Shown here: in pieces, positions 1-64,000 of the stretch
Position numbering within the stretch: the first letter of the stretch is position 1
Layout: every line of letters starts with the position of its first letter
Source: an uncultured bacterium
GTDB taxonomy: Bacteria; Patescibacteriota; Minisyncoccia; Phycocordibacterales; GWA1-40-21
Reading direction: 5' to 3'
DNA length: 64,000 nucleotides
Assembly: GCA_903822075.1 (NCBI GenBank)
Contig: CAIJNK010000004.1
Span: 12,661 to 76,660, forward strand
Made by a program: the position numbers and the translations under genes
The notes under the pieces: model-generated
The model's input: only the letters and a program-made list of their open reading frames with translations
Database searches by the model: none
Told to the model about the DNA's origin: nothing

Positions 1-825
1 GCTAATAATAAGATCAGCAGCCCCCGCGGCCATGGTCATGGTTAAGTCATTCAAGTAATCAAAAATTCGATAGCGATTTTTGTTCGGGTTACTTCCCAGA
101 ATAATGGCTGAAGTACCAGAAACTTCTTTGACGTTATTTTTACCGGTTTGGTGAATAATCTGGTATTTTTCGATCAGCTTAGGTAGGGCATCTAAAACTC
201 GCTCGTTAATGATTTTTGCACCCAAGGAACCGCCGATAATCAGGATGGTTGGTAAGTTTTTTTCCAGGCCTAAGTACTCATGCCCACCAGTCTTGTTGGC
301 AAGTAAAAGAGACTTTCTTATGGGGTTACCCGTATAGGCCACTTTGCTCTGATCGGTAAAATACTTTACAGTGTCCGGATAAGAGACGGCAATTTTTTTG
401 GCAAATTTACTGGCCCAGAGATTTGTGCGGCCTGGCACACTGTCAGACTCGTGAATTATGACCGGAATACGCAGAATTCTCGCCGCAACTAAGACTGGAA
501 AACTTGCGTATGCTCCCTTGCTAAAGACAACATCTGGATATAGGGCAAAAACTTTCCGGATAGCCAGTATTACGCCAAAAATAGTTTTAAAGAAATCCAA
601 AAAATTTAAGGCGGAAACATAACCTCTGATTTTTCCTGCGGAAATTGGTATAAAAGTGATGTCATTGCCAATCAAAGCCTCCATGTCATAAGGGCTGTCC
701 GACATAAAATATAATTGAGCTGAGACCAGGTTTTCTTTTTTTGCGGTATCGTTAATAGCTTCTGCTACGGCAATTAGAGGATAAAAATGTCCGCCTGTTC
801 CACCGCCGGTTAGTAGTATTTTCAT
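1..825 (-). CDS. murG: MurG, UDP-GlcNAc:lipid I N-acetylglucosaminyltransferase (C-terminal part runs off the window start)
   Basis: Reverse complement of 781-825 translates MKILLTGGGTGGHFY (MurG G-loop GGGTGGH); frame stays open to the window edge, so it is not in the ORF track. Confidence 0.75.
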   Translation of the reverse strand, partial: MKILLTGGGTGGHFYPLIAVAEAINDTAKKENLVSAQLYFMSDSPYDMEALIGNDITFIPISAGKIRGYVSALNFLDFFKTIFGVILAIRKVFALYPDVVFSKGAYASFPVLVAARILRIPVIIHESDSVPGRTNLWASKFAKKIAVSYPDTVKYFTDQSKVAYTGNPIRKSLLLANKTGGHEYLGLEKNLPTILIIGGSLGAKIINERVLDALPKLIEKYQIIHQTGKNNVKEVSGTSAIILGSNPNKNRYRIFDYLNDLTMTMAAGAADLIIS

Positions 826-830
826 TTGAT

Positions 831-1927
831 TTAAATTATCTTTTTATACTTGGAAATATTAATAATCATGCCAATCTCTGCTAAAGTAAAGAATAGAGCT
901 GTTCCACCCTGACTAAAAAAAATCAACGGCGAGCCAGACAAAGGAATAACTCCAGTCATTGAAGCAATGTTCAAAAATGATTGGATAGTGATAAGTATAA
1001 CAATTCCAATCACCAAAAGTCCACTAAAGGCGTCGGGTGCTTGACCGCCTATTTTTAGACCACGGGAAATAAAAAAAATAAACATTAAAATAATAGCTAC
1101 ACTGCCAATAAAACCGAATTCCTCGGCGGCAATTGGGAAAATGGCATCACCAATGGATTCCGGTAAAAATTTGAATTTTTGAATGCTTTGACCAAGCCCG
1201 CGGCCGAATACTTCACCCGAACCAACAGCGATCAGAGATTGTTGTATTTGGTAGCCGGAAGTCAGTGAGTTTGATGAGGGATCCAAGAAGGTGTTCAAGC
1301 GAGCAAGTAGATATGGCCGCATAAAAAACAAGGCTGAGACACCAATTATTCCGATAACAAGGAGTAAAAACATGTGACGCCACTTCCCACCGCCGATAAT
1401 ATACATGGCAAGGCCAACGATAAATATGATAATAAAAGAATCCGTATCTGGTTGTTTTAGCAAAAGTCCGCCTACAATACCGGTCAAAACCAAAAAGGGC
1501 AAAAGGCCGTATTTCACAGTCGAAATTTTTTCCTTCATCTCCCCTATCCAGGCGGCAAAGTAGATTATAAAACCAAGCTTGAGGAATTCCAAAGGCTGAA
1601 AAGAAAAATGAAAGACATAGATCCAGCGGCTGGCACCACCGTGACTGACACCTATTCCGGGAACAAAAACTAAAATGGAAAGTATAATTGATAAAGAAAA
1701 AATATAAAAAGAAAATCTTTTCCAGTACTTGTAGTTAATTTTGGAGACGATAAAACAGGTGATGCTACCAAGAAATAAACCGATAAATATCTGACTAAAA
1801 ATAATCGAAGTGAATTTGGCGTTGTCTCGAGCGTATATTCCCAAAGAGGCAGAAATAAAGACGACCACTCCACTGACGAGTAGTGCCAAGAATGAAGTTA
1901 AAAATATTTTATCGACTTTCTTCGGCA
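831..1927 (-). CDS. ftsW: FtsW/RodA/SpoVE-family peptidoglycan polymerase / lipid II flippase
   Basis: Multi-TM 365 aa protein; family-typical block GGASRWIYVFHFSFQPLEFLKLGFIIYFAAW; ATG at MPKK (1927) preferred over the TTG at 1940; lies between mraY and murG as in dcw clusters. Confidence 0.8.
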
Positions 1928-1932
1928 TGCAT

Positions 1933-2979
1933 TTACCCAATTAAAGAGATAATAATCCCCAAGCTAGCGCAAATGATACCGAGGATCCAGTAACGCATGA
2001 CTACTTTGGTGGCGGGCCAGCCTTTAGCTTGAAAATGGTGATGAAGCGGTGCTACCAAAAATACTTTTTTACCATTACGGTATTTTTTAGACAAAAGTTG
2101 AATGATACTGGAGGCGGAGGAGATAACCAAAGGGAAGGCAATGATCGGTAAAATCAAAACTTGTTTGGTGAGAAAGGCCACCACCACAAGAGTTATTGTG
2201 AGAGCCATTGTCCCCGTCTCGGACATATAAAATCTGGCCGGTGGGATATTAAACCAAAGGAAGGCCAGTAAGCCGCCCACTAGCACAAAACAGAACGCTG
2301 CTAGGTCGATTTGTTGCTGAAGTAGAGCGATTAAGCCATAAGAACTAAATATAATTCCAAATACGCCACCAGACAGACCATCCAAACCGTCAATGACACC
2401 GCCCGAGTAGGTACCAAGCATGACGACTACGAAAAAGACAATAAAAAGCCAGCCGGCATCCCAGACGCCAACAAACGGAATAATAATATCGGTCTTTCCT
2501 AATTTAAAAAAGAACCACCAAGCGCCAACAAGAGAAATTAGAAAAACAGCCAGTAATCTTTTTTTTGATGATAAGCCACCGGCCTTCTGGTCATAATTTT
2601 CGGTGACACTCATGTAGTCATCAACCAAACCCACCAAAGCACCAATAATCAGGGTAAATATTGGTAGCCAAGTCTGATTACGACTAAGAAAATTCAGCTT
2701 GGACATCACTGGACCGTCAATGAGTGCTCCCAGCCAAAAAATAATTATGGTGATAATAGCACTGGCCCAAATAACAATTCCACCCATGCGCGGTGTTTTC
2801 TTCTCTTCATCGTTATGCAGACTCTGAGTAATGGAAGCGACACCGCCATCGGTGGCCACGACAACGCTTTTCTTCTTCCACATCTTATTTTTGTAGAGAA
2901 AATTACTCACCAAAGGTGTGATTAATATTCCAACAATGAAAGCGATGGTCGTCGGTACGAATATTTTTACTATATCCAT
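1933..2979 (-). CDS. mraY: phospho-N-acetylmuramoyl-pentapeptide transferase
   Basis: 348 aa polytopic membrane protein; MraY motifs (DDYMS..., VAPLHHHFQAKGW); dcw context. Confidence 0.85.
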   Translation of the reverse strand: MDIVKIFVPTTIAFIVGILITPLVSNFLYKNKMWKKKSVVVATDGGVASITQSLHNDEEKKTPRMGGIVIWASAIITIIIFWLGALIDGPVMSKLNFLSRNQTWLPIFTLIIGALVGLVDDYMSVTENYDQKAGGLSSKKRLLAVFLISLVGAWWFFFKLGKTDIIIPFVGVWDAGWLFIVFFVVVMLGTYSGGVIDGLDGLSGGVFGIIFSSYGLIALLQQQIDLAAFCFVLVGGLLAFLWFNIPPARFYMSETGTMALTITLVVVAFLTKQVLILPIIAFPLVISSASSIIQLLSKKYRNGKKVFLVAPLHHHFQAKGWPATKVVMRYWILGIICASLGIIISLIG

Positions 2980-2983
2980 AATT

Positions 2984-3955
2984 TTATTTGTCCATTATAA
3001 CATTATTTATTAAACTGGTGGTATCCACAAAGCTATCTCTGGCTCCTAAGACAACATTAATCAAGGTGACATTATTACCCATATCAGTGAGCAGAACCAA
3101 ATTTTTTAAAGCCAGATCGGTACTCCCTGTCTTGCCACCAATTATGTCATATTTAAGACCCTTTTCTTGCAGTAGCTTGTCAGTATTTGTAACCACCTTG
3201 CAATAGTTGCTTATATCACAAAAATTGAAGACGCTGTTTGTGGTTATCCTAAAAATTTCTGGGTGGTGGTTTTTTATGTATAGCAACAGTTTGGCCAGAT
3301 CTGTGGCTGTTGAGACGTTCACTCCAAGGGTTCCACCAGGCAGACCAGTTGGGTCTAAACCAGTAGGACTAAAAAAAGTGGTACTGGCCATACCAAGCGA
3401 CTTGGCCTTGGAATTCATTTTGGCAATAAAGTTATTTTCACCCAACGTGCTACTAAGCAAACGGGCCGAATCATTATCGGAAGAGATAAGGGCGTTGGCA
3501 AGCAGGTCCTGCACTTTATAAACTTTGTTAGTCTCTAATACAAAAGCACTTTCTTCTCGACCGATATAATCGCGAGTGGCCGTTACGTCAGTATCCAAAC
3601 GTAAATTTTCTAAAGTCACGACCGCCACCATCAATTTTGTGACACTGGCGATGGGTAAGCTAAGGTCAGCCTCCTTAACCGCAAGGATTTTTCCTTCCCC
3701 GTTGGAATTAAGGGCAAGTGTCAAGTAAGACTTAGCCGTCACTTCGGGTGAAGTGGTAGCTATTAGGTGGATTTTGTCTAGTTTCTCTTTTACTTCGCGG
3801 TCCAATTGAATTTTTTCTACAGCCTTTTTTAACGCCTCAGTCCGATTTTTGTTATTAAGACTGATAGAAAATAACAGAATACTGATAAAGAAAAATAAGA
3901 GGACAACAATGAGCAGAGCCAGGAGTTTTTCTTTTTTGCCGTTCTCAAAGGGCAT
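2984..3955 (-). CDS. D-alanyl-D-alanine carboxypeptidase (serine-type, PBP5-like) with N-terminal membrane anchor
   Basis: SxxK active site (ASVTKLM), SDN motif (SSDNDSA) and KTG motif (GGKTGST) in order, as in S11 peptidases. Confidence 0.75.
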   Translation of the reverse strand: MPFENGKKEKLLALLIVVLLFFFISILLFSISLNNKNRTEALKKAVEKIQLDREVKEKLDKIHLIATTSPEVTAKSYLTLALNSNGEGKILAVKEADLSLPIASVTKLMVAVVTLENLRLDTDVTATRDYIGREESAFVLETNKVYKVQDLLANALISSDNDSARLLSSTLGENNFIAKMNSKAKSLGMASTTFFSPTGLDPTGLPGGTLGVNVSTATDLAKLLLYIKNHHPEIFRITTNSVFNFCDISNYCKVVTNTDKLLQEKGLKYDIIGGKTGSTDLALKNLVLLTDMGNNVTLINVVLGARDSFVDTTSLINNVIMDK

Positions 3956-4623
3956 TAGACGGTTGGTACATTAATTTCCTCAGCGTCATCCACTTGCTGC
4001 GGATTTATTAAATCAGCTGATTTCTCTGGAGCGGGCTCGGCGGGTTTCTCTTCAGTTAGGTTTTGCTCAAATTCTGCTTTTACTTTTTCGTATTCCGGTA
4101 ATTCTTCTATTTTTGAGACACCTAAAAATTGGAGAAGTTCAAAGGTTGGACGATACAAGAAACTGCGCGCATCCTTTGGATTAGAAATTCTTTCTACTAG
4201 CCCCCTAATCTGTAAGTTGCGTAAAATAAAGTTTGATTGAACACCGCGAATATAATCGATCTCCGCTCTGGATATTGGCCCTTTATAGGCAATAACAGAG
4301 ATGGTTTCCAGGCCGGCCTTGCCCAAGTCTCGGACCAGCTCTTCCTTGGTTAGCCTCTCAATAATATGGGATAGTTTGGCGGCGGTGCCAAGCATAACTT
4401 CATCATCTTTGTAAATCAACTCTACTCCCCTTTCCATTATTTTTTCCTTCAAAACTTCCAAGCCAGTCAAAATTTCCTCTTCTTTTTTTCCCAAACTGGC
4501 TGCCAATTTCTTGATGGATTGCGGCTCGCCTTTCCAGAAAAGCACGGCCTCCAACTGATTATCTAATGACAATTCTTCCATAATTTGGCAATTATAGAAC
4601 ATTTCTTGGATAAATGAAACCAT
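3955..4623 (-). CDS. scpB: segregation and condensation protein B
   Basis: 222 aa; two winged-helix ScpB repeats (…SRAEIDYIRGVQSNFILRNLQIRGLVER…); acidic C-terminal tail. Confidence 0.8.
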   Translation of the reverse strand: MVSFIQEMFYNCQIMEELSLDNQLEAVLFWKGEPQSIKKLAASLGKKEEEILTGLEVLKEKIMERGVELIYKDDEVMLGTAAKLSHIIERLTKEELVRDLGKAGLETISVIAYKGPISRAEIDYIRGVQSNFILRNLQIRGLVERISNPKDARSFLYRPTFELLQFLGVSKIEELPEYEKVKAEFEQNLTEEKPAEPAPEKSADLINPQQVDDAEEINVPTV

Positions 4624-4651
4624 TTGACTTTTGAATCATTTGATGTATAAT
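4624..4651 (+). promoter_or_regulatory. sigma70-like promoter TTGACT-16-TATAAT driving the pilin-like genes 1 and 2
   Basis: TTGACT at 4624-4629 and TGTATAAT at 4644-4651; SD GGAGG at 4706-4710 precedes the ATG at 4716. Confidence 0.55.
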
Positions 4652-4715
4652 CTGTACTAGATTAGTTTGGTGTTGACATTATCGTAAAGTCCCTAAAAGA
4701 GGGCATGGAGGCAAA

Positions 4716-5153
4716 ATGAAGACAAACAAGACTGGTTTTACGTTGGTGGAATTATTGATCATCTCCGTGGTAATTGCGGTCCTGGCAGGGTTTGCTGTTC
4801 CCGCCCTTCGAGAGATGCGTGAAAAGGCTCGACTGGACCAAGAACAGGCGCTAACAAAACAGCTCACGCCGGAGCAAACAGAAGCCAAGCGTCTGGCGGA
4901 CCTGGAACAGCAAAAGGTTGCTGCGGAGCAGGCCATGGAGGCTAAGGTGAATCAGGTTCAGAATTGTGGGCACGGGGCCTACTATTTCCCTTTTGCGGAC
5001 ATGGGCGAGTTTCTTAGCGTCCGTAACGCTTTCATGGATAAACATTCCGGCATGAAGTTCGTGGGTACGGAACCGAATATTGTCGAGCAAGGTTGGGGCG
5101 ATGGGCGCTATGGCATTACCGTTGGTCATGTTGTTTTCTTTCAAGAAGAATAA
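4716..5153 (+). CDS. type IV pilin-like (prepilin-type N-terminal cleavage/methylation) protein, paralog 1
   Basis: MKTNKTG|FTLVELLIISVVIAVLAG: class III leader ending in G, then F-T-L-V-E (Glu5) and a hydrophobic helix; Q/E/A-rich linker; C-terminal GHGAYYFPF domain. Confidence 0.75.
   Translation: MKTNKTGFTLVELLIISVVIAVLAGFAVPALREMREKARLDQEQALTKQLTPEQTEAKRLADLEQQKVAAEQAMEAKVNQVQNCGHGAYYFPFADMGEFLSVRNAFMDKHSGMKFVGTEPNIVEQGWGDGRYGITVGHVVFFQEE
4881..5039 (+). repeat. 159 bp direct repeat, copy A (inside pilin-like gene 1)
   Basis: About 96% identical (6 mismatches by eye) to 6033-6191; encodes EAKRLADLEQQKVAAEQAMEAKVNQVQNCGHGAYYFPFADMGEFLSVRNAFMDK identically in both genes. Confidence 0.85.
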
Positions 5154-5165
5154 ACGGAGGACGAG

Positions 5166-5612
5166 ATGAAGACGAAACAGGGTGGTTTTACGTTGGTGGA
5201 GATTATGATTGTGTTGGCGATCATCGGCTTGCTGGCGGCAATGGCTATTCCGGCTTTCGTTAAGGCGCGCGAAAAGTCACAGCAGTTGGTGGAGGAGAAC
5301 AGGCTGGCGCATTTGACACCGCAACAGCGAGAGAATGAAAATCTGGTCAAACTGGAAGAGCAAAAGCTCGCCCAGCAAAAAACGACCGAGCAAAAATTGA
5401 GTCAGATTCGTCCGTTTGGCCACAACATCTACGAGTTTCCTTTTGTGGGGGACGAGTATCGGTTTATGTTGTCGGCGTTCCAAGATAAGCACCCCGAGCT
5501 GCGTTTCCATAGTGCCGAGGGTGAGGTTGTGGGAGTTCAGACTGGCAGCACAACTGCCTATGGGGCAACGGCGAGTTACACCGTCCATTTCGATGATGAG
5601 GTCAAGCAGTAG
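5166..5612 (+). CDS. type IV pilin-like protein, paralog 2
   Basis: MKTKQGG|FTLVEIMIVLAIIGLLAAMAIPAF prepilin signature; same architecture as paralog 1; SD GGAGGA 6 nt upstream; only 12 nt from gene 1, so the two are co-transcribed. Confidence 0.75.
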   Translation: MKTKQGGFTLVEIMIVLAIIGLLAAMAIPAFVKAREKSQQLVEENRLAHLTPQQRENENLVKLEEQKLAQQKTTEQKLSQIRPFGHNIYEFPFVGDEYRFMLSAFQDKHPELRFHSAEGEVVGVQTGSTTAYGATASYTVHFDDEVKQ

Positions 5613-5638
5613 CTACAAAGACGGTGTCTTGAGTACAA

Positions 5639-5670
5639 CCCGAACGTTTGCAGACGTTCGGGTTTTTTAT
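5639..5670 (+). terminator. rho-independent terminator after pilin-like gene 2
   Basis: cccgaacgt-ttgcag-acgttcggg (9 bp stem) followed by tttttt. Confidence 0.7.
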
Positions 5671-5697
5671 TTCCCAATTTCTACACTTAAACAAACA

Positions 5698-5726
5698 TTG
5701 ACTTTTAGTAAATATATTAGTACAAT
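5698..5726 (+). promoter_or_regulatory. sigma70-like promoter TTGACT-17-TACAAT for pilin-like gene 3
   Basis: TTGACT 5698-5703, TACAAT 5721-5726. Confidence 0.5.
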
Positions 5727-5780
5727 AGGCAGAGATGTGTTTAGGGATATTTGAAACAAGGACAGGAGAAAAAGGGTAAA

Positions 5781-6308
5781 ATGAAGACAAACAAGACTGG
5801 TTTTGGGTTGGTTGAGTTGTTGGTTGTTATCGGGATGCTCATGAGTCTCCTGGCTATTGTGATCGGAATTCACGAGTTCAGGTTACACCGCGCTGCCCAG
5901 CGAGAGAAGGAAACGGAAGCGAAAGCGGAACAGGTGCCACTAACACCAGAGCAATTGGAGAACCGGCGTTTGGTCGAACTTGAGGAGCAGCAAGTGGCCG
6001 AGCAACAAGCAAAGGCGGCGGCGGAACAAGCTGAAGCCAAGCGTCTGGCAGACCTGGAGCAGCAAAAGGTTGCTGCGGAGCAGGCTATGGAGGCTAAGGT
6101 GAATCAGGTTCAGAATTGTGGGCACGGTGCCTACTATTTCCCTTTTGCGGACATGGGCGAGTTTCTTAGTGTCCGCAACGCTTTCATGGATAAGTATCCT
6201 AGTATGAAGTTTCAAGCGACGGAACAGCATGTGATTACATACGAGGCTGGACGAACATATTCTTACAGCTATACCGTTGGTCACGTTATATATTTCAAGG
6301 AAGAGTGA
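5781..6308 (+). CDS. type IV pilin-like protein, paralog 3 (longer coiled-coil linker)
   Basis: MKTNKTG|FGLVELLVVIGML; C-terminal half near-identical to paralog 1; ATG at 5781 preferred over the TTG at 5751. Confidence 0.7.
   Translation: MKTNKTGFGLVELLVVIGMLMSLLAIVIGIHEFRLHRAAQREKETEAKAEQVPLTPEQLENRRLVELEEQQVAEQQAKAAAEQAEAKRLADLEQQKVAAEQAMEAKVNQVQNCGHGAYYFPFADMGEFLSVRNAFMDKYPSMKFQATEQHVITYEAGRTYSYSYTVGHVIYFKEE
6033..6191 (+). repeat. 159 bp direct repeat, copy B (inside pilin-like gene 3)
   Basis: See copy A. Confidence 0.85.
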
Positions 6309-6336
6309 CGGGCATTGAAAGGTGCCGAAGGTCCAC

Positions 6337-6368
6337 CCCGAACGTTTGCAGACGTTCGGGTTTTTATA
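6337..6368 (+). terminator. rho-independent terminator after pilin-like gene 3 (same hairpin sequence as 5639-5670)
   Basis: cccgaacgtttgcagacgttcggg followed by ttttt. Confidence 0.7.
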
Positions 6369-6420
6369 TTTCTCCATTTAAGCACCTAAACAACCAACTT
6401 CTCGGATTTTTTATTGAAAG

Positions 6421-7155
6421 TTAATTATAATGCGGTACGCCGGTTTGTTGAGTCTCAATTTCAATATCGGCAAATTGGTCATTCTGCCGGACATCCACAA
6501 TCCCCTGTTTGACCAATTCCAACATTGCCAAAAAGCTGATGATCACATTCACCCTTTCTTCTTTGCCCACTTTGGCAAACTCTCTAAAAGAAAGTTTGAT
6601 GCTACTTTGAATTCTTTTTGTTAAATTCCCGATCATCTCTTCCAAACTGATCACTTTTTTAACGGTTGCTTTGGGAATATTTTCCACCAGTTTTGGCAAC
6701 GCTTTAATGACTGAAATAATAGCCGTCAGCAAGTTTTCTTTGGTCATTGTCTGATCCGGCGAGAAAACCGGCACGGCCTTTCTGGGTTCGGCGGCAAAAA
6801 TAATATCTTTGCCGAATGAGTTTTTAATATGAACGCTTAATTCTTTAATTCGTTGGTATATTTTTAGCCTTCTTTCCAAATCACTGACATCATGCTGTTC
6901 TTCCTCGGATAGGTTTAGGTTTGGCAGCAAGGATTTGGATTTGATTAAAAGCAAAGTAGAGGCAATGACCAAAAAATCCGCGCTCTGGGCAATGGGAAAT
7001 TTTTCCTGGCTTTGAATATAAGTTATATAATCATCGGCCACCCTTGATAAAGCAATGTCGTTAATGAATAATTTCCGCTTTTCAATCAGACTTAACAGCA
7101 GGTCCAGTGGACCCTCAAAAAATTCGGTTTTAATCTGAAAAGCGGTGTCAGACAT
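6421..7155 (-). CDS. scpA: segregation and condensation protein A
   Basis: 244 aa; N-terminal ScpA block FEGPLDLLLSLIEKRKLFINDIALSRVADDYITYI. Confidence 0.8.
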   Translation of the reverse strand: MSDTAFQIKTEFFEGPLDLLLSLIEKRKLFINDIALSRVADDYITYIQSQEKFPIAQSADFLVIASTLLLIKSKSLLPNLNLSEEEQHDVSDLERRLKIYQRIKELSVHIKNSFGKDIIFAAEPRKAVPVFSPDQTMTKENLLTAIISVIKALPKLVENIPKATVKKVISLEEMIGNLTKRIQSSIKLSFREFAKVGKEERVNVIISFLAMLELVKQGIVDVRQNDQFADIEIETQQTGVPHYN

Positions 7156-7172
7156 AACAGTAATTATAACAT
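7156..7172 (-). promoter_or_regulatory. extended -10 element (TGTTATAAT) 7 nt upstream of the scpA ATG; putative leaderless promoter
   Basis: Minus strand reads tttATGTTATAATtactgtt-ATG; no SD; the same ATGTTATAAT-N6-ATG arrangement recurs at 33204-33221 and 45463-45480. Confidence 0.45.
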
Positions 7173-7182
7173 AAATGCTAAC

Positions 7183-7230
7183 GGGTCGCTCTCGCCATTT
7201 AACGCGGACTAATCATTCCGAGAGCAACCC
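7183..7230 (-). terminator. terminator-like hairpin downstream of aspS (12 bp GC-rich stem, long loop, weak U-tract)
   Basis: gggtcgctctcg ... cgagagcaaccc with one mismatch; lies between the aspS stop and the scpA promoter. Confidence 0.35.
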
Positions 7231-7241
7231 GCTAGCTTTCA

Positions 7242-8594
7242 TTAAAATTCACCCTCGGTTCCCTCCAATCTTTCATCAATCCGGTTCATATCGCGAGGGA
7301 AAATGACGGCCTGACGGACGTTTGGCAGGTTCAGAAATTGCATCACCAACCTTTCCGCGCCAAAAGCAAATCCGCCCTCCGGTGGCACGCCGTATTTAAA
7401 GGCCTGCAAAAACATAGTGATGGTTTTTGGATCAAGATTCCACTCCTTAACATGCTTCTCCAGTTGTTCAAAATTATTTATGCGCCGGCCACCGCTTGAC
7501 AGTTCCCGTCCGCGACAAATCATGTCCAAGCCTTCATTGAATTCTGGTTCAGCTGGATTTGGATAAACGTAAAATGGTTTTTTCTTGGTAGGATAGCCGT
7601 AGACGAACACAAAATCCGAGCCGGTTTCTTTTTTCACTATTTCGCAAATTTCCACTTCATCTTGCGAAGAAAGATCCTTGTCACCCCGGTTATCACGCTT
7701 GTAGGCCTCAAATATTTTCTGCTGGGCCTCACGCAACGACATGGTGGGCGTCTTATCAAGCATGACAGGCAATTCCACCCCCAGTATTTTTAAATGCTCG
7801 GCATTATTCTTTTTTATCTGCTCCAAAATATATTTAATCGTTTTTTCTTCCATATCCCTTATATCAGTCCAGGAATCAATGAAGGCCATCTCGGCATCCA
7901 AAGAAATAATTTCCGTCAGGTGACGAGTAGTGGCGCTTGGTTCGGCGCGGAAAATTTTGTTGACAGAAAAACATCTTTCAAAGGCGCTCATCACAATCTG
8001 CTTGTAGAGCTGTGGTGACTGAGTCAGGTAAGCGGCCTTGTTGAAATAACCGATTTTAAACACTTCTGCTCCGCCTTCTGCGGTGGCAGGGACGATGCAT
8101 GGTGCCTGGAACTCAAAAAAGCTTTCATTTTTCATGATCTCCCTAAAACTATCAATCACAGTCTCCAGAATTTTAAATACTGCCTGGTTTCTTGGGTGAC
8201 GAAGGGTGAGGGCGCGATTATCAAGCTCCGTTATCAAGTCCAGATTAAAGCCATCAGCCGACATGTCAAAAGGTAATGGTGCCGCTTCGGCTAAGATGGT
8301 GATTTTTAAAATTTCGAGCTCAATATTGCCATTCAAAATCCCGGCCTTCTTGTTTCTTTCCGGACGCTCATTCACTTTTCCATTCACTTCCACCACAAAT
8401 TCCTGGCGCAGTTTTTTTCCTTGCTCCAGCGCCTCGGTCTGATTTGGCAAAATAACACCCTGAACAATTCCGGTCATGTCCCGAAAATCCAGGAAAATCA
8501 TTTTCCCCTGATCACGTCTGATATTCACCCAACCCTTGATCATAACCTCCTCCCCTACTTTTGTGCCCAATTCTTTTATATATGTTCTTTTCAT
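7242..8594 (-). CDS. aspS: aspartyl-tRNA synthetase, archaeal/eukaryal type (class IIb), possibly non-discriminating
   Basis: N-terminal OB fold; motif 2 FRAEPSATTRHLTE, motif 3 GGFAFGAERLVMQFLNLPNVRQAVIFPRD; FKYGVPPEGG is typical of archaeal-type AspRS rather than AsnRS; Asp-like T-box specifier upstream. Confidence 0.6.
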   Translation of the reverse strand: MKRTYIKELGTKVGEEVMIKGWVNIRRDQGKMIFLDFRDMTGIVQGVILPNQTEALEQGKKLRQEFVVEVNGKVNERPERNKKAGILNGNIELEILKITILAEAAPLPFDMSADGFNLDLITELDNRALTLRHPRNQAVFKILETVIDSFREIMKNESFFEFQAPCIVPATAEGGAEVFKIGYFNKAAYLTQSPQLYKQIVMSAFERCFSVNKIFRAEPSATTRHLTEIISLDAEMAFIDSWTDIRDMEEKTIKYILEQIKKNNAEHLKILGVELPVMLDKTPTMSLREAQQKIFEAYKRDNRGDKDLSSQDEVEICEIVKKETGSDFVFVYGYPTKKKPFYVYPNPAEPEFNEGLDMICRGRELSSGGRRINNFEQLEKHVKEWNLDPKTITMFLQAFKYGVPPEGGFAFGAERLVMQFLNLPNVRQAVIFPRDMNRIDERLEGTEGEF

Positions 8595-8761
8595 ATTATT
8601 ATTTTTATTTAATCAAAAATCGCCCTTACAAAATTACCATAATTGATAATCTTGTAAGGACGATCTGTATCGTGGTGCCACCTTACTTGCTTCTTAATTT
8701 ACCTTCGAAGACTCCACCTTATCATCGGTTTCAACGTCTATGTCTTGATAATATCACCTCC
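8595..8761 (-). promoter_or_regulatory. T-box riboswitch leader (antiterminator/terminator switch) controlling aspS
   Basis: Minus strand: A1 GTAAGG, 7-nt bulge UGGCACC, A2 ACGAU-acag-AUCGU, A1' CCUUAC, i.e. the canonical AGGUGGNACC T-box antiterminator. An alternative 11 bp terminator (cguccuuacaa/uuguaagggcg) plus U-tract precedes the ATG. Candidate specifier GAC/GAU followed by A in stem I. Confidence 0.75.
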
Positions 8762-9748
8762 TCAATAAATATCAACCCCCACCGCCTTTCTTACCATATC
8801 CATCTTCTTTTCCGCTCGCATAGAAGCCCTTTGGCCGCCAGCTTTCAGGATATCAAAAACGGTGTCCAAATCATGTACCAGCATCTCTCTACGCTCTCTC
8901 ATTGGCCTAATAAAGGCCTCCAAAGCCTCAATTAGCCCTTCCTTGGCCTCTTTATAGCCCAGGCCACCATTTGTGTATTTCAGGGCTAAAATTTGCCTAT
9001 CCGCGTTGTTTAGAAGAAGCCTATGAATATTATAAATATGGTTGGTCTCGGTATCTTTAGGCTCGGCTACGCCCTTGGAATCGGTCGGGATACTCATGAC
9101 CGCCTTCTTGATTTCTTCGTAAGTGGCAAAAAGCGGGATGACGTTGCCATAACTTTTGCTCATTTTTCGGCCATCGGTACCCGGCACGGTTTCCACATTT
9201 TTTAAAATCAGTGGTTCGGGTAATTTAAATATTTCAGAATTAAAAACGTTATTAAATTTCTGGGCGGTGTCGCGGGCATATTCCACGTGTTGTTTTTGAT
9301 CCTGGCCTACGGGCACCACATCCGCATCTTGCAGTAAAATATCCGCCGCCATCAATAGCGGATAATCAAAAATCCCCACATTTATTTCTTTGTTTTTGGC
9401 CTCCGCGTCCTTGTAAGCATGGGCGCGCATCAGATATGGCATGGTGGTAATACAATTGAAAATCCAATTCAGTTCATGCACTTGTGGCAGATCAGACTGT
9501 TTGAAAAGTACTACTTTTTTAGGATCAAGACCGATAGCCAGATAATCCAAAGCCACATCGATTATTCCTTGGGACATTTGCTCTTTATTCTGAACGGTGG
9601 TCACGGCATGATAATCGGCAATAAATACGTAGCTTTCATACTCGTTTTGTAACTCGACAAATTGCTTCATGGCGCCAAAATAATTACCGATATGCACTCG
9701 GCCCGTCGGTTTTACTCCGGATAACAGAATTTTCTTTGAATTTGACAT
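8762..9748 (-). CDS. trpS: tryptophanyl-tRNA synthetase
   Basis: 328 aa class I aaRS; HIGH-like GVKPTGRVHIGNYFGA, KMSKS (KMSKSYGN). Confidence 0.85.
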   Translation of the reverse strand: MSNSKKILLSGVKPTGRVHIGNYFGAMKQFVELQNEYESYVFIADYHAVTTVQNKEQMSQGIIDVALDYLAIGLDPKKVVLFKQSDLPQVHELNWIFNCITTMPYLMRAHAYKDAEAKNKEINVGIFDYPLLMAADILLQDADVVPVGQDQKQHVEYARDTAQKFNNVFNSEIFKLPEPLILKNVETVPGTDGRKMSKSYGNVIPLFATYEEIKKAVMSIPTDSKGVAEPKDTETNHIYNIHRLLLNNADRQILALKYTNGGLGYKEAKEGLIEALEAFIRPMRERREMLVHDLDTVFDILKAGGQRASMRAEKKMDMVRKAVGVDIY

Positions 9749-9766
9749 GGGTTTATAATAGCAGAA

Positions 9767-10570
9767 TTACATTATCAAATCTAGCTCGACGTAAAACTGC
9801 GAACCTTTTCCTTCACCTTCGGATTCGGCCCAAACACGGCCATTTTGATCCTCCATCATTTTCTTGGCGACATACAAGCCCAGTCCGGTGCCATGAATGT
9901 TGGTTTTACCGGCGGCAATGCACCGACTGAATTTTTGAAAAAGCAAAGGCATGGTTTCGGGTCTTATGCCCACCCCACTGTCGCGGACGCAAAAGATCAC
10001 CTTCCGGTCATTTTTTGCCAGACTGATTTCAATCCAACCTTTGTCTGTGTATTTGCAGGCATTATCTACCAGATTCAGCAACACATGTTTGATTTTTGCC
10101 TTGTCTCCATGAATAGTGAGCACTTCCGGCGAAATATGCAATCTTATTTCCAAGCCTTTACCTTCAATGATTTTTTTCATTTCATTGATGGCTTCGTTTG
10201 CGAGGTGCGTCAGGTCAAAATCTTTCCGGTAATACCGCATCTCACCTTGCTCGATACGTGACACGTCCAGAAAATCATTTACTGTTTTCCCCAAATTATC
10301 TGTGGACTTGAGCACTATATTCAGTGGCTCGGCAAAACCCGGTGGCACATCGCCAAAGTCACCTTCGAGCACCAGGGAAATGTAACCCTTAATTGCTCCA
10401 ATCGGCCCCCGTATTTGATGGGCGGCGAAAGAAACAAATTCATTGGCCAGTGTGTTTGATGCCTTAAGACTCTCAATCAGATTATGGGCTTCTGCTAGCG
10501 CTTTTTCCAATTCCTGAATTCGGCTGTCCGTCTGGTGTTCAATATTAGTATGATGCTGTATATTTTCCAT
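9767..10570 (-). CDS. cytoplasmic sensor histidine kinase (HisKA + HATPase_c, no TM segment)
   Basis: H-box FVSFAAHQIRGPIGAIKGY; N, G1 and G2 boxes (…DNACKYT…, DSGVGI, GTGLGLYVAKK); 18 nt upstream of trpS on the same strand. Confidence 0.8.
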   Translation of the reverse strand: MENIQHHTNIEHQTDSRIQELEKALAEAHNLIESLKASNTLANEFVSFAAHQIRGPIGAIKGYISLVLEGDFGDVPPGFAEPLNIVLKSTDNLGKTVNDFLDVSRIEQGEMRYYRKDFDLTHLANEAINEMKKIIEGKGLEIRLHISPEVLTIHGDKAKIKHVLLNLVDNACKYTDKGWIEISLAKNDRKVIFCVRDSGVGIRPETMPLLFQKFSRCIAAGKTNIHGTGLGLYVAKKMMEDQNGRVWAESEGEGKGSQFYVELDLIM

Positions 10571-10603
10571 GTTTAATAATTATTTATAATTTAGTTGTAA
10601 AAT

Positions 10604-10651
10604 CAAAAAAACCAAATTTTAATCTTCGCTCGTGGAAAGATTAAAATTTGG
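10604..10651 (-). terminator. strong rho-independent terminator after the membrane histidine kinase
   Basis: Perfect 15 bp stem ccaaattttaatctt / aagattaaaatttgg; run of about 8 U on the minus strand. Confidence 0.8.
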
Positions 10652-10667
10652 TTCTCCAGAATATAAT

Positions 10668-12383
10668 CTATTCTGTTAATTTTAACTCCACATAGAACTG
10701 AGAGCCTTTACCCTCGCCATCGGATTCGGTCCAGATTCGGCCATCGTTTGCTTCCACCATTTTCTTGGCCAAATAGAGACCCAAACCAGTTCCTAAAATA
10801 TTTGTTTCGTTGGCATTCTTAGCTCGAGAGAAGCGTTGGAAGAGTGAAGCAATAGTTTTGGCCGACATACCCACGCCGCTATCTTTGACCGCAAAAATGA
10901 CTTTATTATCTTTTTTCTCCACTGACACCTGCAGCCAGCCTTGCTTGGTATATTTGACGGAATTATCCACCAGATTATTGAAGACTTGCTTGAGCTTGGT
11001 TCGATCGGCATTTATCAGACAGGGGTCGGTTGTAATATTCACTCTGAATTCCAAACCTTTAGCCTCGACGCTCGGTCTGAATTCTTTGACTGTCTCTTCT
11101 ACCAACTCTCGTAAATCAAACTTTGTCAGGTCATATTTCATCTGTCCCAAGTCAATGCGGGAAACATCCAGAAAGTCCGTCACCATGTGGCTGAGGGAAT
11201 CAGTAGACTTAAAAATGGTACTGAGGGGCTCATTAAACTCTTTTGGTACCGTTCCGTAATCCCCTTCAATCATGAGTGATAAGTAACCTTTGATGGCCGC
11301 TAACGGTCCGCGAATCTGGTGCGTGGCCAAGGAGACGAATTCTGATTTCATCAAATCCACTTCCTTCAACTTTTCATTTGTTCCCTCCAGCCGTTCATTG
11401 AACCTTTCCAGTTTCTTGTTTGAATCTTCCAAATTTTGCGCCAATTTCTCAATATGTTCCTTTTGCGCAATTTCGTTTTTGACACCTCGGACAATCATCA
11501 AACCCATAATGGCGGAGAACACCAAAGTGATAGCTGTCAGCACTTTATTGGTATTGCTTTGGATGAAGAAAAATTCCGATCCGATCAAAATCACCTGGGC
11601 CCAAATCAAAGCCTGAGCCCCCAAAAGCTTAATATCAAAAGCTTTGAATTTAACAATGAGAAAAGCTAGAAAAGCCATAAATATGACCATACCAATCTGG
11701 CCATAAATTAAAAATTGCCAGTTACCTAGATCGCTTGCTAAATATCCAGCAGAAAAAAAAGAAAACGCAAATAATGATACGCCTATGGTGGCTAAGAAAG
11801 ATTGTCTTCTTATCTCTCCTTTACTTATTTTTTTATATTTAAAAATAAAATAACCAATTATAAATATAAAGGATAATATACCTACATAGTAATAATAATT
11901 TGTAAAAAGTGAACCCTCGGTTCCTTCACAGTTGGTAATGTCAAAATTTCTCAGGTTGTATATCGTAGGAGTAAAAAATATTACTGGTAATATTGGAACT
12001 ACAAGAAGTCCTTTTTTAAAGGAAGACAGATCTTTTTTATTAATAAATACATAAATGAAATAGATAATAAGTACAGAAATTAGGGAGCTTAGTAGGCCCA
12101 ACAGAGCCCATGAAAACATAGTGATACGGCTGTCAGTACTTATCCATGTTGCTAAGTCACTAATTGACCACAGAGAAAAACAAACAGATATCCAGAAAAG
12201 AATCTTTGGCAATAATTCGCTTTTATTTTTTATATAAACAAATATACCAATAAAAATAGCTGCAACTGATATTGGTATGTGAGAGTATAAGACCAAACTT
12301 ACAGGTATTGATTGTTGGAGAAAATCAGAACATGTTTTTATGTGTGTAATAAAGTTAAAATCCATACTTTTATATATTAACAA
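10668..12383 (-). CDS. membrane sensor histidine kinase (about 8 TM N-terminal domain, coiled coil, HisKA-HATPase_c); paralog of 9767-10570
   Basis: H-box FVSLATHQIRGPLAAIKGY and an ATPase core nearly collinear with the upstream kinase; hydrophobic N-terminal half. Confidence 0.8.
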   Translation of the reverse strand: MLIYKSMDFNFITHIKTCSDFLQQSIPVSLVLYSHIPISVAAIFIGIFVYIKNKSELLPKILFWISVCFSLWSISDLATWISTDSRITMFSWALLGLLSSLISVLIIYFIYVFINKKDLSSFKKGLLVVPILPVIFFTPTIYNLRNFDITNCEGTEGSLFTNYYYYVGILSFIFIIGYFIFKYKKISKGEIRRQSFLATIGVSLFAFSFFSAGYLASDLGNWQFLIYGQIGMVIFMAFLAFLIVKFKAFDIKLLGAQALIWAQVILIGSEFFFIQSNTNKVLTAITLVFSAIMGLMIVRGVKNEIAQKEHIEKLAQNLEDSNKKLERFNERLEGTNEKLKEVDLMKSEFVSLATHQIRGPLAAIKGYLSLMIEGDYGTVPKEFNEPLSTIFKSTDSLSHMVTDFLDVSRIDLGQMKYDLTKFDLRELVEETVKEFRPSVEAKGLEFRVNITTDPCLINADRTKLKQVFNNLVDNSVKYTKQGWLQVSVEKKDNKVIFAVKDSGVGMSAKTIASLFQRFSRAKNANETNILGTGLGLYLAKKMVEANDGRIWTESDGEGKGSQFYVELKLTE

Positions 12384-13150
12384 TTAATATCCTTTTTGTC
12401 ATGTACATAGTCTTTTATTTTTTTATGATAATAGCACCAAAATGAGTCTTCTTCTGATTCCTTTGGTAAAAGTCTAACAATTAGAGGTTTAATTCCAAAC
12501 TTTTCTTTTAGAAATGACATGGCGGGTACTATTATATCTAAAGTTATTTTTTCCTCCTCCTCATTTGCAAGAAAATTCTCAAATAATATGCCATTTCGTA
12601 AAAATAGAGATAGAAATCTGGGATAGTATAGATTTGGAGTTTTACCGTTTCTTTTAACCCAACTTGAAATATCCTTGATATTAAATTTAATCTGTGGAAA
12701 CTCCTCGCAAAGAATGTCATGATGTAAATCAACAAGTTTTCTGCCGGCAACGGTTTCAACATCTTTGATTGTCTTTCTGTCATTTTTGTTGAAATCAATT
12801 ACTTTTTTTGGAACACAAATCTTCCCTCCGTTTTTATCTGTACCGGTATGAAAAAACATCTTGCCCAAATGATGTTTTAGACTGTTAATTGAAATATACT
12901 TATCCTCCAAATATTCTGATAGAATAAACTCCAGGCCTACATCATTTGCTCGATCCTCAAATCTCAATAGTTCAAAATTTAAACTAGAAATATGACGTGC
13001 TAAATAAGCCTTCGGGCTATCTTGTAAGAAATCCGGTATATCCCCTCCTAAAAATTCTTCAACCCTCTTTTGTAATCCTTTATCTTCCCATCGCTTCTTG
13101 ATTTCATCTTTTGCCTCCTCAAGCGGCGTGTATATGTCATCTAAATTCAT
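12377..13150 (-). CDS. hypothetical protein (257 aa)
   Basis: Long ORF with coding-like composition; no recognisable motif. Confidence 0.4.
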   Translation of the reverse strand: MNLDDIYTPLEEAKDEIKKRWEDKGLQKRVEEFLGGDIPDFLQDSPKAYLARHISSLNFELLRFEDRANDVGLEFILSEYLEDKYISINSLKHHLGKMFFHTGTDKNGGKICVPKKVIDFNKNDRKTIKDVETVAGRKLVDLHHDILCEEFPQIKFNIKDISSWVKRNGKTPNLYYPRFLSLFLRNGILFENFLANEEEEKITLDIIVPAMSFLKEKFGIKPLIVRLLPKESEEDSFWCYYHKKIKDYVHDKKDINC

Positions 13151-13187
13151 GAAGGATATTATATATCTTTTTATGTTATTAGCAAAG

Positions 13188-13799
13188 CTAAATTGATCCC
13201 CACACAGCTTTTATGGCAATAATGACAAACTGCATTAGGACCGCCCAACCCAAGCAGCCTAGAATTGTACTGGTGACAAAAATAATGTAATCGCGCCTGT
13301 CCAGCTTATCAAATCGGCCATGGCGAAGGAAAATGGTGGTGATGAAGGAATCCTGCCAGAGTGATAAGGTTACGAAGGCAAAAACATCATTCTTGTTTAG
13401 TAGCCAAATCATGAACTGAAGCATCTTGGCTGGTATATAGAGGCTGAATCTTTTTATCAAGTTCTGGTGATTACTGACTTCATGGACCCACAGGTGACCT
13501 TTAGCTTTGATATTCTCCACTTCGTTCACCCCAAACCAATCGACTTTTTTATGCTGATACCAGAGCAGTATGATGAAATTATTAATAAGCGCCACAACAA
13601 TCAGAGCCAACACTCCCACAAAGCCAAACAAACCCTGAACTATTGGCCAGATAATAAATTCCCAAATTGAATTGTAGGCTTCCAGTATCCCCCACCCGGA
13701 CATTACCTGCACTGTTCGGCGCCAATTCTTGGAGATTAGAAAAATAATGATCCCCAATACGACTATCCCTCCGATTATCCATAGTATTTCGTTTGGCAT
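13188..13799 (-). CDS. hypothetical integral membrane protein (203 aa)
   Basis: Several hydrophobic helices; no recognisable family. Confidence 0.4.
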   Translation of the reverse strand: MPNEILWIIGGIVVLGIIIFLISKNWRRTVQVMSGWGILEAYNSIWEFIIWPIVQGLFGFVGVLALIVVALINNFIILLWYQHKKVDWFGVNEVENIKAKGHLWVHEVSNHQNLIKRFSLYIPAKMLQFMIWLLNKNDVFAFVTLSLWQDSFITTIFLRHGRFDKLDRRDYIIFVTSTILGCLGWAVLMQFVIIAIKAVWGSI

Positions 13800-13860
13800 T
13801 TAGTTATCTAGTATACTCTTTTTACACATCCTGGACAAATTAATCTAATGATACTTAAAG

Positions 13861-14547
13861 TTAATTATTATTGAGTATAAACTGACAGTATTCGTTAACA
13901 TTGTTAAAAATTCTTTCTGCCCCAGCTTCGGTAAGTATACTTCCCCATCCCTCATCACTTTTTGGTGGGAGAATGCCAAAAGTATTTAATTTAAAATCTT
14001 TTTTGATGGCCTCTAATATTTTTAACGGGGATGGCCGGTCATCGCAAAAAAATATACGGTCCGGATTAAAAATGTTTCTGACTTTTGTCATGCCATCAAA
14101 TTTATCACTGCAGTCATTCATACCTAAAATCAATTTAAAGTAATCTGCGGCGTTGTTCCGCTTAAGATTATAGAGAATCTCTTCTTTTGGTGCCCCGCTT
14201 ATTATAACCAGATCATATATACGAGAAAGCTCTTTGAGTAACTTATTGTCAGCAAGCCATATTTCATCATTAATATAGCCGGTAAAATCCCTTTCTCTCC
14301 CCAAATATAAATCTTGAAAATATTCCTTTACTGCTGAAAAGTTTATTTTTATTCCACGATATTTTAAAATATTAAAAGTCCTTTCCCAGTCGTCATTACT
14401 TTCCTTCATAGATTCTATCATCTCTTTTCCTGTGGCTTCTTTCCCGCCGTCAAAAAAGGCTACAGTCTCAATAATACATCTTGAATAAGAGACTGATTCG
14501 TCTCTAAGCACCCCGTCATTATCAAACGCAATAACAGTCCTAGACAT
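13861..14547 (-). CDS. HAD-superfamily phosphatase (candidate histidinol-phosphatase partner of hisD)
   Basis: Motif I AFDNDGVL (DxDG[TV]), motif IV FFCDDRPSP; start moved to M20 (MSRTV) to avoid the 56 nt overlap with hisD; ends 1 nt after the hisD stop. Confidence 0.6.
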   Translation of the reverse strand: MSRTVIAFDNDGVLRDESVSYSRCIIETVAFFDGGKEATGKEMIESMKESNDDWERTFNILKYRGIKINFSAVKEYFQDLYLGRERDFTGYINDEIWLADNKLLKELSRIYDLVIISGAPKEEILYNLKRNNAADYFKLILGMNDCSDKFDGMTKVRNIFNPDRIFFCDDRPSPLKILEAIKKDFKLNTFGILPPKSDEGWGSILTEAGAERIFNNVNEYCQFILNNN

Positions 14548-14548
14548 T

Positions 14549-15802
14549 TTATTGCTCATTCCTTCTAATATCAGCGGCATTTTTATGTCCAAATAGACCT
14601 TCAACTTCCGCTAGTATTGAGGCTATCTTAATAAGGTCTTTTGAGGCTTCTTTTGTAATTTTTTGATAGGTTAATACCTTTACGTATTCTTTGACCGATA
14701 GTCCGCCAGTATATCTGGCACAGCCATTAGTTGGCAGGGTGTGGTTTGGACCTGAACAATAATCTCCAAATACCTCCGCTGAGTATTCGCCAATAAATAA
14801 GGATCCGTAATTCTTTAACTTTGGTATAATTGTATCAGGATTTTTTATCTGAAGCTCTAAATGTTCCGGAGCTCTTTTGTTTGCAATTTCAATTGCCTCG
14901 TTGATGTTATCAGCCAGAATAATTGCACCATTTTTATCGATTGATTTTTTAGCAATATCTCTAGTCTTAAGGGCTAAGAGTTGTTTTTCTATACTCACAG
15001 AAATCTTCTCAGCTAATTCCTTGCTAAAGGTTATTACTTCTGCTCTCGAGCTTGGGTCATGCTCAGCTTGAGCTAATAAATCAGCGGCAATAAAATCTGG
15101 ATTCCCAGAATCATCAGCAATAATTAAAACTTCGCTTGGACCAGCAATAAAATCGATTCCCACAATACCATATACTTCCTTCTTGGCGGCTGCGACATAT
15201 TGATTTCCCGGACCAACTATTTTGTCTACCTTTGGAATAGACTCGGTTCCATATGCCATTGCGCCAATTGCCTGAACCCCTCCAACATTAAATATTTTAT
15301 CGGCTCCGGCGACATCGGCAGCAACAATCGTTACGGGGCATATTTTAGGTGAGCAGACAATAACCTCACTTACGCCGGCAACTTTAGCGGGAATTACTGT
15401 CATCAACGCTGTCGATGGAAGAGGATATCTTCCTCCAGGCACATAACAACCAATTTTTTCAATCGGTACTATTCTCTGGCCACAGATTACACCGGCATTA
15501 TTAATTTCAAAATCCTCTAAGCTTTTTAATTGATTTTTGGCAAAATTCCTTATATTTTTAGCGGCAAACTTTAAGGCGCTAACAGTTTTCTTATCTATCT
15601 GAGAATACGCCTTATTTATCTGATCTTTTGTCAGTTGAAAATTAGTAATTTCAAAATTATCAAATTTTTTCGTATATTCCTTTACGGCAATATCTTTTCT
15701 CTTTCTGATGTCATCAAGTATCTTTTTTACAGATTCAACATCTTTGACGACAGCGGATTCAAAGAATTCTGAATTTAAGTCTTTGGAATTTACAATTTTC
15801 AT
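14549..15802 (-). CDS. hisD: histidinol dehydrogenase
   Basis: 417 aa; HisD blocks [34 protein letters not shown], and [30 protein letters not shown]. Confidence 0.85.
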
Positions 15803-15842
15803 ATACTTTATAATATGTATTATATGCTATCTATATTTTTTA

Positions 15843-15877
15843 ACAAATAAAATGGGATGGATCCTTCGATCCACCCC
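15843..15877 (-). terminator. terminator-like hairpin after the PRT-like gene
   Basis: gggatggatc-cttc-gatccacccc; U-rich tract on the minus strand. Confidence 0.4.
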
Positions 15878-15904
15878 ATGCTCTAACACTCTACAACGAC
15901 ACAA

Positions 15905-16936
15905 TCAATCCACCTCATTCAGTCGTGCATAATCATTATTCAACAGATCGATGACCCGATCGCCGAGACTGTAGAACTCGACGAGTTTCCGGCCATATGC
16001 CACCGGGACCGAGGTTATAGGCCTCGTGTCGATGAGATCCCCAACACAAACTGGCCTGCTGTTAAGCTCCTCCATTCTCTGAAAGATCTTAATCGTAGAC
16101 ATTATGCAATACTGGCTGAGCCACAAAAGCTCATCCTGCGACATTGGCAGACCCGCCCACTCCTTCAATTTGCCGTAAGGCAGAATGTAGGGTTTTGACA
16201 AGGTCGACCGATCGAAGAGATGAACCGGAATCAAGGACTCTCCCACCTTCACCCCAATTACCCTGCCGGCATTTGGAACGAAGGGAAAGAAATCATGGCT
16301 CGGCATCCAATCAACAGGTTTCTCGAAATGATAATGCCAGACCAGTTCCCCTGTAAAAGTCTTGGCCAATCTTTCTTTGGCGTCAGGGAAAAGTATTCCC
16401 ATAACGATAGCCGCCACGTTTACCTTCCGCTTTGACAGTTGATCGATCATAAAGCAGAGGGTACTTCCGGTGAATGCACCATCCTCAAGGATGATTACTC
16501 TCTTACCGGCGAGCTCGCGGGAGACCAGTTCGATCTGACTTTCCACCGAACCAGAACCGGCCCTTGACCCGACAGAGATGATGTTTCCCTCAAAGTCGAT
16601 CAGCCTTGAAAGACCAATGCAGGTACCACCCGCCTCGTATGAGATCATCGGTGTGGTGGTGATAATCGTTGCATCCGGCATTCGGACTTTAATTTCCTTT
16701 GCCGCTGACACAATTCCATCACAAAAATCACCAAACTGAATGATCTCAACAACGGATTTAGACCCAGCAAAGGTCTTTTTGATCTTCTGTATGAGTCCGC
16801 CTTCAACTTCGTCAATTTCTGCGCGGTCCGGTATCTTGAGTCCGACCCTCTTGAATGAGCACAAATGATCATAAAGAGTCAGCGTCAAGATGTACTGCGA
16901 GAAACCGTTACTGCCTACTACTATTTTACCCTTCAT
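15905..16936 (-). CDS. phosphoribosyltransferase (type I PRT fold)-like protein, function unknown
   Basis: PRPP-binding-type motif VIILEDGAFTGSTL; GC clearly above the window average. Confidence 0.45.
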   Translation of the reverse strand: MKGKIVVGSNGFSQYILTLTLYDHLCSFKRVGLKIPDRAEIDEVEGGLIQKIKKTFAGSKSVVEIIQFGDFCDGIVSAAKEIKVRMPDATIITTTPMISYEAGGTCIGLSRLIDFEGNIISVGSRAGSGSVESQIELVSRELAGKRVIILEDGAFTGSTLCFMIDQLSKRKVNVAAIVMGILFPDAKERLAKTFTGELVWHYHFEKPVDWMPSHDFFPFVPNAGRVIGVKVGESLIPVHLFDRSTLSKPYILPYGKLKEWAGLPMSQDELLWLSQYCIMSTIKIFQRMEELNSRPVCVGDLIDTRPITSVPVAYGRKLVEFYSLGDRVIDLLNNDYARLNEVD

Positions 16937-17036
16937 CTTCCTACCCCGTCCTCTCTGTTATTTTGTATGTACCACTAGTCTGGTAACTATGATATGAATA
17001 TACAGCCACGTGTCAAGTTGACATAGTATATATTAT

Positions 17037-17070
17037 ATAAAATAAAATACCCCCGCATGGCAATCGCGGG
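17037..17070 (-). terminator. terminator-like GC hairpin plus U-rich tract after the HAD gene
   Basis: cccgc-atggcaatc-gcggg; minus strand then reads uauuuuauuuuau. Confidence 0.35.
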
Positions 17071-17083
17071 AGTATTCCTTAGG

Positions 17084-17884
17084 TCAGTTTGATTTTATCC
17101 ACTCCAGACAATCTAGCAATCCTTCGGTGTAAGTTCTACCGGAGATGTATGTTGATCTGTCTTTCAAGGCCTGTGAACCGTTACCGACAGAGCACATAAT
17201 TACTTGAGCATCTCTAATTATATCGGAATCGCCATCTCCAACCATAAAGAACTTCGTATCCGTCGGGTACAATCCTTTCAGATATTGAAAACCCGATGTC
17301 TTATCGGCATTTGCCGCACCCATGATGACTATGCCATAGGATTCGTTATAATCCTTAGCCTCCAACCCTTTTGGGATCGGTATGGTTTCTACGAGGGTTT
17401 TACCCTCCGTAAACCAGGCGTTATCAATCCTAGGTATACCACTCGCATCCGTAGTTCTCAGATAGAAACCGACGGATTGCTTTCTAAGAGCATCAATAAT
17501 CAACATCCTCCGATTTGGAGAAAAGACTTTTTTCTCCCTTATCCATGTGGCGGAATCGCCAATGACAACATCGCAATCAACTGTTGTAAAGACTTTCTTC
17601 AACCCAAGGATGAAATCATCAATATCGGTAACATTCGCAATAGGATAACTGATGCCATTAAACTTCACGAAGGCACCCTTTTCCGCAATAATTGCCCTGG
17701 GCTTAAAACCGAATGTTCCAAAATTGATTCTCTCAAGTCTCTCGACCGGAGTATCTGAGTTGGGAACGATCTCCACTTGAGTGCCTGAGTTTCGAAGAAA
17801 TGCGGCCATGGCCGATAAATCCGTGGTGATCTGATATTCCTTATCCAACAGAACCCCATCCACATCAATCATGATAACTTTCAT
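17084..17884 (-). CDS. HAD-superfamily hydrolase (Cof/sucrose-phosphatase-like IIB type)
   Basis: Motif I MIDVDGVLL, motif IV MVGDGDSDI; start set at MKVIMID (M17). Confidence 0.6.
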   Translation of the reverse strand: MKVIMIDVDGVLLDKEYQITTDLSAMAAFLRNSGTQVEIVPNSDTPVERLERINFGTFGFKPRAIIAEKGAFVKFNGISYPIANVTDIDDFILGLKKVFTTVDCDVVIGDSATWIREKKVFSPNRRMLIIDALRKQSVGFYLRTTDASGIPRIDNAWFTEGKTLVETIPIPKGLEAKDYNESYGIVIMGAANADKTSGFQYLKGLYPTDTKFFMVGDGDSDIIRDAQVIMCSVGNGSQALKDRSTYISGRTYTEGLLDCLEWIKSN

Positions 17885-17945
17885 TGTATTTCCATATTTG
17901 TTGTGTGCTAATTTCTCTACGCAAACTAACACACTTTATTAGCAT

Positions 17946-18848
17946 TTACAAATTGATTATCTTATAAAAGAAATCCATAAATTCCTGACTTTTGACTGCT
18001 TCAGCGTAGTTGATCATATTCCTTCCAGGAACCACCGAACCGGCCTTGTCACCTTCTGTTTCTATGGTAAAGTTTCCATTTTTAAAATTAAGAAAATCTC
18101 CGAGAATCGCCGATACCGCTAAGGGATCGTAAAGTTCAAACTGGCGATTATTTGGATTGCCAAAAAATGCGTACCAATTTTTTATCGCCTTAATAATAAA
18201 TTTTCCGGAACAGGATTTGGACTTGATATTCGTCAAATCCTTGATGTCTATAAGGCATTTGTGAGTCACGTCCAAGGGTATTAGGTTAACTTCTCTAAAA
18301 TTATCAAAAATCATTTTTACAGATAACGGATCTTGGAAAAAATTGAACTCGGCATATTTCGTGGAATTACCTGGGACGTTAATTGCTCCACCCATTAAGT
18401 ATAATTGGGATATTTGTTTTGCTATTTCGGGGTATTTTATAAATGCCTTGGCTATGTTTGTCGGTGGAGCTACGGAAATGATAACCAGATTATCACCATA
18501 TTTTTTTGATGATTCAACTATAAAATCTACTGCATCTTTCGCTTCCTGGCTTCTGGTGACTGGAAGATCAACGTTGCAAAGCCCATCGTTTCCGTGATAA
18601 TCAAAAGCTTCAACAAATTGCTTTGACGATAAAGGTTTGGCAGAACCTTTGTATACTGAAACATCTGATCCTAATAATTCCAAGATAGCAAGGGTATTTT
18701 TAGTCGTTTGAGTCACTCCGACGTTCCCCCCACAAGTGGTAATTCCAATAATCTGCGACCCCAAGGTCTTTGATAGTAGAATGATCGCCAAAGCATCGTC
18801 AATGCCAGTGTCCACATCCAAAATAATCTTTTTGTCCTTACTAAACAT
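17946..18848 (-). CDS. inosine-uridine-preferring nucleoside hydrolase (IU-NH family)
   Basis: N-terminal fingerprint ILDVDTGIDDALAI (DxDxxxDD); ORF-track N-terminal extension rejected because it runs through the tRNA; start at MFSKDKK (18848). Confidence 0.75.
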   Translation of the reverse strand: MFSKDKKIILDVDTGIDDALAIILLSKTLGSQIIGITTCGGNVGVTQTTKNTLAILELLGSDVSVYKGSAKPLSSKQFVEAFDYHGNDGLCNVDLPVTRSQEAKDAVDFIVESSKKYGDNLVIISVAPPTNIAKAFIKYPEIAKQISQLYLMGGAINVPGNSTKYAEFNFFQDPLSVKMIFDNFREVNLIPLDVTHKCLIDIKDLTNIKSKSCSGKFIIKAIKNWYAFFGNPNNRQFELYDPLAVSAILGDFLNFKNGNFTIETEGDKAGSVVPGRNMINYAEAVKSQEFMDFFYKIINL

Positions 18849-18907
18849 GATGAATATTATATTATGATAATAAAAAAGCGGCAAGTCTAGGACTTGCCGC
18901 TGAGGAA

Positions 18908-18984
18908 TGGTGGGTAAGACGGGACTTGAACCCGTAACCCTTGGTTCCACAAACCAATGCTCTAGCCAATTGAGCTACATACCC
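18908..18984 (-). tRNA. tRNA-His (anticodon GTG), CCA encoded, no encoded G-1, apparent A73
   Basis: Cloverleaf folded by hand: acceptor GGGTATG/CTTACCC (one U-U), D-arm GCTC-AATTGGCTA-GAGC, anticodon arm TTGGT-TTGTGGA-ACCAA, T-arm ACGGG-TTCAAGT-CCCGT, then A-CCA; 10 nt downstream of hisS. Confidence 0.7.
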
Positions 18985-18994
18985 ACAAAGGAAC

Positions 18995-20377
18995 TCAAAC
19001 CAATCTGGCTCGAATGCTAGCAATTGCCTCCTCGATTGTCAAGGAAACCTGACTTTTGTCCGAAGTATCCTTGAGACTTACCACGTTCCTCGACACCTCA
19101 TCGGGACCAGCAATGATCACAAAGCGTATACCCCTTTTAACGGCGTATACAATCTGTGCCTTGAATGAAACCGGCTCCCCGACATAGACTTCTGTCTTTA
19201 TGCCTTGATCGCGCAATTTTTCTCCAAGTGCCATGGCAGACCCTGACAACCCTTCGTTGAAAACGGTCACGAGAACATCTGCCGTAGCGGTCGTCTTTGC
19301 AACCAGACCCTTGCTTTCAAGAGCGATAAGGATGCGATCCACACCAACTGAGGCGCCGACCCCAGCGATGTTTGAACCAGGAACAAATCTGTTGGTTAGA
19401 CCATCAAATCTGCCGCCAGAAAAAACACTGCCTAGGCCGTCGACATCAGTAATGTATGTCTCAAAAACCGGTCCCGTGTAGTAATCCAAACCCCTCGCCA
19501 CAGACAGATCAAACGACCAGAATTCCCGTGGCACGCCTAGAAAATCCAGATTACTGATCATACCCTTCATTGTGGTCAAGCCCTTATCTCCACTTTCGCT
19601 TTTCCCTCCAATGATTTCAGTGACATCACTAAGGACTAGCTCCGGATCATTTTCTCGAATCGAAAGAAATCTTCTCAGAAGATCGATCTCTGTTGCGCCC
19701 AAAGGCTTACCTACGCCTTGGAACTCATACGGAGATGCGAGCTCAGAGACGACCCCGTCCAATCCAAGACGATCGATTTTATCAATCGTCCGGAACAGAT
19801 TCTTGTCAGTGATGTTGTAACCCAGAAGCTCCGCAACAGTATTGAGAATCCTCCTGTCGTTGATCTTGATGTTGAAACGGTCAAAACCGAGAGCCTTGAG
19901 CGTCTTGTACATCACCAACACAATTTCGGTATCAGACCAGACTGATCGCGAACCGATAGTGTCAATATCGAATTGCAGAAATTCCCTGAAGCGGCCTTTC
20001 TGCGGTTTTTCACCGCGCCAGACCTTACCCACCTGATACCTCTTGAAAGGTTTCGGGATGTTTGGATATGCTGCAACGACTCGCGCTAAGGACACTGTGA
20101 GATCGAATCTTGAGGCAAAATCCTCCTCCATCAACGTTTCTCCAGCATCCTCAGCGCCAGTTTTGATGCGCGACGTAAAGATGCTCTTGGTGAATTGCTC
20201 GCCTCCAGTCAACACCTCCAACTTTTCCATTGCGGGGGTGTCCAATGGTAGGAAACCAAATGACTCGTAGATTGCCCGTATCTTATCAAGGGCAGCCTGG
20301 AGAATTATCATCCTTTCGGGAAGATAATCTTGGAATCCCGCCAACGTTACCGGTTTAATTGTCCTGTTTTCGTTCAT
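18995..20377 (-). CDS. hisS: histidyl-tRNA synthetase
   Basis: 460 aa class IIa aaRS; HisRS N-terminal block (…FQDYLPERM…, ESFGFLPLDTPAMEKLEV…); anticodon-binding domain; GC above window average. Confidence 0.85.
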   Translation of the reverse strand: MNENRTIKPVTLAGFQDYLPERMIILQAALDKIRAIYESFGFLPLDTPAMEKLEVLTGGEQFTKSIFTSRIKTGAEDAGETLMEEDFASRFDLTVSLARVVAAYPNIPKPFKRYQVGKVWRGEKPQKGRFREFLQFDIDTIGSRSVWSDTEIVLVMYKTLKALGFDRFNIKINDRRILNTVAELLGYNITDKNLFRTIDKIDRLGLDGVVSELASPYEFQGVGKPLGATEIDLLRRFLSIRENDPELVLSDVTEIIGGKSESGDKGLTTMKGMISNLDFLGVPREFWSFDLSVARGLDYYTGPVFETYITDVDGLGSVFSGGRFDGLTNRFVPGSNIAGVGASVGVDRILIALESKGLVAKTTATADVLVTVFNEGLSGSAMALGEKLRDQGIKTEVYVGEPVSFKAQIVYAVKRGIRFVIIAGPDEVSRNVVSLKDTSDKSQVSLTIEEAIASIRARLV

Positions 20378-20523
20378 TATTACCCTCTTCTGTTTAACGT
20401 ACTTTTACACTTCTAAAATAGACACTACTAAAATATAGTAATTTGTCAACATTGATTTTATATAATTTAATGTTTAATTAAACTCGCCCACCATTGTCAA
20501 AATAAACACATTTGTCTTATTTC

Positions 20524-21510
20524 TTAATGTTTTGTTATCACAATACTTTTCTTTTTAGTATCCATACTTACCTCCCCGCCTATCGGAAAGGTAATAATCG
20601 GGCTGGTGTGGCCAAAATCAACGTTGGCGATAACCGGCATATTTTTTAATTCCGCTTTTGTCTTTATTATCTGAATCAATTTATCATTGGTCATCTTACT
20701 GACGTTCTGAAACCGGCCAATCACGATTCCTTTTACTCCCTTAAAGGAAGGTTGATGGATTATAGATTGCAAATCGCGATCAAAAAGTACTGGATTTGAG
20801 GTCTCATCGTCTTCCAGGAATAAAATAGAATCTTTCAAGGACGGCACATACTCCGTTCCTTGGAGTAGGTTAAACGTGCAAAGATTAGCGCCGAGAAGAG
20901 TGCCAGAAGCGTTGCCTTTGTTAATCACCAGCCAACCATCATTTTTAATTAGGTTTCTTTTGTCCTGATCCATATACCAGGCGTCATCCGTCCAATCTTC
21001 CGAAGGCTTTATGTCAATCAAATCATTGGCCATTAGGCACTTCTTGAAATAATCCATGGTGTAATCAAAGTGCAGCTTTTGGCCAAAGGTAGACCAGACC
21101 GGACCGGAATAAGTTACCAAACCGGTTTTAGCAAAAATGGCATTCTGCAAAGCGGTAGTATCTGAATAACCGATAAATATCTTGGGGTTTTTCCTGATAA
21201 GATTCCAATCAAGATATCTCAGAAGTTGATTGCAGCTAAAACCACCGATGACGGCAAAAACCGCTTTTACCTTTGGATCTTTAAAAGCCTGGTGCAAATC
21301 CGCCACTCTGGACTTGATGGATGATGACCGAAAGTCGTCAATCTCTTCCACATGTTTGCCAAAAGTGACTTTGAAACCCAACCCGTACAAGCGACTGTTG
21401 GCAATCTCCCTGGTCTCCTTTGAAATTATGGCCATTGAACTGGATGGCGCCACCACTCTTATCTCATCCCCCGCCTCTAGCTTTTTTGGATATATTTTTT
21501 TCATACGCAA
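20524..21510 (-). CDS. LD-carboxypeptidase (peptidase S66, LdcA/MccF family)
   Basis: N-terminal IRVVAPSSSM nucleophile elbow; about 330 aa, typical of S66. Confidence 0.65.
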   Translation of the reverse strand: MRMKKIYPKKLEAGDEIRVVAPSSSMAIISKETREIANSRLYGLGFKVTFGKHVEEIDDFRSSSIKSRVADLHQAFKDPKVKAVFAVIGGFSCNQLLRYLDWNLIRKNPKIFIGYSDTTALQNAIFAKTGLVTYSGPVWSTFGQKLHFDYTMDYFKKCLMANDLIDIKPSEDWTDDAWYMDQDKRNLIKNDGWLVINKGNASGTLLGANLCTFNLLQGTEYVPSLKDSILFLEDDETSNPVLFDRDLQSIIHQPSFKGVKGIVIGRFQNVSKMTNDKLIQIIKTKAELKNMPVIANVDFGHTSPIITFPIGGEVSMDTKKKSIVITKH

Positions 21511-21525
21511 ATAGTAACATATTTC

Positions 21526-23553
21526 TCATTTAGAATCCTCTAAACCTAATTCCTGAGCAAAAAAAGATAATATCAACGCTTGATTTTCGACAATTTTTAC
21601 CACCGGCTTTCCCGATCCATGTCCAGCATCCATTTCAGTAAAAAGATGGACCTCATTTTCTTTATTCACTCCTTGAAGCATAGCCGTCATTTTACGAGCA
21701 TGAAGCGGATCAACTCTGGTATCCTTGTCGGCTGTAGTGAATAAAAAGTCCGGATATTTTATCCCTTCCTTCACATTATGATAAGGGCTCCAAGTTAAAA
21801 TTCTCTCCAAATCTTCTTTGAGATTCGAATTACCGTATTCGTGAACCCAGCGGATAGCCATACCGAATTTAGGGAAACGGACCATATCAGTAAGTGGTAC
21901 GCGCGAACAAATAGCTTTAAATAAGTCTGGCCTTTGCACTCCCACGACTGAAACCAGAAGTCCACCATTACTGCCCCCGATAATTCCCAGTTTTTCCCGG
22001 CTGGTATATTTTCTGGAAATCAAATACCCACCGGCAGAAATAAAATCGTCAAAAGAATTCTGTTTGTTTTTATAGATTCCGGCCTTATGCCACTTATCGC
22101 CAAACTCTCCCCCGCCGCGAATATTTGCAATAGCAAAGATACCGCCTCTTTCAATCCAAGGAACCCAATTTCTCATAAAGGACGGCGTCTCACAATGGTT
22201 AAAACCACCATAACCATAAAGGAGAGTTGGGTTTGAAGAATCAAGATTAAGGCCTTTCTTATGAAAAATAAACATCGGAACTTTTGTGCCGTCTTTTGAC
22301 AAATACCATTCCTGCTTTACTTCATAATCTTCAGGCTTTATCGGGTTAGCAATTTTCCGATATTCGGAATATTGTTTTGTCTCCGGATCATAACGATAAA
22401 TAATCTTCGGGAAGACAAAAGATTCAACACCGTAAAAGAACTCTTCTTCCTCCCTCTGTGATGAGGCTCCAGCCAGGCTTGAATACTTCGGCAAGGGCAC
22501 CTTTTCAATTTCCTTGCCCTCATAATCAAAGATAATTGCTTCGGAACAGACATCTACCAAGTATTCAACTAGGATTCGGCTTTTAGTGAACCTGATTGCT
22601 TCAAGAAGATATTCTCTCTCCGGTATAAGGACGTTCCATTGATCAAGAGTATTGTATAAACAGTCATAAGTGGTCCAGAGCACCTTAAAATTATTTGCCT
22701 GATAATTCGTATCCATTACCACCTTGTCTTTTAAAAAGGATAAAGAAAAATGAGCCGGAATTCCCACAACAAGTGGTTTTGTTTTCTTGGTAAGACTCTC
22801 GTAGATGTAAATATCATTTTTTGTCCACTCTTGTGACACCTGAATGCCGAGATATTTATCGTCAAGAGAGAGCGTCAGACTAATCATATCATCCTTGGGA
22901 CGATCTGCTCCAAAAATAAGTTCATCGTTATCGGGGTTACTCCCTAATTTATGAAAAAAAACTTTCGTATGCAGAGATTCCTCACCTTTCGTTACAGTTC
23001 CCGGACGAGGGTTTCTGGTGTAGTAAAAGCCTGAATCGTCCGCCAACCACTGAATTGAAGCGTAACGGCAATTCACAATATTTTCTGTGAGCTCTTTGTT
23101 TGTTTCCACGTCTTTGATGTAAATCACTGACATCTCATCACCGCCCATTGAAATACCATAGGCTATGTATTTACCTGTTCTGGATGGCGTCCAATAATCA
23201 ATAGTGACCGTATTGCCGGCTCTTTTACCATTAGGATTAAATAGCACAACAGAATCACCGTCCAAGCCCTTTTTAACATACAAAACAGCCTGGTCATCAT
23301 CCGGCTGACGTTCAGTGTAGAAATATCTGCCTCTCACTGGCACGGGGTTCGAAAAAGTAGTCACCTTGAAGTTCTTGACTAATTCAGCAGAGAAAATCTT
23401 AAAATGACCCTGCCTTAAATCGGCATCTGTCCGTTTATTTTGATTTTTTATCCAATCCTTAACTTCCACACTTTCGGAATCCTCAAGCCAGCGAAATGGA
23501 TCAGGTACTTTAATACCGCATATTTCGTCAACGATATTTTCTTTTTTGGTCAT
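21526..23553 (-). CDS. prolyl oligopeptidase (peptidase S9A)
   Basis: 675 aa; beta-propeller N-terminal part plus alpha/beta hydrolase with GGSNGG nucleophile motif and a distal HG…. Confidence 0.75.
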   Translation of the reverse strand: MTKKENIVDEICGIKVPDPFRWLEDSESVEVKDWIKNQNKRTDADLRQGHFKIFSAELVKNFKVTTFSNPVPVRGRYFYTERQPDDDQAVLYVKKGLDGDSVVLFNPNGKRAGNTVTIDYWTPSRTGKYIAYGISMGGDEMSVIYIKDVETNKELTENIVNCRYASIQWLADDSGFYYTRNPRPGTVTKGEESLHTKVFFHKLGSNPDNDELIFGADRPKDDMISLTLSLDDKYLGIQVSQEWTKNDIYIYESLTKKTKPLVVGIPAHFSLSFLKDKVVMDTNYQANNFKVLWTTYDCLYNTLDQWNVLIPEREYLLEAIRFTKSRILVEYLVDVCSEAIIFDYEGKEIEKVPLPKYSSLAGASSQREEEEFFYGVESFVFPKIIYRYDPETKQYSEYRKIANPIKPEDYEVKQEWYLSKDGTKVPMFIFHKKGLNLDSSNPTLLYGYGGFNHCETPSFMRNWVPWIERGGIFAIANIRGGGEFGDKWHKAGIYKNKQNSFDDFISAGGYLISRKYTSREKLGIIGGSNGGLLVSVVGVQRPDLFKAICSRVPLTDMVRFPKFGMAIRWVHEYGNSNLKEDLERILTWSPYHNVKEGIKYPDFLFTTADKDTRVDPLHARKMTAMLQGVNKENEVHLFTEMDAGHGSGKPVVKIVENQALILSFFAQELGLEDSK

Positions 23554-24323
23554 ATGTTTAATATTGTCCTAACGGCTACTCTGTATACTTCAGCCTTTAC
23601 TGCTTCACGCTTTGTTTTCTCATTCTTATGACTTTCATCATGACAGGTCTGCCCTTTTATCAAATTATCTGAAATATAGACCAATGCTCCACAAGGAACT
23701 TTGAAATGATTTGATACAGCAAAAACCACTGCAGTCTCCATTTCCACACCAGAATAACCTGCCTCGGACCAGGACCTCACATCCTCCCAAGTTTCGCCCA
23801 TCATCGCCTGACAGCCCATAATAGCCCCGGTATCAATCTTAAGATCTTTAGGCGTATTCTTAATCAGCTCCTGTGATATAGCCTCGGTTGAATAATGTTT
23901 ATTATCTTTCACCTCGCGAGCGTAGATTCTGGTAGTGCTTTCGTCACCATAGGTATATTTTGGAACTATTAGATCCAAAGAATTTAGATTAGGATTTAAA
24001 CCGCCGCAACTGCCAATGTGAATATTCTTCTTGGAACCAAACAAACAGGCCAGGTGTAAATATTCCGAGAGTGTTGCTCCCCCATATTCTATAGTAAACC
24101 AGTATTTCTTGCCGTTAATCTCTAATTCCCTGATATGCTGAAGAAACTTATACTCAAGCTTTTTAATTCTATACTTTATTCCCAAATCTTTTAAGGTATC
24201 CTCCAGATTTTTTATATGTTTTTCATCATCCCAACCACCATAAGACAAGAAACCAGATATTTTGTAATCAGGCGGAAGAGCACAGTGTTTTCTAAACTCA
24301 TCGGCGGTAAATGATTTGTACAT
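23550..24323 (-). CDS. nucleoside phosphorylase, PNP/UDP-1 family (MTA/SAH nucleosidase or uridine/purine phosphorylase-like)
   Basis: SGVEMETAVVFAVS block resembling the VEME[GS]AA motif. Confidence 0.55.
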   Translation of the reverse strand: MYKSFTADEFRKHCALPPDYKISGFLSYGGWDDEKHIKNLEDTLKDLGIKYRIKKLEYKFLQHIRELEINGKKYWFTIEYGGATLSEYLHLACLFGSKKNIHIGSCGGLNPNLNSLDLIVPKYTYGDESTTRIYAREVKDNKHYSTEAISQELIKNTPKDLKIDTGAIMGCQAMMGETWEDVRSWSEAGYSGVEMETAVVFAVSNHFKVPCGALVYISDNLIKGQTCHDESHKNEKTKREAVKAEVYRVAVRTILNI

Positions 24324-24335
24324 TGTTATACATTA

Positions 24336-24686
24336 CTATACTTTTTCAATTACTTCCATACTTTTTTTAATGAACTCTGAAAAGTTTTTCTCTTTTATAG
24401 CGAAATCATCATATAGTTCTTGGATTAACTCTGTCAACAGTTGGCCGTCAATCTTAAGTTCTCTATGTTCTTTGTAAAAACCCTCAGGAGAACCTATGAT
24501 TTTGATCATGCGCGGATCGTTCAGGATGATTGGTGTGACAATCTCGCTTAAAATCCATTCCTTGTGTGGAGATTCATAATTACCCTTTTTAATATTTGGC
24601 GAAACGTCCTTAAATTTCTTGAAATATAAAAAATGAGAAATTTCATGAGCAATGGTACGGCTAGAATCCTTCCGGTCATATGTCAC
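24336..24686 (-). pseudogene. C-terminal fragment of a HExxH-motif protein (paralog of 26744-27631); possible split or decayed gene together with 24762-25079
   Basis: IAHEISHFLYF…IVTPIILNDPRMIKI aligns with ALHEISHFIFF…VLTPVLLQHPDIIKH of the 295 aa paralog; the ORF starts only 12 residues before the HExxH. Confidence 0.35.
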
Positions 24687-24761
24687 AGAAAAACTTCACC
24701 GATTCAGGAAACGCGGGCAGATAGGGTTAATTGACACATATCCGACAATCTCCCTCTCTGG

Positions 24762-25079
24762 CTAATCTTCCTGGATTATCTCTGCTAGCGTCTCAAATAC
24801 TTCTTTTTGTACTTTGTTCCATTCATCCTCCACAAACCTTAAACCGCTAGCCATTATATCTCCTAGCTCTTTTCTTATCTTGGCAATCTCCATCCTTATT
24901 GCCTTTTCTCTTTCGACCCGTGATTTAATGTCTTTAATTTTGATAAATTGAGGATACTTACTGGTTATTTTATCACTCCAGTTTCTGTCTAAAAAGTCAA
25001 AAAACATCTCTGTTTCCAGTTCTAGCGGCATTTGCTTAAAAGTAACTTTTGGTATTTTGCTCTTGTCTATTTTTTCCAT
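24762..25079 (-). CDS. hypothetical protein (105 aa), possibly the N-terminal remnant of the same HExxH paralog
   Basis: Weak resemblance (TEMFFDFLDRNW vs TEINLFFSNLFKRDF) to the N-terminus of 26744-27631; acidic and helical. Confidence 0.35.
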   Translation of the reverse strand: MEKIDKSKIPKVTFKQMPLELETEMFFDFLDRNWSDKITSKYPQFIKIKDIKSRVEREKAIRMEIAKIRKELGDIMASGLRFVEDEWNKVQKEVFETLAEIIQED

Positions 25080-25126
25080 TCTTTATCTTGTTTTGATAAT
25101 ACCACAAAATATAGTAGACTAGAACC

Positions 25127-25648
25127 ATGACTGAAATAGAATTAGAGAAGACGTATTTAGCCAAGTATCTACCAGAGGGATTAAAAGACTGCCCTTCAAA
25201 AGAAATTAAGGATATTTATGTCCCAGAAACTGAAGCACATCCATCTCTACGTATCAGAAAACGTGGTGATAAATATGAAATAACAAAAAAAGTCCCCGTC
25301 CTCGGAAATGATTCTTCGGAACAGTATGAACACACTATAATTCTTACAAATGAGGAGTTTTCCGCTTTGGAGCAGGTAAAGGGTAAGGTAGTTCGGAAAA
25401 TTAGACATTATTACAATTATAATGGGGCGCAGGCAGAAGTGGATATTTTTCAAGATGATTTAGCGGGCTTAGTTTTGGTAGACTTTGAATTTAAAAAAGC
25501 TGAAGATAAAAATAATTTTGAAATGCCAGATTTTTGCTTAGTCGATGTCACCCAAGATAAACATTTTGCCGGCGGTATGATTTGCGGCAAGGAATATACT
25601 GATCTGGTGCCGCATCTAGACGAATTAGGCTACAGAAAGATAGGCTAA
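25127..25648 (+). CDS. CYTH-domain protein (triphosphate tunnel metalloenzyme, CyaB/ThTPase-like)
   Basis: Begins MTEIELEK (ExExK signature); about 170 aa beta-barrel-type composition. Confidence 0.6.
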   Translation: MTEIELEKTYLAKYLPEGLKDCPSKEIKDIYVPETEAHPSLRIRKRGDKYEITKKVPVLGNDSSEQYEHTIILTNEEFSALEQVKGKVVRKIRHYYNYNGAQAEVDIFQDDLAGLVLVDFEFKKAEDKNNFEMPDFCLVDVTQDKHFAGGMICGKEYTDLVPHLDELGYRKIG

Positions 25649-25664
25649 ATTTACAATTAAACAC

Positions 25665-26291
25665 ATGGAGAAAATACAAGTATTGATGATTCACGGTGGT
25701 ATGACTTTCAAAAACAAAAAGGACTATTGGAAGTATTTGGGTGTCAAAAGACTTGGTTTTGAAAAGAAAATCAGCTGGACAGGGGACTATATTGATAAGG
25801 CTTTGGGTAATAGATTTGAAATGATCAAACCGCGCATGCCTCAACAAGATGATGCTAAGTATACTGAATGGAGGATCTATTTTGAACGACACCTTCCATA
25901 TTTAAGAAATAACTATATTCTCATTGGTACCTCACTTGGCGGTATTTTCTTGGCCAAGTATCTGTCCGAACATAAACTACCTGAAAAGGCATTGGCGACA
26001 TATTTAGTCTGTCCACCTTTTGACGACAGTCATTCGAATGAAGATTTAGCTGGCGGGTTCAAACTTAAGTCGGATATTTCAGCCCTTGAAAATAACTCAA
26101 AAAAACTTTGTCTGATGTTTTCTGCGGATGATGAATGTGTTCCGATTTACCATGCCGAAAAATATCGGGGGAAATTACCAAATGCCAAAATTATGATTTA
26201 TAAAAACAAGAAAGGACACTTCAGGGTATCAAGGTTCCCTGAAATCGTACAACTGATCAAAGAAGACGCCAGGAAAGCCTTAAAAGCTTAG
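25665..26291 (+). CDS. alpha/beta-hydrolase-fold serine hydrolase (YdeN/RBBP9-like)
   Basis: Starts …VLMIHGG; nucleophile elbow GTSLGG; about 200 aa. Confidence 0.5.
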   Translation: MEKIQVLMIHGGMTFKNKKDYWKYLGVKRLGFEKKISWTGDYIDKALGNRFEMIKPRMPQQDDAKYTEWRIYFERHLPYLRNNYILIGTSLGGIFLAKYLSEHKLPEKALATYLVCPPFDDSHSNEDLAGGFKLKSDISALENNSKKLCLMFSADDECVPIYHAEKYRGKLPNAKIMIYKNKKGHFRVSRFPEIVQLIKEDARKALKA

Positions 26292-26300
26292 AAAGTAGAC

Positions 26301-26744
26301 TTACAGAAACCTCACTGTATCCGAGAGCAACGCGCCATGATTCAAATCAATCTGCACTTGCTTTGGCAATATTATTCGCGAATCATTCGTTCCAATCCAA
26401 CAAATCTCCACCAGTTCATCCCTATGTGTACCGCCAAGTTTGCTTATATCCAGAAAATCAGCCGAATTCAGGACTTCAAAGAAGAACTCGATAGATTGTT
26501 TTCCTTCCCCGTTTTCAATCGTAAGGTTGTTAACATATAAAAGTCTTCCAACTCTTGGTTCAATGCCCAATTCCTCAATAATCTCCCTCTTAAAACAGTC
26601 CATGACCCTTTCACCCCATTCTAGGTGTCCACCCGGTAAGGCATAAAAGTTCGCACCGACATAATGCTTTACGGCCAAAAGCTTGTTATCGTAAAGAATT
26701 ATTCCCCGACAGCGGACAATTATTTCTTTATTTAATTTAATCAT
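26301..26744 (-). CDS. NUDIX hydrolase
   Basis: Complete Nudix box G(HLEWG)E-RVMDCFK-REIIEELGI. Confidence 0.8.
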   Translation of the reverse strand: MIKLNKEIIVRCRGIILYDNKLLAVKHYVGANFYALPGGHLEWGERVMDCFKREIIEELGIEPRVGRLLYVNNLTIENGEGKQSIEFFFEVLNSADFLDISKLGGTHRDELVEICWIGTNDSRIILPKQVQIDLNHGALLSDTVRFL

Positions 26745-27631
26745 TATAATATTTTAATTGGTTTCGTGAATTCAGTTTTCAAAGCTTCGTCCGAAAATAC
26801 TGCGCGGCCATTTTTTGCATGAAGCAGATCCCGTCTTAAAACTTCTGGTTCTATCCGTTCAAATATACTAACTAACCAGCGCAAAAATGCGGGGTAACCT
26901 TCTCTAGTGGGATTTTTTGCGAATTCTCTGCTGACATAATCAAAAATACTCATTACTTCCCCACTCACCTCAACCAGATACTTGATAGATTCGTCATTCC
27001 CACAGACATAATCCTTTTTTCGGTGTTTAATGATATCCGGGTGTTGCAAAAGCACGGGGGTTAGGACTTCTTTCAGGTGATGTATGCCTCTATCGGATAA
27101 TACATTTGGAATATTGGCAATTTGCCTAAAAAATATGAAGTGCGATATCTCATGCAGGGCAATAGATACAAGTCTGTCAAATTCTGTTATACCGTCTTTA
27201 ACCCCCGTAATGGTAAAATAAAAAAGATTCCTTTTTACATCAAACGGACAAATAGGATATACCGATGGCATAATTAAATATTTATAGTGTTCAGTTTCCC
27301 CCATTAAAATCTCAAGTGATTTAATTCCTTCTTCTATTTCTGGTAATTCAGCCGTAATGTTAGTTTCGGCAATTTTTATGCTATCGGTGTATCTTTCTCT
27401 AAAATTCAAAATTACACCCTTAATTTTAGCACGTAGTTCATCGTCAGATTGATTATCGGGATTAGTATGAATATTTGTTAGCTCCGGAAAATTCTTGTAT
27501 ATCATGTCCCTGAAAGCTTTAAAATCACGTTTAAATAGATTACTAAAAAAAAGATTGATCTCTGTATCCTGTTCAAAAATACAGGTCAATGATGATTCTT
27601 TTAGTATTTCTGTCGGTAGTTCTTCTCCCAT
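26744..27631 (-). CDS. HExxH-motif protein (putative zinc-dependent hydrolase), uncharacterised family
   Basis: IALHEISHFIFF; 4 nt from the ABC exporter gene and 1 nt overlap with the NUDIX gene, so in an operon. Confidence 0.4.
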   Translation of the reverse strand: MGEELPTEILKESSLTCIFEQDTEINLFFSNLFKRDFKAFRDMIYKNFPELTNIHTNPDNQSDDELRAKIKGVILNFRERYTDSIKIAETNITAELPEIEEGIKSLEILMGETEHYKYLIMPSVYPICPFDVKRNLFYFTITGVKDGITEFDRLVSIALHEISHFIFFRQIANIPNVLSDRGIHHLKEVLTPVLLQHPDIIKHRKKDYVCGNDESIKYLVEVSGEVMSIFDYVSREFAKNPTREGYPAFLRWLVSIFERIEPEVLRRDLLHAKNGRAVFSDEALKTEFTKPIKIL

Positions 27632-27634
27632 TTA

Positions 27635-29410
27635 TTATTTTTGTATAAAACCACCAGCCTGTAGCTCCCAAAGATCCTTGTAAAGGCCGCTCTCCTTGTT
27701 TGACAGCTCTTCATGAGTTCCCTCTTCAATTATTTTTCCGCCCTCCATCACTAGAATTCGATCCATTTTGCGAATGGTGGATAAACGATGAGCGATGGCA
27801 ATAGTTGTTCGGCCCTTCATCAAGTTATCCAGCGCTTTCTGTATCAAGGCTTCGGAATTTGAATCTAGGCTCGACGTGGCTTCGTCTAAAATCAAAATAG
27901 GCGCGTTTTTCAGAATAGCGCGGGCAATGGCCACTCGTTGACGCTCCCCGCCGGATAATTTAACCCCGCGTTCACCGACAAAAGTTTCATATTTGAGCGG
28001 AAGCGCTTCTATAAACTCATCGCAGTGCGCCAGTTTTGAGGCGGCAATAACTTCCTCATCTGCAGCTTCCGGCCGACCATAGCGAATATTTTCCATCAAG
28101 GTACGATGAAAAAGAATTGGGTCCTGCGGTACCAAACTTATACTCTGTCGCAGGCTTTCTTGGGTAACCAGACTGATGTCCTGGCTGTCAATCAAGATCT
28201 GCCCGCTGGTCAAATTATACAGGCGTAAAATGAGACGGACAAAGGTTGTTTTGCCGGCGCCCGAGGGGCCTACTAAGGCTATTTTCTCACCGGCTTTGAT
28301 TTGACAATTAATGTTTTCCAAAACATCTCGCGTGTCATTAAAGTTAAAAGTCACATTCTTAAATTCAATTTCACCTTGCCTTATTTTTAAGTCCAATGCG
28401 TTTGAGATATTTTGGATTTCATGCGGAGCTAGCATTATCTCGGTCATCTGTTTAGAGTCTGCCAAACTTTCAAAAATATTTCGCAAGACCATATTCACCG
28501 ACCAGATTTGTTTGGCCAAGGAGACAACGTAGATTTGTACCATGACAATACCTCCCACCGTCAACTTGTCAATTGACCAGAATTTTATGGCATAATAGAA
28601 AATGACAAATTCCATCAAATAGACCAATAGTAGCTGAACCGAATCGTAAAGGCCGGCATAGTTCCAGGCTTTGACTTCGTATTTTGATTGTTTGACGGTG
28701 GCGGCGGCATATGAATCAGTCTCTCTTTTATAGCTATTAAACAGCGATATAGTCTGATTGTTGGAAATATTATCGGCAAGTAAGGCGGTAGTCTCGGAAT
28801 CCAACCTAGCCATTTCCACGTTGTATTTCATACGCCAGAGGTAAAATAAGGTACTACAGGTGAAATATATAATAACCCATATCAAGATAATGAGTGACAA
28901 AATTTTAGAAGTAAAAAAAGTGACAACGATGGCTCCGACGACCGTAAGCATTAATGGCGCAAAATTAAAAATAAAAGTGTCGAATAATCTTTCAAAGGCT
29001 CTGGCTTGGCGGTTAATCTTCTGAACCAACCCCCCGGTAAAACTGTTTGTAAAAAAATTGTGCGAGTGTCTGATTAGATATTGAAAAGAATTCTGTTTAA
29101 TCTGCGCCATGGTATAGGTTTCCGTTGGCAAATAGACAAAAAATGCGGCTCGATTCGTCAACCAGCTAAAGAAATGCATTATTGCCACAATAATAATGAT
29201 CTGGATTAAACTGCCAACAACGACAGATTTTGGACCAGTGGTCCCCAGAATATTGAAGAAATTCTGATAGAAATAGGGTGTAACAACATCAATAATGTTG
29301 GCAGTGATAAAAAGAGTCAAAGTTAATATAAAAAAGGTTCGGTACCCCTTTAGTCCTTTCAAATACTCCTTAAATATCTGTCTTATTGTTACTTTGGACT
29401 CTTTTTCCAT
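27635..29410 (-). CDS. ABC exporter, fused permease/ATPase (MsbA/bacteriocin-exporter type, no C39 peptidase domain)
   Basis: 6-TM N-terminal half; Walker A GPSGAGKT, signature LSGGERQRVAIARAIL, Walker B ILILDEATS. Confidence 0.85.
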   Translation of the reverse strand: MEKESKVTIRQIFKEYLKGLKGYRTFFILTLTLFITANIIDVVTPYFYQNFFNILGTTGPKSVVVGSLIQIIIIVAIMHFFSWLTNRAAFFVYLPTETYTMAQIKQNSFQYLIRHSHNFFTNSFTGGLVQKINRQARAFERLFDTFIFNFAPLMLTVVGAIVVTFFTSKILSLIILIWVIIYFTCSTLFYLWRMKYNVEMARLDSETTALLADNISNNQTISLFNSYKRETDSYAAATVKQSKYEVKAWNYAGLYDSVQLLLVYLMEFVIFYYAIKFWSIDKLTVGGIVMVQIYVVSLAKQIWSVNMVLRNIFESLADSKQMTEIMLAPHEIQNISNALDLKIRQGEIEFKNVTFNFNDTRDVLENINCQIKAGEKIALVGPSGAGKTTFVRLILRLYNLTSGQILIDSQDISLVTQESLRQSISLVPQDPILFHRTLMENIRYGRPEAADEEVIAASKLAHCDEFIEALPLKYETFVGERGVKLSGGERQRVAIARAILKNAPILILDEATSSLDSNSEALIQKALDNLMKGRTTIAIAHRLSTIRKMDRILVMEGGKIIEEGTHEELSNKESGLYKDLWELQAGGFIQK

Positions 29411-29476
29411 ATGAAGCTTATCCTAACACAAAAAAGACCGGCTAGGAATAACCCTCGGCCGATCTTTTTTGTATCA

Positions 29477-29869
29477 TTATTCTGAGGTAGTGCTTGCAAT
29501 GGATGTAGAACACGACTCACCGTCTGGAATATTCGTGTCGTTGCACAGGGTGTAAGAGCATTTGGGTTCGTTTGGCGCACAAGACAGCTCTTCACCACAA
29601 CCGATTTTTTCAATAGTCTGCTCACAGGCGTAGATACTGTAGGCGGCCTTACTGATAGTTTTGTAATCAGAGGCGTCAGCCGGTACACAGGTAGGATCGG
29701 TGCCGTCGCAAGTGACAACATCACGATGGAAGCAACTTTCTGTCTGAGGATCGCAAGACACTTCGGCCACAATCTGGTAATCTTTCACTATAACTATACG
29801 CCAAAAAGTAACACCGACGGAACCAAGGATAAGGAGGATCAAGATAGTGTAAAAGATTTTGTTAGCCAT
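29477..29869 (-). CDS. small membrane-anchored cysteine-rich protein (130 aa, 12 Cys)
   Basis: N-terminal anchor IFYTILILLILGSVGVTFW, then a Cys-rich ectodomain (CDPQTESC…CDGTDPTC…); sits between dnaJ-like and the ABC exporter. Confidence 0.45.
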   Translation of the reverse strand: MANKIFYTILILLILGSVGVTFWRIVIVKDYQIVAEVSCDPQTESCFHRDVVTCDGTDPTCVPADASDYKTISKAAYSIYACEQTIEKIGCGEELSCAPNEPKCSYTLCNDTNIPDGESCSTSIASTTSE

Positions 29870-29883
29870 GACAATATTATATA

Positions 29884-30792
29884 CTACAGTCCTTCGTTTT
29901 TCAAATCCTCTATTAGCTTTCTTGCTGTTCTGGATAGACGGTTTGGCATCTTAATCTTTACCTTTACAAGTAAGTCACCACGATGTTGAGCATCTATCGG
30001 CACGCCTTTTCCTCTAATGCGCAGGATTTCTTCAGAATTCGTACCTTCCGGTATAGATAGCTCAATATCACCATCAAGTGTTTTGAGCGGATACTTAACA
30101 CCTAACAGCGCCTCGGACAGCTTGATGTTTATTTCTGTCACGATATTTTTTCTCTCTTTGTGAAAAAGAGGATCTGGCCGAACAGAGACATTTATATATA
30201 GGTCTCCCGCCACCCCGTCTTTTACCGGTTCTCCGGCTCCGGATAAACGAACAGTTTCACTATCGTTAATATCAGCCGGAATCTTTACTTTTATTCTTTC
30301 AGCTTTACTGGCCGAATTTCTAGTCAGTGAAAATTCCTTTTCCACTCCAAAAATTGATTCGGCGAAAGTAATTTCCAAATCGACACTGATATCCCGTCCT
30401 TTTCGAACTCGCTGCCTTCGTCCCATCGCTCCGCCAAAAAACTCTCCAAAAATATCATTGAGGTCAAACTCAAAGTTACCACCCTGACCGCCTTGAGTGA
30501 ATTGAGAAAAATCAAAGCCACCAAAATCCTGACCCTGGTTAAACCCGCCAAAGCCGCCGTACCCACCGCCAGAGTGACCACCCATAGAATCGGCCGAACC
30601 AAAAGTGTCGTACTGTTTACGTTTGGCATCATCACTCAACACGCTGTAGGCCTCGCTGATTTCCTTGAATTTATTTGCATCTCCGCCCTTATCCGGATGA
30701 TACAAATGAGCAAGCTTCCTGAAAGCCATCTTTATCTCATCCTTAGAGGCACTCTTATCTACTCCCAGCGTTTTGTAATAATCTTTGGCCAT
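29884..30792 (-). CDS. DnaJ-class co-chaperone without zinc finger (CbpA/type II-like)
   Basis: J domain with HPD (AHLYHPDKGG); G/F-rich region; C-terminal substrate-binding repeats; no CxxCxGxG repeats. Confidence 0.75.
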   Translation of the reverse strand: MAKDYYKTLGVDKSASKDEIKMAFRKLAHLYHPDKGGDANKFKEISEAYSVLSDDAKRKQYDTFGSADSMGGHSGGGYGGFGGFNQGQDFGGFDFSQFTQGGQGGNFEFDLNDIFGEFFGGAMGRRQRVRKGRDISVDLEITFAESIFGVEKEFSLTRNSASKAERIKVKIPADINDSETVRLSGAGEPVKDGVAGDLYINVSVRPDPLFHKERKNIVTEINIKLSEALLGVKYPLKTLDGDIELSIPEGTNSEEILRIRGKGVPIDAQHRGDLLVKVKIKMPNRLSRTARKLIEDLKNEGL

Positions 30793-30799
30793 TTATTGT

Positions 30800-32707
<1,908 letters not shown>

Positions 32708-32739
32708 ATGTTTTAGATTTAATTAATTTAATAAACACA

Positions 32740-32900
32740 ACCTCACATCCTCACTAAACCACCCCCTGACCCTCTCCTAGGAAAGGCGGGGGAAGCCAAC
32801 CTCACCCCTAACCCCTCCCCTTAGCTAATGGGAGGGGAACCGGATCCGCACCTCCCATCGGATGAGGGGAGGTCGCTATTCTGATAGCGGGAGAGGTTGA
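32740..32900. other. GC-rich, purine/pyrimidine-skewed intergenic element with at least three hairpins upstream of dnaK
   Basis: cccctcccc-ttagctaat-gggagggg; cacctccc-atcggatga-ggggaggt; cgctat-tctg-atagcg; composition unlike the surrounding AT-rich DNA. Confidence 0.4.
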
Positions 32901-32903
32901 ATA

Positions 32904-33203
32904 TTAAAAAGTAGAAGGCGCGCGTGTTGGCTGACTCATTACAAAACTAAAATCTTTTGAAAAATTAGAAACAAAATTAGAAAAAATAGATTTGATTGGC
33001 AAAAATTCCACCGGACTTTTCACGCACGGCAAACATAACGTTTCTGCCTTCACCAGCTTTTCACCCAATATCTTTCCGGAAACCGCCTTAGCCACTATTT
33101 GCCCATTCCTTTCCACCAGCTCAAACACCAAAAGCGCCCAAGCCCCGTTTGGCAATTGTACGGCCTTTTCTATGTATTTTGGCTGTTTCTGGATGGCTAA
33201 CAT
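32904..33203 (-). CDS. hypothetical protein (99 aa), probably leaderless
   Basis: ATGTTATAAT-accgtt-ATG arrangement directly upstream; no SD. Confidence 0.4.
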   Translation of the reverse strand: MLAIQKQPKYIEKAVQLPNGAWALLVFELVERNGQIVAKAVSGKILGEKLVKAETLCLPCVKSPVEFLPIKSIFSNFVSNFSKDFSFVMSQPTRAPSTF

Positions 33204-33221
33204 AACGGTATTATAACATAT
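33204..33221 (-). promoter_or_regulatory. extended -10 (TGTTATAAT) 6 nt upstream of the ATG of 32904-33203
   Basis: Same motif as at scpA and the ATP-cone gene. Confidence 0.4.
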
Positions 33222-33238
33222 TTGACTTTTTCCTTAAC

Positions 33239-33267
33239 TTGACAAAAAGCTATCATAAGCGTATACT
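33239..33267 (+). promoter_or_regulatory. near-consensus sigma70 promoter TTGACA-17-TATACT
   Basis: TTGACA 33239-33244, TATACT 33262-33267; about 50 nt upstream of the SD/ATG of 33320-33613. Confidence 0.6.
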
Positions 33268-33319
33268 TATCACCAGAAAGTAATCACCCCAGAAAGGTGA
33301 GTTTCGAAAGGAGGCCAAT

Positions 33320-33613
33320 ATGGCTAGGCAGATGCAGATGAGGAGACCGAATGTTGTGGCGGAATCGCAGTCGACGTGGAGAGATATAGAACCAGGACAG
33401 TTCTTCCGGCGGAAAAGTGGTGAGGAAGGACGAGTCTTCTGGGTAGGCAGTGCTGGACGTTACAAAGTCTACTTTCCAGTTCTGGAGGATAAGAAGGTTT
33501 CCAGAAAGGGTGGTGCCTTGGAGGAATTCTTTCCGGGTGAAGTCATCGACATCCTCAGCCCAACCAGTTTGAACATCTCCGAATGCGAATTCTCGGATGA
33601 CGAAGCAGCCTAA
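33320..33613 (+). CDS. hypothetical small protein (97 aa), GC-rich, self-contained transcription unit
   Basis: Strong SD (aaaGGAGGccaatATG); promoter upstream; GC-rich hairpin terminator downstream; no family recognised. Confidence 0.55.
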   Translation: MARQMQMRRPNVVAESQSTWRDIEPGQFFRRKSGEEGRVFWVGSAGRYKVYFPVLEDKKVSRKGGALEEFFPGEVIDILSPTSLNISECEFSDDEAA

Positions 33614-33636
33614 CAACGAACAACAAGAAAGCCTAA

Positions 33637-33680
33637 AGCGCCGAAGGAAATCCCTTCGGCGCTGAATTATTATATATTTT
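33637..33680. terminator. bidirectional rho-independent terminator (11 bp GC stem) between the small ORF and grpE
   Basis: agcgccgaagg-aaatc-ccttcggcgct followed by a T-rich run. Confidence 0.7.
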
Positions 33681-34275
33681 ATTTCTTAAACTCCCCCACC
33701 ACCACTTTTGGCGCAATAATGATTTTGCCGTTCATGGTGTAACCTTTCTTTTTTATTTCTTTGATCAAGCCATCTTCTTTTTCATCAGTCACCGGCACAA
33801 CCTCCTCGGCCACATGCAATTTAACATCGAAACTGTCCCCTATTTTTGGCACAAATTCTTTTAGTCCATTTTCGTCAAGGATCTTGACAAGCTGCGAATG
33901 AATATATTCCACCCCCACCCGCCAATTTTGTGGCACGGCATTCCACTGCTCTTTATTCATAAAAGCCATATCAAAGCTCTCCAGCACGGTGAGCATTTCT
34001 TCCAACAAATTTTCATTGGCAAATTTTATATAATCTTTTTTTTCTTCATCCGCTCTTTTCTTATAATTCACAAAATCCGCCCGCTCTCTCTGCCAGCCGT
34101 TCATATATTCATCTTTCTCCGCTTGTAGTTTCTTTATCTTCTCTTTCAACTTGGCAATTTTCTCTTTCGGATCACTCATATTGTCGCTATCAATATCCGC
34201 ATCATAAACCACCTCAGAGTTGTCTTCTTCTGGTTTGGTATCCTCCTTTTTTACTTCGTCATTATCATTATTCAT
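33679..34275 (-). CDS. grpE: nucleotide exchange factor GrpE
   Basis: Coiled-coil N-terminus; GrpE signature RERADFVNYKKR; C-terminal beta domain. Confidence 0.8.
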   Translation of the reverse strand: MNNDNDEVKKEDTKPEEDNSEVVYDADIDSDNMSDPKEKIAKLKEKIKKLQAEKDEYMNGWQRERADFVNYKKRADEEKKDYIKFANENLLEEMLTVLESFDMAFMNKEQWNAVPQNWRVGVEYIHSQLVKILDENGLKEFVPKIGDSFDVKLHVAEEVVPVTDEKEDGLIKEIKKKGYTMNGKIIIAPKVVVGEFKK

Positions 34276-34343
34276 AAGTGCATTATAGCAAAATTAGCAA
34301 AATAATCAAAAATCCAACTTGTGGCTGGATTTTTGTTTGTAAT

Positions 34344-34748
34344 TTATCGTTTAGACCACTGAGGAGCCTTGCGAGCCTTTTTGAGACCGAACTTGCGTCG
34401 CTCCTTGGCTCGAGGATCACGTTTGAGGTAACCAGCCTTCTTTAAATCTTTGCGTAAGGTTAAGTCAAAAGTAATCAAAGCGCGGGCGATGGCATGGCGG
34501 ATAGCCTCGGCTTGGGAATTTACTCCACCTCCGTTTACCATAACGGTAACAGTGAACTTCTGCTCCAGTTTTGAAGCGGTAATGGCATCCATAACAATCG
34601 CTCTTTGTTCAGCCACCGTAAAATAATTCTCAATTGATTTATCGTTTATAAGCATGCTGGCTTTGGCGCTTGGAGTAAGTCTGGCACGAGCCACGGAAGT
34701 CTTTCTTCGGCCAACAGTCTCGATGTATTTGTGGGTAGTTTCTGGCAT
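34344..34748 (-). CDS. rpsI: 30S ribosomal protein S9
   Basis: GRRKTSVARARL, GGGVNSQAEAIRHAIARAL, C-terminal …KKARKAPQWSKR. Confidence 0.9.
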   Translation of the reverse strand: MPETTHKYIETVGRRKTSVARARLTPSAKASMLINDKSIENYFTVAEQRAIVMDAITASKLEQKFTVTVMVNGGGVNSQAEAIRHAIARALITFDLTLRKDLKKAGYLKRDPRAKERRKFGLKKARKAPQWSKR

Positions 34749-34749
34749 A

Positions 34750-35121
34750 TTATTCTTTGATGGTTAAATTCTTTAAAATCCCTGGCTTAAGCTTATTCTT
34801 GTGAATCATTCCGGCCACCGCTCTTTCTAGGACACCGGCATAACCTTTCTCAATGGAAAGCTCGCCGAGGCTTCTCTTTCTCAAACCACCTGGATAACCG
34901 GAGTAATTGGTATAAACTTTAGTCCTGGCTTTCTTCTCGGTAATATCCATTTTGGATGAATTCACAACCTCAACCTTCACATCAGCAATCTGGTTCTTTT
35001 GAAAATTGGCATCATTTTTACCAATCAGTGTTGCAGCCACCTCGGAAGCTATGCGCCCCAATTTTTTCCCCTCAGCATCTATTTTAATATTTTTTGTCAT
35101 ATTTTTTTCAGGATTACACAA
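34750..35121 (-). CDS. rplM: 50S ribosomal protein L13 (short; true start may be M8 at 35100)
   Basis: GRIASEVAATLIGK…AVAGMIHKNKL; classic rplM-rpsI pair. Confidence 0.75.
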   Translation of the reverse strand: MCNPEKNMTKNIKIDAEGKKLGRIASEVAATLIGKNDANFQKNQIADVKVEVVNSSKMDITEKKARTKVYTNYSGYPGGLRKRSLGELSIEKGYAGVLERAVAGMIHKNKLKPGILKNLTIKE

Positions 35122-35461
35122 ACTCTATCTGGGCCATCTTGGCGCCATCATTCTTGCGATCGTTTAATTTGGTGATTCGGATATAGCCGCCGTTTCGCTC
35201 TTTGTATTTTGGGGCAATAGTCTCCACCAGTTTTTTGACGCTAGCGGGACCAACTTTGGCACTGATCAGCCTCTGCGCAGCCATATCACCAGCTTTAGCT
35301 TTAGTCACCAACTTTTCTACCAACGGTTTTAACACTTTTGCTTTAATTTCCGTGGTCTTAATTTTACCATCTCTGATCAAAGAAACAGCCATCGATTTTA
35401 AAAGGGCGTTTCTGACATTTCTTTCGCGGCTTAATTGCTTTGTTTTCTGTCCGTGTATCAT
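35114..35461 (-). CDS. rplQ: 50S ribosomal protein L17
   Basis: RNVRNALLKSMAVSLIRDGKIKTTEIKAK…GGYIRITKL. Confidence 0.85.
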   Translation of the reverse strand: MIHGQKTKQLSRERNVRNALLKSMAVSLIRDGKIKTTEIKAKVLKPLVEKLVTKAKAGDMAAQRLISAKVGPASVKKLVETIAPKYKERNGGYIRITKLNDRKNDGAKMAQIEFV

Positions 35462-35465
35462 TTTT

Positions 35466-36419
35466 TTATTTGAGAGTTATACCAAAATTAGACAAAACCT
35501 TCTTGATTTCTTGAATTCCTTTGGATCCCAGACCTTCAATATCATCCAGATCTTTTTCTTTCTTGCGAGCCAACCCGCCAACCGTTCTTATATTGCCGTT
35601 TGATAAGGCATTTATGGTTCGGGCTGACAAATCAAGGGTCTCAATTCGCGTCTTTAAAAACTCTGTATCACTCTCCTTGGAATCATCAGTCTCCTCTTTG
35701 GATTCCTTAATGACAATTTCGGGCTCCTTGAAACCAACGATAGCCTTAAGTTGGCTGATCATGATCAAAATAGATTCTTCCAAAGCTTCCTTTGGAGTCA
35801 GGGTGCCATCAGTTTCAATAAATAATTTTAACTTGTTAAAATCAGTCCGATCACCCACGCGCATGTTTTCCACTTCGTAATTTACCCTTCGAATGGGGCT
35901 AAAAATAGCGTCTAAGGCAATGTGACCGATTTCTGTCCGGTCTTTTTGTAGGATTTCTTTTGGAACATAGCCCAAACCTTTTTCAATCTTCATTTCGATG
36001 GAAAGTTCGGCTGATTTGCTACCTAGACTTGCCAGATAGAGATCAGGGTTTAAAATTTCCACCTGACCGGGTACTTTTATGTCCCCGGCAGTAACTTCCT
36101 GAATACCCTTAATATTGAGCTCGATAGTTTGAGCCTCATCGGTAAGCATCTTAATTCTGATTTTCTTCAGGTTCAAGATAAGAGAGATAACATCTTCCTT
36201 GACCCCAGGAACAGAGGAGAATTCATGATCGACACCGGCAATTTTTATGGAAGTTATAGCCACGCCAGACAATGAGGAGAGAATAATTCGGCGAAGCGAG
36301 TTACCCAAAGTATGACCATAGCCAGGATAAAGGCCGTCTATTTCGTAGGTGCCGGAGAATCCCTCTTCCGAGACAATGCGTGGCTTGGAAGGTAGTAATA
36401 CTTGTTTGTTTTCTGACAT
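35466..36419 (-). CDS. rpoA: DNA-directed RNA polymerase alpha subunit
   Basis: 317 aa; NTD and CTD blocks (…GYGHTLGNSLRRILLSSL…, C-terminal RTINALSNGNIRTVGGL helix-hairpin-helix). Confidence 0.9.
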   Translation of the reverse strand: MSENKQVLLPSKPRIVSEEGFSGTYEIDGLYPGYGHTLGNSLRRIILSSLSGVAITSIKIAGVDHEFSSVPGVKEDVISLILNLKKIRIKMLTDEAQTIELNIKGIQEVTAGDIKVPGQVEILNPDLYLASLGSKSAELSIEMKIEKGLGYVPKEILQKDRTEIGHIALDAIFSPIRRVNYEVENMRVGDRTDFNKLKLFIETDGTLTPKEALEESILIMISQLKAIVGFKEPEIVIKESKEETDDSKESDTEFLKTRIETLDLSARTINALSNGNIRTVGGLARKKEKDLDDIEGLGSKGIQEIKKVLSNFGITLK

Positions 36420-36487
36420 AGGCTTACTTTTAATTAATTATTAAAAATGAATAAATATTATAAACTATTTTTTAAAAATATGCAAGT

Positions 36488-37093
36488 TTAGCGGCTATAG
36501 AAGTTTAGCACAGCGGCGGTGTCAAAATTAGTTTCCAATGAGGAGAGTTTTGGTGCTCCTTGAACCTTACATTCCATTTTAGGTAAATCAAAAGCCAACC
36601 AAGATGGGTAGTTCTGATTTTTTAACTTCTCTGCAAGATTGGCAAAAATGTTTTTCTTGGCGCTGCTCTCACGAATAGTAACTTTGTCACCAATAGATAC
36701 GGCATACGATGGAATGGTGATTTTAAGGCCATTTACTTTGATATGCCCGTGGGAAACCATTTGCCTTGAAGCCTGTCTGGTAGGAGCCCAACCCAAACGA
36801 TAGACAACATTGTCGAGCCTTGATTCCAGAATGGAGATAAGTTTTTCTGGTGAGTTGGCACCGGCTTTTTCCAAAATACTCTTAACGTATTTAGCAAACA
36901 TCCGCTCACTCACGCCGTAAGTCATTTTAGCTTTTTGTTTTTCCAGCATCTGCAAACCAAAATCACTCTTTGGACGAGGTCTTTTTTCAACTTTGCGCTG
37001 GGCCTCCTTGGCGGCAAACTTTTGTGTCTGAGTTTTATCAAAAATATTTGCTCCCAATCGTCTAGCGGTTTTGTATTTTGGTTTATTTATCAT
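36488..37093 (-). CDS. rpsD: 30S ribosomal protein S4
   Basis: 201 aa; S4 domain …LESRLDNVVYRLGWAPTRQASRQMVSHGHIKVNG…. Confidence 0.9.
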   Translation of the reverse strand: MINKPKYKTARRLGANIFDKTQTQKFAAKEAQRKVEKRPRPKSDFGLQMLEKQKAKMTYGVSERMFAKYVKSILEKAGANSPEKLISILESRLDNVVYRLGWAPTRQASRQMVSHGHIKVNGLKITIPSYAVSIGDKVTIRESSAKKNIFANLAEKLKNQNYPSWLAFDLPKMECKVQGAPKLSSLETNFDTAAVLNFYSR

Positions 37094-37104
37094 GATTTTA
37101 ATCT

Positions 37105-37548
37105 TTAGACTCGGCGGGGTTTTTTAGGTTTTGGACCATTGTGTGGTACTGGTGTGGTGTCTTTGATGGAATTAATGGTAAAACCTTTGGTAATGAAACC
37201 TCTGATTGCAGATTCCCGACCGGAACCAACCCCTTTAACCACAACGTCGATTTCCTTTAGTCCCAAGTCGAAAGCTTTCTGACCCAGAGTCTCTCCTATC
37301 TTGGCAGCAGCAAACGGTGTACCCTTCTTGGCTCCACGGAAACCCATTGAACCGCTAGAAGACCACATTAAAACATTCCCTTTATCGTCAGTCAAAGAGA
37401 CCTTGGTGTTGTTGAAGGTTGATTCCACGTACAAAATACCAGAGCTCACCACCTTTTTCTTGGCTCCCGCCTTGACTTCTACTTTTGGAGCAACAACATC
37501 CTTCTTCTCCTCGGTTGCCTCTGTTTTTTCAATTACTTTTTTAGCCAT
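37105..37548 (-). CDS. rpsK: 30S ribosomal protein S11
   Basis: C-terminal …IKDTTPVPHNGPKPKKPRRV. Confidence 0.9.
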   Translation of the reverse strand: MAKKVIEKTEATEEKKDVVAPKVEVKAGAKKKVVSSGILYVESTFNNTKVSLTDDKGNVLMWSSSGSMGFRGAKKGTPFAAAKIGETLGQKAFDLGLKEIDVVVKGVGSGRESAIRGFITKGFTINSIKDTTPVPHNGPKPKKPRRV

Positions 37549-37554
37549 TATATT

Positions 37555-37935
37555 TTATTTCTTATCTGCTGCTTTCCTACCGGTACCCATGGTCTTCCTG
37601 GTGTTACCGCGAAGAGTTCGAGAGTTGGTCTTGGTCCGCTGACCGCGAGACGGAAGTTTCTTGGCGTGTCTGGTGCCTCGATAGGACTTGATATCTTTTA
37701 GTCTTTTGATATTACCGGATACCTCTCTCTTTAGATCACCTTCGATTTTCTTAGCTTCAATGATCTTTCGAATAACATTTTCTTCCTCAGGTGAAATTTC
37801 AGCAGGTTTTTTGTCACCGCTGACTTTAGCTTCCACCAAAATTTGTTTAGACAAAGACAAGCCAATACCGTAAAGAACGGTCAGGCCTACTTTCAATCTT
37901 TTGTTGTCTGGGATGGTGATTCCTGAAATACGCAT
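37555..37935 (-). CDS. rpsM: 30S ribosomal protein S13
   Basis: MRISGITIPDNKRLKVGLTVLYGIG…; basic C-tail. Confidence 0.9.
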   Translation of the reverse strand: MRISGITIPDNKRLKVGLTVLYGIGLSLSKQILVEAKVSGDKKPAEISPEEENVIRKIIEAKKIEGDLKREVSGNIKRLKDIKSYRGTRHAKKLPSRGQRTKTNSRTLRGNTRKTMGTGRKAADKK

Positions 37936-37989
37936 ATAATATAATTTAGTCAGTGAAGATTAACATATCTGGCTTTAAAAAGCAATGCT

Positions 37990-38106
37990 CTAGCCCTGCC
38001 TTTGTTTATGACGAGCATTTCCAGTGCAAATGACCATCACCCTTCGTTTTCGACGGACGATTTTACACTTTGGGCATATTTTTTTTACTGATGCTTTTAC
38101 TTTCAT
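37990..38106 (-). CDS. rpmJ: 50S ribosomal protein L36 (below the ORF-track length cutoff)
   Basis: Reverse complement translates [38 protein letters not shown] (C-x2-C…C-x5-H zinc ribbon); position between infA and rpsM is canonical. Confidence 0.85.
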
Positions 38107-38121
38107 TTTTTTATTATTAAA

Positions 38122-38349
38122 TTAAGATCTTTTGATTATTTTCCCTTTGCCACCATACTCATCTACTTCATAAGAAACGCGATCACCGATAAGTACCCTA
38201 ATTCTATGCAGCCTCATCTTTCCGGAAAGAAAGCACAGTACTTCTTCTTGGTCATCAGTATTCTTAACTTTAAAAAGGGTATTAGGAAAAGCCTCTATTA
38301 CCACGCCATCTTTTACTTGTTTATTCTTATTATTTGCCATTTGATACAA
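38122..38349 (-). CDS. infA: translation initiation factor IF-1
   Basis: S1-like OB fold …EAFPNTLFKVKN…GKMRLHRIRVLIGDRVSYEV…. Confidence 0.85.
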   Translation of the reverse strand: MYQMANNKNKQVKDGVVIEAFPNTLFKVKNTDDQEEVLCFLSGKMRLHRIRVLIGDRVSYEVDEYGGKGKIIKRS

Positions 38350-38396
38350 CGCCCAGTACTATAGCAAAGAACCGCCCCAATAGTCAAGCTTTCGGT

Positions 38397-39731
38397 CTAT
38401 ATATTTTCTTCTACTTTTATCTTATTTATATTGTCAGGGAAATAACGAGTCCAGACAGGACGGAATAAAACCTTGAGACCCAGAATGGAGTCCTTGTATT
38501 TAGCTGAGAGACTCTTCAGATCTGTCTCCTTTCGACCCAACAGGTCTCTTTTTAAGGCGGTAGAATCATACTGCCATTTTATATCTGCGTCACCGGTAAT
38601 CTTGATATCAAGTGCATCATTTTTCCACAAAACCGGACTCGTTCCTTTCAAGGTAGCAATTAAGTTGTCAGCCGGAATAAACGTGACTGGTAATCCATCA
38701 AAGTTGGCAATTTTTTGTGTGGCCAAGTATTTTGCTAATTTTGAATTATTGAAGACAACTCCATTTAGAATGCCTTCGATATTGATTTGGACCTTATTGG
38801 TTTCCACCGCCGTATCCGGTAAATCAGAGAAATCAAGAGAATAGCCATCCTTAAAAAGAAAATAGTTTTCTGGCTTAATGGCGTAGAGCTCTTTAAGTAA
38901 TTGATCTTTTAACTTACCCTTCAGGGCGTCTTCGGTTGATTTTCTTAGATCATCGGCCACGATTCTTTGTTTACCGATAAAACCCCCAACGATGTCTTCT
39001 TTTAATAAAGCATAAAAACCAACATAACGTAGGTCACCTTTAAAACCGGGAATTTTAAAATCACCTTTAAGATCTGAGACTTTGAGGTTATAATCTTCTC
39101 CCGCTTGGTCAGCAACTACAGTGGCTTCGACACTGCCTGGAATGATCTTACCACTTTCTTTATTTTGACCAGGAATAATTACCGATGTGCTTATCCGATA
39201 CACCTTGCCGTTGGCAGCCTCAAATCTGGTATTATTAATTAATCGCTGCGGAGAAGTACTGTAATTATTATATATAACGATCTTTCCGCTCGCTTTCTGA
39301 CTGACTTGTTTCTCGGCTGTTGCTTCAACTGTTTCTCCCAGATCTTCTTTCACTTTCAAAACCTCAAAAGTGAGGTCTGTAGCGGCCGCTGACTCTAACT
39401 TCGCGGAATAGGCATCATTGTTAAAAGTGATTTTTTCCGTCCGCGGGGTGACAATAACTGTGGCCGAGGAAAAGAGTATCGAAACTCCAAAAAATAGTGC
39501 GAGTAAACAGATGATAGCAATAAGCCAGATTACAAATTTGGGATTTAGAGGTTTTCGGTTACCACCGGCAATTTTATTGACTCGACGAGGCTTAAAGTTT
39601 CCCTTATTCTCCTCAAGGTCAACAATTTCTTTTTTCAAATCTTGGTAATCGGCTTTTTTATCTTTAGATAAGGGAATCTGCCGGATTGAACGCTTGGACG
39701 GAAGCATGTCGTTTATAATTTTTTTAGTCAT
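38397..39731 (-). CDS. hypothetical bitopic membrane protein (444 aa; cytoplasmic N-terminal 60 aa, one TM, large extracytoplasmic domain)
   Basis: TM FVIWLIAIICLLALFFGVSILFS; no motif recognised; located between the FtsA/PilM-like gene and infA. Confidence 0.4.
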   Translation of the reverse strand: MTKKIINDMLPSKRSIRQIPLSKDKKADYQDLKKEIVDLEENKGNFKPRRVNKIAGGNRKPLNPKFVIWLIAIICLLALFFGVSILFSSATVIVTPRTEKITFNNDAYSAKLESAAATDLTFEVLKVKEDLGETVEATAEKQVSQKASGKIVIYNNYSTSPQRLINNTRFEAANGKVYRISTSVIIPGQNKESGKIIPGSVEATVVADQAGEDYNLKVSDLKGDFKIPGFKGDLRYVGFYALLKEDIVGGFIGKQRIVADDLRKSTEDALKGKLKDQLLKELYAIKPENYFLFKDGYSLDFSDLPDTAVETNKVQINIEGILNGVVFNNSKLAKYLATQKIANFDGLPVTFIPADNLIATLKGTSPVLWKNDALDIKITGDADIKWQYDSTALKRDLLGRKETDLKSLSAKYKDSILGLKVLFRPVWTRYFPDNINKIKVEENI

Positions 39732-39737
39732 ATTTAT

Positions 39738-40928
39738 TTATATTTTATAAAGTTTATCCAAAAACATTAATCCTAATTTATAAACGGTATCGGCAATGTC
39801 AGATGACGACTTTATCTTTTTATTTTCAATAATCAACACTTTAAAATCCCGTTTTTCGAGCTTATCTTTTAAGAACGGAATCAAATCGCTATTGGCAATC
39901 AAAAAAATACATTCCGGCACATAGATTTTATCCTTAAGACTGTCTAGAACCTCAAAAATCTTGCTTAACCAGTTTCGAGCAGCACTGTCCATCGCCATGG
40001 CCAATCTCATGGCCGCTAATTGGTCATTACTTTTTGCGGTCTGCATGCTAATCATAGAATCGGCAATTTCTGGAGTGACTTTTAACTCCTTTGATAATTC
40101 GCGTATGAAATCGTTACGGCCCAAAGGGATGGAAGCGGCACTAATCATGACGTTATCCTTAATAATGGAAATATCGGTCATTTCCTCACTAATATCAATA
40201 TGGATAAAATCTTTTTTTTGCGGAAATAGATCCTGAATAATCGAGAAAGTTGATAAAGACAAAGAGTGACACCAAACGTTTTTAACATTGAAAGTTTTAG
40301 AAACGGCTGAATCGATAGTAAGGAGAATATCTTCGGGCACGACACTGAAGAAGACAGAAAGTTCTAAATCCTTTGCTTGCTTACCATAAAAATTATCCAC
40401 AGCATAACCATTTACTTTTACTTGAATTATCTTTTGTTCAATAATTTTTCCAACTTTGGATATACCCGCTTGAAATTGTTTTTCTTGCTCCTTTATCAAC
40501 TTACTCAAATAGCTTTCGGTAATTTTAATCGGTTTCTGATCTTTTATTCGGATCGTTTTAGTCTGAGAAACGCTCCAAGGGGAAGAAAAAACATAAAAAA
40601 CGCGATCGATTCTTATCTTTCGACCCGTACTAGCCTCAATTTTTTTTAACCCCTCAGCTTGAATCCTGGCGGCCAAGGTCGTCAAGGAAGATTTCAGCAA
40701 TTCCAGATGTTTTGGGACAGAAATTTCATCCTGAAAAGGAATTATTTCTTTGCTGTAATATGTAACATCCTCACCCTCTTTTTCTGAAAAATTGATTATT
40801 CCGCCCGCCACGCTTCCGCTGCTAATATTAAAAACCAAAGAATAGCTACCTTTATTTCTTTTTCCAAAAGAAAAGAACGACATGCTTACATTATAATACA
40901 CATCATTTGTAACCGCAAATTTTGGCAT
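39738..40928 (-). CDS. divergent actin-fold ATPase of the FtsA/PilM type
   Basis: SLVFNISSGSVAGGII (phosphate-1-like), DISEEMTDISIIKD, IPLGRNDFIREL resembling FtsA/PilM motifs; start moved to MPKFAVT because the upstream 22 codons run through a terminator hairpin. Confidence 0.35.
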   Translation of the reverse strand: MPKFAVTNDVYYNVSMSFFSFGKRNKGSYSLVFNISSGSVAGGIINFSEKEGEDVTYYSKEIIPFQDEISVPKHLELLKSSLTTLAARIQAEGLKKIEASTGRKIRIDRVFYVFSSPWSVSQTKTIRIKDQKPIKITESYLSKLIKEQEKQFQAGISKVGKIIEQKIIQVKVNGYAVDNFYGKQAKDLELSVFFSVVPEDILLTIDSAVSKTFNVKNVWCHSLSLSTFSIIQDLFPQKKDFIHIDISEEMTDISIIKDNVMISAASIPLGRNDFIRELSKELKVTPEIADSMISMQTAKSNDQLAAMRLAMAMDSAARNWLSKIFEVLDSLKDKIYVPECIFLIANSDLIPFLKDKLEKRDFKVLIIENKKIKSSSDIADTVYKLGLMFLDKLYKI

Positions 40929-40966
40929 GAAAAAACCCGGCACCGTCTTGTTAGACTGCGTGCCGG
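40929..40966 (-). terminator. rho-independent terminator/attenuator; its U-tract abuts the start codon of the FtsA/PilM-like gene
   Basis: ccggcacgcagtctaacaagacggtgccgg (10 bp stem), then guuuuuuc-AUG. Confidence 0.65.
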
Positions 40967-41159
40967 ATTTGTTAACGATTACGCCACCAACCATTATTCG
41001 GTGGGAGTGAACGGCAAGTTAAGTACGGTGGCTACCTTCCGCCCAAGTGTGTTTGCCTCACCTTTTGGCGTGCACCCGTTGAAGCCGTTTAGAAAGTTGG
41101 CAACGAATACCGAACCTCCGATAGTAATCTCTACCCGATAGTTATTTGGCGGATTAGGA
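40967..41159 (-). other. unassigned structured, GC-richer non-coding region between the alaS stop and the terminator (candidate sRNA, 3'UTR element or riboswitch-like leader)
   Basis: About 190 nt without a credible ORF; several internal complementarities (uccgcc/ggcgga; ctatcgg repeated); bounded by a strong terminator. Confidence 0.3.
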
Positions 41160-43070
41160 TCACCTCGATCTGCATAATACGCAAGTCAATACAGCCTTGA
41201 TACGTCTGACTCCAGCCGAAACCGCTTCTTCTTTGACAATTTTAAAGTGACCAAGCTCGGAAGTATTGGAAACATGTGGACCGCCGCAGAACTCGGCGCT
41301 GAAATCATCGATTTTGTAGACTTTGACGACATCGCCATACTTGGACAAATCAAAAGACAGGGTGGTGACGATTTTCTTGGCCTCCTCTTTCGGCAATTCC
41401 ATCATTTGCACTGGAATTTTTTCGGCGATTTTTTCATTAACCAGATCTTCCACTTTTTTAATCTGCTCCGGCATTAATTTCTCCGGCCAATTGAAATCAA
41501 ACCGCATTCTTTCCACGGTGATATTGCTTCCCTTCTGGACAATTTCCCCACCCAATACTTTTCGTAACGCACTCAACAGTAAGTGAGTGGCTGTATGATA
41601 TTTGGTCTCAATTTCTCCTGTTCCAGCCAACCCACCCTTGAATTTTTGTTCGGATCCAGCTTTGGAAATGGCTTGGTGTTTTATATATGCATTTTTGGCC
41701 TCTTTCATAGTTTGCTCATCAAATGCTAATCCCCATCCAGACATAATCTCTTGTGATATCTCAATCGGAACCCCATACGATTGATAGATATTAAAAATTA
41801 TTTCCCCATTCACCCGGATTACATTTCCAGTAATAACCGTACCTGGCGGTAAATTTTCTGGATCTATACCACCAATAGCTGAGTTAAATATCTTTTTTAA
41901 TGATTGTATACCATCTCGTAGTGTTCTTCTAAACTTTTCATCCTCATTTTTAATCACATCCAAAATCTCATTTTCTTTGACTAAAAGGATTGGATAAGCA
42001 TATGAAAGTTCAGCTATAGCCGCTTTGGCAATGTTTAAAATTTCTTCATTTTTTATGCCTAGCTGATCAATATATCTGATGGCCCGGCGTAAAACCCTAC
42101 GCAAAACATAACCGGCTTCCGTATTTGAAGGCGTAACACCATCAGAAATAATCATCACGGCTGAACGAATATGGTCAGCCACAATTCTCTCTGCTTTTTC
42201 ATCACGCTTAATTGCGAGTCTCTTGATTAAACCTAAAAGAGACTCAAAAATATCCGTCTCAAATACATTTTCCTTACCCTGCATTACCACCGTAGTGCGT
42301 TCCAAACCCATGCCTGTGTCTACGTTTGGTTTGGCTAGCATTTCATACTTACCATCGGCGGTCTTATTAAATTCCATGAACACGTTATTCCACACTTCAA
42401 TCAATCGGCCTGACTTCACCAAATCTGCAAATTTGCCTTCCAACTTTCCACCTTTTTCTTCACCTAGGACATCGTAAAACATTTCTGTATCTCCTCCACA
42501 CGGGCCAGTAGCGCCGGCAATCCAAAAATTGTCATCTTTGCCCAACGGCAGGATTCTAATTTCACCTTTAATGTATTCGTCGTCACCAGAAACTTCCGCC
42601 TCAATGCCATGCTTGGCAAAATTTTCTTTCCAAATCCTTATTGAATCATTATCTCGCGGAATTCCATCCTCACCCTTGAACACGGTCATGTAAAACCTAC
42701 TGGGATCCAAACCTAGCCCTTCTTCTTTACTTGTCAGGAATTCAAGACTCCAAGCTATAGACTCCTCTTTGAAATAATCTCCAAGTGACCAATTACCCAT
42801 CATTTCAAAAAATGTGCAGTGGCGATTGTCACCCACATCATCAATATCCCCGGTTCGAACGCATTTCTGCACATCTACCAATCTCGTACCAGCCGGATGC
42901 TTGGCACCAAGCAAATATGGCACCAATGGCTGCATGCCAGCCGTGGTAAAAAGAGTACCTTTGTCCGGAATATCATAATTGGCCGGCAACAAAGAAGCTG
43001 AAGGTATTACTTTATGCCCTCTTTTTTCAAAAAATTTCAAATACCGTTCGCGGATTTCTTGGCTTTTCAT
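41160..43070 (-). CDS. alaS: alanyl-tRNA synthetase, short form (catalytic, tRNA-recognition and editing domains; no C-Ala domain)
   Basis: FFEMMGNWSLGDYFK class II motif; editing-domain HTATHLL and CGGPHV; ends about 40 aa after GVRRIKAV; start at MKSQEIRERYLKFF. Confidence 0.85.
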   Translation of the reverse strand: MKSQEIRERYLKFFEKRGHKVIPSASLLPANYDIPDKGTLFTTAGMQPLVPYLLGAKHPAGTRLVDVQKCVRTGDIDDVGDNRHCTFFEMMGNWSLGDYFKEESIAWSLEFLTSKEEGLGLDPSRFYMTVFKGEDGIPRDNDSIRIWKENFAKHGIEAEVSGDDEYIKGEIRILPLGKDDNFWIAGATGPCGGDTEMFYDVLGEEKGGKLEGKFADLVKSGRLIEVWNNVFMEFNKTADGKYEMLAKPNVDTGMGLERTTVVMQGKENVFETDIFESLLGLIKRLAIKRDEKAERIVADHIRSAVMIISDGVTPSNTEAGYVLRRVLRRAIRYIDQLGIKNEEILNIAKAAIAELSYAYPILLVKENEILDVIKNEDEKFRRTLRDGIQSLKKIFNSAIGGIDPENLPPGTVITGNVIRVNGEIIFNIYQSYGVPIEISQEIMSGWGLAFDEQTMKEAKNAYIKHQAISKAGSEQKFKGGLAGTGEIETKYHTATHLLLSALRKVLGGEIVQKGSNITVERMRFDFNWPEKLMPEQIKKVEDLVNEKIAEKIPVQMMELPKEEAKKIVTTLSFDLSKYGDVVKVYKIDDFSAEFCGGPHVSNTSELGHFKIVKEEAVSAGVRRIKAVLTCVLCRSR

Positions 43071-43163
43071 AGGGTAAAATATAACACAAAGCCGGTTTTT
43101 CGCAAAGAAAAACCGGCGGGATTGCTCCACGCCGGTTAATTTACCTTCTTTTTCAACAAGATC

Positions 43164-43475
43164 TCATATCCCGCATTTTTTCCACTCAATTTCACGTGTG
43201 GGAAGTAGCCAGTGGCAATTCATCACAACCACGGGGTATTGACCTGTAAGTAATTTTGGCTGCTGAATTATCCCCGCTTCAATAAGTTCAAGCGCGAGCC
43301 GGGCGCATTTATTCCCGTATTCTCCCCAATACTTACCATGGCAGACGTCAATCAACATCAGCCAGGCCATAGGTGTTTTGCAGGCAGTCGCGGTATAAAT
43401 GATCTCCACGTCCGCCAGTCTCACATAGCCCTTGGCAAGATCCATAATACACGTTGAGAACCTGAGTCCGATCAT
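43164..43475 (-). CDS. hypothetical protein (103 aa)
   Basis: SD GGAGGT 4 nt upstream of the ATG; no motif recognised. Confidence 0.4.
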   Translation of the reverse strand: MIGLRFSTCIMDLAKGYVRLADVEIIYTATACKTPMAWLMLIDVCHGKYWGEYGNKCARLALELIEAGIIQQPKLLTGQYPVVVMNCHWLLPTREIEWKKCGI

Positions 43476-43548
43476 TCTTACCTCCGCATGTTGTTTATTG
43501 TTGAAATTTTCGAAAGAACATATTTTTGCATGTCTTACTAAAACAAAA

Positions 43549-43580
43549 CGAGCCCTCGTATTTGAGGACTCGTTTTTTTG
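43549..43580. terminator. bidirectional rho-independent terminator downstream of the two-nuclease operon
   Basis: cgagccctcg-tattt-gaggactcg then ttttttt; also terminator-like on the minus strand. Confidence 0.6.
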
Positions 43581-43733
43581 ATTAATTTTGTTTTAGTATT
43601 TTTAATCAGAAAAACCAACCCTCAAAACTGAAGGGCTAAAAAAGAAGAAATATGCGGTTTTCAGACTGATTAAGGCCATATAGATAGTATATATAAGTAA
43701 ATAATATGAGCAAGGCTACTCTGTGGATAACTG

Positions 43734-44549
43734 CTAACCAAATAAAGTATCTTTTTCGTCTGCTGATTTCTTAATCTTTTCCTGTTTCACCAAAGCTTGG
43801 AGACATTCCCCGGCGGCCTTACGATAATTGCAATAATCACAATCTGAATTCGGTATAGGTGCATTTGGTAAATCTAAACATTTTTTCATCTCAAAAATTG
43901 TCTTCTCAATCCAGTCAGTTTTACCGGTATAAGAGATGATAGTAATGTCGAAATCAAGCTTGCCGTCAAAAGCCTCTCGATCCGTCTTGCCATTTACATA
44001 AACAAAGTAACCGGTATTCGAGACTTTATAACCATTTTGCTTAAAAAGCCACTGATATATTTCCATCTGTCTTTTGTATTGAATTTTCCATTCATCATCA
44101 AGCGTGATTTCTTCCTCCTTACTGGTTGCTTTATAATCAACAACAATAAGTTCACCTTTGGAATTTATCCAAATATCATCAACCCCTCCGCGAAGTATAA
44201 TATTTGTCGGTTTATGCAAAAATGAAATACCGCGTTTTAAGGCATCACGCCATTCTTCCATTTTAGGATCGTCATAGGGCACAGCCTCGATACCGTATGT
44301 TTTCATTAGCGGATGTGCAGTATGCCGAGCCCGATGAATATCAAACTCTTTCTTCATCAAAAAGTCTACCGCGTTATTCAGGGTCAGCGGAAAAGAAGCC
44401 GGTCGGCCGACTCCGCATTTCTGATCCAAATAAAAACAACGCTCACAGTTCAAAAATAAATCCAACTTTGATCTGGATAAGCGGTGTGGGTCCTTGGAAT
44501 TAGAATCATACAAACCTCGCGTCCTTTTGGCTTTATAATATTGACTCAT
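43734..44549 (-). CDS. Cas4-family PD-(D/E)xK nuclease with 4-Cys Fe-S cluster (standalone; no CRISPR array in window)
   Basis: N-terminal Cys (LFLNCERCFYLD); motif II GGVDDIW, motif III ELIVVDYKATS, QxxxY (QYKRQMEIYQW); C-terminal CDYCNYRKAAGEC. Confidence 0.75.
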   Translation of the reverse strand: MSQYYKAKRTRGLYDSNSKDPHRLSRSKLDLFLNCERCFYLDQKCGVGRPASFPLTLNNAVDFLMKKEFDIHRARHTAHPLMKTYGIEAVPYDDPKMEEWRDALKRGISFLHKPTNIILRGGVDDIWINSKGELIVVDYKATSKEEEITLDDEWKIQYKRQMEIYQWLFKQNGYKVSNTGYFVYVNGKTDREAFDGKLDFDITIISYTGKTDWIEKTIFEMKKCLDLPNAPIPNSDCDYCNYRKAAGECLQALVKQEKIKKSADEKDTLFG

Positions 44550-45462
44550 TGTTTTCTGGCTTTATGTTAAGAGAGGTCTCGGCTTTTTTATTAATTTGGG
44601 CTAGTTCGTCAGGACCAACACATTCCTTGCATAAGTCGTAAACTTCCTTAATGACAGACTGGGCTTTCAAATCATCAAAACCATAACTTTTAAGTAGACC
44701 AAAATCCCCCAACTGCTTGGATAAGACAATGTCGTTAGCCAAAAACATTTTCTTCTCGCTCTGATTCAAAGTGGTCAACACCGTCAAAGGTACCAAGTTC
44801 AGTCCTTCAATCAAGTGATGCAGGTTCTTGTCATGCGGATAATTCCAGCCCACCATGTTCAGATGCACACATTCGCCATACTGAATGGCGGTGGAAGAAA
44901 AATTCGTATTGGTTATCAGCATGCCTCTGGTCAGCTTCCTCTCTTTTCCCCCGAATTTAAAAACGGTATTCTGCAAATCCTCAAACCGGGCCTTGATATA
45001 AAGTGCCACCTTCAGATCAGAGTGTGCGCCAAAATCCGTGTGAAATTTGGCTTCGGTCATGATGAGTTCCTTATCATTAAAAGCCACCACATCTATCTCA
45101 TGCGGAACGCAGGTGCCAAGCACAATCTGATCTGTGAACGTCTGATAGCCCTGTGCCTTGAATATCTCCGCCACAAATTTTTCAAAAGGAAAACCGGACG
45201 GTCCAAGCTCGGCAATCGCCCGTTTCAGGGAATAGCGCAAAGCCACTGGCCGCTGATGTTTACGAAGTAGGGTAAAAGCCTGTCGGTAAATTTCTTTGGT
45301 GGTATGTCCTTCTTCGGTCAAATCACTCTCGATTTTTTGAACAATCATGTCTGCTGTCTCCTTATCTGTGCCGATTTTCCGCAAAGAACGCAAAAGCTTC
45401 TCCCTATCAAAAAGTTCCCTTGTCCCGTCGGCTTTGATTATGTAGATTCCTTTTGGTGGCAT
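44533..45462 (-). CDS. ATP-cone domain fused to Mrr-like (PD-(D/E)xK) restriction-endonuclease domain plus uncharacterised C-terminal region
   Basis: ATP-cone: IYIIKADGTRELFDREKLLRSLRKIG…IVQKIESDL. Mrr_cat-like: FEKFVAEIFKAQGYQTF…EIDVVAF…EAKFH. The 17 nt overlap with the Cas4-like gene implies translational coupling; start at MPPKG. Confidence 0.6.
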   Translation of the reverse strand: MPPKGIYIIKADGTRELFDREKLLRSLRKIGTDKETADMIVQKIESDLTEEGHTTKEIYRQAFTLLRKHQRPVALRYSLKRAIAELGPSGFPFEKFVAEIFKAQGYQTFTDQIVLGTCVPHEIDVVAFNDKELIMTEAKFHTDFGAHSDLKVALYIKARFEDLQNTVFKFGGKERKLTRGMLITNTNFSSTAIQYGECVHLNMVGWNYPHDKNLHHLIEGLNLVPLTVLTTLNQSEKKMFLANDIVLSKQLGDFGLLKSYGFDDLKAQSVIKEVYDLCKECVGPDELAQINKKAETSLNIKPENNESIL

Positions 45463-45480
45463 TAGGAGATTATAACATAA
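45463..45480 (-). promoter_or_regulatory. extended -10 (TGTTATAAT) 6 nt upstream of the ATP-cone/Mrr gene ATG; putative leaderless promoter
   Basis: Minus strand reads ttATGTTATAATctccta-ATG, embedded in the 3' end of mnmA. Confidence 0.45.
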
Positions 45481-46627
45481 TCCCCCCGCCCAAGCATATA
45501 TCACCGTCATAAATGACCACTGATTGACCAGCAGCGGGTGATTTTTGCGCGTTTTTGAAGATTATTTGATATTTGTTACCATTCAGTAACATAATTCCGC
45601 AATCTGAGAGTTCACCGCGATAGCGAATCCGCGCGGAATATTCTTTCTTAAAATCTGGTGGAGTACCTAATGTCCAACTTACATCGCGGAGGATAAATTC
45701 TTTCAAATTTTGGTTTTCATTTTTTACTATATTTTCGGAAACAGTAATAGTGTTCTTTCTAATGCTTTTTGAGATCACAAACTTTTTATTATCATCCGGT
45801 GAACTCTGAGTAATATTGAAGCCATGACGCTGGCCAATAGTGTAGAGTTCGGCGCCGTCATGTCGGCCAATGATTTCACCTTGCTCGTTCAGGACGTTTC
45901 CGGGAACAGTCTTTATAAAGTGTTTCAAAAAATCCGCCATTTCCACCTTACCAATAAAGCACAAACCTTGGCTGTCTTTCTTTACGGCTGTATTCAAACC
46001 AAATTTCTTGGCCAATTTTCGCACCTCCGGTTTTTCCAGATCTCCCACCGGAAACAAAGTTTTTGACAGTTGCTTTTGCGTCAATGTCCACAAAAAATAA
46101 CTTTGGTCTTTATTTTTATCTCGGCCGGCAAGAAGGACGACAGGACTTTGGGAAAAATTTGTCGCGTAGGACCCACCTCGTCCTCGAGGAAGGGTAAAGC
46201 GCGAATTTTTTGCAAAGTCCTGTCGTTCTGATTTCACTTGGGCATAATGCCCGGTCGCCACGTAATCCGCGCCGTTTTTCATCGCCCAATCAAAATAACC
46301 GCCAAACTTCACATATTTATTACACATCACATCCGGATTTGGTGTCCGGCCTGCCATATATTCGGCAATCATGTAATCCACCACTTCTTTCTTATATTCT
46401 TCTTCCAGATCCAAGGTGTAAAACGGAATCTTTAATTTGGCGCAGACCCGCATCGCATCCAGCCTATCCTCCTTCATAGTGCAGCCGCCCCAGAAATCCG
46501 GTTGCCAGACTTTTATGAACACACCACGCACATCAAAACCGGCTTGTTTCAACAGTGCGGCTGACACAGAACTGTCCACGCCGCCGGACATACCCACAAA
46601 AACTTTTTTCTTTTGGCTTTTTTGCAT
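45470..46627 (-). CDS. mnmA: tRNA-specific 2-thiouridylase MnmA
   Basis: PP-loop SGGVDSS; MnmA body including …DQSYFL…; 385 aa. Confidence 0.85.
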   Translation of the reverse strand: MQKSQKKKVFVGMSGGVDSSVSAALLKQAGFDVRGVFIKVWQPDFWGGCTMKEDRLDAMRVCAKLKIPFYTLDLEEEYKKEVVDYMIAEYMAGRTPNPDVMCNKYVKFGGYFDWAMKNGADYVATGHYAQVKSERQDFAKNSRFTLPRGRGGSYATNFSQSPVVLLAGRDKNKDQSYFLWTLTQKQLSKTLFPVGDLEKPEVRKLAKKFGLNTAVKKDSQGLCFIGKVEMADFLKHFIKTVPGNVLNEQGEIIGRHDGAELYTIGQRHGFNITQSSPDDNKKFVISKSIRKNTITVSENIVKNENQNLKEFILRDVSWTLGTPPDFKKEYSARIRYRGELSDCGIMLLNGNKYQIIFKNAQKSPAAGQSVVIYDGDICLGGGIML

Positions 46628-46695
46628 AAAATCGCTTTACTTTTATACCACAAATGCTATGCTTTAGCCAGATACAGGATCTTAAGGAGATAAAA

Positions 46696-46923
46696 GTGGC
46701 AAAAATTTCAAAAGTCGAAACACAGTTAGGCTGTGGCTGCGGAACAAAATTGACGCTGAACACCGACATACCGGAAGGAACTCATTTTGAGCGAATACCG
46801 GAGCTAATCATCGCCGATGGGAAGACGAAGGGCTGGAAAGTAAACCTAAATGGTGCTTTCGATGATTGCGACAGATGTCACCGCGAAAGGCATCGCGGAA
46901 CGTTGCATCAAACAATGCGTTGA
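46696..46923 (+). CDS. small hypothetical protein with Cys pairs (zinc-ribbon-like), 75 aa from a GTG start
   Basis: SD AAGGAG 6 nt before the GTG; CGCG…CDRCH; followed by a terminator. Confidence 0.4.
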   Translation: MAKISKVETQLGCGCGTKLTLNTDIPEGTHFERIPELIIADGKTKGWKVNLNGAFDDCDRCHRERHRGTLHQTMR

Positions 46924-46933
46924 TACACACCCA

Positions 46934-46960
46934 AGCGGACCAATTACGGTCCGCTTTTCA
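46934..46960. terminator. bidirectional rho-independent terminator between the small ORF and mltG
   Basis: aagcggacc-aattac-ggtccgctt followed by tttt. Confidence 0.65.
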
Positions 46961-47908
46961 TTATAGTAAGTATTTTTGTTTGTTGGCTACATGCTCATCG
47001 AATGTTTTAGCATAATGCATGACACCATCTTTATCGGTCAAAAAATACAGATAATCAGTCTTGATCGGACTTAAAACAGCGATGATAGAATCAAGTCCCG
47101 GATTACAAATGGGTGTTGGGGGCAAACCTTTGTATAGATATGTATTATACGGAGAATCTATTTTCAAATCTGCAGTAGTTAAAGTGGCAGTAGTTTTGCC
47201 GTTGATATACTTAAAGGATGAGTCCACCTGAAGCGGCATACTCAGTGCCAGCCTTTTCCACAATATGCCAGCCACTATTTGCCTGGTTTCCGTCGTTCGT
47301 CCTTCTTCTTCAACAATAGAGGCCATTTTGATAATGTCTGATTCAGTCTTGCCGGAGGCTTTTATCTTATCTTCGACTGTCGCAATTTTTCTATTATAAT
47401 TTGCCTGCATTGCCTCAATGACCGTGTATACACCAGTATTAGTCTGGAAAATATAGGTGTCCGGAAAAAGATAACCTTCCAGACTTTTGGCCTTGGCGAT
47501 GAAATCCGCCGGCGTGACTTTGGCTAACTTGGCGGAAATTATTGGCGCCATTTCCGATACGCTCAAGCCTTCGGGTACAGTAATCTTTACTTGGGCCAGA
47601 CGATAATCCCCGCTTGTTAATCTATGAGCTAAGCTGTAGGAATTTTCCGCTTTCTCTAGAACGTAGTCACCGGCGATTATTCCTTTTGTGCCGCCAAGTA
47701 GGACAGCATAAACTTTGAATAAAAAAGGTGAGCGAATGATTTTTTCTGCCTGCATTTTTTTTGCCAAAGAGTTTAAACCAGTGCCATTTTCTACTGTATA
47801 GACAGTTCCAACCGGAAAACCTACTGGAGACCTTTGCTCAAACACAACAAAAACCGAAATAATTAAAATAATGATAATAGCTAAATATGCAGTCAGTTTC
47901 CAGTTCAT
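46961..47908 (-). CDS. mltG: endolytic murein transglycosylase MltG/YceG
   Basis: N-terminal TM; YceG-like blocks (…YLFPDTYIF…, LTDKDGVMHYAKTFDEH). Confidence 0.7.
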   Translation of the reverse strand: MNWKLTAYLAIIIILIISVFVVFEQRSPVGFPVGTVYTVENGTGLNSLAKKMQAEKIIRSPFLFKVYAVLLGGTKGIIAGDYVLEKAENSYSLAHRLTSGDYRLAQVKITVPEGLSVSEMAPIISAKLAKVTPADFIAKAKSLEGYLFPDTYIFQTNTGVYTVIEAMQANYNRKIATVEDKIKASGKTESDIIKMASIVEEEGRTTETRQIVAGILWKRLALSMPLQVDSSFKYINGKTTATLTTADLKIDSPYNTYLYKGLPPTPICNPGLDSIIAVLSPIKTDYLYFLTDKDGVMHYAKTFDEHVANKQKYLL

Positions 47909-47910
47909 GA

Positions 47911-49227
47911 CTAATTCTTAATTGGTAAATTGGCCGGCGGTTCAGATTTTTTGGAGGCAATCTTAGGGAGGGTCGGCGTAGCCGAGACATTGCCTGGGAA
48001 GTGATAGATGGTGGCCAGCTCCTCGGTATTAAGTATGAAAGGATTTTGACGATAATACTGGTATGGAGGGAAAAAGAAAGAGCGCAACCGATAGGCATCA
48101 AACATCTCGTTGGTTAATTTGGCTTTCCTCAAAGTAATCACTTTTTTCAAAAAGGGAAAAAGAGTAGACCAATCCTTAAGGTTATCACTGACGTCAGTCC
48201 ACTTTGATAATCTCAACCCATTTAGCGTAAGAGAGTTATACTGACGCATGGCACCGATGTAACCTGAGATATAGGAAGAATTGAAAACTTCCTTATTTGA
48301 CAGGTAAAATCCTCGGATCATGGTATCAAAAGCCATCTTACTAATCCCCCTTTCTATGGCGGCGATGGTTTCCGTCTGACCCTTGGTCATGTTAGGAAAA
48401 CCAGGGAAATCACCCTTTGTTTCTGGTGTGGCTTTTTTCTTAATGTCAGCAATTTCTTCCAGAGCTTCTTTTTCCCAATTACCCCTCTCTCGGAGTCGGT
48501 GATTTTTTAGATCCTCTTTATTGTGCATCTTAATCAGAATTTGCATCCAGATTTGTTGTCCCTTACCTGCCGAACCTAAAAATTCCAAGACGGCGGTCAT
48601 GGGGTCAATCCGGTATTCGTCTTTCTGGTCCTTATCCATATTGTAATCCACATACGTCTTAATTGGATAGATATCCTTTTTTAAGAGCTTAAATTGTAAG
48701 CCCCAGATAATATGTTTCGCTGGATCAAAGTTAAATTGTCGAACGTAGTCTTTCTCTGGCGGCACCTCATACACTTCCACCGTGGGATATTGAGCATAAA
48801 TTTGAGCTTCCAGTATTTTTTTGAATTTGGTTTCCGACGACCAGATATAAAAATGAATCTGCCCCTCAATCGAAGCTAACTCCAAGGAAAACCAACCTTT
48901 CACCTTTCCATCCAAATATGCTTCGGTATAAGTAGCCGCCCCGCTTGCTTGCATGGCTGCAAAAATGATCTCCATGGCCAAGGGCGACTTTTGGATATCT
49001 TTTGGGATTCTTATCTCAAAGAGGAAGGGTTTAAGTTTGGAAATATACTTCAGCTGAACATAGCGAACCCAGAGGATCACTGCCATATAGATCAAAATTA
49101 CCGGTACCAGAATGGGCGACAAGACAAAAAGAATCTTGTAGATAAGCGGCAGGATCTCCGTATTGAATTTGGTAAGAAGCTCCAGAAACATGTCTGCCAT
49201 TATAACACATGACAAAATTAAAAACAC
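47911..49227 (-). CDS. hypothetical membrane protein (438 aa)
   Basis: Two N-terminal TM helices plus a large soluble domain; no motif recognised. Confidence 0.4.
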   Translation of the reverse strand: MFLILSCVIMADMFLELLTKFNTEILPLIYKILFVLSPILVPVILIYMAVILWVRYVQLKYISKLKPFLFEIRIPKDIQKSPLAMEIIFAAMQASGAATYTEAYLDGKVKGWFSLELASIEGQIHFYIWSSETKFKKILEAQIYAQYPTVEVYEVPPEKDYVRQFNFDPAKHIIWGLQFKLLKKDIYPIKTYVDYNMDKDQKDEYRIDPMTAVLEFLGSAGKGQQIWMQILIKMHNKEDLKNHRLRERGNWEKEALEEIADIKKKATPETKGDFPGFPNMTKGQTETIAAIERGISKMAFDTMIRGFYLSNKEVFNSSYISGYIGAMRQYNSLTLNGLRLSKWTDVSDNLKDWSTLFPFLKKVITLRKAKLTNEMFDAYRLRSFFFPPYQYYRQNPFILNTEELATIYHFPGNVSATPTLPKIASKKSEPPANLPIKN

Positions 49228-49258
49228 CCCGGTTCGCGGAGTGCTTTTAATTTAAATC

Positions 49259-50293
49259 TTATTTTACAATCTCGTACTTCCCTTCCTTACTCTTTTTAAA
49301 GAATTTTGGATTCTGCAAGTTGATGACAATGGTGTTTTCCTTTACATAACGTTCTTTTAAGACTTTCTGAATCACCTCCTGCTTGGTCATTGGACCGTAT
49401 TTCTCAATGAGCTTCTTGATGACATCTTTGACCACACCGCTCATATAACCCCATTCGGACAAAGCATACAAACCGCGTCCCACCAGAACAAAACGAGGAT
49501 CTTTTATCAGTTCATTGTGAGTGGTTGCCACGTGTGCCTTAATTTTGAAAACTTCCGTAATGATTTTAGCCACCTCGCGGAAATGGATGGGCGAACCATG
49601 TCTTCTAATGACCAAATAAGCATAATCTCTCATACCTTTGGTACTAATATTTGAAGACTCGGTCTTACCCCATTCACCCAAAGTATTCTTACCAATCTTC
49701 TTTGACAAGGCTAACCACCTTTTTGCTATTTCCTCATTCTTGTATTTTTCAGAGACATCTTCTAGATGACCGAGGAAGGATTTGATAATATCCGGTTCGG
49801 ACATGAGATCCTCGCTCTTTAAAGTAGCGTAAAGCTTCCGCAACGCCTCATGAACTTTTTCCGATAAGGAACTGTCAATAAACCAGCGGTGTTTAAAATC
49901 CTCGTCTTCCTTGATTTTATTAAAAGGATGACCAACAACCAAAATAAAATTTATATGGCTTTGAATGGAGGCGTCAGTAGATATATAATCCAAAAGGTCC
50001 TGCTCAACGACAATACCGCCAAGAGAATGAATAATTTTTTCAACTTCGTCAAAAGTAGGTTTTTCCTCAAAATATTGCTTGGATTTCCGAATAACGGCCA
50101 AAGCGTGGTTTTCAATCTGCCTGACACGCTCACGAGTTATGCCGTATGTCTTGCCAATAGCATCCAAGGTCATTGGCTCTGAGTCCTTACCCAAACCATA
50201 GCGCTTGGTCATGACATCGCGAGACCGTTGGGAAAGGGCACCGATCAGTCTTTTGCTAACTTGCTTTGGTTTAAAATTTATTGTTATTGACAT
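49259..50293 (-). CDS. putative transcription factor: sigma-70 region-4-like HTH (N-terminal) plus HARE-HTH-like domain (C-terminal)
   Basis: MTLDAIGKTYGITRERVRQIENHALAVIRK resembles sigma region 4.2; C-terminal …DPRFVLVGRGLYALSEWGY resembles the HARE-HTH of the RNAP delta subunit and ASXL proteins. Confidence 0.45.
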   Translation of the reverse strand: MSITINFKPKQVSKRLIGALSQRSRDVMTKRYGLGKDSEPMTLDAIGKTYGITRERVRQIENHALAVIRKSKQYFEEKPTFDEVEKIIHSLGGIVVEQDLLDYISTDASIQSHINFILVVGHPFNKIKEDEDFKHRWFIDSSLSEKVHEALRKLYATLKSEDLMSEPDIIKSFLGHLEDVSEKYKNEEIAKRWLALSKKIGKNTLGEWGKTESSNISTKGMRDYAYLVIRRHGSPIHFREVAKIITEVFKIKAHVATTHNELIKDPRFVLVGRGLYALSEWGYMSGVVKDVIKKLIEKYGPMTKQEVIQKVLKERYVKENTIVINLQNPKFFKKSKEGKYEIVK

Positions 50294-50388
50294 ACTTGCT
50301 GTTTTTAATTAATAAAAATGTCTTTTTAATATCAGCTATCCTATACCCAAATGGACTTTATGTCAAGTATATGTCAAGCGTTTGCATA

Positions 50389-53300
50389 TCACCGGCACCC
50401 CAACGCCCCCTTGGCCGCCACCACCTTATTTGCCGGTATCACGTCAATGCTAATCAAAAGATCAATAAACTGACAGACTGAAACAGAGGGTTGAGTGGCC
50501 ACTGTTTCCTGCTTCAAGATATCATTAACATACTTAATGGTACCCAGACCAAAGACACCAGTACCTTTGGTGACACCAGCGGGTTTGAGGATTTCGTTGT
50601 AATGAGCAGTCTGGAAGCGGATGAGAGCGAGTCTGGTGGCATCATTGAAGTAAGTGGTTTCGTGATTAGGAGAACTGGTACCGGTGGTGGCAATGATGAA
50701 GTTATGAGTGTTAAGGAAGATTTGGAGTTGTTTGATGTCGGAATCAGTGGTATAGGGATTTAGGATATGGGTGAAGAGGAAGGGAGGGGCGGAGGTGACG
50801 GTGGCGGTAAAGGTAGAAGTGGCCAGGGTGGAAGTAGCGGTGGTGGTGGCTAGGGGTTTGGGGATGACTGGTGGCGGAGTACCGCCACCACTGCTACCTC
50901 CTCCGCCCCCTCCGGTAGGAACATATGTACAAGTTTGTGAGAGGACGGGACTGCCGCCTGTACAACCATCCGGTGACGAAGTGACTACGGTGTGACCTTG
51001 AGTTCCCGAAACAGGACAGACAGCCGGAGACCAGGCAGAGTAGGTGAAGGAGGTGCAAGTTTGGGGAGTGGGCGGAATTTCGGTTTTTGATATTTGATAA
51101 ATGTGGACTTCACCCGGCATAAATGAATCGCTGAAAGCGCCGCCAGTCATATTTATTGTTCGGTTGCTTTCACCATAAACATTAACTGTTTTATCGGCCA
51201 GATCGGAAACATTAAAATTAACACTAGTGGATGTGCCGGACATTTCACCAATCTCGCTTAATCTGGTGGCAAAAATCCAAATATCCGAATCGGTTTCTTT
51301 TATCATGGTGTCAACCCGGTTACCATCGGCATTTGCATCATCCGTAACCGCGTGAGTTGAGTTTGAACCCAAAACGGCGGGCGCTAATGTCTGCATATCG
51401 GTAACAAATTGTGAAATAACAGCGGCGTTGTCTGTTGGGATGTCAATCCAATTATTATTTATGGAATCATAATTATACCAACTTATTCCCTTCATGCCAT
51501 GGATAACATTTAACCATATCTCCATTTTTAACAACTCTGGCGTCAAATGAGGCTGGGTCGAAGACATATCACAAGCCTCCACAAATGAAGTAAAAGGGGT
51601 TAATCCAAAATTATTTTTTTGGAATTCATCCATTATGGAAGTATACTGGCTCATCGTCATCTGAGTGTCTCCATTGCTTGCCCAAACGGGATAAACGTCA
51701 AAAGAAAGAATATCAGCCACAGGCTCCAAAGAAAGATAGCCTTTAGTCTTTGTGACGTCCGGAACGTAGCCGTAAAGATTAAGAATGTTTGGATGATTTG
51801 GATCGTTCACATGAGAGATGGCAGTATACAAGTCCATTAAAGCCGGGGTATAAAAAGAAGTTTTAAGATCCGGCTCATCCGCCCAAGTCCAGAATAGAAG
51901 TGACTGATTATTTCTAAATGTCGAAGTGTACTGCGCGATTGTATTAGGCGCATTTGTCGTCAGGTAATTTGGATATCTCGAGTCCGGCCCAAACGTTTTT
52001 ACGCCAAGGCCAGAGACTGTCTGCAAATAACTTGTAAACTCGTTCACTGAATAGTTTGCGGACCATAACGGGTTCCAGCTCGCCACGTTAATCAGATTAG
52101 CCGCCAACATGCCTGAAAGTTTATTTGTATCAGGCGGATAGAACAAGCCAACCGGAAAAATCTTCACACCATTGCTCAATAAATTATTATCCTTATCTAT
52201 GGAGACGAAAGGGGTTCCCGAAACATATTTTGTTAAAGTGGTTGTAGCACTGTACTTTTCAGTGTTCTGACTATCCAAAAGTTTTACAACTAAAGAATGA
52301 TCACCCACCGACAGTGGGACCATGTCTACGGCAAATTTTTCCCGGCCGACTAAATTTGAAATTGTTATATACAGTAAACCATCAAGTGAAGCGACTATCG
52401 TGTCGCCGGTCGAATACCCAGTCAAAGCCAAATCGATATAAAGTGAAGAATGAGCAAAAGAATTAGCGTGACGAATATTAATAAAAGAAGACTGGTCGAC
52501 AATCGGACTGGCGCTAAATGCCGTATCGTCAAAATAAATTGTTCCTCCGTTACCAACCTCAGAACCAGTTTTGTCCATCCCCATCACGAAACGGCTGATA
52601 TTGCCAATTGTGGCATTTATCATGGAAATTTCCGTATTACCGTTAATTTTAGCTGTGAATGCACCCGTTCCGGTTCCGGTCTGATATTCTATGTCCAACG
52701 GATACCAATGCCCACGAATCAAAGGTGTTGCCACGGAAGCGCACGCTCCGCCGGTGGCAAGGCAAAAAGAATCGGCATTTATTTTGTTTAAATAAATTTT
52801 TTTCACAGAGTTATAACTACCATCTTCTAAATTCAGAAAAACAATTTTTGGAGAACTGGCATTGCCCAAGACGAAATCATTGCCTAAATAAAAATAAATT
52901 TGCGCATAGGCGTGCGGCCCGAAGTATTCGTTCTGGTAAAACCAGGCTTTATTGCTTGACGCAGGACTGACTTGCGTGATTGCTGAGTATAATCCGGAAT
53001 GGGCCACAACAGTACTGACCGAGATTACACCAGTACCTGACTGACCGGTATATGATAAGTTTGGTAGATCTCCAACCTCAAAATCTTCATATAATAGTGG
53101 CTTACTGCCATCTGGTATAAAATTGGCAATAATATTTTTATTTGAACTCATGGTTAAGGCTAAGGGATTTTTTGTGGTAGCAACATCTCCTGACCAGGAT
53201 GAAAAGATATAACCGCTCGCGGGCGTGGCCGTCAAGGTGACGGTATCGCCAAAGGCATAAGTGGTGGAAGCCGAGGAATTATCTATCGTTCCATTGGCGG

Positions 53301-53850
53301 CTGAAGTGTTGAGCGTGTAGATGGGATTACCTTGGTCAAAGGCAAAGGCGTCGGCGTAAACATAATTGGTGGTACTGCCGGTTCGAATCAAGGCATATTC
53401 ATCGTCGGTACCGGCAAAGTAATAATTGCCGAGCAGATTCCACTGCCGGCCGTTTGCGCTTTCGTCCACCATGACGGTGGTTGTGGTGGCGTTGTGGACA
53501 ATATCCACTGGCGTATTGGTGGCGGCCTGGCTGGCAGCGGGATAATTTATGTAGACATTGTAATTGCCGGCGGTAGTAATGTGAGAATTGAATTTGACAG
53601 TGGAGGTACCTTTGTTGGTATTCTTATCATGAAGATAGTTGGCGCCGTAATAGCCTAAACTGTAAGTACTTGTTGCCCAGTTGCCAATAATGTCTCCAGC
53701 CGGTATATCGGAATTATCCACCATAATGGGGGTGCTGGTGACGGTGTCAGCGTGGACATGGGAGATGGTTTGAGAGTGAAAAGAAGAAAGGAAGAAAAAG
53801 ATAAAAGAAAAAGAAAGAAAAGTGAAGGAGAGAAATTTGAATAATTTCAT
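50389..53850 (-). CDS. large secreted/surface protein (1153 aa): signal peptide, Ig-like repeats, putative glycoside-hydrolase-like TIM-barrel region, Gly/Thr/Ser-rich linker, C-terminal peptidoglycan-binding (PG_binding_1-like) domain
   Basis: N-terminal MKLFKFLSFTFLSFSFIFFFLSS; FWTWADEPDL / ISWYNYDS blocks; GGGGGSSGGG-TPPPV linker; C-terminal …DIKQLQIFLN…ATRLALIRFQ…. Confidence 0.5.
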   Translation of the reverse strand: MKLFKFLSFTFLSFSFIFFFLSSFHSQTISHVHADTVTSTPIMVDNSDIPAGDIIGNWATSTYSLGYYGANYLHDKNTNKGTSTVKFNSHITTAGNYNVYINYPAASQAATNTPVDIVHNATTTTVMVDESANGRQWNLLGNYYFAGTDDEYALIRTGSTTNYVYADAFAFDQGNPIYTLNTSAANGTIDNSSASTTYAFGDTVTLTATPASGYIFSSWSGDVATTKNPLALTMSSNKNIIANFIPDGSKPLLYEDFEVGDLPNLSYTGQSGTGVISVSTVVAHSGLYSAITQVSPASSNKAWFYQNEYFGPHAYAQIYFYLGNDFVLGNASSPKIVFLNLEDGSYNSVKKIYLNKINADSFCLATGGACASVATPLIRGHWYPLDIEYQTGTGTGAFTAKINGNTEISMINATIGNISRFVMGMDKTGSEVGNGGTIYFDDTAFSASPIVDQSSFINIRHANSFAHSSLYIDLALTGYSTGDTIVASLDGLLYITISNLVGREKFAVDMVPLSVGDHSLVVKLLDSQNTEKYSATTTLTKYVSGTPFVSIDKDNNLLSNGVKIFPVGLFYPPDTNKLSGMLAANLINVASWNPLWSANYSVNEFTSYLQTVSGLGVKTFGPDSRYPNYLTTNAPNTIAQYTSTFRNNQSLLFWTWADEPDLKTSFYTPALMDLYTAISHVNDPNHPNILNLYGYVPDVTKTKGYLSLEPVADILSFDVYPVWASNGDTQMTMSQYTSIMDEFQKNNFGLTPFTSFVEACDMSSTQPHLTPELLKMEIWLNVIHGMKGISWYNYDSINNNWIDIPTDNAAVISQFVTDMQTLAPAVLGSNSTHAVTDDANADGNRVDTMIKETDSDIWIFATRLSEIGEMSGTSTSVNFNVSDLADKTVNVYGESNRTINMTGGAFSDSFMPGEVHIYQISKTEIPPTPQTCTSFTYSAWSPAVCPVSGTQGHTVVTSSPDGCTGGSPVLSQTCTYVPTGGGGGGSSGGGTPPPVIPKPLATTTATSTLATSTFTATVTSAPPFLFTHILNPYTTDSDIKQLQIFLNTHNFIIATTGTSSPNHETTYFNDATRLALIRFQTAHYNEILKPAGVTKGTGVFGLGTIKYVNDILKQETVATQPSVSVCQFIDLLISIDVIPANKVVAAKGALGCR

Positions 53851-53908
53851 TAGGTTGAAGAATTAACTGATATGAATGAATTATATCATCACGCCAAACA
53901 TATTGAAA

Positions 53909-56900
53909 CTAATCGGTAATCAGCGCCAAGATCCTTTCCTTGAGAAACAGTTTCTTTTTTACCTGCTTGCCCGCAAGCCACTTATAAACATCTTCCCGAG
54001 CGAGGGCTACTTTCTCCACTTCCGCCTGGTTGGAACCGACGGGCATTTCAAAGTTAGCGCGCGGCTTGCCATTTATTTGAACGATAATAACCACCTTCTC
54101 CGAAATTGTTTTTTTCTCATCATATTCCGGCCACTTCTCCAAATGAATAGATTTTTTATGACCAAGATTAGCCCAAATTTCTTCCGTCATATGTGGTGCA
54201 AACGGCGCCAATAATTTTAGAATAGTTTCATATTCTGTTTTTGTTATCTCATTTTTTTCGGCCAAATTGACCAAAATCATAAAGGCCGAAATAGCGGTAT
54301 TAAAACTGAAGTCTACAATATCCTCAGTCACTTTTTTTATTGTTTTATGAAGTAGTGCCTCAAATTCAATGTTTTCAACCACCCTTTTGTTTACTACCCT
54401 ATCTTGTAACTTCCAAACTTTTTCCAAGAAACGGCGTGAGCCCACCATATTATCAGTACTCCAAGCAATTTCCTGATCAAACGGACCCATGAACATTTCA
54501 TAGACGCGTAAGGTATCCGCCCCCACATTTTTTATCACTTCATCAGGGTTTATGACGTTCCCCCAGCGCTTGCTCATTTTACGTGAATCCGAACCCAGAA
54601 TCATTCCTTGATTTTTGAGCTGCCTAAACGGTTCTTTCTCACTGACCACACCTATGTCAAATAAAAACTTATGCCAAAAACGCGCATAGATAAGGTGCCT
54701 AGTGGCGTGTTCAGTTCCACCCACGTACAAGTCCACGCCATTTTTCATCCAGTATTTTTCTTTCTTTTTATCCACCAACGCTTTACTATTTTTCGGATCA
54801 ATATAACGCAAATAGTACCAGGAAGAGCCGGCCCATTGAGGCATAGTGTTAGTCTCTCTTTTGGCTTTGCCTTTACAATTTGGGCATTTAGTATTTACCC
54901 ATTTGGAAATAGCCGCCAAAGGCGATTCACCGGTCCCCGTCGGTTCGTAAAACTTTACATTTGGCAATTCCACCGGCAAATCTTTCTCCGGTACGGGCAC
55001 CGCGCCGCATTTCTCACAGTGAATAACGGGAATTGGTTCGCCCCAATAACGCTGACGGGAAAACACCCAGTCCTTCAGTCGATACGTCACTTTCTGCTTA
55101 CCGTCAGCCAAATCGGTAATTTCTTTTTTTGCCTCCTCACTATCCATTCCGTCAAAATTCCCAGAGTTTATCAGAATCCCTTGACCAGTAAAGCATTCTG
55201 AGCCGGTTTTATAGACTTGCCACATATATTTAAAGGCTTCAAGATTCAACCAGCCTTCCATTTTATCGGCCTCTATCCAGACAGCTTTGTGATTTTTTGT
55301 TTCCGCTTCCGTGGTAGGTATTTTTTTGTCATCAACAAGTTCAAACAACATTCCCCGTCCAATGCCATATCGGTTTACATCTTTATGGGCGGCAAAAAAA
55401 TGATTATGCTGCTCACCGCCAAGCTCACGGATGTATTTCACGTTAACGTAACCGGTTTCCTCACGGATCTCACGAAGGGCAGCAGCTTGAAAACTTTCAC
55501 CGTCGTCCAATCCACCAATTATGCCTGAATGCCAGCCAAACTTTTCCCAATCCAGGCACAAGAATTTATTTGTCTTTTTATCCATGACCAAGGCATAGGC
55601 GGTGGTTCTTCTGACCGTCTCTTTATCCGACCGCGCCTGGTCTCTATCTTTCTCTGATTTTGTAAAATACGGAACAACCACTTCTTTGACCGGCAAATTA
55701 TATTTTTTGGCAAAAGAATAATCCCGTTCATCATGCGCCGGTACGGACATAACGGCACCGGTACCGTAATTATTCAAAACATAGTCCGCAATAAAGACTG
55801 GCAAAATTTCTTTAGTCAGCGGATGTTTGGCCTCCACACCAGATAGCCTCAAACCAGTTTTGTTCTTATCAACAGCCGTTCTTTCTATTTCCGTTTTTGC
55901 TTTGACACTCTCGCGATATTTTTCCACTTCCGCCCAATTTTTAATCAGCGGCTTCAAGCTGTCCACCAGTTTATTTTCCGGCGCGAGCACCACGTAAGTG
56001 ACGCCAAACAAAGTATCGGGCCTAGTCGTAAACACCCTTATTTTTTCCTCGGAATTTTTTAGATTAAACCATAACTCCGAACCTTCACTCCGACCGATCC
56101 AATTTCTTTGCGCTTCTTTTATGGACTCAGACCAATTCAAGAGTGGTTTTGGCCAACCTAAATTGGGATCCTTAAGCCGTTTCAGCCAGATTGGTAATTC
56201 GGAATTGACCATTTTGCCGGGGACAAAATCTTTTTCTTCAACCCAAATAATTTCGTTATCCTTATCTTCACCATCGGCAATTGGCGCTCGCTTGTCACTC
56301 TTTAATTCAAAATACGCCGCCTGAGCATAGGCGATTCTATTTTCTCCCTTATGTTTGGTATAATAATGGGCTTCGGTCTGTCCGCCCAAAAGGCGCTTAA
56401 ATTCAATATCAACATAACCAGTCTCCTCCTGCACTTCCCTTCTGGCCGTTTTGACAACATCTTCTCCAGCCTCAATACCGCCAATAATAACCGTATCCCA
56501 GCCAAACTTTTTATTACGAATAATCAGATATTTTTTATTTCTTGGATCAAAGACAATGGCGTGCGCAACGTAACGCTTGACCAAAGGCTTACCGGGTTGA
56601 TGCGGGTTCACCTTATCAATCACTTTCGGCATGATGTAATCTTCTGAATCAAGATCGGCTAAAAGTCGGTCGGCATAGTCGGTAATTTTGAGCACCCACT
56701 GGCGCATCGGTTTTTTTTCCACTAGAGTACCACACCGTTCACAGTTGGGACCGTCTAAATCTTCATTGGCCAACCCGGTCTTACAGGAAGGACACCAGTT
56801 AATGGGTTCAAAGCTTTCATAGGCCAAACCCTTTTTAAGCAGTTGCAGAAAAATCCACTGGGTCCACTTATAATAGTTTGGATCTGTCGTGTTTATCTCT

Positions 56901-57295
56901 CGCTTCCAGTCGTACCCCAAACCGATTATGGACAATTGCTCCTTGAAGCGTTTAACATTTCGCTCCATCGCCACCGCTGGGTGGATTTTATTCTTGATTG
57001 CATAATTTTCCGCCGGTAACCCAAATGCGTCCCAGCCCATGGGGTGGAGAACATTATAACCATGCATCCTTTTGTATTTTGAATACACATCGGTCGCAAT
57101 ATAACCGCGCGGATGACCTACATGTAGGCCGTCGCCGGATGGATATGGAAACATATCTAGGACGTAAAACTTGTCACTCTTGGATTTATCCTTAGTTTGG
57201 TTTATCTTTTTTTTGTCCCAAATTTTGCGCCATTTAGGTTCAATTTTTAAATGATTATATTCCCCATTTTTTGAGGTTGTTTGTTTCTTTTTCAT
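53909..57295 (-). CDS. leuS: leucyl-tRNA synthetase carrying two inserted NUDIX-hydrolase domains
   Basis: HIGH (HVGH), zinc-knuckle CPSCKTG…CERCG, CP1 editing (…TTRPDTLFGVTYVVLAPE…), KMSKS (KMSKRWGN). Two extra blocks each carry a perfect Nudix box: G(GIEAG)E-DVVKTAR-REVQEETGY and G(GLDDG)E-SFQAAAL-REIREETGY. Confidence 0.9.
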   Translation of the reverse strand: MKKKQTTSKNGEYNHLKIEPKWRKIWDKKKINQTKDKSKSDKFYVLDMFPYPSGDGLHVGHPRGYIATDVYSKYKRMHGYNVLHPMGWDAFGLPAENYAIKNKIHPAVAMERNVKRFKEQLSIIGLGYDWKREINTTDPNYYKWTQWIFLQLLKKGLAYESFEPINWCPSCKTGLANEDLDGPNCERCGTLVEKKPMRQWVLKITDYADRLLADLDSEDYIMPKVIDKVNPHQPGKPLVKRYVAHAIVFDPRNKKYLIIRNKKFGWDTVIIGGIEAGEDVVKTARREVQEETGYVDIEFKRLLGGQTEAHYYTKHKGENRIAYAQAAYFELKSDKRAPIADGEDKDNEIIWVEEKDFVPGKMVNSELPIWLKRLKDPNLGWPKPLLNWSESIKEAQRNWIGRSEGSELWFNLKNSEEKIRVFTTRPDTLFGVTYVVLAPENKLVDSLKPLIKNWAEVEKYRESVKAKTEIERTAVDKNKTGLRLSGVEAKHPLTKEILPVFIADYVLNNYGTGAVMSVPAHDERDYSFAKKYNLPVKEVVVPYFTKSEKDRDQARSDKETVRRTTAYALVMDKKTNKFLCLDWEKFGWHSGIIGGLDDGESFQAAALREIREETGYVNVKYIRELGGEQHNHFFAAHKDVNRYGIGRGMLFELVDDKKIPTTEAETKNHKAVWIEADKMEGWLNLEAFKYMWQVYKTGSECFTGQGILINSGNFDGMDSEEAKKEITDLADGKQKVTYRLKDWVFSRQRYWGEPIPVIHCEKCGAVPVPEKDLPVELPNVKFYEPTGTGESPLAAISKWVNTKCPNCKGKAKRETNTMPQWAGSSWYYLRYIDPKNSKALVDKKKEKYWMKNGVDLYVGGTEHATRHLIYARFWHKFLFDIGVVSEKEPFRQLKNQGMILGSDSRKMSKRWGNVINPDEVIKNVGADTLRVYEMFMGPFDQEIAWSTDNMVGSRRFLEKVWKLQDRVVNKRVVENIEFEALLHKTIKKVTEDIVDFSFNTAISAFMILVNLAEKNEITKTEYETILKLLAPFAPHMTEEIWANLGHKKSIHLEKWPEYDEKKTISEKVVIIVQINGKPRANFEMPVGSNQAEVEKVALAREDVYKWLAGKQVKKKLFLKERILALITD

Positions 57296-57301
57296 ACCCT
57301 T

Positions 57302-57340
57302 ATACTACATCAAAAAACACCGCCAAGCAAAGCTGATGGT
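57302..57340. terminator. bidirectional terminator between leuS (start) and the upstream membrane-protein gene
   Basis: aaaaaacacc-(16 nt loop)-ggtgtttttt. Confidence 0.6.
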
Positions 57341-57367
57341 GTTTTTTGAGGCCGAGGAAAATCCGAC

Positions 57368-58366
57368 CTATTTTTTAATATATTTGCTATTCAAGTGAAA
57401 AGCCAGGTATCCCAATCCCATTATGACTACTCCCATTACAATCAGGGCAAATGGCCAACCGAGAGTATCGGAGAAGTTTTGAGCCGTGACACGAATAATA
57501 TAGGCAATCAAGCAAATTGTACCGACAAAAAGAAAGGAAGAGTTCCTTATGTATACGCTGGAGATTATGGTTCCGGCCAATAATAGCGGGTAAAGAACGG
57601 TCCAAATAACGGAGGCTTCAGGACCAGAAGAATTTGCCGCCATAAAATTTAGAACATACCCAGCGCCGAGAATACCGATGACTCCAAAAGTATTTAGCCA
57701 GCCGGCGAACAGTCGTCCTCTTCGATTAAGATAATAACCCACTAATACGTAGCTGATACCGACCAGTATCGTCTGGTAGAGATGAAAATTTGCGTTAAAA
57801 CTTCCGGGATTGTCATTCAACATGTAATTTGAGAGTCCGAAGAATAACCAGGTTCCAAAAACAGTGTTAAACACCGTAAAAATGTCTTTCTTGACGGCAA
57901 ACTGGGTGATGCCAAATTGTAGCAAACATAACAAAGGTATTATTACATTGTAATAGTCCATCGTCTGATTATTTATTTTATCGTCAAACATAATAAAATA
58001 TCCAAACGGAATAAGAACTCCCGACAGAAGAAAAAAGACGTTGCTAATTTTTTTGAACTGGTCAGACTGGTTCAACAAGATTGCCGATATAAAGAAGATA
58101 ATCCCCATGCCAAAGGTCGTAAATACTTTTACCGCAAAAGTAAAACTGGACCAATTTTGACTTATAAGCACGATCAGACCGATTAAAATTATTACTCCGC
58201 CTATGTAGTAAAATATTTCAGCCAAACTTAACCTACTCGCGACTGATGAACCAGTTGTTTCAGCAATATTTTGCTCGAGGGATAACACCTGCTGTATCTC
58301 ATTTCTAGTAATGTCACCGGTCGATATGGCTTTTTGTAATTCTTCGATTAATTGTTGTTTCTCCAT
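57368..58366 (-). CDS. hypothetical polytopic membrane protein (about 9 TM)
   Basis: Hydrophobic throughout; start moved to MEKQQ to remove the 29 nt overlap with the upstream gene (uncertain). Confidence 0.4.
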   Translation of the reverse strand: MEKQQLIEELQKAISTGDITRNEIQQVLSLEQNIAETTGSSVASRLSLAEIFYYIGGVIILIGLIVLISQNWSSFTFAVKVFTTFGMGIIFFISAILLNQSDQFKKISNVFFLLSGVLIPFGYFIMFDDKINNQTMDYYNVIIPLLCLLQFGITQFAVKKDIFTVFNTVFGTWLFFGLSNYMLNDNPGSFNANFHLYQTILVGISYVLVGYYLNRRGRLFAGWLNTFGVIGILGAGYVLNFMAANSSGPEASVIWTVLYPLLLAGTIISSVYIRNSSFLFVGTICLIAYIIRVTAQNFSDTLGWPFALIVMGVVIMGLGYLAFHLNSKYIKK

Positions 58367-58391
58367 ATGATTATTAGCTAATTGATAAAGC

Positions 58392-58949
58392 TTACTTGAG
58401 CACCCAGCCAATAAAAACAAAATTATAGGAATCTGTTACCGTGGTTCCCAGGTCAATCTTTCTTAGTTCATCCTTATCATTTTTAAAATACCATGTATTG
58501 TAATTATGATTATTTCCACCAAATAATTCAAAAATACCATTATTATAATAGTCTCCCCTTTGAATAGAAATATTGTCTGGCGAAACCGGAGAATTATCTA
58601 TTCCTAGTTTTTGGGCATCAGCTAAAGATATTTGAGTTCTCTCATTTGTAGTTACATTATATCGGTAAATTTTTGGTAAGTCTGAATCAATATTGTAGCA
58701 TGATGAATTTTTTGGTAAATCTGTCGGTAAATCTGATTTTGTCACCGCCAGCACTTTCTGATCTTTGACTTTATAAGTATTGACTTCGATACCGCCGCAA
58801 TATGTACTGTAATTTCTAGAATAGTAGAGAAAATCATATTTGGCGACTAAATTGCTTGGCATATAAGCTAAAATAGCGACAACAATAAGTGCCACGACAG
58901 GTATTGCCAATCCGACCCACAGAACAATATTTGATTTCTTGTTTTCCAT
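58392..58949 (-). CDS. hypothetical protein with N-terminal signal anchor (185 aa)
   Basis: TM VLWVGLAIPVVALIVVAILAY; Asn/Tyr-rich ectodomain. Confidence 0.4.
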   Translation of the reverse strand: MENKKSNIVLWVGLAIPVVALIVVAILAYMPSNLVAKYDFLYYSRNYSTYCGGIEVNTYKVKDQKVLAVTKSDLPTDLPKNSSCYNIDSDLPKIYRYNVTTNERTQISLADAQKLGIDNSPVSPDNISIQRGDYYNNGIFELFGGNNHNYNTWYFKNDKDELRKIDLGTTVTDSYNFVFIGWVLK

Positions 58950-59074
58950 TTTTAAAGGTTAAAACTAATAATTTTATTATTATAGCATAAATCTCTTCAA
59001 ATGGAAGAATGAGAAAAATATAAAAGACCTCGGACACATGGCCGAGGTCTACACAAACAACGCAAACAAAAACG

Positions 59075-59722
59075 TCAGATGATGGCATATTCCAGAAGAA
59101 GTTCGAGCCCCCTGATCATCTGGTCAACGGACATGGTAATCTTCTTCTCCCTTTCGAACAAGGCGTTATCAGGAACGCATTCGGGCGTACAGGGCAGGTG
59201 AAGAAATACAAACGGAACGGCAATCTCCTCAGTCTGCGCCGCGCACAGTTGCCAGAGCAGATGGTTACAAACAAAGCCACCGGCATCATAAGAGGGATCA
59301 GCCACGGCCAATTTTTCTTCCTGGCATTTTTGCCTGAAATTCGTGATGCGCCACTTTCCAATTGAAGTGTTGGCCAATGGCGCATCCGAGGTCATACTGG
59401 TGCTGATACGTGTACCCGCAAGAGCATCCGGCACATATTTTCCACCCACCTTGTTCCTGGCGATCACCACAATCTGCAAACCTTTTGCCTCAGAGGACAT
59501 GCCCAGGCTGACAACTCCGGCTGCGCCAACTTTTTGCGCCAGCATGAACAAGGCTTCTCCCCTGTTTGTTACTTGCGGAATAATCGGGTCAAAGATCATC
59601 GAATGGACATCAACACCGGTAATGCTCTGACTATGCAAACGCTCAATCACCAGTTCGGACGAATTTTTGAGCCAATCACCATACTTGTGAAAGCCGGAAA
59701 AAACTATCGTTTTATTATTCAC
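59075..59722 (-). CDS. pcp: pyrrolidone-carboxylate (pyroglutamyl) peptidase I, peptidase C15
   Basis: Catalytic Cys block DAGGFVCNHLLWQ; 215 aa from a GTG start. Confidence 0.7.
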   Translation of the reverse strand: MNNKTIVFSGFHKYGDWLKNSSELVIERLHSQSITGVDVHSMIFDPIIPQVTNRGEALFMLAQKVGAAGVVSLGMSSEAKGLQIVVIARNKVGGKYVPDALAGTRISTSMTSDAPLANTSIGKWRITNFRQKCQEEKLAVADPSYDAGGFVCNHLLWQLCAAQTEEIAVPFVFLHLPCTPECVPDNALFEREKKITMSVDQMIRGLELLLEYAII

Positions 59723-59825
59723 AGACGTACCCCCCAGTTGTTGTTCAAAGAACTCTACTGAAATAGTAAAGTTATTATTCTAAAATAGCAAGGGTTTTGC
59801 CATAATGCGAAAGGATTCAATTTAC

Positions 59826-59899
59826 ACGTTCGCTAGTCTGAGATGACTAGCTCAGTATGATTGAGTTTAAATCCTCCTGCCTTCGGCACATCAGATCTT
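59826..59899 (-). other. two consecutive stable hairpins at and after the ychF stop codon (terminator-like but no U-tract)
   Basis: 13 bp perfect inverted repeat tgattgagtttaa…ttaaactcaatca enclosing a UUCG-capped sub-hairpin, followed by gctagtc-atctca-gactagc. Confidence 0.35.
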
Positions 59900-60988
59900 A
59901 AACTCAATCACATCGCCGTCTTTGACAACATAGTCCTTGCCTTCAGTTCGGATCAGTCCTTTTTCTCGGGCATTGCCGTATGAACCAGCCTCCAGTAATT
60001 TATTCCAAGGAACTATTTCAGCTCGCACAAACTTTTCTTTGAAATCCATATGGATAGCGGTGCCCGCTTCCGGTGCCGTCCAACCATTTTTAATGGTCCA
60101 AGCTCTGGTCTCGTCCTCCCCAGTCGTAAAATATGTCAGCAACCCCAGGAGATCATAACCGGCTTTGATTAAATCATTGATACCATCGTCCTTTACCCCC
60201 AAACCTTCACGCATCTCTATTTTGTCATTTCCTTCCATATCCTTCAATTCATTTTCAATTCCTGCGTCCACAATGACATATTTGGACTCCGTCTCTTTAA
60301 AAAAATTCAGGAGATTCAAATACCGCTCATCATTCAATTCATCCAAATTTTTCCCGCCACTTTTCTTATTCAAAACATACAGGATCGGCTTCATGGTGAG
60401 TAAACAAAGTTTCCTAGCTTCCACCAATTCGAATTCATCAAGATCTGCAATTTGAGCCAGCTTGCCCATCTCCAGAACATCTTTTATTTTTAATAACGCC
60501 GAATTTTCAATAACAGCGACTTTACTACCTTTTTTCATTTCACTGACCAGACTCTGTAAGCGTTTGGATACACTTTGCATATCAGCCAAAATAAGCTCCA
60601 AGTTAATGGTTTCAATATCGGATAGAGGTTCCACCTTATTGGACACATGAATTACGTTACCATCCTCAAAAATACGCACCACTTCGGCAATAGCATCCGT
60701 TTCGCGGATATTGGTTAAAAATTTATTGCCTAAACCCTCTCCAGCCGAGGCCCCCTTCACCAACCCAGCAATATCCACAAACTCCACGGCCGCCGGAATA
60801 GTTTTGGCTGACTTGGAGAATTCAGACAGTTTGGAGAGACGTTCATCCGGCACGGCCACCACCCCGACCGACGGATCAATGGTACAAAAAGGGTAATTCT
60901 CACATGGCACACTTTTTTTAGTCAGTGCGTTAAACAAGGTGCTCTTCCCCACATTTGGCAGACCAACAATTCCAATGGATAATGACAT
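59891..60988 (-). CDS. ychF: ribosome-binding ATPase YchF (Obg-like GTPase family with TGS domain)
   Basis: G1 GLPNVGKST; C-terminal TGS domain (…AGTAIHMDFKEKFVRAEIV…). Confidence 0.85.
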   Translation of the reverse strand: MSLSIGIVGLPNVGKSTLFNALTKKSVPCENYPFCTIDPSVGVVAVPDERLSKLSEFSKSAKTIPAAVEFVDIAGLVKGASAGEGLGNKFLTNIRETDAIAEVVRIFEDGNVIHVSNKVEPLSDIETINLELILADMQSVSKRLQSLVSEMKKGSKVAVIENSALLKIKDVLEMGKLAQIADLDEFELVEARKLCLLTMKPILYVLNKKSGGKNLDELNDERYLNLLNFFKETESKYVIVDAGIENELKDMEGNDKIEMREGLGVKDDGINDLIKAGYDLLGLLTYFTTGEDETRAWTIKNGWTAPEAGTAIHMDFKEKFVRAEIVPWNKLLEAGSYGNAREKGLIRTEGKDYVVKDGDVIEFKI

Positions 60989-61112
60989 CCAGTAAAGATA
61001 CCTGAAAAATATGCAAAAGTAAAACTTGTCACGGACTAGCTACAATATTTTTTGCAAAAAAAAGCGTAGTGATAGAGAAACCATCTCAATCACTACGCCC
61101 ACAACAAGCCCT

Positions 61113-62546
61113 TCATCTCTTTTTACTAATCCTCGCCTTCAAAACCGGTCGGGTATGAGCCAGCGCGGCGTTCGAGTATGCCGCAAAGGTTTCTCTTTGT
61201 GACAAAAGCTCACCTGGCATTCCGGCTCGTACCAGTTTTAGCCGGAAATTATCGACATCAGTCTCCGTCGTGTCCGGGCGTCCAGGAAAACTTCCTGGAC
61301 AACCGACAAGCAACACGAACTCGAATTGATGCCACCGATCAGTAAACAGGCGGACCAATTCCCTTGCATCGGCCCAGCGATCGTTTACGCCAGCAAAAAC
61401 CGGAAGTGAAATTATTACCTTTTCGCCGGTTTTGTCTGAAACTTGACCGCCAAGCGCAATGAGCTCTTCCGGTGATAGACGCTTTATGCCCGGCATATAC
61501 TTCTTCCGTATCTCTTTGAAGGCATAATTGAGACTGATGGAGAGCCTGACTGGTAAACTGAGATACTTCAGAATGAACTCCTGAAGACCCGACTTGGAAC
61601 CAACCGTGCTCAACATGAACGAAATGCGCGGCGTTTCCTTTCTTATCAGACGCCTTACAAGCTCCATGCAATTATGGAGGTTGAAGACCAGACCATCACC
61701 CGATCCAATAAAGAAGATCGTCAGACTATCAGCACTAGCGTTGTTTCGAAAAAGGTTTTTAAACGCTTGGCTCTGACTCATGGCAATGAATACCAGTGCC
61801 TCCATTTCGTCAGTGGTGAGTACACGGCAAGGCATTACTTGACCAAAACGATTCAATTGGCTATGCACTTTGCACGTTACACAACGAATAGGACAACCAA
61901 CGGCCGTCGGCATCTCCAACACAATTGACTGCCGATTTGTTAGATCGGGTTTGATGGCCATACTTACTTGTCGACCGTCACTCGTCAGGACGAAGATCAT
62001 ATTTTCAACCTCGCCAAACGGACCATCGGAGAATTCTGACATCAAAAGCCTGGCGGAACTTATTCCGCGCATGTTTTGCGCAAACCTCCAACCGTTAAGT
62101 TGAACGTCGGGGGTATCCAGACACAACCTTCGGAGTCTTACACCTTCCGCCACTTTTTTCAGCAGTGTTTTTGTTTGAAGCGAATTAAACTCTGTCGGCT
62201 GCCTTGGATTAGCTCGGCGCAGTATCAACGCTTCCGGCATAAAAGTTGAACCTAAAGCTGTAGCGACTTTCTCTTGGTCACTAGCCAGAAGTAGGATATT
62301 TATATCACCGAGAATCGCTCTCAGCTTTAACATAAAATCAACCCCGGATTGATCACCAATCTGAAAATCTAGAATTGCCAGCCTAAATCTCTGTCCCGAC
62401 ACAATCGACCTAGCTATCTCATAATTTGCTTGGCCAAAGGTTTTCGCGACAGTCACTTCATAAGCCTCGTCTGCCAATGCCATTAATACGGCCATAGCGT
62501 CCGGGGCCACCACCAAGATCCGACCCTTGGACATAATCATAAACAC
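61113..62546 (-). CDS. response-regulator receiver domain fused to an RlmN/Cfr-like radical-SAM domain (both methyl-transfer cysteines absent)
   Basis: N-terminal REC-like about 120 aa (…RILVVAPD…LAILDFQIGD…LLLASD…). CPIRCVTC matches Cx3Cx2C. Blocks collinear with RlmN: VGCPIRCVTC~VGCALECKFC, IGSGDGLVFNLHN~MGMGEPLLNLNN, RISFMLSTVG~RVTLSTSG, VIISLPVFAGVND~VTIEYVMLDHVND. No Cys at the RlmN C118 or C355 equivalents. About 52% GC versus the window average of about 40%. Confidence 0.6.
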   Translation of the reverse strand: MFMIMSKGRILVVAPDAMAVLMALADEAYEVTVAKTFGQANYEIARSIVSGQRFRLAILDFQIGDQSGVDFMLKLRAILGDINILLLASDQEKVATALGSTFMPEALILRRANPRQPTEFNSLQTKTLLKKVAEGVRLRRLCLDTPDVQLNGWRFAQNMRGISSARLLMSEFSDGPFGEVENMIFVLTSDGRQVSMAIKPDLTNRQSIVLEMPTAVGCPIRCVTCKVHSQLNRFGQVMPCRVLTTDEMEALVFIAMSQSQAFKNLFRNNASADSLTIFFIGSGDGLVFNLHNCMELVRRLIRKETPRISFMLSTVGSKSGLQEFILKYLSLPVRLSISLNYAFKEIRKKYMPGIKRLSPEELIALGGQVSDKTGEKVIISLPVFAGVNDRWADARELVRLFTDRWHQFEFVLLVGCPGSFPGRPDTTETDVDNFRLKLVRAGMPGELLSQRETFAAYSNAALAHTRPVLKARISKKR

Positions 62547-62634
62547 CTCCTGTTTGAGGTTTGGAATTTTTCAGAGAACAATACCGCCATCCAACCAGTT
62601 GGCTTTGGGCGTCTTATCTGACTAAACAATACAC

Positions 62635-63870
62635 CTAAAAATAACCATTGTCAAATTTTACGGGGAGATGGACGACGAATAGAGTCCCCACCTTGGGCTT
62701 ACTTGATACACCAATATACCCGCCATGCTCTTCGGCTATATGTTTACAAATGGCCAGTCCCAAGCCGGAACCACCCTCTTTACGATTCCGAGATTTATCA
62801 GCTCGATAAAAGCGTTCAAAAATATGTGGCAAATCAAGCTCCGAGATACCAAAACCCCCATCCTCCACGTTCAGACAAAAAGCGTCTTCAGCCTTGGCTA
62901 CCCAGACTTTTATCCAACCATTTTCTTTGTTGTATTTAATGGCATTCCGAACAAGATTGGTGAGTAGTTTTTCCAAATCTTCAATGTTACCCATTATTTT
63001 CGCCGGCTTCCCCGCATACTTATGCTCGATTGTTATATTCTTCTCGGCCGCCACAACTCTTAATTTTTCACAAACATTGGCAATCAAGGAATTTAAGTCA
63101 ATTTTTTCAAAACGTAATCTGGCTGTAATATTTGAATGAGGCTTGGCCAAAAGAGCTAAGTCTGTCAGCATACCAGAAACTCTTTTAATTTCAGTCGATA
63201 TGTTTCTGAACAAATCCAAGTTATCATCTTTTAATTCTTCTGATTTAGCTATAAGCTCGAGACTGCACTGCATAATAGTAAGAGCCGTTCGAAATTCATG
63301 AGAAACATCAGCCATAAATATCGACTTCAATTCAAGGGTTTTGTTCAGTTCTTTGTTCACGTTGTGAAGTTCCTCGGTCCTTTGTTCCACCCTTTCCTCA
63401 AGGATCTTATTCAATTCAACTAGTTTATTCTTGGAAATTACGGCGTCCGTATTATCCAAAGCCATGGATATCGCCCCTTCGATGTGCCCATCCTTGTCTT
63501 TATATGGAACGGCGATAATCTTGAAATATCGGTCTTCGCCGACACCCTGGCTATCTTTTTCGTAAAAATGCTCGCGCCGAACTATCTTTTTCTCTCCGGA
63601 CAACATTTTTTTGTAGTCATCAGCCAAATTGTCTTCGAAAAAAAACTTGTCTTTATAAATATTATGGTTGTGGTAGTCTTTAATTCGAGAATTATTTTCA
63701 AAATACTTATTTACTGAGGTAATATAACCGCCGTCATTTATAGTAATAAGACTGATTGGAATATTATCCAAAACAATCTGATTGAACTTATCAGACAGAC
63801 GACGTCCCCTGCCGGGAATACGGCGATCACCAATTGATTGTTCTATTTTTTTACTGTTGTTTTTTCTCAC
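62635..63870 (-). CDS. cytoplasmic PAS-domain sensor histidine kinase
   Basis: PAS-like N-terminal region, HisKA (MADVSHEFRTALTIM), HATPase_c (…NAIKYN…, DGGFGI, GSGLGLAICK); adjacent to the REC-radical-SAM gene. Confidence 0.75.
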   Translation of the reverse strand: MRKNNSKKIEQSIGDRRIPGRGRRLSDKFNQIVLDNIPISLITINDGGYITSVNKYFENNSRIKDYHNHNIYKDKFFFEDNLADDYKKMLSGEKKIVRREHFYEKDSQGVGEDRYFKIIAVPYKDKDGHIEGAISMALDNTDAVISKNKLVELNKILEERVEQRTEELHNVNKELNKTLELKSIFMADVSHEFRTALTIMQCSLELIAKSEELKDDNLDLFRNISTEIKRVSGMLTDLALLAKPHSNITARLRFEKIDLNSLIANVCEKLRVVAAEKNITIEHKYAGKPAKIMGNIEDLEKLLTNLVRNAIKYNKENGWIKVWVAKAEDAFCLNVEDGGFGISELDLPHIFERFYRADKSRNRKEGGSGLGLAICKHIAEEHGGYIGVSSKPKVGTLFVVHLPVKFDNGYF

Positions 63871-64000
63871 TTTTGGATTCTAACATAATTAGTGGGTTTT
63901 GGAAAGTATAAGATGGACATATTTAATCATAAATTTATCCTCAGCTATTTATAATTGTCCCCATGAATGTAACCAAATTAATTATTGAGGATTTTAGAAA

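Follow-up and report, generated by a model that had tools for sequence, protein, structure and literature searches.

Leaderless genes of bacteria are recognized by the position of their promoters, and a -10 box lying 6-8 nt from the start codon is their textbook signature; the mechanism discussed here is therefore not new. In group C genomes of the GeneMarkS-2 classification, the leaderless first genes of operons have a Pribnow box at a distance of 6-8 nt from their starts, and genes led by ribosome-binding sites coexist with them. Of 4769 bacteria, 1028 fall into this group; most of them are Actinobacteria and Deinococcus-Thermus, and 25-50% of the transcripts are leaderless (PMC6028130). Transcription start sites across bacteria centre 7 bp downstream of the -10 element, and TRTG is an extended -10 common in Firmicutes (PMC12641261). 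A full-text literature search combining leaderless expression with taxa of the Candidate Phyla Radiation (CPR) returned incidental mentions only, with no paper describing leaderless expression in CPR, and a PNAS commentary on Patescibacteria contained nothing about promoters. Here we describe a short promoter-like motif in a 64-kb stretch of DNA (64,000 nucleotides, referred to as the window) from an uncultured CPR bacterium. CPR/Patescibacteria are known for small genomes and reduced ribosomes.

The decamer ATGTTATAAT is present in four copies in the window, all on the minus strand, which is also home to nearly all window genes. Checked for frequency, the motif stood out clearly: only 0.17 copies are expected, all four lie on the coding strand, and four or more were seen in none of 100 dinucleotide-preserving shuffles of the window. 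The initial annotation had placed the same decamer 6-7 nt before three ATG codons, and direct reading gives spacers of N7, N6 and N6. Before scpA (7153-7172, minus strand; gene 6421-7155, with a Pfam match), the sequence is ATGTTATAAT-tactgtt-ATG (N7). Before a gene for a 99-aa protein (33201-33219, minus; gene 32904-33203), it is ATGTTATAAT-accgtt-ATG (N6). Before a gene for an ATP-cone/Mrr-like nuclease (45460-45478, minus; gene 44533-45462), it is ATGTTATAAT-ctccta-ATG (N6). The fourth copy, which had been overlooked, precedes a family-4 glycosyltransferase gene (2977-3003, minus, with the decamer at 3003-2994; gene 1933-2979) in the form ATGTTATAAT-ggacaaataaaatt-ATG, with a spacer of N14. 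All four read (t/a)ATGT-TATAAT. Two of them extend over the region around the stop codon of the preceding gene. The TAA that ends mnmA (45472-45470) sits within the TATAAT of the Mrr-like gene promoter, and the fourth decamer falls in the last codons of a D-Ala-D-Ala carboxypeptidase gene. If the fourth decamer fires, it would produce a leader of about 7-8 nt. Glycosyltransferase orthologues carry a -10-like string at N10-16 or none, and together with the misfit of the N14 spacing this led us to reject the fourth copy as a member of the strict leaderless class. Also rejected was the possibility that the decamer is a repeat or the end of a mobile element, because the copies have no flanking similarity. 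When the window was scanned for Rfam families and tRNAs, tRNA-His was the sole match, and the decamer sites gave none.

The decamer belongs to a larger set of similar boxes. The initial annotation had mentioned a related box before alaS, which indeed reads gTGTTATATT-ttaccct-ATG (N7; 43087-43068, minus). Besides the fourth decamer, it had missed the DUF8128 and grpE sites and about eight further TATAAT-like boxes separated by 6 or 7 nt from a start codon. The DUF8128 gene has gTGTTATAAT and 7 nt before its ATG (49208-49189, minus), and grpE has tTGCTATAAT and 6 nt (34273-34291, minus; TGCTATAAT-N6-ATG at 34290-34273). A spacer of 6 nt is also found behind TGCTATTAT at trpS (9746-9763, minus) and behind TATAAT at the genes for a 381-aa protein (40881-40895, minus) and a 130-aa protein (29867-29881, minus), all with ATG starts. 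At a histidine kinase gene (63868-63886, minus), ATGTTAGAAT is followed by 6 nt and GTG, a codon that is a poor leaderless start in E. coli. TATAAT and a spacer of 7 nt lead up to the ATG of a gene for a 257-aa protein (13148-13163, minus) and to that of a nucleoside hydrolase gene (18846-18861, minus), in the latter case right behind the terminator that follows tRNA-His. Spacers of 7 nt before ATG are found likewise for TATTAT at the histidinol dehydrogenase gene hisD (15800-15815, minus), which is preceded by a terminator at 15879-15852, and for TACAAT at a hydrolase gene on the plus strand (25652-25667). The string TGnTATAAT has nine copies on the minus strand and two on the plus strand, and six of the nine minus-strand copies lie 6-7 nt from the start of a long ORF.

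The spacing of these boxes is sharply defined. For ORFs of at least 90 aa, we went through the sequence before the first ATG offset by offset and counted TAnnnT hexamers that differ from TATAAT at no more than one position. In the window, such hexamers peak only at spacers 6 and 7 (10 of 60 minus-strand first ATGs), compared with about 0.5% per offset for other ATGs. The hexamer matches that open long ORFs in the window are nearly all at true gene starts, every one with a spacer of 6 or 7. Among 61 curated window starts, about 15 have a TATAAT-like hexamer at exactly N6 or N7. The count was extended to the window plus 15 related CPR/Patescibacteria loci (282 kb, 274 ORF starts). These 15 species-level relatives (GTDB genomes) are metagenome-assembled genomes from freshwater lakes, assigned to Candidatus Paceibacteria, Paceibacterota or, by an automatic label, Saccharibacteria; matches to the ScpA protein were also found on ENA and Logan metagenome contigs. 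In the combined set, 48 of the 274 starts have the hexamer at N6 or N7, against a background of 0.94% (p = 7e-45). By offset, spacer 6 reaches a frequency of 12.4% and spacer 7 one of 5.1%, with a background of 0.3-0.6%. Offsets 4, 5, 8 and 9 in the same upstream regions have 0-1.5%, giving an odds ratio of 10.4 for spacers 6 and 7 (p = 4e-15). Thus, the -10 motif stands at a fixed short distance from starts both in the window and in its relatives.

Alignment of the 48 sites on the hexamer shows T (54%), R (71%), T (71%), G (67%) and any base, followed by TATAAT, together with a weak T-T-(T/G) at -23 to -21, where a -35 element with a 17-bp spacer would lie. The TG one base before the hexamer, commonly preceded by T-R, is seen in this logo and in all four decamers. 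A pyrimidine occupies position -1 before the ATG in 31 of the 48 sites, fitting a Y(-1)R(+1) start. The TRTGn and the weak -35 are promoter features and not ribosome-binding or translation signals, and the logo is that of a predicted sigma-70 promoter with a TRTGn extended -10. ATGTTATAAT fits within this logo: its A corresponds to R, and at n this genome prefers the T that the decamer has next to TG. As judged from the alignment, the decamer is the top-scoring, consensus form of the putative housekeeping (sigma-70/sigma-A type) extended -10 of this organism, t-R-T-G-n-TATAAT. At the three decamer sites with N6 or N7, no more than two of six positions match TTGACA at a 17-bp spacer. This explains why a scan for the sigma-70 consensus that requires a -35 element did not report the decamer sites. 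Lacking a usable -35, the decamer promoters would need the full extended -10 consensus, and therefore the same ten bases would recur.

A side observation concerns a protein with a sigma-factor domain. A gene at 49259-50293 (minus) encodes a 344-aa protein with sigma-70 region 4 (residues 17-70) and a HARE-HTH domain (residues 222-281); region 2 and region 3 gave no match in it. The gene is conserved and syntenic in relatives L019-L022. Its TGCTATACT box, with a leader of about 38 nt lacking a Shine-Dalgarno (SD) sequence, is conserved in three of these relatives, and in L022 the box lies 6 nt from the ATG.

The following scheme may account for these observations. At the three decamer sites and about 12 further window genes, 6 or 7 nt separate the end of the -10 element from the start codon. 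RNA polymerase would initiate about 7 nt past the -10, preferably at a purine, which would place +1 on the A of ATG at an N6 spacer and one base off at N7. The transcript would begin at the A of the ATG or within one base of it and yield a leaderless mRNA, to be translated without an SD sequence. We infer the start point and the leaderless mode of translation from the motif, its spacing and statistics, its conservation, the gene starts and the upstream hairpins. Taking these together, we consider it very probable that the ATGTTATAAT-type boxes are extended -10 promoters placed for leaderless transcripts. The initial annotation had already read the decamer in this way, and the reading gains from the peak at spacers 6-7, the TRTGn and weak -35, the hairpins, and the orthologue positions described below.

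The neighbourhood of the boxes is consistent with this scheme, in which the decamer promoters would either follow directly on a terminator or lie within the last part of the preceding gene. Stable hairpins, with z-scores of -4.5 to -7.4 in folding against shuffles, lie directly upstream of the promoters of scpA, alaS, grpE and the DUF8128 gene, and the starts at 18848 and 15802 have terminator-like sites in front of them. Terminator, promoter and ATG are packed into approximately 40-90 nt. The strongest hairpin lies between aspS and the scpA promoter (7177-7236, minus; -36.4 kcal/mol, z = -7.4, none of 200 shuffles equally stable) and is read as the aspS terminator. It is unusually long, with only a short U tract behind it. 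The 99-aa gene promoter has no significant hairpin upstream (folding z = -0.66), and this site is not terminator-flanked. Of about 15 N6/7 sites in the window, about 10 follow gaps of at least 37 nt, several with terminator hairpins. Four N6/7 starts (45462, 29869, 26744 and 9748) have at most 18 nt of intergenic space, and their promoter is embedded in the 3' end of the upstream gene. A/T-rich sequence around stop codons may in part have given rise to the TATAAT at these four sites. The N6/7 genes may also be transcribed by read-through from the genes before them or from a promoter further away.

Several kinds of translation starts coexist in the window. The initial annotation had stated that the three decamer genes lack an SD sequence, and we found no GGAG-like motif before them or before alaS, and no room for one at these four sites. 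GGAG, GAGG and AGGA are missing from all N6/7 sites; GGAGG or GAGG stands 4-7 nt before about ten other starts. Among the SD-led starts are those of two pilins (4716 and 5166), hisS (20377), a 97-aa ORF (33320) and a 103-aa ORF (43475), with GGAGG or GAGG 4-6 nt upstream. These are the genes for which SD sequences had been noted before, and the conclusion then drawn, that the organism appears to use both modes, is supported. Our census suggests that about 25% of starts would be leaderless and about 15-20% SD-led, the remainder having neither signal. Starts with neither signal make up more than half of the window starts; their upstream regions are A/T-rich and they include operon-internal genes. 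At least four of the minus-strand starts (58949, 53850, 37935 for rpsM and 36419 for rpoA) have a TGnTATAAT-like box 22-33 nt upstream, followed by an A/T-rich leader without SD. This layout of a box with an SD-less leader is conserved in L019-L022. In the syntenic loci, infA, rpsM, rpoA and the sigma-region-4/HARE-HTH gene keep TGnTATAAT with leaders of 17-38 nt without SD. The window also encodes a YchF/Ola1 GTPase (59891-60988, minus). A 2025 paper on CPR ribosome biogenesis found that YchF is retained in CPR and tied it to the translation of leaderless mRNAs (PMC12641178).

The abundance of starts with neither signal raises another explanation, namely that the box is a non-SD, A/U-rich ribosome landing site on leadered mRNAs, of the kind found in GeneMarkS-2 group B. 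More than half of the window starts have neither an SD nor an N6/7 -10 and their upstream sequences are A/T-rich, so that many non-SD messages must be initiated in this organism; several of the boxes also lie in very short intergenic gaps. However, a landing site has no need of T-R-T-G two bases upstream, of TTG another 17 bp further up, of an invariant T at hexamer position 6, or of a spacing sharp to one base. The box is missing from the operon-internal genes rpsK, rpsD, rplQ and rpsI, and hairpin terminators stand directly before many boxes. We regard a landing site as improbable, and promoters placed for leaderless transcripts remain the preferred reading.

Comparison with related genomes shows which features of the boxes are maintained. 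ScpA orthologues have -10 elements of the forms TGcTACAAT-N6, TGtTACAAT-N6, TGtTAGAAT-N7, TGcTATAAT-N6, TGcTATACT-N6 and TGcTATAAT-N8, and in one relative, with 36% protein identity, the exact decamer precedes scpA at N6. In three relatives, scpA abuts aspS. Relatives of the 99-aa gene have TGTGcTATAAT-N6 (L018), TGTTATAAT-N6 and TATAAT-N6 (the last two in L020 and L021). The -10 is kept in 5 of 5 syntenic loci both for the DUF8128 gene (N6-8) and for alaS (N6-9), and the 381-aa gene has TATAAT-N6 in 4 of 5. Spacers in grpE relatives range over N6-10, including N9-10, and the spacing of the Mrr-like gene is not conserved among relatives (N3, N6, N9, N16 and N29). In L007, AAGGAGG stands in front of the same scpA ATG, replacing the promoter. 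Overall, position and promoter-defining bases are conserved and the exact decamer is not.

This pattern bears on the suggestion, made in the initial annotation, that the decamer may be the binding site of a specific regulator, that is an operator controlling the scpA, 99-aa, Mrr-like and glycosyltransferase genes beside or in place of its promoter role. Four identical 10-mers against 0.17 expected would be consistent with such a regulator. By a rough calculation from the logo, about 20-25 promoters should contain about 1-3 exact copies, which puts four at the upper end, and 13 relatives have an invariant copy within scpA as well (see below). On the other hand, the four sites show no similarity beyond the decamer, which is neither a palindrome nor a repeat. 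The 48-site logo accounts for every decamer position. Orthologues vary n and the third, fourth and fifth positions, where promoters tolerate change, and keep T-G-n-T-A-n-n-A/n-T and the spacing; their conservation does not extend beyond core promoter needs. No shared regulon is apparent either, since the ATGTTATAAT-led and other N6/7 genes have unrelated functions (scpA, Mrr-like nuclease, alaS, trpS, grpE, hisD, nucleoside hydrolase, histidine kinase). A dedicated regulator is accordingly very unlikely, and this part of the initial annotation is not upheld. Because orthologues keep the position and not the letters, the genes are unrelated and hairpins lie upstream, leaderless promoters are well supported by the sequence and a dedicated regulator is not. 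Finally, chance, whereby A/T-rich intergenic DNA and TAA stop codons yield functionless TATAAT-like strings, can be dismissed almost entirely: the window has about 41% G+C and two decamers overlap stop-codon regions, but the copy number in shuffles, the restriction to the coding strand, the near absence of the hexamer at offsets 4, 5, 8 and 9 and the maintenance of the arrangement across species with 36-88% protein identity all speak against it.

The scpA gene shows two additional features. At its end in the window (6421-6435, minus), the sequence CCG CAT TAT AAT TAA encodes P-H-Y-N-stop. In relatives, the scpB ATG lies 6-7 nt past the -10 at the scpA end: TATAAT-taaaaa-ATG in L007, TATAAT-taaaaac-ATG in L011 and TACAAT-taaatt-ATG in L003. 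The last two scpA codons thus appear to double as the -10 of a putatively leaderless scpB in these relatives. The two genes are contiguous in L004 and L011. The window keeps the TATAAT-TAA at the scpA end, but scpB (3955-4581) is no longer adjacent; three SD-led type IV pilin-like genes (4716-6308, plus) are inserted between them, and a separate TATAAT lies 9 nt upstream of the scpB ATG at 4581. The second feature is an exact ATGTTATAAT about 605 nt into scpA in L003-L016 (for example, L004 10608-10617), where the codons for N-V-I-I read AAT GTT ATA AT(A/T). It is invariant at synonymous sites in the 13 relatives, and neighbouring codons vary. The equivalent position in the window (approximately 6540-6550) reads AAT GTG ATC ATC and has no decamer. 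The scpA-internal decamer may act as a promoter within the gene, about 165 nt ahead of scpB, or may reflect no more than coincident codon choice in genomes related to one another.

The gene starts behind these promoter positions are borne out by the N-termini of homologues. There is no in-frame start further upstream for scpA and the 99-aa ORF, and 12 scpA orthologues start at the same Met. The 99-aa protein has no Pfam match. A metagenome scan with it yielded one relative only, from a lake metagenome and 52% identical, which shares the N-terminus MLA(I/L)QKQP and confirms both the gene and its promoter. Orthologues of the 381-aa protein have the N-terminus MSFFSF in common. The Mrr-like gene has an ATG and a GTG further upstream, yet all 14 homologues begin MPPK.GIYIIK at the ATG at 45462, and the ATP-cone profile match begins at residue 6. 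The public call for an identical protein (P0001) is 286 aa long, starts at the TTG at 45393 and is 23 residues short, so that it loses part of the ATP-cone domain and with it the Pfam match. In L019, the 381-aa gene is called six codons too long. Both calls are start miscalls at predicted leaderless genes. This suggests that gene callers tuned to SD sequences misplace starts in these CPR genomes.

A broader reading is that TRTGn-TATAAT leaderless initiation is the main way of starting a transcription unit in this freshwater Paceibacteria-like CPR lineage, perhaps as part of genome compaction through promoters placed in the last codons and stop of the upstream gene; we see this as evenly poised between true and false. 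Examples would be the TAA of mnmA, which falls within the -10 of the Mrr-like gene, and the scpA end CAT TAT AAT TAA, which would act as the scpB -10 in relatives. If the compaction reading is true, promoter and coding sequence would be co-constrained at such places. Widespread leaderless expression would extend to the Candidate Phyla Radiation, this uncultured CPR/Patescibacteria lineage would rank among the heavy users of leaderless mRNAs, and systematic start miscalls in annotations of CPR metagenome-assembled genomes would be explained. The main value lies in the correction of gene starts in CPR genomes and in a promoter model: t-R-T-G-n-TATAAT-N6/7-ATG is usable as a combined model of promoter and start, and may assist the design of expression tools for cultivable Patescibacteria.

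Among known systems, three show similarity to the arrangement described here. In GeneMarkS-2 group B (Bacteroidota type, A-rich), as in many window genes, upstream regions are A/T-rich without an SD or an N6/7 -10. The decamer sites differ from group B in carrying TG, a -35 and upstream terminators, and the box is mostly missing from operon-internal genes. The TRTGn or "-16 region" promoters of Firmicutes share the t-R-T-G-n-TATAAT, and the decamer sites have no recognizable -35. TRTGn promoters of Bacillus normally precede SD-containing leaders, whereas the element here lies close enough for the discriminator to end at the start codon. The closest system is group C, represented by Mycobacterium, Streptomyces and Deinococcus. 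The similarities are a Pribnow box 6-8 nt from the start, no SD, SD-led genes alongside, and a share of transcription units between roughly one quarter and one half, which in our case comes from a census of starts. High-GC actinobacteria have a degenerate TANNNT -10. In contrast, the predicted element here is a full TATAAT with TRTGn, and its host is an A/T-rich uncultured member of the CPR/Patescibacteria and not one of the Actinobacteria or Deinococcus. By sequence-level criteria, the arrangement would thus represent the known leaderless architecture of group C in an uncultured CPR lineage.

Follow-up and report, generated by a model that had tools for sequence, protein, structure and literature searches.

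A probable T-box leader of reduced architecture, without Stem II, upstream of aspS in an ultra-small bacterium of the Patescibacteria

The spacer between trpS and aspS in an ultra-small bacterium of the Patescibacteria carries the signature of a T-box, and the question raised by this locus is whether so reduced a leader could still sense a tRNA. In the present study, the window (the whole stretch of DNA that was analysed, 64,000 nt) was compared with aspS loci from GTDB species representatives (L001-L080), metagenomes (L081-L119), and contigs encoding close homologues (L120-L135). Herein, we propose that the spacer is probably a transcription-attenuating T-box of reduced architecture that senses uncharged tRNA-Asp. 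In this proposal, we infer that a tRNA is bound and which tRNA it is, where the promoter lies, and that the leader can still switch in the absence of the platform of Stem I, of Stem II, and of the hairpin of Stem III.

The features of the locus are collected in Table 1; in addition, trpS is preceded by two histidine kinase genes, and aspS is followed by scpA. The match to NCBIfam NF003483 bears out the sequence-only reading that aspS encodes an archaeal-type class IIb enzyme, and this family assigns the product as an aspartate--tRNA(Asn) ligase, i.e. a non-discriminating AspRS. The nearest homologues, from Paceibacteria and Patescibacteria metagenome bins, carry the same label. Two public protein records of 433 aa (P0001 and P0002) begin at an internal ATG (8543-8541) with GGAGG just 5' of it. 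The homologues measure 450 aa and share a conserved N-terminus, in which R3 and I6 do not vary; the true start of aspS is therefore likely the ATG at 8594, where a Shine-Dalgarno sequence is not visible. Two plus-strand ORFs over the spacer (8561-8935 and 8421-8612) were rejected as spurious because they have no significant Pfam match (the best was weak, E = 0.14) and are antisense to trpS and aspS. A scan of the 64-kb window for tRNA genes gave tRNA-His (GUG; 18908-18984, minus strand) alone, with neither tRNA-Asp nor tRNA-Asn, and a scan of 60 related loci gave one tRNA-Glu and again neither tRNA-Asp nor tRNA-Asn.

Table 1. Positions of the genes, leader elements, and repeated 17-mer discussed in the text (positions are those of the window unless a locus is named)
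Feature	Position	Strand	Basis
trpS, upstream gene, 328 aa	9748-8762	-	TIGR00233, 297 bits, cutoff 177
Promoter-like site, predicted	8748-8775	-	Consensus match, 10/12, TG present
trpS-aspS spacer, 167 nt	8761-8595	-	
Ultrashort Stem I, 31 nt	8709-8739	-	Minimum-free-energy fold and covariation in 21 orthologous leaders
K-turn (GA motif), 5' strand	8730-8735	-	Sequence signature
Specifier GAU (Asp), 8723-8721, then conserved purine A8720	8720-8723	-	Alignment of 21 leaders
Single-stranded linker	8687-8708	-	Leader alignments
Antiterminator	8654-8686	-	Sequence, RF00230, fold, covariation in 11 leaders
Intrinsic terminator, ~20-bp hairpin (8664-8619) and U-run (8619-8615)	8615-8664	-	Pattern scan, fold
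aspS, regulated gene, class IIb archaeal-type, 450 aa	8594-7242	-	NF003483, 458 bits, cutoff 353
AUCAUGUCGAAAGAUUU copies in relatives	L081 1137-1153; L113 433-449, 498-514; L115 830-846, 895-911; L124 1153-1169		

The antiterminator is the most readily recognized part of the leader, and the helices and bulge named in the sequence-only reading are present letter for letter. A1, GUAAGG (8686-8681), pairs with A1', CCUUAC (8659-8654), over 6 bp, and A2, ACGAU/AUCGU (8673-8669 with 8664-8660), forms 5 bp closed by the loop ACAG; these two helices flank the 7-nt T-box bulge UGGCACC (8680-8674), which has the form 5'-UGGN-ACC-3'. In an alignment of 11 leaders, A1 pairs in 100% and A2 in 98% of cells, with changes on both sides, and all five helices of the leader together are 96% paired. 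For the A2 pair adjoining the bulge (8673/8660), the window has A-U, and many relatives with leaders of the L115 type have G-C. In T-boxes, this pair is usually a G-U wobble, described as a steric sensor of the aminoacyl group.

The leader has two alternative folds. When the 3' strand of the terminator is left out (8746-8652), the minimum-free-energy structure consists exactly of Stem I and the antiterminator, at -15.3 kcal/mol. For the full leader, the terminator is the fold obtained, at -40.4 to -43.7 kcal/mol (z = -4.35 against shuffles), approximately 25 kcal/mol more stable than the antiterminator form. The 5' strand of the terminator reuses the 3' strand of A2 together with A1', and the two forms exclude each other. 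The competition claimed earlier was thus recovered (-15.3 vs -40.4 kcal/mol), but the description of the terminator had to be revised: the stem comprises 20 pairs in the pattern scan, 6 of them G-C, about double the 11 bp that had been given, and it does not stand just before the ATG, as its U-run ends 20 nt 5' of the start codon. This order of elements, a hairpin and then a U-run that stops short of the ATG, is not that of a Shine-Dalgarno sequestrator, and no Shine-Dalgarno sequence was found within or after the terminator hairpin.

Upstream of the linker, the 5' region of every leader opens with a short hairpin composed of a lower helix, an asymmetric internal loop, an upper helix of 3-4 bp, and an apical loop of 6-8 nt. 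In the window, this hairpin reads AGAC-GUUGAA-ACC-GAUGAUAA-GGU-GGA-GUCU (8739-8709), in which the lower helix AGAC/GUCU joins 8739-8736 with 8712-8709, the upper helix ACC/GGU joins 8729-8727 with 8718-8716, and the 8-nt apical loop spans 8726-8719. A K-turn lies at the base of Stem I, as indicated by its sequence signature in 21 leaders: a 3-nt bulge, GUU, is followed by G8732 and A8731, which would face A8713 and G8714 of the 3' strand GGA (8715-8713) as tandem sheared pairs. The residues G8, A9, G27, and A28 and the closing pair C4-G29 are invariant in 21/21 leaders of the MAFFT alignment, making the K-turn the most invariant part of Stem I. Both helices of Stem I covary. In the almost gap-free MAFFT alignment of 21 Stem I segments, which leans toward pairing because the segments were picked by eye before alignment, 92.8% of cells pair, compared with 69.5% in shuffles, and 41 cells are changed on both sides, compared with 12 expected. 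Neither value was reached in any of 500 shuffles, and slid controls pair in 23-49% of cells.

The apical loop of this short hairpin displays the specifier. Columns 18-20 of the 21-leader alignment read GAC, GAU, or AAC, with an invariant middle A, and column 21 is always A or G; the window has GAU-A at this position, which matches the amino acid of the gene product, a non-discriminating AspRS. The loop of L089 is identical, and that of L001 is UAUGACAC. The sequence-only reading had considered an Asp specifier probable and had asked for a Stem I whose specifier loop presents GAC or GAU; the hairpin forms, and its loop shows GAU. This reading had also placed both GAC-A and GAU-A in Stem I, which holds for GAU-A (8723-8720) but not for GAC-A (8744-8741), located 5' of Stem I. 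The Asp assignment is right because the aligned triplet is GAU and the sole AAC of the leader (8730-8728) overlaps the K-turn and the upper helix. The upper helix of 3 bp and the loop of 8 nt stand in place of a long Stem I with a distal platform, and neither an AG bulge nor a distal loop is present.

The membership of this leader in the T-box family depends on how the search is made. No T-box match was obtained with RF00230 at the gathering threshold, so that at this curated cutoff the leader does not pass the RF00230 check that the sequence-only reading had set for itself. The cmsearch run suggested in the sequence-only reading reveals the leader in E-value mode alone, with a match at 8653-8803 (minus strand) of 33.5 bits against a gathering score of 93 (E = 8e-6 when a region of 501 nt is searched, and E = 0.001 when the search covers all 64 kb of the window). 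Almost all of this score comes from the antiterminator; just 18 nt stand for 88 interior Stem I positions of the model, and at its upstream end the alignment extends into the trpS coding sequence. In addition, a covariance model (R2) built from six Stem II-bearing leaders, all of other genomes, matches 8652-8741 (minus strand) with 62.9 bits and E = 1.8e-13. The RF00230 and R2 matches together support the claim of a T-box-family leader, but the words canonical and textbook do not fit an element that scores 33.5 bits against 93 and lacks the distal platform, Stem II, and the Stem III hairpin. All 17 tested leaders of relatives score 22-50 bits with RF00230; standard Rfam annotation therefore misses every tested member of the family. 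No second T-box was found in the window, where all other matches in the Rfam E-value scan and with two clade models, filters off, had E >= 0.4. Two matches of a regular expression were discarded: one at 52313 (plus strand) has no T-box context and was scored by none of the models, and the other (L019:1900) lies inside an ORF.

The failure at the gathering threshold could also be taken to mean that a trpS terminator resembles a T-box by chance. This explanation, to which we assign next to no probability, is refuted: the independent R2 model recovers the element, all helices covary, and the element is kept at orthologous positions in dozens of contigs, even where the upstream gene is not trpS. 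Orthologous aspS leaders from other Paceibacteria carry the same T-box element. The T-box core with its terminator is present upstream of aspS in 13/80 species-representative loci and in nearly all relatives whose AspRS is at least 84% identical.

The reduction of the leader is concentrated between Stem I and the antiterminator. The first ~8 nt of the linker, UCGAAGGU, are variable and occupy the Stem II site of relatives, and the remainder, AAAUUAAGAAGCAA (8700-8687), is purine-rich and conserved and is the counterpart of the purines that flank Stem III. In most relatives, Stem I is followed directly by a Stem II hairpin, GGGG-AAGAAA-...-AGUAGAA-CCCC, in which the elements GAA and AGUA match the S-turn signature; no IIA/B pseudoknot was found after the Stem II of these relatives. 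In the alignment of 11 leaders, the Stem II block is cleanly deleted in the window, L001, L089, L131, and L080, and the 30 Stem II positions of model R2 correspond to 7 nt of the window, which has neither Stem II nor the pseudoknot. These results confirm the earlier supposition that Stem II is missing. Stem III is likewise absent as a hairpin: the purine flanks AAAUUAAG...AA (8700-8687) are kept, with just 4 nt (AAGC) between them, as in many other leaders, and a hairpin occurs at this position in some relatives (L113, L093, and L133). An alternative 4-bp Stem III suggested by the Rfam alignment (CUUC at 8710-8707 with GAAG at 8693-8690) was discarded, since it would compete for bases with the lower helix of Stem I, which covaries; its partner bases are not complementary in L001, L089, or L131. 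Counted from the 5' end of Stem I through the 3' end of A1', the core measures 86 nt in the window (8739-8654), 83-86 nt in minimal leaders, 110 nt in Stem II-bearing leaders, and 130-229 nt in relatives with further insertions.

A predicted sigma-70-like promoter overlaps the trpS stop codon (8764-8762), with a putative -35 element TTGATA (8775-8770), a 16-nt spacer, and a putative extended -10 element TGaTATTAT (8756-8748). The predicted transcription start lies 1-3 nt 5' of Stem I, the leader from the predicted promoter to the U-run would be about 127 nt long, and relatives have a TGnTAnnAT motif at an equal distance from Stem I. No terminator was found between trpS and the leader by pattern scan, so trpS read-through transcripts would meet the T-box too. 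In the mechanism proposed herein, transcription would start at this promoter or read through from trpS, and the first 31 nt would form the K-turn hairpin, whose apical loop may offer GAU-A to the anticodon GUC of tRNA-Asp. A purine-rich linker of ~22 nt would lead to the antiterminator, in which 5'-UGGC-3' of the bulge could pair with the free 3'-GCCA end of the tRNA. Uncharged tRNA would hold the weak antiterminator (-15 kcal/mol) until the polymerase has passed, and the non-discriminating AspRS would be made; otherwise, the ~20-bp terminator (-40 kcal/mol) would form and transcription would stop at the U-run.

The identity of the tRNA requires consideration of both substrates of the enzyme. 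The anticodon of tRNA-Asp is GUC and that of tRNA-Asn is GUU, and G73, which fits the bulge UGGC, occurs in both tRNAs of well-studied bacteria. The GAU specifier would give a U-G wobble with G34, which counts against the tRNA-Asp reading, and C-ending specifiers are preferred in >85% of two-codon families in TBDB (PMC7778990). The effector might instead be tRNA-Asn, or both tRNAs, since the enzyme, as assigned by NF003483, charges both, the discriminator base suits both, and eight related leaders have AAC-A in the aligned loop position (L081 (966-1079), L086, L088, L090, L091, L093, L002, and L130). Despite these points, we consider this alternative very unlikely for the window, because its triplet is GAU, with which the anticodon GUU could pair only if the first codon position formed a G-U wobble, and because its only AAC is taken up by the K-turn and the upper helix. 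Sensing of tRNA-Asp is thus the preferred reading of the window leader.

In the family as a whole, both specifiers are in use. Among 24 leaders parsed by eye, the specifier is GAC or GAU in 17/24 and AAC in 7/24, the AAC of L130 having been found later, and the bulge is UGGC or UGGU in Asp- and Asn-specifier leaders alike. Leaders with AAC and with GAC/GAU are interleaved on the AspRS tree, among orthologues 84-93% identical to the AspRS of the window. This switching between Asp and Asn specifiers fits an enzyme that charges both tRNA-Asp and tRNA-Asn, and a non-discriminating AspRS seems to be tied to either tRNA substrate in different lineages. The interleaving also limits what the T-box says of the enzyme. 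The sequence-only reading had used the T-box to assign the synthetase as AspRS, and the Asp specifier agrees with this; however, the NCBIfam assignment is to a non-discriminating enzyme and orthologues with AAC leaders exist, so the T-box alone cannot tell a discriminating from a non-discriminating AspRS.

Published work on T-boxes leads to a different expectation for such a leader. Transcriptional T-boxes generally depend on the platform of a long Stem I, truncation of Stem I leaves hardly any tRNA binding unless Stem II is present, and an antiterminator without Stem III shows no appreciable tRNA binding, such that Stem III is indispensable (PMC7583486). The window element conflicts with these results because it is of the terminator type, yet lacks the platform, Stem II, and the Stem III hairpin. 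One explanation is that the loss of Stem II and Stem III ended sensing and left a decayed T-box, whose sole role between trpS and aspS would now be that of an insulator or of a partial terminator that acts constitutively. These published requirements, the ~25 kcal/mol advantage of the terminator, and the origin of the minimal form by deletion, as indicated by the alignment, all favor such decay. However, a plain terminator needs no K-turn, specifier loop, or UGGCACC bulge, and these elements are invariant or compensated over a distance at which synonymous sites are saturated. Leader identity between the window and L001 is 82%, and between the window and L089 81%, while only 38% (L001) and 31% (L089) of four-fold degenerate sites in aspS are identical to those of the window, which amounts to saturation; this difference argues for a maintained function. 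A single stretch of the leader is fully diverged, namely the scar of ~8 nt where Stem II would be; it has changed freely (UCGAAGGU in the window, and GAGUUUAG, CUGGGUAG, and GAGUGAA in the others) and serves as an internal neutral control. Moreover, compensatory changes are observed in L089, both in the upper helix of Stem I (ACC/GGU in the window, GCU/GGC in L089) and in the terminator (C-G to U-A). The minimal form also recurs in five lineages, one of which is a 60%-identity outlier. These comparisons argue that the Stem II-less form is under purifying selection rather than a dead relic, and we regard decay as quite unlikely.

A second explanation is that the switch needs a helper, e.g. a K-turn-binding protein of the L7Ae family or another factor, which would supply the affinity for the tRNA that other T-boxes owe to the platform, Stem II, and Stem III. 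The K-turn is the best-conserved part of Stem I, the remaining RNA gives the tRNA just 3 + 4 base pairs, and L7Ae-family proteins such as YbxF may stabilise the K-turns of T-boxes (PMC7583486). Against this, L082 and L131 differ by Stem II alone, which suggests that the RNA tolerates its loss without a matching change elsewhere, and we consider a helper unlikely, though less so than decay. As a third explanation, we tentatively hypothesize that the 86-nt core is a self-sufficient T-box, in which the 3-bp anticodon contact, the 4-bp NCCA contact, and the purines of the linker together would suffice to recognize tRNA-Asp and its charging state during transcription, with no need of an elbow platform, an S-turn in Stem II, a pseudoknot, or a hairpin at Stem III; this could be true, though the odds are somewhat against it. 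We rank the sufficiency of the remaining RNA, maybe by way of the linker purines, tentatively above a helper factor, and a helper factor above the loss of sensing.

The five Stem II-less leaders are independent of one another, and on the neighbour-joining tree of AspRS, minimal leaders are intermingled with those that carry Stem II. In L082 and L131, Stem I is identical and the discriminator nearly so, the difference being the Stem II block. Both observations indicate that Stem II has been lost or exchanged several times. The leaders of L082 and L131 are almost identical outside this block, the unstructured 5' UTR tail included, while the four-fold sites of their aspS genes are merely 57% identical and the upstream genes differ; this pattern is a hint that lineages have recombined or exchanged the leader. 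Several other parts of the leader also vary among relatives. Extra hairpins are optional in the 3' strand of Stem I (L002, L088/L125-L127, and L130), in the A2 loop (L083/L128/L133), and at the Stem III position in the three relatives named above. Judging from these alignments, the leader family behaves as a modular series in which Stem II is optional too. A DUF1653 gene (72-107 aa), sometimes with an ORF of ~50 aa, lies between the T-box and aspS in L001, L083, L124-L130, L133, and L135, and the leader of these relatives would therefore control a small operon; the window has aspS immediately after the leader, with no intervening gene. Between the T-box terminator and the DUF1653 ORF, relatives also have a short hairpin and, after it, the exact 17-mer AUCAUGUCGAAAGAUUU, sometimes twice in tandem (Table 1), of which the window has 0 matches with up to 3 mismatches allowed.

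The reduced leader shares features with several known T-boxes. With the class I transcriptional T-boxes (RF00230; Bacillus subtilis tyrS and glyQS), it has in common the UGGNACC bulge, a mutually exclusive intrinsic terminator, the basal K-turn of Stem I, a specifier followed by a purine, and an aminoacyl-tRNA synthetase gene downstream. It differs from them in the absence of the long Stem I with its AG bulge, distal loop, and tRNA-elbow platform, and of Stem II, the IIA/B pseudoknot, and the Stem III hairpin; in the location of the specifier in an apical loop instead of a side bulge; in the A-U pair beside the bulge instead of the usual G-U; and in its core of 86 nt and its RF00230 score (33.5 bits vs 93). 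The glyQS-type T-boxes without Stem II likewise have a single-stranded linker from Stem I to the discriminator, but keep the long Stem I platform and Stem III, both of which the window lacks. Stem II and the IIA/B pseudoknot are absent only in glycine T-boxes, and glyQS relies on strong GGC-GCC pairing, whereas the pairing in the window would be the weak GAU-GUC, with no platform (PMC7583486).

The specifier in the apical loop of a short, platform-less Stem I recalls the actinobacterial translational T-boxes, for which this placement is described (PMC7583486). The ileS T-boxes (Sherwood et al. 2015; structures from M. tuberculosis and N. farcinica, according to PMC7583486 and PMC12647780) share with the window the short Stem I and apical specifier, and they also have the K-turn below the specifier and no elbow-binding platform (PMC7583486, PMC12647780). 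However, they are translational, with a Shine-Dalgarno sequestrator in place of the terminator used in the window, and they depend on the S-turn in Stem II together with the IIA/B pseudoknot and keep Stem III, all of which the window lacks (PMC7583486, PMC12647780); in relatives of the window, Stem II has the S-turn signature, and the pseudoknot is missing. For M. tuberculosis ileS, structural work was done on a core of 166 nt (PMC12647780). In TBDB, the search with the short-Stem-I model was confined to Actinobacteria and to sequences that the Rfam model had detected beforehand (PMC7778990). The AAC relatives of the window have a further counterpart in Firmicutes. The NT-box is reportedly a full-size Firmicute T-box ahead of an operon that includes a non-discriminating AspRS. 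This Clostridium acetobutylicum element (Saad et al. 2012, 2013, cited in PMC4574755) is, like the leaders of these relatives, an Asn-specifier T-box on the tRNA-dependent asparagine route; the close relatives of the window differ in alternating single Asp and Asn specifiers in a miniature Stem I.

The family is clearly derived from T-boxes and is therefore not a new kind of system. In full-text literature, to which subscription journals may add, no published T-box was found in CPR, Patescibacteria, Parcubacteria, or Saccharibacteria, and the available literature gave no terminator-type T-box with an apical-loop specifier, no platform, optional Stem II and Stem III, and no pseudoknot. This leader family extends T-boxes to the Patescibacteria. 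T-boxes are the model system for the recognition of one structured RNA by another, and with the window leader nature offers a test of how small an RNA may be and still read a tRNA. Its close relatives amount to a deletion series of natural origin, in which Stem II and Stem III are each present or absent and the specifier is Asp or Asn; this series supplies ready-made constructs for defining the minimal requirements of tRNA sensing. The switching of specifiers, in turn, illustrates the way in which one or the other of the two tRNA substrates can be coupled to a non-discriminating AspRS. If the 86-nt core is indeed self-sufficient, it would be the smallest natural T-box, and modules regarded as essential would be optional accessories, gained and lost between close relatives within the Patescibacteria.

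What the first reader, a model, noticed from the sequence alone, without database searches (positions are those of the whole stretch)
43734..45480. Operon of two PD-(D/E)xK nucleases: ATP-cone plus Mrr-like endonuclease translationally coupled to a standalone Cas4-family Fe-S nuclease
The promoter-like element at 45463-45480 leads directly into the ATP-cone/Mrr-like gene, which overlaps the Cas4-like gene by 17 nt. A bidirectional terminator follows at 43549-43580. The ATP-cone is the ATP/dATP-sensing allosteric module of NrdR and ribonucleotide reductases. Fused to a restriction-endonuclease catalytic domain, it suggests nuclease activity gated by the nucleotide pool.

The partner has every Cas4/RecB-nuclease hallmark, including the 4-Cys cluster, but no CRISPR array or other cas gene is present in the window. 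This looks like a compact candidate defense or DNA-processing module. The small SD-led hypothetical at 43164-43475 just downstream may or may not belong to it.
Basis: partly seen in the sequence, partly recalled or inferred. Interest (0 to 1): 0.65.

Follow-up and report, generated by a model that had tools for sequence, protein, structure and literature searches.

The report
ATP-sensing nuclease plus Cas4-like exonuclease operon
A tiny-genome (Patescibacteria) bacterium carries a two-gene operon for a nuclease fused to an ATP/dATP-sensing "ATP-cone" and a Cas4-like exonuclease; it sits in a conserved housekeeping block, so it looks like nucleotide-pool-controlled DNA/RNA processing, not a phage-defence system.

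Summary
Two overlapping minus-strand genes encode an ATP-cone + Mrr_cat nuclease (44533-45462) and a PDDEXK_1/Cas4-like nuclease (43734-44549). An extended -10 box lies 6 nt before the first ATG, and a strong terminator follows.

The defence reading is not supported.
- In 63 Patescibacteria genomes the first gene sits in a collinear core block, mltG-mnmA-[ATP-cone nuclease]-[Cas4-like]-[ogt]-[udg]-...-alaS.
- Both proteins diverge no faster than the flanking tRNA genes.
- Neither was found in phage genomes. The ATP-cone nuclease is absent from 2.9 million viral contigs and occurs on 2 of 72,556 plasmids. PADLOC places neither gene in a defence system; its only significant hits are generic Cas4 profiles on the second gene.
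- The pair is facultative. Cas4-like follows the ATP-cone gene in 23 of 54 loci. Only about 10 of 80 Cas4-like loci have the ATP-cone gene within their flanks.

The nuclease plus its C-terminal domain belongs to the uncharacterised AF1548 family (PDB 1Y88). Outside Patescibacteria, in four phyla, the same protein is repeatedly linked to a beta-CASP hydrolase, an archaeal-type nucleoside/AMP-phosphorylase homologue and a PRPP-synthetase homologue.

Best reading: a housekeeping, adenine-nucleotide-gated nuclease co-transcribed here with a RecB-family exonuclease, serving nucleic-acid turnover/salvage or repair. The biochemistry is untested. I rate it a new variant of a known kind, of moderate interest.

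The parts
45469..45477 (-). Extended -10 promoter element TGTTATAAT. It overlaps the mnmA stop codon and lies 6 nt upstream of the ATG at 45462, with no Shine-Dalgarno sequence, so a leaderless or near-leaderless transcript is inferred.
   Evidence: Sequence read. A TATAAT-like hexamer lies 5-10 nt before the ATG in 43 of 61 orthologous Patescibacteria loci (peak at 6-7 nt), against a 6.3% background, 3 of 49 for mnmA and 3 of 31 for mltG. The transcription start site itself is not shown.
44533..45462 (-). Gene for a 309-aa ATP-cone + AF1548-family (Mrr_cat) PD-(D/E)xK nuclease.
   Evidence: Pfam. Alignment A1 (66 sequences from Patescibacteria, Legionellales and Bacteroidota) has invariant E94, D124, E137 and K139. 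AF2 model: pLDDT 90.6, pTM 0.82. PDB 1Y88 matches at E 1.8e-43 and by Foldseek at 3.3e-14, TM 0.77 on the target.
45220..45447 (-). ATP-cone sensor domain (residues 6-81).
   Evidence: PF03477 above the gathering score. The fold matches NrdR and RNR ATP-cones at prob 1.00, rmsd 2-3 A over about 82-86 residues. K10, G13, F18, I58 and Y59 are invariant. Ligand binding was not tested.
44848..45195 (-). PD-(D/E)xK catalytic core (residues about 90-205), with motifs FE94KF, HE-x-D124 and E137-x-K139.
   Evidence: PF04471 above the gathering score. They correspond to the D38/E51/K53 predicted for AF1548 in PMC1821046.
44623..44835 (-). Helical C-terminal domain (residues about 210-280), equivalent to AF1548-like_C (PF22357).
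   Evidence: Covered by the 1Y88 profile match, positions 94-277. PF22357 passes its threshold in the Bacteroidota homologue P0303 but not in the window protein itself.
44533..44549 (-). 17-nt overlap between the stop of gene 1 and the start of gene 2, which implies translational coupling.
   Evidence: The conserved ...NE(S/P)IL tail of gene 1 in close relatives is explained by this overlap with the conserved MSQYY start of gene 2.
43734..44549 (-). Gene for a 271-aa RecB-family (PDDEXK_1, Cas4-like) nuclease. It has the conserved cysteines CxxC...C...CxxC and a Lys/Glu-rich tail ending in TLFG.
   Evidence: Pfam, PADLOC and NCBIfam. Alignment A2 has invariant D124, D125, D138, Y139, K140, Q161 and Y165, and C35, C38, C237 and C240. 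AF2 model: pLDDT 88.1. Foldseek hits are the AdnA nuclease domain, RecE, MGME1, Cas4 SSO0001, lambda exonuclease, EXO5 and AddB.
43545..43576 (-). Intrinsic terminator closing the operon.
   Evidence: 13-bp stem, T-run. (dG -21.1 kcal/mol, z -7.2, 0 of 200 shuffles fold as well).
43615..43639 (-). Second, weaker terminator-like hairpin upstream of the main one.
   Evidence: 9-bp stem, 3 GC pairs, T-run.

Best explanation
This is a chromosomal, vertically inherited housekeeping operon of a Patescibacteria (Paceibacteria-type) genome. It is not a defence system.

Transcription starts at an extended -10 box placed 6 nt before the ATG, so the mRNA is probably leaderless (inferred).

Gene 1 encodes a catalytically intact PD-(D/E)xK endonuclease of the AF1548 family, with an N-terminal ATP-cone. 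By analogy with ribonucleotide reductase and NrdR, ATP/dATP binding to the cone is expected to switch the enzyme's oligomeric or active state. Nucleic-acid cleavage would then be tied to the adenine-nucleotide pool (inferred, untested).

Gene 2 is translationally coupled to gene 1. It encodes a RecB-family, Cas4-like exonuclease with a Cys4 metal site, expected to resect the ends produced, 5'->3' (inferred from its relatives).

My preferred purpose is controlled turnover or recycling of nucleic acid into nucleotides. This would suit an organism that must salvage nucleotides. DNA repair is the close second. The two genes are separable: each occurs widely without the other.
For: Shown.
- Domains and intact catalytic motifs.
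- Confident models and fold matches: AF1548 plus NrdR/RNR ATP-cones for gene 1, and the RecB/AdnA/Cas4/EXO5 clade for gene 2.
- A collinear block mltG-mnmA-ATPcone-[Cas4-like]-[ogt]-[udg]-..-alaS in 63 Patescibacteria loci: mnmA 52/58, alaS 45/54, Cas4-like 23/54, UDG 36/54.
- A promoter-like -10 box at the ATP-cone gene (43/61) and at alaS (27/47), but rarely at mnmA, mltG or Cas4-like. This marks the ATP-cone gene as the start of a transcription unit that includes Cas4-like.
- Tight spacing between the two genes in 17 of 17 loci.
- Divergence no faster than mnmA, alaS or mltG: Cas4-like is more conserved than alaS in 17 of 19 loci and than mltG in 19 of 19.
- No ATP-cone nuclease in 2.9 M viral contigs or 50,697 phage genomes, and only 2 of 72,556 plasmids.
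- No PADLOC defence-system assignment; the only significant PADLOC hits are generic Cas4 profiles on gene 2.

Supporting the turnover/salvage preference.
- In 11 of 23 non-Patescibacteria loci the orthologue is next to a beta-CASP hydrolase, an archaeal-type 'putative thymidine phosphorylase' and a PRPP-synthetase subfamily protein. The phosphorylase matches TIGR02645 at 590 bits and is AMP-phosphorylase-like; the synthetase matches NF005537.
- These loci come from Legionella and another gammaproteobacterium, Bacteroidota, Balneolaceae and Chlamydiota. Gene order varies among them, and PPK2, phosphoketolase or acetate kinase sometimes lie nearby.
- CPR bacteria are reported to run an AMP-phosphorylase/RuBisCO nucleoside pathway (PMC5113843, abstract only).
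Against: - No biochemical datum exists for any member of either family. The literature searches found none.
- The ATP-cone lacks the Arg that follows the conserved Lys in RNR/NrdR cones (it reads K-A/S-D/S-G; that comparison is from my own knowledge), so ligand specificity could differ.
- In Patescibacteria the cassette partners (beta-CASP, phosphorylase, PRS) are not nearby. The neighbours there are instead repair-type genes, UDG and Ogt.
- That interval also holds unrelated genes (M3 peptidase, SOD, MgtC), so synteny within one class is weak functional evidence either way.
- The substrate (DNA or RNA) is unknown.
- Half of the non-Patescibacteria loci lack the cassette.
Confidence: 0.5

Rival explanations
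1. A dedicated DNA-repair operon. The ATP-cone nuclease would be a lesion- or structure-specific endonuclease, licensed only when dNTP/ATP levels allow resynthesis. The Cas4-like enzyme would resect the ends, working alongside the uracil-DNA glycosylase and Ogt-type methyltransferase encoded just downstream in related genomes.
For: - A family-4-type UDG (PF03167, E 2.7e-32) lies downstream in 36 of 54 Patescibacteria loci, and directly adjacent where Cas4-like is missing.
- A mini-Ogt (PF01035, E 8e-28) lies downstream in 11 of 54. At least one of Cas4-like, UDG or Ogt is present in 45 of 54.
- Ogt and Cas4-like rarely have their own -10 box (1/13 and 5/26), so they are probably co-transcribed with the ATP-cone gene.
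- The fold relatives of gene 2 are repair/recombination exonucleases: AdnA, AddB, EXO5, MGME1.
- Hudaiberdiev et al. 2017 suggest 'defense or repair' for solo-Cas4 in CPR.
Against: - The window itself and its closest relatives (L001-L005) lack UDG and Ogt here.
- The same interval carries unrelated housekeeping genes, and UDG has its own -10 box in 19 of 38 loci.
- Outside Patescibacteria the partners are metabolic (phosphorylase, PRPP synthetase), not repair genes.
Confidence: 0.27
2. An anti-phage or anti-plasmid defence module. A restriction-like nuclease would be activated by infection-induced changes in ATP/dATP, with a Cas4-like nuclease degrading the invader's DNA.
For: - The Mrr_cat and Cas4-like folds are common in defence systems.
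- The sensor + PD-(D/E)xK architecture parallels the CARF nucleases Can2/Card1 and Cdn1, which appear among the fold hits.
- The ATP-cone protein gives only weak PADLOC hits (PDC-S02 E 5e-4, REase_II, mREase_IV). The Cas4-like protein matches generic Cas4 profiles at E 8e-9.
Against: - A core-genome collinear context with tRNA-modification, cell-wall and aminoacyl-tRNA synthetase genes.
- Purifying selection equal to or stronger than that on housekeeping neighbours.
- Absence from viral contigs and phage genomes, and near-absence from plasmids.
- No methyltransferase, specificity subunit, CRISPR array or other defence gene nearby.
- The cassette partners give no PADLOC match.
Confidence: 0.08
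3. The adjacency is incidental. Two unrelated housekeeping nucleases merely share a transcription unit in a streamlined genome and do not act on the same substrate.
For: - Each gene is widespread without the other. About 70 of 80 Cas4-like loci lack the ATP-cone gene nearby.
- 31 of 54 ATP-cone loci lack Cas4-like, and none of the 23 non-Patescibacteria ATP-cone loci has it annotated or detected nearby (tblastn for L062-L080; gene and Pfam tables for L161, L180-L182, L186 and L187; counts).
- Operons of unrelated genes are common in such compact genomes (general knowledge).
Against: Where both are present they are always immediately adjacent, in the same order, with -23 to +22 nt spacing (17 of 17 loci). 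Cas4-like then lacks its own promoter-like box.
Confidence: 0.15

Closest known systems
AF1548 of Archaeoglobus fulgidus (PDB 1Y88; Pfam Mrr_cat + AF1548-like_C PF22357)
   Same: The nuclease core plus the helical C-terminal domain. The profile match is E 1.8e-43 over positions 94-277, Foldseek gives E 3.3e-14, 33% identity and TM 0.77 on the target, and the D/E-x-K triad is the same.
   Different: The crystallised 199-residue chain has no ATP-cone. It is a structural-genomics protein with no known function, only predicted to be a restriction-type endonuclease (PMC1821046).
Mrr / type IV restriction endonucleases (PF04471)
   Same: The catalytic fold and motifs. Pfam Mrr_cat is above the gathering score.
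   Different: There is no Mrr_N winged-helix DNA-binding domain, and an ATP-cone takes its place. The gene lies in a conserved core-genome context with no mobile-element association.
ATP-cone of ribonucleotide reductases and NrdR (PF03477)
   Same: The sensor fold (Foldseek prob 1.00, rmsd about 2-3 A over 80-86 residues) and conserved Lys/Gly/Phe/Tyr positions.
   Different: The output domain is a nuclease, not a reductase or a zinc-ribbon repressor. The Arg after the conserved Lys is replaced by Ala, Ser or Thr. Ligand binding is untested.
CARF-nuclease effectors Can2/Card1 and Cdn1 (ligand sensor + PD-(D/E)xK nuclease)
   Same: The logic of the architecture: a small-nucleotide sensor fused to a restriction-like nuclease. 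They appear among the fold hits at E about 1e-3.
   Different: The sensor fold differs (CARF against ATP-cone), as does the ligand (cyclic oligoadenylate against ATP/dATP). Their context is CRISPR type III, not a housekeeping block.
Cas4 (SSO0001, PDB 4IC1; TIGR00372 / PF01930) and 'solo-Cas4' of CPR bacteria (Hudaiberdiev et al. 2017, PMC5704561)
   Same: The RecB-type motifs (D...D-x-K, QxxxY), N- and C-terminal cysteines, and the fold (Foldseek E 1.4e-4). Solo Cas4-like genes were already reported as over-represented in CPR genomes lacking CRISPR.
   Different: It scores below the Cas4 profile cut-offs, and its best family is PDDEXK_1. The Cys pattern is CxxC...C...CxxC, not C...CxxCx5C. 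There are no cas1/cas2 genes and no array.
Nuclease domains of AdnA/AddB, RecE, EXO5 and MGME1
   Same: These are the best structural neighbours of gene 2 (AdnA E 5e-6, TMq 0.47). They are end-resecting or flap-processing exonucleases, some carrying Fe-S clusters.
   Different: Gene 2 is a stand-alone 271-aa protein without a helicase partner. TM-scores are modest (0.3-0.47).

Membership tests
ATP-cone domain (PF03477) | The profile match is above Pfam's gathering score. | tested here: met
   34.3 bits against a cut-off of 25.8, residues 6-81.
ATP-cone domain (PF03477) | A four-helix-plus-beta-hairpin fold superposable on RNR/NrdR cones. | tested here: met
   AF2 model with pLDDT 90.6. Foldseek hits to NrdR 9FXK/9GEX and RNR 3HNE/5OLK at prob 1.00, rmsd 2-3 A.
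ATP-cone domain (PF03477) | It binds ATP/dATP and changes activity or oligomeric state. | not testable with these tools
   This needs ITC, filter binding and activity assays. The Lys is conserved, but the following Arg is not.
AF1548 family (Mrr_cat + AF1548-like_C) | Sequence and fold similarity over both the nuclease and the C-terminal domain. | tested here: met
   hmmsearch E 1.8e-43 over positions 94-277. Foldseek E 3.3e-14, TM 0.77 on the target. PF22357 is detected in the homologue P0303.
PD-(D/E)xK nucleases, active members | The catalytic acidic residues and Lys are conserved. | tested here: met
   E94, D124, E137 and K139 are invariant in 66 sequences. D124/D125, D138, K140, Q161 and Y165 are invariant in 46 sequences of gene 2.
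Mrr-type (type IV) restriction enzyme | An N-terminal Mrr_N winged-helix DNA-recognition domain, and a role in restricting modified DNA. | tested here: not met
   No Mrr_N hit; the N-terminus is an ATP-cone. The context is housekeeping. The PADLOC mREase_IV hit is only E 0.025.
Cas4 (TIGR00372 / PF01930) | The profile score is above the curated cut-off. | tested here: not met
   TIGR00372 scores 33.7 bits against 65. PF01930 scores 20.6 bits against 22.7.
Cas4 (TIGR00372 / PF01930) | Four cysteines arranged as one N-terminal Cys plus C-x2-C-x5-C at the C-terminus, binding an Fe-S cluster. | tested here: not met
   The conserved cysteines are C35-x2-C38 ... C224 ... C237-x2-C240. No conserved third Cys follows the C-terminal CxxC, and C249 is unique to the window. 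Whether the metal is Fe-S or Zn cannot be tested here.
Cas4 (TIGR00372 / PF01930) | Genomic association with cas1/cas2 and a CRISPR array. | tested here: not met
   There are no arrays in the window. The neighbours are mnmA, alaS and mltG. No cas gene was seen among recurrent neighbours in 80 + 80 loci.
PDDEXK_1 (PF12705) RecB-family nuclease | The profile score is above the cut-off and the fold is RecB-like. | tested here: met
   48.5 bits against 22. Foldseek hits to AdnA, RecE, MGME1, Cas4, lambda exonuclease, EXO5 and AddB.
Anti-phage defence system (PADLOC/defence-island criterion) | A match to a known or candidate defence model, or recurrent location in variable defence islands or mobile elements. 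| tested here: not met
   Apart from generic Cas4 profile matches to gene 2 (best E 8e-9), PADLOC gives only weak hits (best E 5e-4) and no system assignment. The genes sit in a conserved syntenic core block. There are 0 phage and 0 viral-contig hits for gene 1, and 2 of 72,556 plasmids.

The most novel reading that the evidence does not exclude
The ATP-cone/AF1548 nuclease would be the first nuclease controlled by an ATP-cone. It would act as a cross-phylum switch that releases nucleic-acid degradation when the adenylate or deoxyadenylate pool changes.

In Legionellales, Bacteroidota, Balneolaceae and Chlamydiota it would feed a dedicated cassette: a beta-CASP nuclease, then an archaeal-type NMP/nucleoside phosphorylase, then a PRPP-synthetase-like enzyme. 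This cassette often lies beside phosphoketolase, acetate kinase or PPK2. It would recycle or burn nucleic-acid ribose.

In nucleotide-auxotrophic Patescibacteria the nuclease would be teamed with a Cas4-like exonuclease to turn DNA into salvageable nucleotides.
Probability: 0.3. Interest if true: 0.75.

Novelty: new variant of a known kind. Interest (0 to 1): 0.5.

Why it matters
In the papers I retrieved, and to my knowledge, ATP-cones are described as allosteric switches of ribonucleotide reductases and of the repressor NrdR. A conserved nuclease with thousands of members that carries this sensor would extend the module to nucleic-acid degradation. It would give a direct biochemical handle (nuclease assays with and without ATP/dATP) on how cells couple DNA/RNA turnover or repair to nucleotide supply.

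For Patescibacteria, which are thought to depend on salvaged nucleotides, it offers a testable role for the long-noted but unexplained 'solo Cas4-like' genes.

The cross-phylum four-gene cassette found here is present in culturable bacteria (Legionella, Pontibacter, Roseivirga, Criblamydia). The hypothesis can therefore be tested genetically without culturing a CPR organism.

It also corrects a tempting mis-annotation: a restriction/Cas4 pair read as defence.

Tried and rejected
- PADLOC and PHROGs scans of all three proteins found no defence system and no phage family of known function. The only hits were generic exonuclease/Cas4 profiles.
- Viral-contig and phage-genome searches gave nothing for gene 1. 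Gene 2 gave 16 IMG/VR contigs, which I did not examine further and which may be mis-binned CPR DNA.
- An N-terminal-only profile (A4), built to obtain a residue-level alignment with NrdR/RNR cones, was swamped by spurious annexin-repeat matches to the 'KL..SL.k.G.De' helix. The only RNR hit was 8P23 at E 0.008.
- I first read the conserved ...NE(S/P)IL C-terminus of gene 1 as a possible docking motif. I rejected this because it is the alternative-frame reading of the conserved MSQYY start of gene 2.
- Literature searches for ATP-cone + (restriction) endonuclease, for AF1548 and for the beta-CASP/phosphorylase/PRS cassette found no functional study.
- A look-up of the window's mnmA product, meant to annotate a wider flank, found no record.
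- The small ORF at 43164-43475 was considered as a third component and rejected. It is not syntenic and lies beyond two terminators.
Full report
**1. What is in the sequence**

On the minus strand, mnmA (45470-46627) ends at a TAA. That stop codon is embedded in a perfect extended -10 box, TGTTATAAT (45477-45469). Six bases later an ATG (45462) opens a 309-codon gene ending at 44533.

A 271-codon gene starts at ATG 44549, inside the last 17 nt of the first gene, and ends at 43734. It is followed by two hairpins with T-runs, at 43615-43639 and 43545-43576. The second has a 13-bp stem, dG -21.1 kcal/mol and z = -7.2.

Next come a 103-codon ORF with its own GGAGG Shine-Dalgarno (SD) ribosome-binding sequence (43164-43475) and alaS (from ATG 43070). 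Pfam confirms mnmA, YceG/mltG (46961-47908) and alaS as the neighbours. The window has no tandem or CRISPR-like arrays.

**2. Domain calls**

Gene 1 carries ATP-cone (34.3 bits, cut-off 25.8) and Mrr_cat (26.4 bits, cut-off 21).

Gene 2 carries PDDEXK_1 (48.5 bits, cut-off 22). It falls below the Cas4-specific cut-offs: PF01930 20.6 bits against 22.7, and TIGR00372 33.7 bits against 65. PADLOC gives generic Cas4 profile hits for gene 2 and only weak hits for gene 1.

Public gene calls truncate both genes, to 286 and 259 aa. Alignments of homologues support the longer forms, because the N-termini are conserved. The truncation explains why the database record of the identical protein lacks an ATP-cone annotation (P0001).

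**3. Gene 1 in detail**

I aligned 66 homologues from Patescibacteria, Legionellales and Bacteroidota, 38-85% identical to the window protein. The alignment has invariant K10 and G13 in the ATP-cone. In the nuclease core E94, C118, H121, E122, D124, E137, K139 and H141 are invariant. The enzyme is therefore expected to be active.

A profile of this alignment matches PDB 1Y88 (AF1548 of Archaeoglobus fulgidus) at E 1.8e-43. The match covers both the nuclease and the helical C-terminal domain. The AlphaFold model (pLDDT 90.6) finds 1Y88 first, then NrdR and RNR ATP-cones for the N-terminus.

At lower rank it finds sensor-plus-nuclease proteins such as Can2/Card1 and Cdn1.

AF1548 is a structural-genomics protein. 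Its only published comment is a prediction of a restriction-endonuclease fold with catalytic D38/E51/K53 (PMC1821046). I found no paper on an ATP-cone fused to a nuclease.

**4. Gene 2 in detail**

The alignment of 46 homologues has invariant RecB-type motifs: GG-x-DD, V-D-Y-K and Q-x-E-x-Y.

The invariant cysteines are C35, C38, C237 and C240, with C224 present in 90%. The window's C249 occurs in none of 120 homologues. This CxxC...C...CxxC pattern differs from the canonical Cas4 pattern, C...CxxCx5C.

The model (pLDDT 88.1) is closest to the nuclease domains of AdnA, RecE, MGME1, Cas4 SSO0001, lambda exonuclease, EXO5 and AddB.

Hudaiberdiev et al. (PMC5704561) already noted that solo Cas4-like genes are over-represented in CPR genomes without CRISPR. 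They proposed 'uncharacterized defense or repair functions', and they found that the pfam12705 members contain no major CRISPR-associated branches.

**5. Genomic context in relatives**

A scan of one genome per species returned 80 loci with 10-kb flanks. 63 are Patescibacteria. In these the gene order is strongly conserved and entirely collinear:

mltG - mnmA - ATP-cone nuclease - [Cas4-like] - [mini-Ogt] - [UDG] - ... - alaS

| Gene | Loci with the gene / loci with enough flank |
|---|---|
| mnmA upstream | 52 / 58 |
| alaS downstream | 45 / 54 |
| Cas4-like | 23 / 54 |
| Family-4-like UDG | 36 / 54 |
| Ogt-like | 11 / 54 |

The same interval also carries an M3 peptidase, a SOD-like gene and MgtC in subsets of loci. 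It is thus a mixed housekeeping region.

In the reverse test, 80 metagenomic loci were found with the Cas4-like profile. Only about 10 have the ATP-cone gene within their flanks, and the gene has no other dominant neighbour. The pair is therefore a lineage-restricted, facultative adjacency of two independently widespread genes.

Where both are present they are always adjacent and tightly spaced: -23 to +22 nt in 17 of 17 loci.

**6. Transcription units**

I counted starts with a TATAAT-like hexamer (at most one mismatch) ending 4-12 nt before the ATG.

| Gene start | With the -10-like box |
|---|---|
| ATP-cone gene | 43 / 61 (sharp peak at 6-7 nt) |
| alaS | 27 / 47 |
| UDG | 19 / 38 |
| Cas4-like | 5 / 26 |
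| mltG | 3 / 31 |
| mnmA | 3 / 49 |
| Ogt | 1 / 13 |
| All ATG triplets (background) | 6.3% |

SD-like motifs are rare at these starts.

It also implies leaderless or near-leaderless transcription units that begin at the ATP-cone gene and at alaS, with Cas4-like inside the first unit. The transcription start itself is inferred, not shown.

**7. Is it defence?**

The evidence says no.

- The location is a conserved core block, not a variable island.
- Identity to the window proteins is on a par with the flanking housekeeping genes or higher. For Cas4-like the medians are 57-58%, against mnmA 55%, alaS 49% and mltG 48%. For the ATP-cone nuclease the medians are 51-53%, against mnmA 56%, alaS 50% and mltG 47%. 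The ATP-cone nuclease exceeds mnmA in only 11 of 50 paired loci, alaS in 27 of 44 and mltG in 32 of 36.
- Gene 1 has no relative in 2.9 M viral contigs or 50,697 phage genomes, and occurs on 2 of 72,556 plasmids. Gene 2 has no phage-genome hit and 16 IMG/VR contigs.
- No PADLOC model fits gene 1 or its cassette partners.

**8. Context outside Patescibacteria**

Orthologues 39-45% identical occur in several other groups:

- Legionella/Fluoribacter, Aquicella and other Gammaproteobacteria
- Bacteroidota (Pontibacter, Roseivirga, Algoriphagus and others)
- Balneolaceae
- Pseudobdellovibrionaceae
- Criblamydia

In 11 of 23 such loci the gene is immediately next to some or all of three partner genes:

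- a beta-CASP MBL hydrolase, aCPSF1/Cas14-like;
- an archaeal-type 'putative thymidine phosphorylase', which matches TIGR02645 above its cut-off and also scores 467-476 bits on the AMP-phosphorylase model;
- a PRPP-synthetase subfamily protein (NF005537).

The gene order varies between lineages:

| Lineage | Order |
|---|---|
| Legionella | bCASP - TP - PRS - cone |
| Bacteroidia (L066), Roseivirga, Pontibacter actiniarum plasmid, Criblamydia plasmid | cone - bCASP - TP - PRS |
| Pontibacter sp. (L080) | cone - TP - PRS |
| A gammaproteobacterium (L182) | bCASP - TP - x - cone |
| Balneolaceae (L063) | cone - bCASP |

PPK2, phosphoketolase, acetate kinase, glycogen phosphorylase and a universal stress protein (Usp) lie nearby in some loci. 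A partnership that keeps recurring across phyla while the genes change order is a stronger signal of functional linkage than vertical synteny within one class. It ties the ATP-cone nuclease to nucleic-acid and nucleotide catabolism or salvage. I found no literature on this cassette.

**9. Interpretation**

Shown:
- the gene structures, the domains and the intact catalytic motifs;
- family membership in AF1548 and PDDEXK_1;
- the conserved housekeeping context and the operon-like coupling;
- the lack of mobile-element or defence association;
- the cross-phylum cassette.

Inferred:
- that the ATP-cone binds ATP/dATP and gates the nuclease, by analogy with RNR and NrdR;
- that gene 2 is a 5'->3' exonuclease with a Cys-bound metal;
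- that the transcript is leaderless.

I commit to a housekeeping, adenine-nucleotide-gated nuclease co-expressed with a RecB-family exonuclease (confidence 0.5). My preferred purpose is nucleotide-pool-coupled nucleic-acid turnover or salvage. This fits the cassette, and it fits the reported reliance of CPR bacteria on nucleoside pathways (PMC5113843).

A DNA-repair operon is the main rival (0.27), supported by the UDG and Ogt neighbours in Patescibacteria. Incidental adjacency (0.15) and defence (0.08) follow.

**10. Novelty**

Both protein families are already in the databases, under generic names, and solo Cas4-like genes in CPR have been described before.

New here:
- recognition that the ATP-cone + AF1548 nuclease is a large, conserved, cross-phylum family;
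- its operon with a Cas4-like exonuclease in Paceibacteria;
- its recurrent cassette with beta-CASP, phosphorylase and PRPP-synthetase genes elsewhere;
- the leaderless-promoter signature.

I rate it a new variant of a known kind (a ligand-sensor-gated PD-(D/E)xK nuclease), interest 0.5.

Noticed in passing
L065, L071, L073, L074, L066, L080, L063, L180, L182, L186 (Pontibacter actiniarum plasmid NZ_CP021236.1), L187 (Criblamydia plasmid NZ_LK031773.1): A four-gene cassette recurs across four phyla with variable gene order. It comprises the ATP-cone nuclease, a beta-CASP MBL hydrolase, an archaeal-type thymidine/AMP-phosphorylase homologue (TIGR02645) and a PRPP-synthetase subfamily protein (NF005537). 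PPK2, phosphoketolase, acetate kinase, glgP or Usp sometimes lie nearby. I found no literature on it.
   Followed up: partly
window 45469-45477 and 43078-43083; loci L001-L079: Paceibacteria-type genomes show a -10 box (TATAAT-like) 6-7 nt upstream of the ATG at the heads of transcription units: the ATP-cone gene 43/61, alaS 27/47, UDG 19/38. There are almost no Shine-Dalgarno motifs, which suggests widespread leaderless mRNAs in this lineage.
   Followed up: partly
window 43164-43475 (-): A 103-aa ORF with a strong GGAGG SD lies after two terminators. It belongs to a real but unnamed protein family: 283 representatives at E<=1e-3, mostly about 100 aa, with invariant G3, C9, P81 and W89. It has no Pfam, PDB or PHROG match. 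It is absent from this position in all related loci, and in L001 only 30 nt separate the Cas4-like stop from alaS. It therefore looks like a small insertion.
   Followed up: partly
window 43734-43790 (C-terminus of the Cas4-like protein); P0121-P0240: 58 of 120 homologues end in a variable Lys/Glu-rich linker followed by x-L-F (TLF in 36) within the last 8 residues. This is reminiscent of a beta-clamp-binding motif. That reading rests on my own knowledge and is untested.
   Followed up: partly
L178/L183/L184/L185 (contigs identical to the window region): Public gene calls truncate both genes, to 286 aa and 259 aa. This removes the start of the ATP-cone, so the stored record shows only Mrr_cat, and it hides the 17-nt overlap.
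   Followed up: yes
loci L007-L061 downstream of the ATP-cone gene: A family-4-like uracil-DNA glycosylase lies downstream in 36 of 54 Patescibacteria loci, and an 84-aa mini-Ogt/MGMT domain protein with the PCHR active-site motif in 11 of 54. Both are absent from the window and its closest relatives L001-L005.
   Followed up: partly
window 41160-43070 (-): AlaRS is short, about 636 aa. The catalytic and editing/SAD domains are detected, and the protein ends right after tRNA_SAD, so it apparently lacks the usual C-terminal extension.
   Followed up: no
window 47911-49227, 39738-40994, 38397-39731 (-); 49259-50293 (-); 50389-53850 (-): Three ORFs of 418-444 aa have no Pfam match at E<=1e-5. A 344-aa protein combines Sigma70_r4 with a HARE-HTH domain. 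A 1153-aa protein carries Golvesin_C and an InlB B-repeat-like domain and is probably a surface protein.
   Followed up: no
ATP-cone residues about 18-45 (window 45328-45411): The helix-loop 'eKL.rSLrkiGtDe..id.Iv' gives spurious profile hits to annexin repeats (E down to 3e-7 when summed over repeats). This is a caution for profile searches with isolated ATP-cones.
   Followed up: yes
L162-L177 (IMG/VR contigs): Sixteen 'viral' contigs encode the Cas4-like protein at 40-59% identity. I did not check whether these are real phages of CPR bacteria or mis-classified CPR contigs.
   Followed up: no

Follow-up and report, generated by a model that had tools for sequence, protein, structure and literature searches.

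Two NUDIX modules inserted in frame around the editing domain of a leucyl-tRNA synthetase from an ultrasmall Patescibacteria bacterium

The window analyzed here, a 64,000-nucleotide stretch of DNA from an uncultured bacterium, carries an uninterrupted single ORF whose product scored 983.5 bits against TIGR00396 (leuS_bact; cut-off, 548.4). The coordinates of this leuS gene and of its parts are collected in Table 1. Both class I motifs were found, HVGH (HIGH) and KMSK (KMSKS), in columns that are invariant in a LeuRS alignment (A1). The CP1 editing domain was recognized by Pfam (PF13603, 216 bits), and its motifs TTRPDT (residues 423-428), GTG (511-513), D522, and D525 are intact and invariant in the same alignment; we take these to correspond to the catalytic residues of E. 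coli LeuRS. All LeuRS segments align with Thermus thermophilus LeuRS (1H3N/2BTE; E of 4e-205 to 1h3n). The AF2 model of the protein (pLDDT, 88.2; pTM, 0.76) had E. coli LeuRS (4AQ7/5OMW) and other bacterial LeuRS as its best solved matches (Foldseek TMt, 0.73 to 0.82). The locus encodes a genuine, complete, canonical bacterial LeuRS of an ultrasmall Patescibacteria bacterium. No second leuS was found within the 64-kb window, an Rfam scan of the window returned tRNA-His alone, and internal promoters and terminators in leuS were not above shuffled expectation.

Table 1. Features of the leuS gene, and the separate NUDIX gene of the window
Feature	Coordinates	Strand	Details
leuS ORF	53909..57295	-	1128 aa + stop; bacterial LeuRS with two inserted NUDIX modules
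N-terminal part of catalytic Rossmann fold and ZN-1 region	56603..57295	-	residues 1-231; includes HVGH 58-61
NUDIX module 1, A-type	56141..56602	-	residues 232-385
Nudix box 1, GGIEAGEDVVKTARREVQEETGY	56414..56482	-	residues 272-294; R286 E287, E290 E291
CP1 editing domain core	55622..56140	-	residues 386-558; PF13603; aligns to T. thermophilus 210-362
NUDIX module 2, B-type	55181..55621	-	residues 559-705; PF00293 alone 45.5 bits
Nudix box 2, GGLDDGESFQAAALREIREETGY	55448..55516	-	residues 594-616; R608 E609, E612 E613
CP1 end, second half of Rossmann fold, anticodon-binding and C-terminal domains	53909..55180	-	residues 706-1128; KMSK 906-909
Standalone NUDIX gene	26301-26744	-	PF00293, 49 bits

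The protein exceeds E. coli LeuRS (860 aa) by ~268 aa, in agreement with the excess of ~270 aa over typical LeuRS in the original prediction, and its nearest insert-less orthologues (796-799 aa) by ~330 aa. Solved LeuRS have no insert at T. thermophilus 208/210 or 362/377, whereas the protein studied here carries NUDIX inserts of ~168 and ~160 aa at these positions. Compared with insert-less orthologues, insert 1 spans approximately residues 218-385, between '...LLADLD' and LNWSESIKEAQRNWIGRSEG; it starts at ~56642 (residue ~218) with the leader strand KVIDKVNPHQPGKPLVKR, and its site follows the helix behind ZN-1 and precedes the strand that leads into CP1 (T. thermophilus 208/210). Insert 2 spans approximately residues 541-700, between 'LPVKEVV' and ECFTGQGILINS, in a CP1 surface loop near the domain exit (T. 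thermophilus 362-377), and as a result the Pfam editing-domain model is split at approximately position 159 of 185. The inserts had been predicted to lie just before and just after CP1; they do flank it, but the second sits within a CP1 loop and not strictly behind the domain. The landmark peptides quoted in that prediction were found at residues 232, 396, 558, and 706.

Pfam analysis of the whole protein returned synthetase families and NUDIX only, with two NUDIX stretches. Each insert taken alone also passed PF00293, at 54.0 bits for the first (gathering score, 21.1). Both boxes fit the consensus GX5EX7REUXEEXGU perfectly, for which the chance expectation is ~1e-5 boxes per protein of such composition. 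Both inserts show the NUDIX alpha/beta/alpha fold, predicted with confidence in each module, and both contain the subfamily motifs [FY][FY]AxHKxxNR, FEL, and E..H..W. The claim of two complete NUDIX domains with perfect boxes thus held up. On these sequence features, both modules are genuine NUDIX domains and apparently catalytically competent. Dunn et al., in 1999, are said to have used an aromatic residue (Tyr) ~16-18 residues downstream of the box as a criterion for asymmetric ApnA hydrolases. Y311 Y312 and F633 F634 sit 17-18 residues past the boxes, in an [FY][FY] column that is conserved in a further alignment (A3); such a residue is not diagnostic alone.

Modules 1 and 2 share 40% identity, compared with 78-86% identity to modules of other LeuRS; module 2 has 78-80% identity to the post-CP1 modules of P0002, P0003, P0005, and P0006. 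A recent internal or tandem duplication of one NUDIX is ruled out by the low mutual identity compared with that to other LeuRS modules (~78-86%). Pfam found no Hint or homing-endonuclease domain, and the inserts are complete NUDIX folds, so an intein, homing, or self-splicing insertion was rejected as well. The third, standalone NUDIX gene of the window, also foreseen in the original prediction, was confirmed with PF00293. It belongs to a different subfamily, and because its likeness to the LeuRS modules is confined to the box region, it is ruled out as their source. The same genome also has a separate alpha/beta-hydrolase gene adjoining a separate NUDIX gene.

An assembly chimera or a mis-called ORF is a negligible prospect. 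An ENA contig (L001) is 100% identical over 6351 bp and spans all four insert junctions (~56642, 56140, 55675, and 55195); its first 74 nt do not match the window, but this stretch is a contig end, upstream of both inserts. The reading frame is uninterrupted, and GC content is even across leuS, with no break. Identical architecture occurs in 19 other clusters, and related architectures occur in >100 independent clusters (NCBI, JGI, ENA, and Logan). A chimera had been named beforehand as one of the findings that would overturn the prediction, and these data speak against it.

Most of the best 120 LeuRS homologues are from Paceibacterota, and 103 of the 120 have between one and three NUDIX modules at the same two sites; relatives as a whole have 0-3 copies there. 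Public Paceibacterota/Patescibacteria LeuRS share the module family and both sites with our protein, and the post-CP1 site is common to CPR and Clostridia LeuRS. A contig scan, in which matches to a generic LeuRS peptide pattern predominated, recovered only ~10 insert-bearing loci. Some relatives additionally carry serine hydrolase (Ser_hydrolase), HAD, or histidine phosphatase (His_Phos_1) inserts. The architecture had been thought possibly novel; it is in fact common in public Patescibacteria LeuRS, with precomputed Pfam NUDIX matches in entries named 'leucine--tRNA ligase', and its novelty is reduced to that extent. The module-bearing ProRS of DPANN archaea in public metagenome collections are likewise annotated simply as the synthetase. 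Literature searches found no paper describing a NUDIX-bearing LeuRS.

Module content varies among close relatives. The nearest cores to ours lack one or both modules or have modules of other types, while our LeuRS combines an A-type with a B-type module: insert-less cores are 82-84% identical to it, and P0004, despite 87% core identity, has two modules of other types. These comparisons indicate that module gain, loss, and replacement outpace divergence of the LeuRS core, a cassette-like behavior. A-type modules are 71-76% identical to one another regardless of host core identity (55% to 85%), and pairs that include our module follow the same trend. This pattern points to strong constraint on A-type modules, which look highly conserved and not diversifying. 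Horizontal acquisition of our A-type module is not demonstrable, as identity stays at 0.71-0.76 however far the hosts have diverged; the one solid case is replacement of modules between close cores (P0004).

The rapid turnover bears on whether these are conflict or detoxification modules, that is, fast-turnover hydrolases that would degrade nucleotide-type inhibitors or toxins of aminoacylation (adenylate mimics or toxic nucleotides), by analogy with synthetases that have a protective accessory domain. Gain, loss, and replacement on a short time scale, several hydrolase chemistries on the same proteins, and the spread of the module over phyla and domains would all fit such a role. Synthetases with accessory catalytic domains are also an accepted kind, given the curated family NF040702 ('isoleucine--tRNA ligase, N-acetyltransferase domain-containing'). 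However, we saw no defense or toxin genes adjoining leuS at this locus, known adenylate-mimic inhibitors have no NUDIX-cleavable diphosphate according to established chemistry, and the A-type modules are highly conserved and not diversifying. We consider a detoxification role quite improbable.

Slightly less probable still is a noncatalytic role, in which the modules would sense ligands or form appendages with a structural or tRNA-binding function, comparable to NrtR or the NUDIX-like C-terminal domain of MutY. The NUDIX-fold regulators NrtR, AraR, and NadQ, as well as MutY, are indeed among the structural matches. The Nudix box is imperfect in 36 of 156 modules and includes a recurrent degenerate type (E7->Q, R15->A) that also occurs free-standing. 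Against this, the box is perfect in the other 120, including both of ours, and even the degenerate types retain the metal-binding ExxEE.

The module subfamily is narrow, with 568 of 1.84 billion cluster representatives at E<=1e-3. The best 150 of these comprise 110 in LeuRS and 40, partly inspected, that are free-standing, tandem-NUDIX, or fragment sequences, plus one full-length ProRS (P0212); no nonsynthetase host was seen among the inspected members. Five ProRS clusters carry the module, and the closest relatives of these clusters without the insert bear the names Nanoarchaeota or Woesearchaeota (DPANN). These ProRS relatives came from a full-length ProRS search, and the ProRS module by itself gave no matches in a word-indexed search. 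The fusion recurs in two unrelated synthetase classes and two domains of life. Free-standing members have the same N-terminal leader that serves as a linker in LeuRS, and in four of the seven free-standing genes examined, an aminoacyl-tRNA synthetase gene lay within two genes, compared with a random-gene expectation roughly estimated at ~10%. One (P0147) ends 2 bp before leuS; in two assemblies, 3 bp separate the end of another (P0234) from a downstream leuS without inserts. A third (P0171) has argS on one side and an ileS-like gene on the other, and the fourth (P0164) lies two genes upstream of a module-carrying proS. The occurrence of the subfamily in DPANN ProRS, in Clostridia LeuRS, and as a gene directly upstream of leuS constitutes a Rosetta-stone link between this NUDIX family and aminoacyl-tRNA synthetases. 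The suggestion that the fused modules are functionally linked to the synthetase is strengthened accordingly.

Other free-standing members have different neighbors. One lies 4 bp after fpg/mutM, and another is clustered with genes for thymidylate kinase, dUTPase, and a further NUDIX. Such neighbors fit nucleotide sanitation, and they raise the possibility that the modules are housekeeping enzymes, nucleotide-sanitizing or salvage NUDIX of the MutT/NTP-pyrophosphatase or ADP-sugar type, that occupy loops tolerant of insertion in an essential protein with steady expression, without coupling to aminoacylation. The best structural matches of the modules include MutT, MutT1, NudI, and NUDT15, further hydrolases of small molecules (Ser_hydrolase, HAD, and His_Phos_1) are present in relatives, and the adjoining alpha/beta-hydrolase and NUDIX genes of this genome would also be in keeping with a hitchhiking enzyme. 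We nevertheless regard it as unlikely, though well worth weighing: the hosts identified among the best 150 representatives, in which the 40 outside LeuRS were partly inspected, were all synthetases (110 LeuRS and one full-length ProRS), the four-in-seven adjacency to synthetase genes is above the rough expectation of ~10%, and the fusion was repeated in unrelated synthetases of both domains.

The nearest characterized relatives of the modules are enriched for enzymes acting on polyphosphate chains: the Aquifex and lupin Ap4A hydrolases, the Ap6A hydrolase Ndx1, the diadenosine polyphosphatase Rv2985, RppH, DDP1, and AvrM14. The small single-domain NUDIX proteins among the matches, namely 2AZW (an Enterococcus faecalis MutT/nudix protein with no assigned function), 3I7U (Aquifex Ap4A hydrolase), 1F3Y/1JKN (lupin Ap4A hydrolase), T. 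thermophilus Ndx1, E. coli RppH, and flax-rust AvrM14, are only 14-24% identical to the modules. They are free single-domain proteins, whereas our modules are embedded in a synthetase and the subfamily has its own motifs (HKxxNR and the N-terminal leader strand). No curated NCBIfam equivalog reached its cut-off. NudB gave <=39.0 bits against a cut-off of 103, and the MutT-type model OxoGTPPhMutT1Mycb gave 20.4 bits against a cut-off of 475, indicating general fold likeness only.

The weak best NCBIfam matches were RppH models (PRK00714), and the best PDB profile match was AvrM14 (E of 7e-9), for which mRNA decapping has reportedly been observed. An RppH-like pyrophosphohydrolase acting on RNA or tRNA ends, by removal of a 5'-triphosphate, of Np4A- or NAD-type caps, or of a tRNA 3'-end pyrophosphate, can be envisaged, as the modules lie on either side of the domain to which the CCA end of tRNA binds, and CP1 would bring them near the acceptor end. 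Free-standing members also adjoin SpoU methylase and Sua5/YrdC genes, both tRNA-modification families, and the ProRS host lineage is DPANN; Nanoarchaeum equitans reportedly has no RNase P and carries a 5'-triphosphate on its tRNAs. An RNA-end function nonetheless seems improbable. The RppH scores of embedded and free-standing members alike were <=39.8 bits, far under curated cut-offs of 116-259, and no RNA-binding extension is evident. In ProRS, the module follows the anticodon-binding domain and precedes the C-terminal domain, a position remote from the acceptor end.

Our leading, if tentative, interpretation is that these are synthetase-associated pyrophosphohydrolase modules, most plausibly clearing Ap4A-type dinucleoside polyphosphates made by the synthetase. 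Aminoacyl-tRNA synthetases are the main source of Ap4A/Ap4N, via reaction of the aminoacyl-AMP with an NTP, and NUDIX Ap4A hydrolases cleave Ap4A to ATP and AMP (PMC13627108). Two different members of the narrow subfamily, placed in frame at two permissive LeuRS sites, would act as active Mg2+-dependent pyrophosphohydrolases beside the synthetase. Their likeliest substrates would be the dinucleoside polyphosphates Ap4A, Ap3A, and Ap4N, which synthetases produce when ATP or another NTP, rather than tRNA, attacks the enzyme-bound aminoacyl-adenylate. Asymmetric cleavage would return ATP and AMP at the point of production, limit the build-up of alarmones or cap precursors, and save adenine nucleotides in salvage-dependent organisms. 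The two unlike modules may broaden the substrate range or pair as a pseudo-dimer.

Several observations count against Ap4A clearance. The curated models all fell below cut-off, and sequence gives no substrate assignment. Some free-standing members adjoin fpg/mutM, dUTPase, and thymidylate kinase genes and not synthetase genes, and ArgRS, the product of one neighboring argS, requires tRNA to form an adenylate. Degenerate boxes (E7->Q, R15->A) occur in a sizeable minority of modules, and the serine hydrolase, HAD, and histidine phosphatase inserts of relatives are unexplained by Ap4A clearance alone. The proposal that the modules clear the adenylate itself fared worse. NUDIX substrates are nucleoside diphosphates linked to X; in Leu-AMP, the acyl-phosphate is built on a nucleoside monophosphate, so its hydrolysis by these modules is chemically unlikely.

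As far as we are aware, most descriptions of aminoacyl-tRNA synthetases that acquired catalytic domains concern eukaryotes, and the bacterial enzymes have been regarded as stable in architecture. The curated IleRS with a GNAT domain (NF040702) and the NMN adenylyltransferase/Nudix family (NF003786) resemble our LeuRS in joining a nucleotide-using core to a small-molecule-modifying domain; unlike it, they involve another host, another domain, or a terminal fusion, whereas here two internal, in-frame, cassette-like inserts surround an editing domain. A broader proposal, on which we would place only a minor share of belief, is that a NUDIX family dedicated to synthetases travels among synthetase genes as an in-frame cassette, in Patescibacteria and Clostridia LeuRS and in DPANN ProRS. 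This may belong to a wider habit of ultrasmall symbionts of building NUDIX, serine hydrolase, HAD, and histidine phosphatase sites into class I and II synthetases, as multienzyme machines that, at the point of origin, would break down or recycle nucleotides arising as by-products of aminoacylation, or would mend tRNA ends. Such a habit is, as far as we know, undescribed.

What is at hand is an essential bacterial synthetase with two extra, predicted, and apparently active hydrolase sites, from a module family whose ties to synthetases are threefold: fusion in LeuRS and ProRS, operon-like adjacency, and recurrence across bacteria and archaea. The cassette-like turnover of the modules offers a natural experiment on domain insertion into essential enzymes, and the proposed activity is directly testable with recombinant protein. 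Action on tRNA ends or on inhibitors, if true, would be an even more surprising finding. If Ap4A-type hydrolysis is true, this would be the first synthetase known to us to carry its own means of removing the alarmone that it makes as a side-product, and it would provide a route into the nucleotide economy of CPR and DPANN organisms.

The leuS gene is a single unbroken ORF whose product is a bacterial leucyl-tRNA synthetase (LeuRS), scoring 983.5 bits against TIGR00396 (curated cut-off, 548.4 bits). Pfam analysis revealed class I catalytic, LeuRS editing and anticodon-binding domains together with two PF00293 (NUDIX) stretches. The original prediction of two NUDIX domains with perfect Nudix boxes was borne out: excised and scanned separately, the inserts scored 54.0 and 45.5 bits against PF00293 (gathering score, 21.1 bits), both boxes are perfect (about 1e-5 such matches are expected by chance), and the landmark peptides lie where they had been placed. 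The architecture and the integrity of its motifs are established. An assembly chimera, which had been named as a possible refutation, or any other artefact can be ruled out with near certainty, since GC is level along the gene in the window and an ENA contig (L001) is 100% identical to the window over 6,351 bp spanning all four insert junctions. The first 74 nt of that contig (L001:1-74) mismatch the window at about 57260-57333, probably as a contig-end artefact, the remainder being identical; because of this mismatch its gene call starts elsewhere, giving 1124 aa instead of 1128 aa.

AlphaFold2 modelled the full-length protein with confidence (pLDDT, 88.2; pTM, 0.76); both inserts are well folded in the model, whose best solved-structure matches are bacterial LeuRSs. 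Alignment with Thermus thermophilus LeuRS falls into four blocks, the gaps for inserts 1 and 2 lying at residues 208/210 and about 362/377 of that enzyme, respectively. The inserts had been proposed to flank the CP1 editing domain. This holds for insert 1, which precedes CP1, and not for insert 2, which lies in a CP1 surface loop and therefore splits Pfam's model of the editing domain, near position 159 of its 185. The HVGH, KMSK, TTRPDT and GTG motifs and D522/D525 are all invariant in a 55-sequence alignment, and from their sequence the synthetase portions look fully functional. Modules 1 and 2 share 40% identity with each other and up to 86% and 80%, respectively, with modules in other LeuRSs, and recent duplication within the gene was rejected on these values. 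They are distinct and ancient members of a single family, here called A-type (module 1) and B-type (module 2).

Locations of features of the LeuRS (residues) and of the window (nucleotides)
Feature	Location	Strand	Details
leuS ORF	53909-57295	-	1128 aa
Insert 1	residues ~218-385		between '...LLADLD' and 'LNWSESIKEAQRNWIGRSEG', by comparison with insert-less orthologues
Nudix box, insert 1	residues 272-294		
Insert 2	residues ~541-700		between 'LPVKEVV' and 'ECFTGQGILINS', by comparison with insert-less orthologues
Nudix box, insert 2	residues 594-616		
HVGH	residues 58-61		
TTRPDT motif	residues 423-428		
GTG	residues 511-513		
D522/D525	residues 522, 525		
KMSK	residues 906-909		
ORF directly downstream of leuS	50389-53850	-	1153 aa; signal-peptide-like N-terminus; Golvesin_C and Flg_new_2 domains; Gly-rich stretch
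AlaRS	41160-43130	-	just 656 aa; catalytic domain and tRNA_SAD
HisRS	18908-20377	-	then immediately tRNA-His(GTG)
Class IIb Asp/Asn/Lys-type synthetase	7242-8594	-	
Alpha/beta-hydrolase	25665-26291	+	208 aa; GTSLGG nucleophile elbow; weak Abhydrolase_1 match
Standalone NUDIX	26301-26744	-	
ORF	38397-39731	-	444 aa; no Pfam match at E<=1e-5
ORF	61113-62546	-	477 aa; no Pfam match at E<=1e-5

NUDIX domains were found in 103 of the 120 best LeuRS homologues from a 5.8-billion-sequence collection, a ranking that favours NUDIX-bearing proteins and hence gives no prevalence estimate. Few of them are named, and those are listed as 'leucine--tRNA ligase' from Candidatus Paceibacterota or Patescibacteria. 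With the number of NUDIX copies on either side of CP1 given as (before, after), and counting the query and its identical copy (P0001), the architectures are (0,1) in 54 proteins, (1,1) in 21, (0,0) in 17, (2,1) in 13, (1,0) in 11 and (2,0) in 5. The architecture is not unique, as automatic Pfam hits already display it in public collections and the query is one of many; full-text searches of a literature that leaves out most subscription journals found no account of a LeuRS or ProRS with NUDIX inserts. Some LeuRS relatives carry extra inserts, namely, a Ser_hydrolase/alpha-beta-hydrolase domain directly past the 'QRNWIGRSEGAE' strand or, in the C-terminal half, a HAD_2 or a Ser_hydrolase domain. 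Of 156 modules, 120 have a perfect Nudix box, and that the modules serve a non-catalytic role is scarcely probable. A recurrent variant combines E7->Q with R15->A. This degenerate-box type (GGxExGQTxExAAxAEIxEETGY) occurs both embedded, as the second pre-CP1 module of P0010, P0014, P0017 and others, and free-standing (P0214, P0219 and P0221), and it could act as a partner that is inactive or altered in specificity.

The LeuRS cores nearest the query (82 to 87% identical) vary widely in module content: some lack NUDIX altogether (P0027, P0028, P0041 and P0046), others have only a B-type module (P0002 and P0003), and P0004, with a core 87% identical, carries a pair of modules that belong to other types and are 31 to 39% identical to those of the query. 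Module types have clearly been replaced between near-identical cores, and this cassette turnover is established. The query's A-type module recurs, at 72 to 86% identity, in LeuRSs with cores just 59 to 69% identical. Across host divergence, A-type identity is flat at 0.71 to 0.76 (595 pairs; r = 0.36), with the query on the same trend; for this module, strong constraint with repeated loss therefore cannot be separated from horizontal spread. One genome (L011) has an A-type module at the post-CP1 site, and the post-CP1 insertion in Clostridia metagenome-assembled genomes (MAGs) has exactly identical boundaries. MAGs with a NUDIX-bearing LeuRS carry the labels Clostridia, Bacillota and 'Gammaproteobacteria' (contigs L004, L006, L009 and L007). 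For L004 and L006 the label looks right and the insert is lineage specific there, because these LeuRS cores are 74 to 80% identical to insert-less Clostridia LeuRSs. Quick module turnover and the variety of hydrolase inserts would suit a role in conflict or detoxification, which we regard as very improbable.

In the window, no NUDIX insert was found in the AlaRS, the HisRS or the class IIb synthetase. Every one of the 36 ORFs that reach 250 aa (window 1-64000) is on the minus strand, as is the sole tRNA, and the alpha/beta-hydrolase gene is among the few plausible plus-strand genes. It is convergent with the standalone NUDIX gene, 10 bp away, and its product shares 28% identity (E = 5e-12) with the Ser_hydrolase insert in the P0073 LeuRS, so that both kinds of LeuRS-insert domain adjoin here as separate genes. 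Directly downstream of leuS, local GC rises to 0.50 to 0.58 at 50600-51050 and 53150-53750.

A profile of the two inserts gave just 568 matches at an E value of <=1e-3, and 223 at <=1e-10, against 1.84 billion cluster representatives. Among the best 150 of the 568, 110 are LeuRSs or fragments thereof; one full-length ProRS is among the remaining 40, which otherwise comprise fragments, tandem-NUDIX proteins and short free-standing proteins. P0212 is a proS_fam_I ProRS (585.8 bits; cut-off, 437) with the module between its anticodon-binding and C-terminal domains, and four further ProRS clusters (P0270 to P0273; 61 to 74% identity) share this architecture. The nearest insert-less ProRS relatives are named Nanoarchaeota or Woesearchaeota, and the module-bearing enzymes probably come from DPANN archaea. 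A PRPP synthetase gene lies near the module-bearing proS in both contigs (L085 and L089), and L089 also has a free-standing NUDIX copy and a 225-aa P-loop kinase-like ORF directly upstream of proS.

Free-standing members are 154 to 186 aa long and begin with a leader, 'hxxF....P....P.V.R', that is also the linker segment into LeuRS, which means that an entire small NUDIX protein was inserted. The gene neighbourhoods of seven such members were inspected. Two of them lie immediately upstream of a leuS, with gaps of 2 bp (P0147) and 3 bp (P0234). The P0234 arrangement, in which leuS is insert-less, occurs in two NCBI assemblies and represents the fusion in split form. P0171 begins 13 bp past argS, upstream of an ileS-like gene with its own His_Phos_1 insert, and P0164 is two genes upstream of a module-carrying proS. 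The others adjoin fpg/mutM and a SpoU methylase gene (P0141), Sua5/YrdC (P0221) or another NUDIX (P0214). Thus, 4 of 7 have a synthetase gene no more than two genes away (roughly 10% is estimated for a random gene). The synthetase association is established. The fpg and dUTPase/thymidylate-kinase neighbours of free-standing members speak for housekeeping nucleotide-sanitising NUDIX enzymes that merely hitch-hike in synthetases, a reading we consider unlikely. A class I IleRS-like synthetase (tRNA-synt_1, Anticodon_1 and DUF5915), encoded on a Logan contig (SRR36607724; L086:5094-8498) directly after argS and a free-standing member, contains a histidine-phosphatase insert at residues 523 to 675 (His_Phos_1, 106.9 bits).

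No curated NCBIfam family reaches its cut-off on the modules; the best are RppH models, with at most 39.8 bits where at least 116 is required, and NudB, with at most 39.0 where 103 is required. The solved proteins that rank highest in a sequence-profile comparison are AvrM14 (7e-9), Enterococcus faecalis MutT/nudix 2azw (8e-9), lupin Ap4A hydrolase (1e-7) and Aquifex Ap4A hydrolase (2e-6). The confident module 1 model (pLDDT, 92.8) matches many NUDIX structures: RppH and YmfB (14.4), the Ndx1 Ap6A hydrolase (14.2), DDP1, the Rv2985 diadenosine polyphosphatase and AvrM14 (14.1) and lupin Ap4A hydrolase (13.5), with MutT, NudI and ADP-ribose pyrophosphatases just slightly lower. This ranking is too flat for substrate assignment and leans to polyphosphate-chain enzymes. 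An RppH-like enzyme working on tRNA or RNA ends is distinctly unlikely. The main cellular source of Ap4A and Ap4N is the synthetases, in which ATP or another NTP attacks the aminoacyl-adenylate, and NUDIX-type Ap4A hydrolases yield ATP and AMP (PMC13627108). The original prediction also allowed that the modules could clear adenylate; Leu-AMP lacks a diphosphate linkage, and its hydrolysis is therefore unlikely. We tentatively favour active pyrophosphohydrolases that would act alongside the synthetase and dispose of dinucleoside polyphosphates, or of other nucleotide by-products related to adenylate chemistry, where they are made; it is this substrate, and any kinetic coupling to the synthetase, that we infer. 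The parts are known, a canonical synthetase and a canonical hydrolase fold, and their combination is undescribed, recurrent and mobile.
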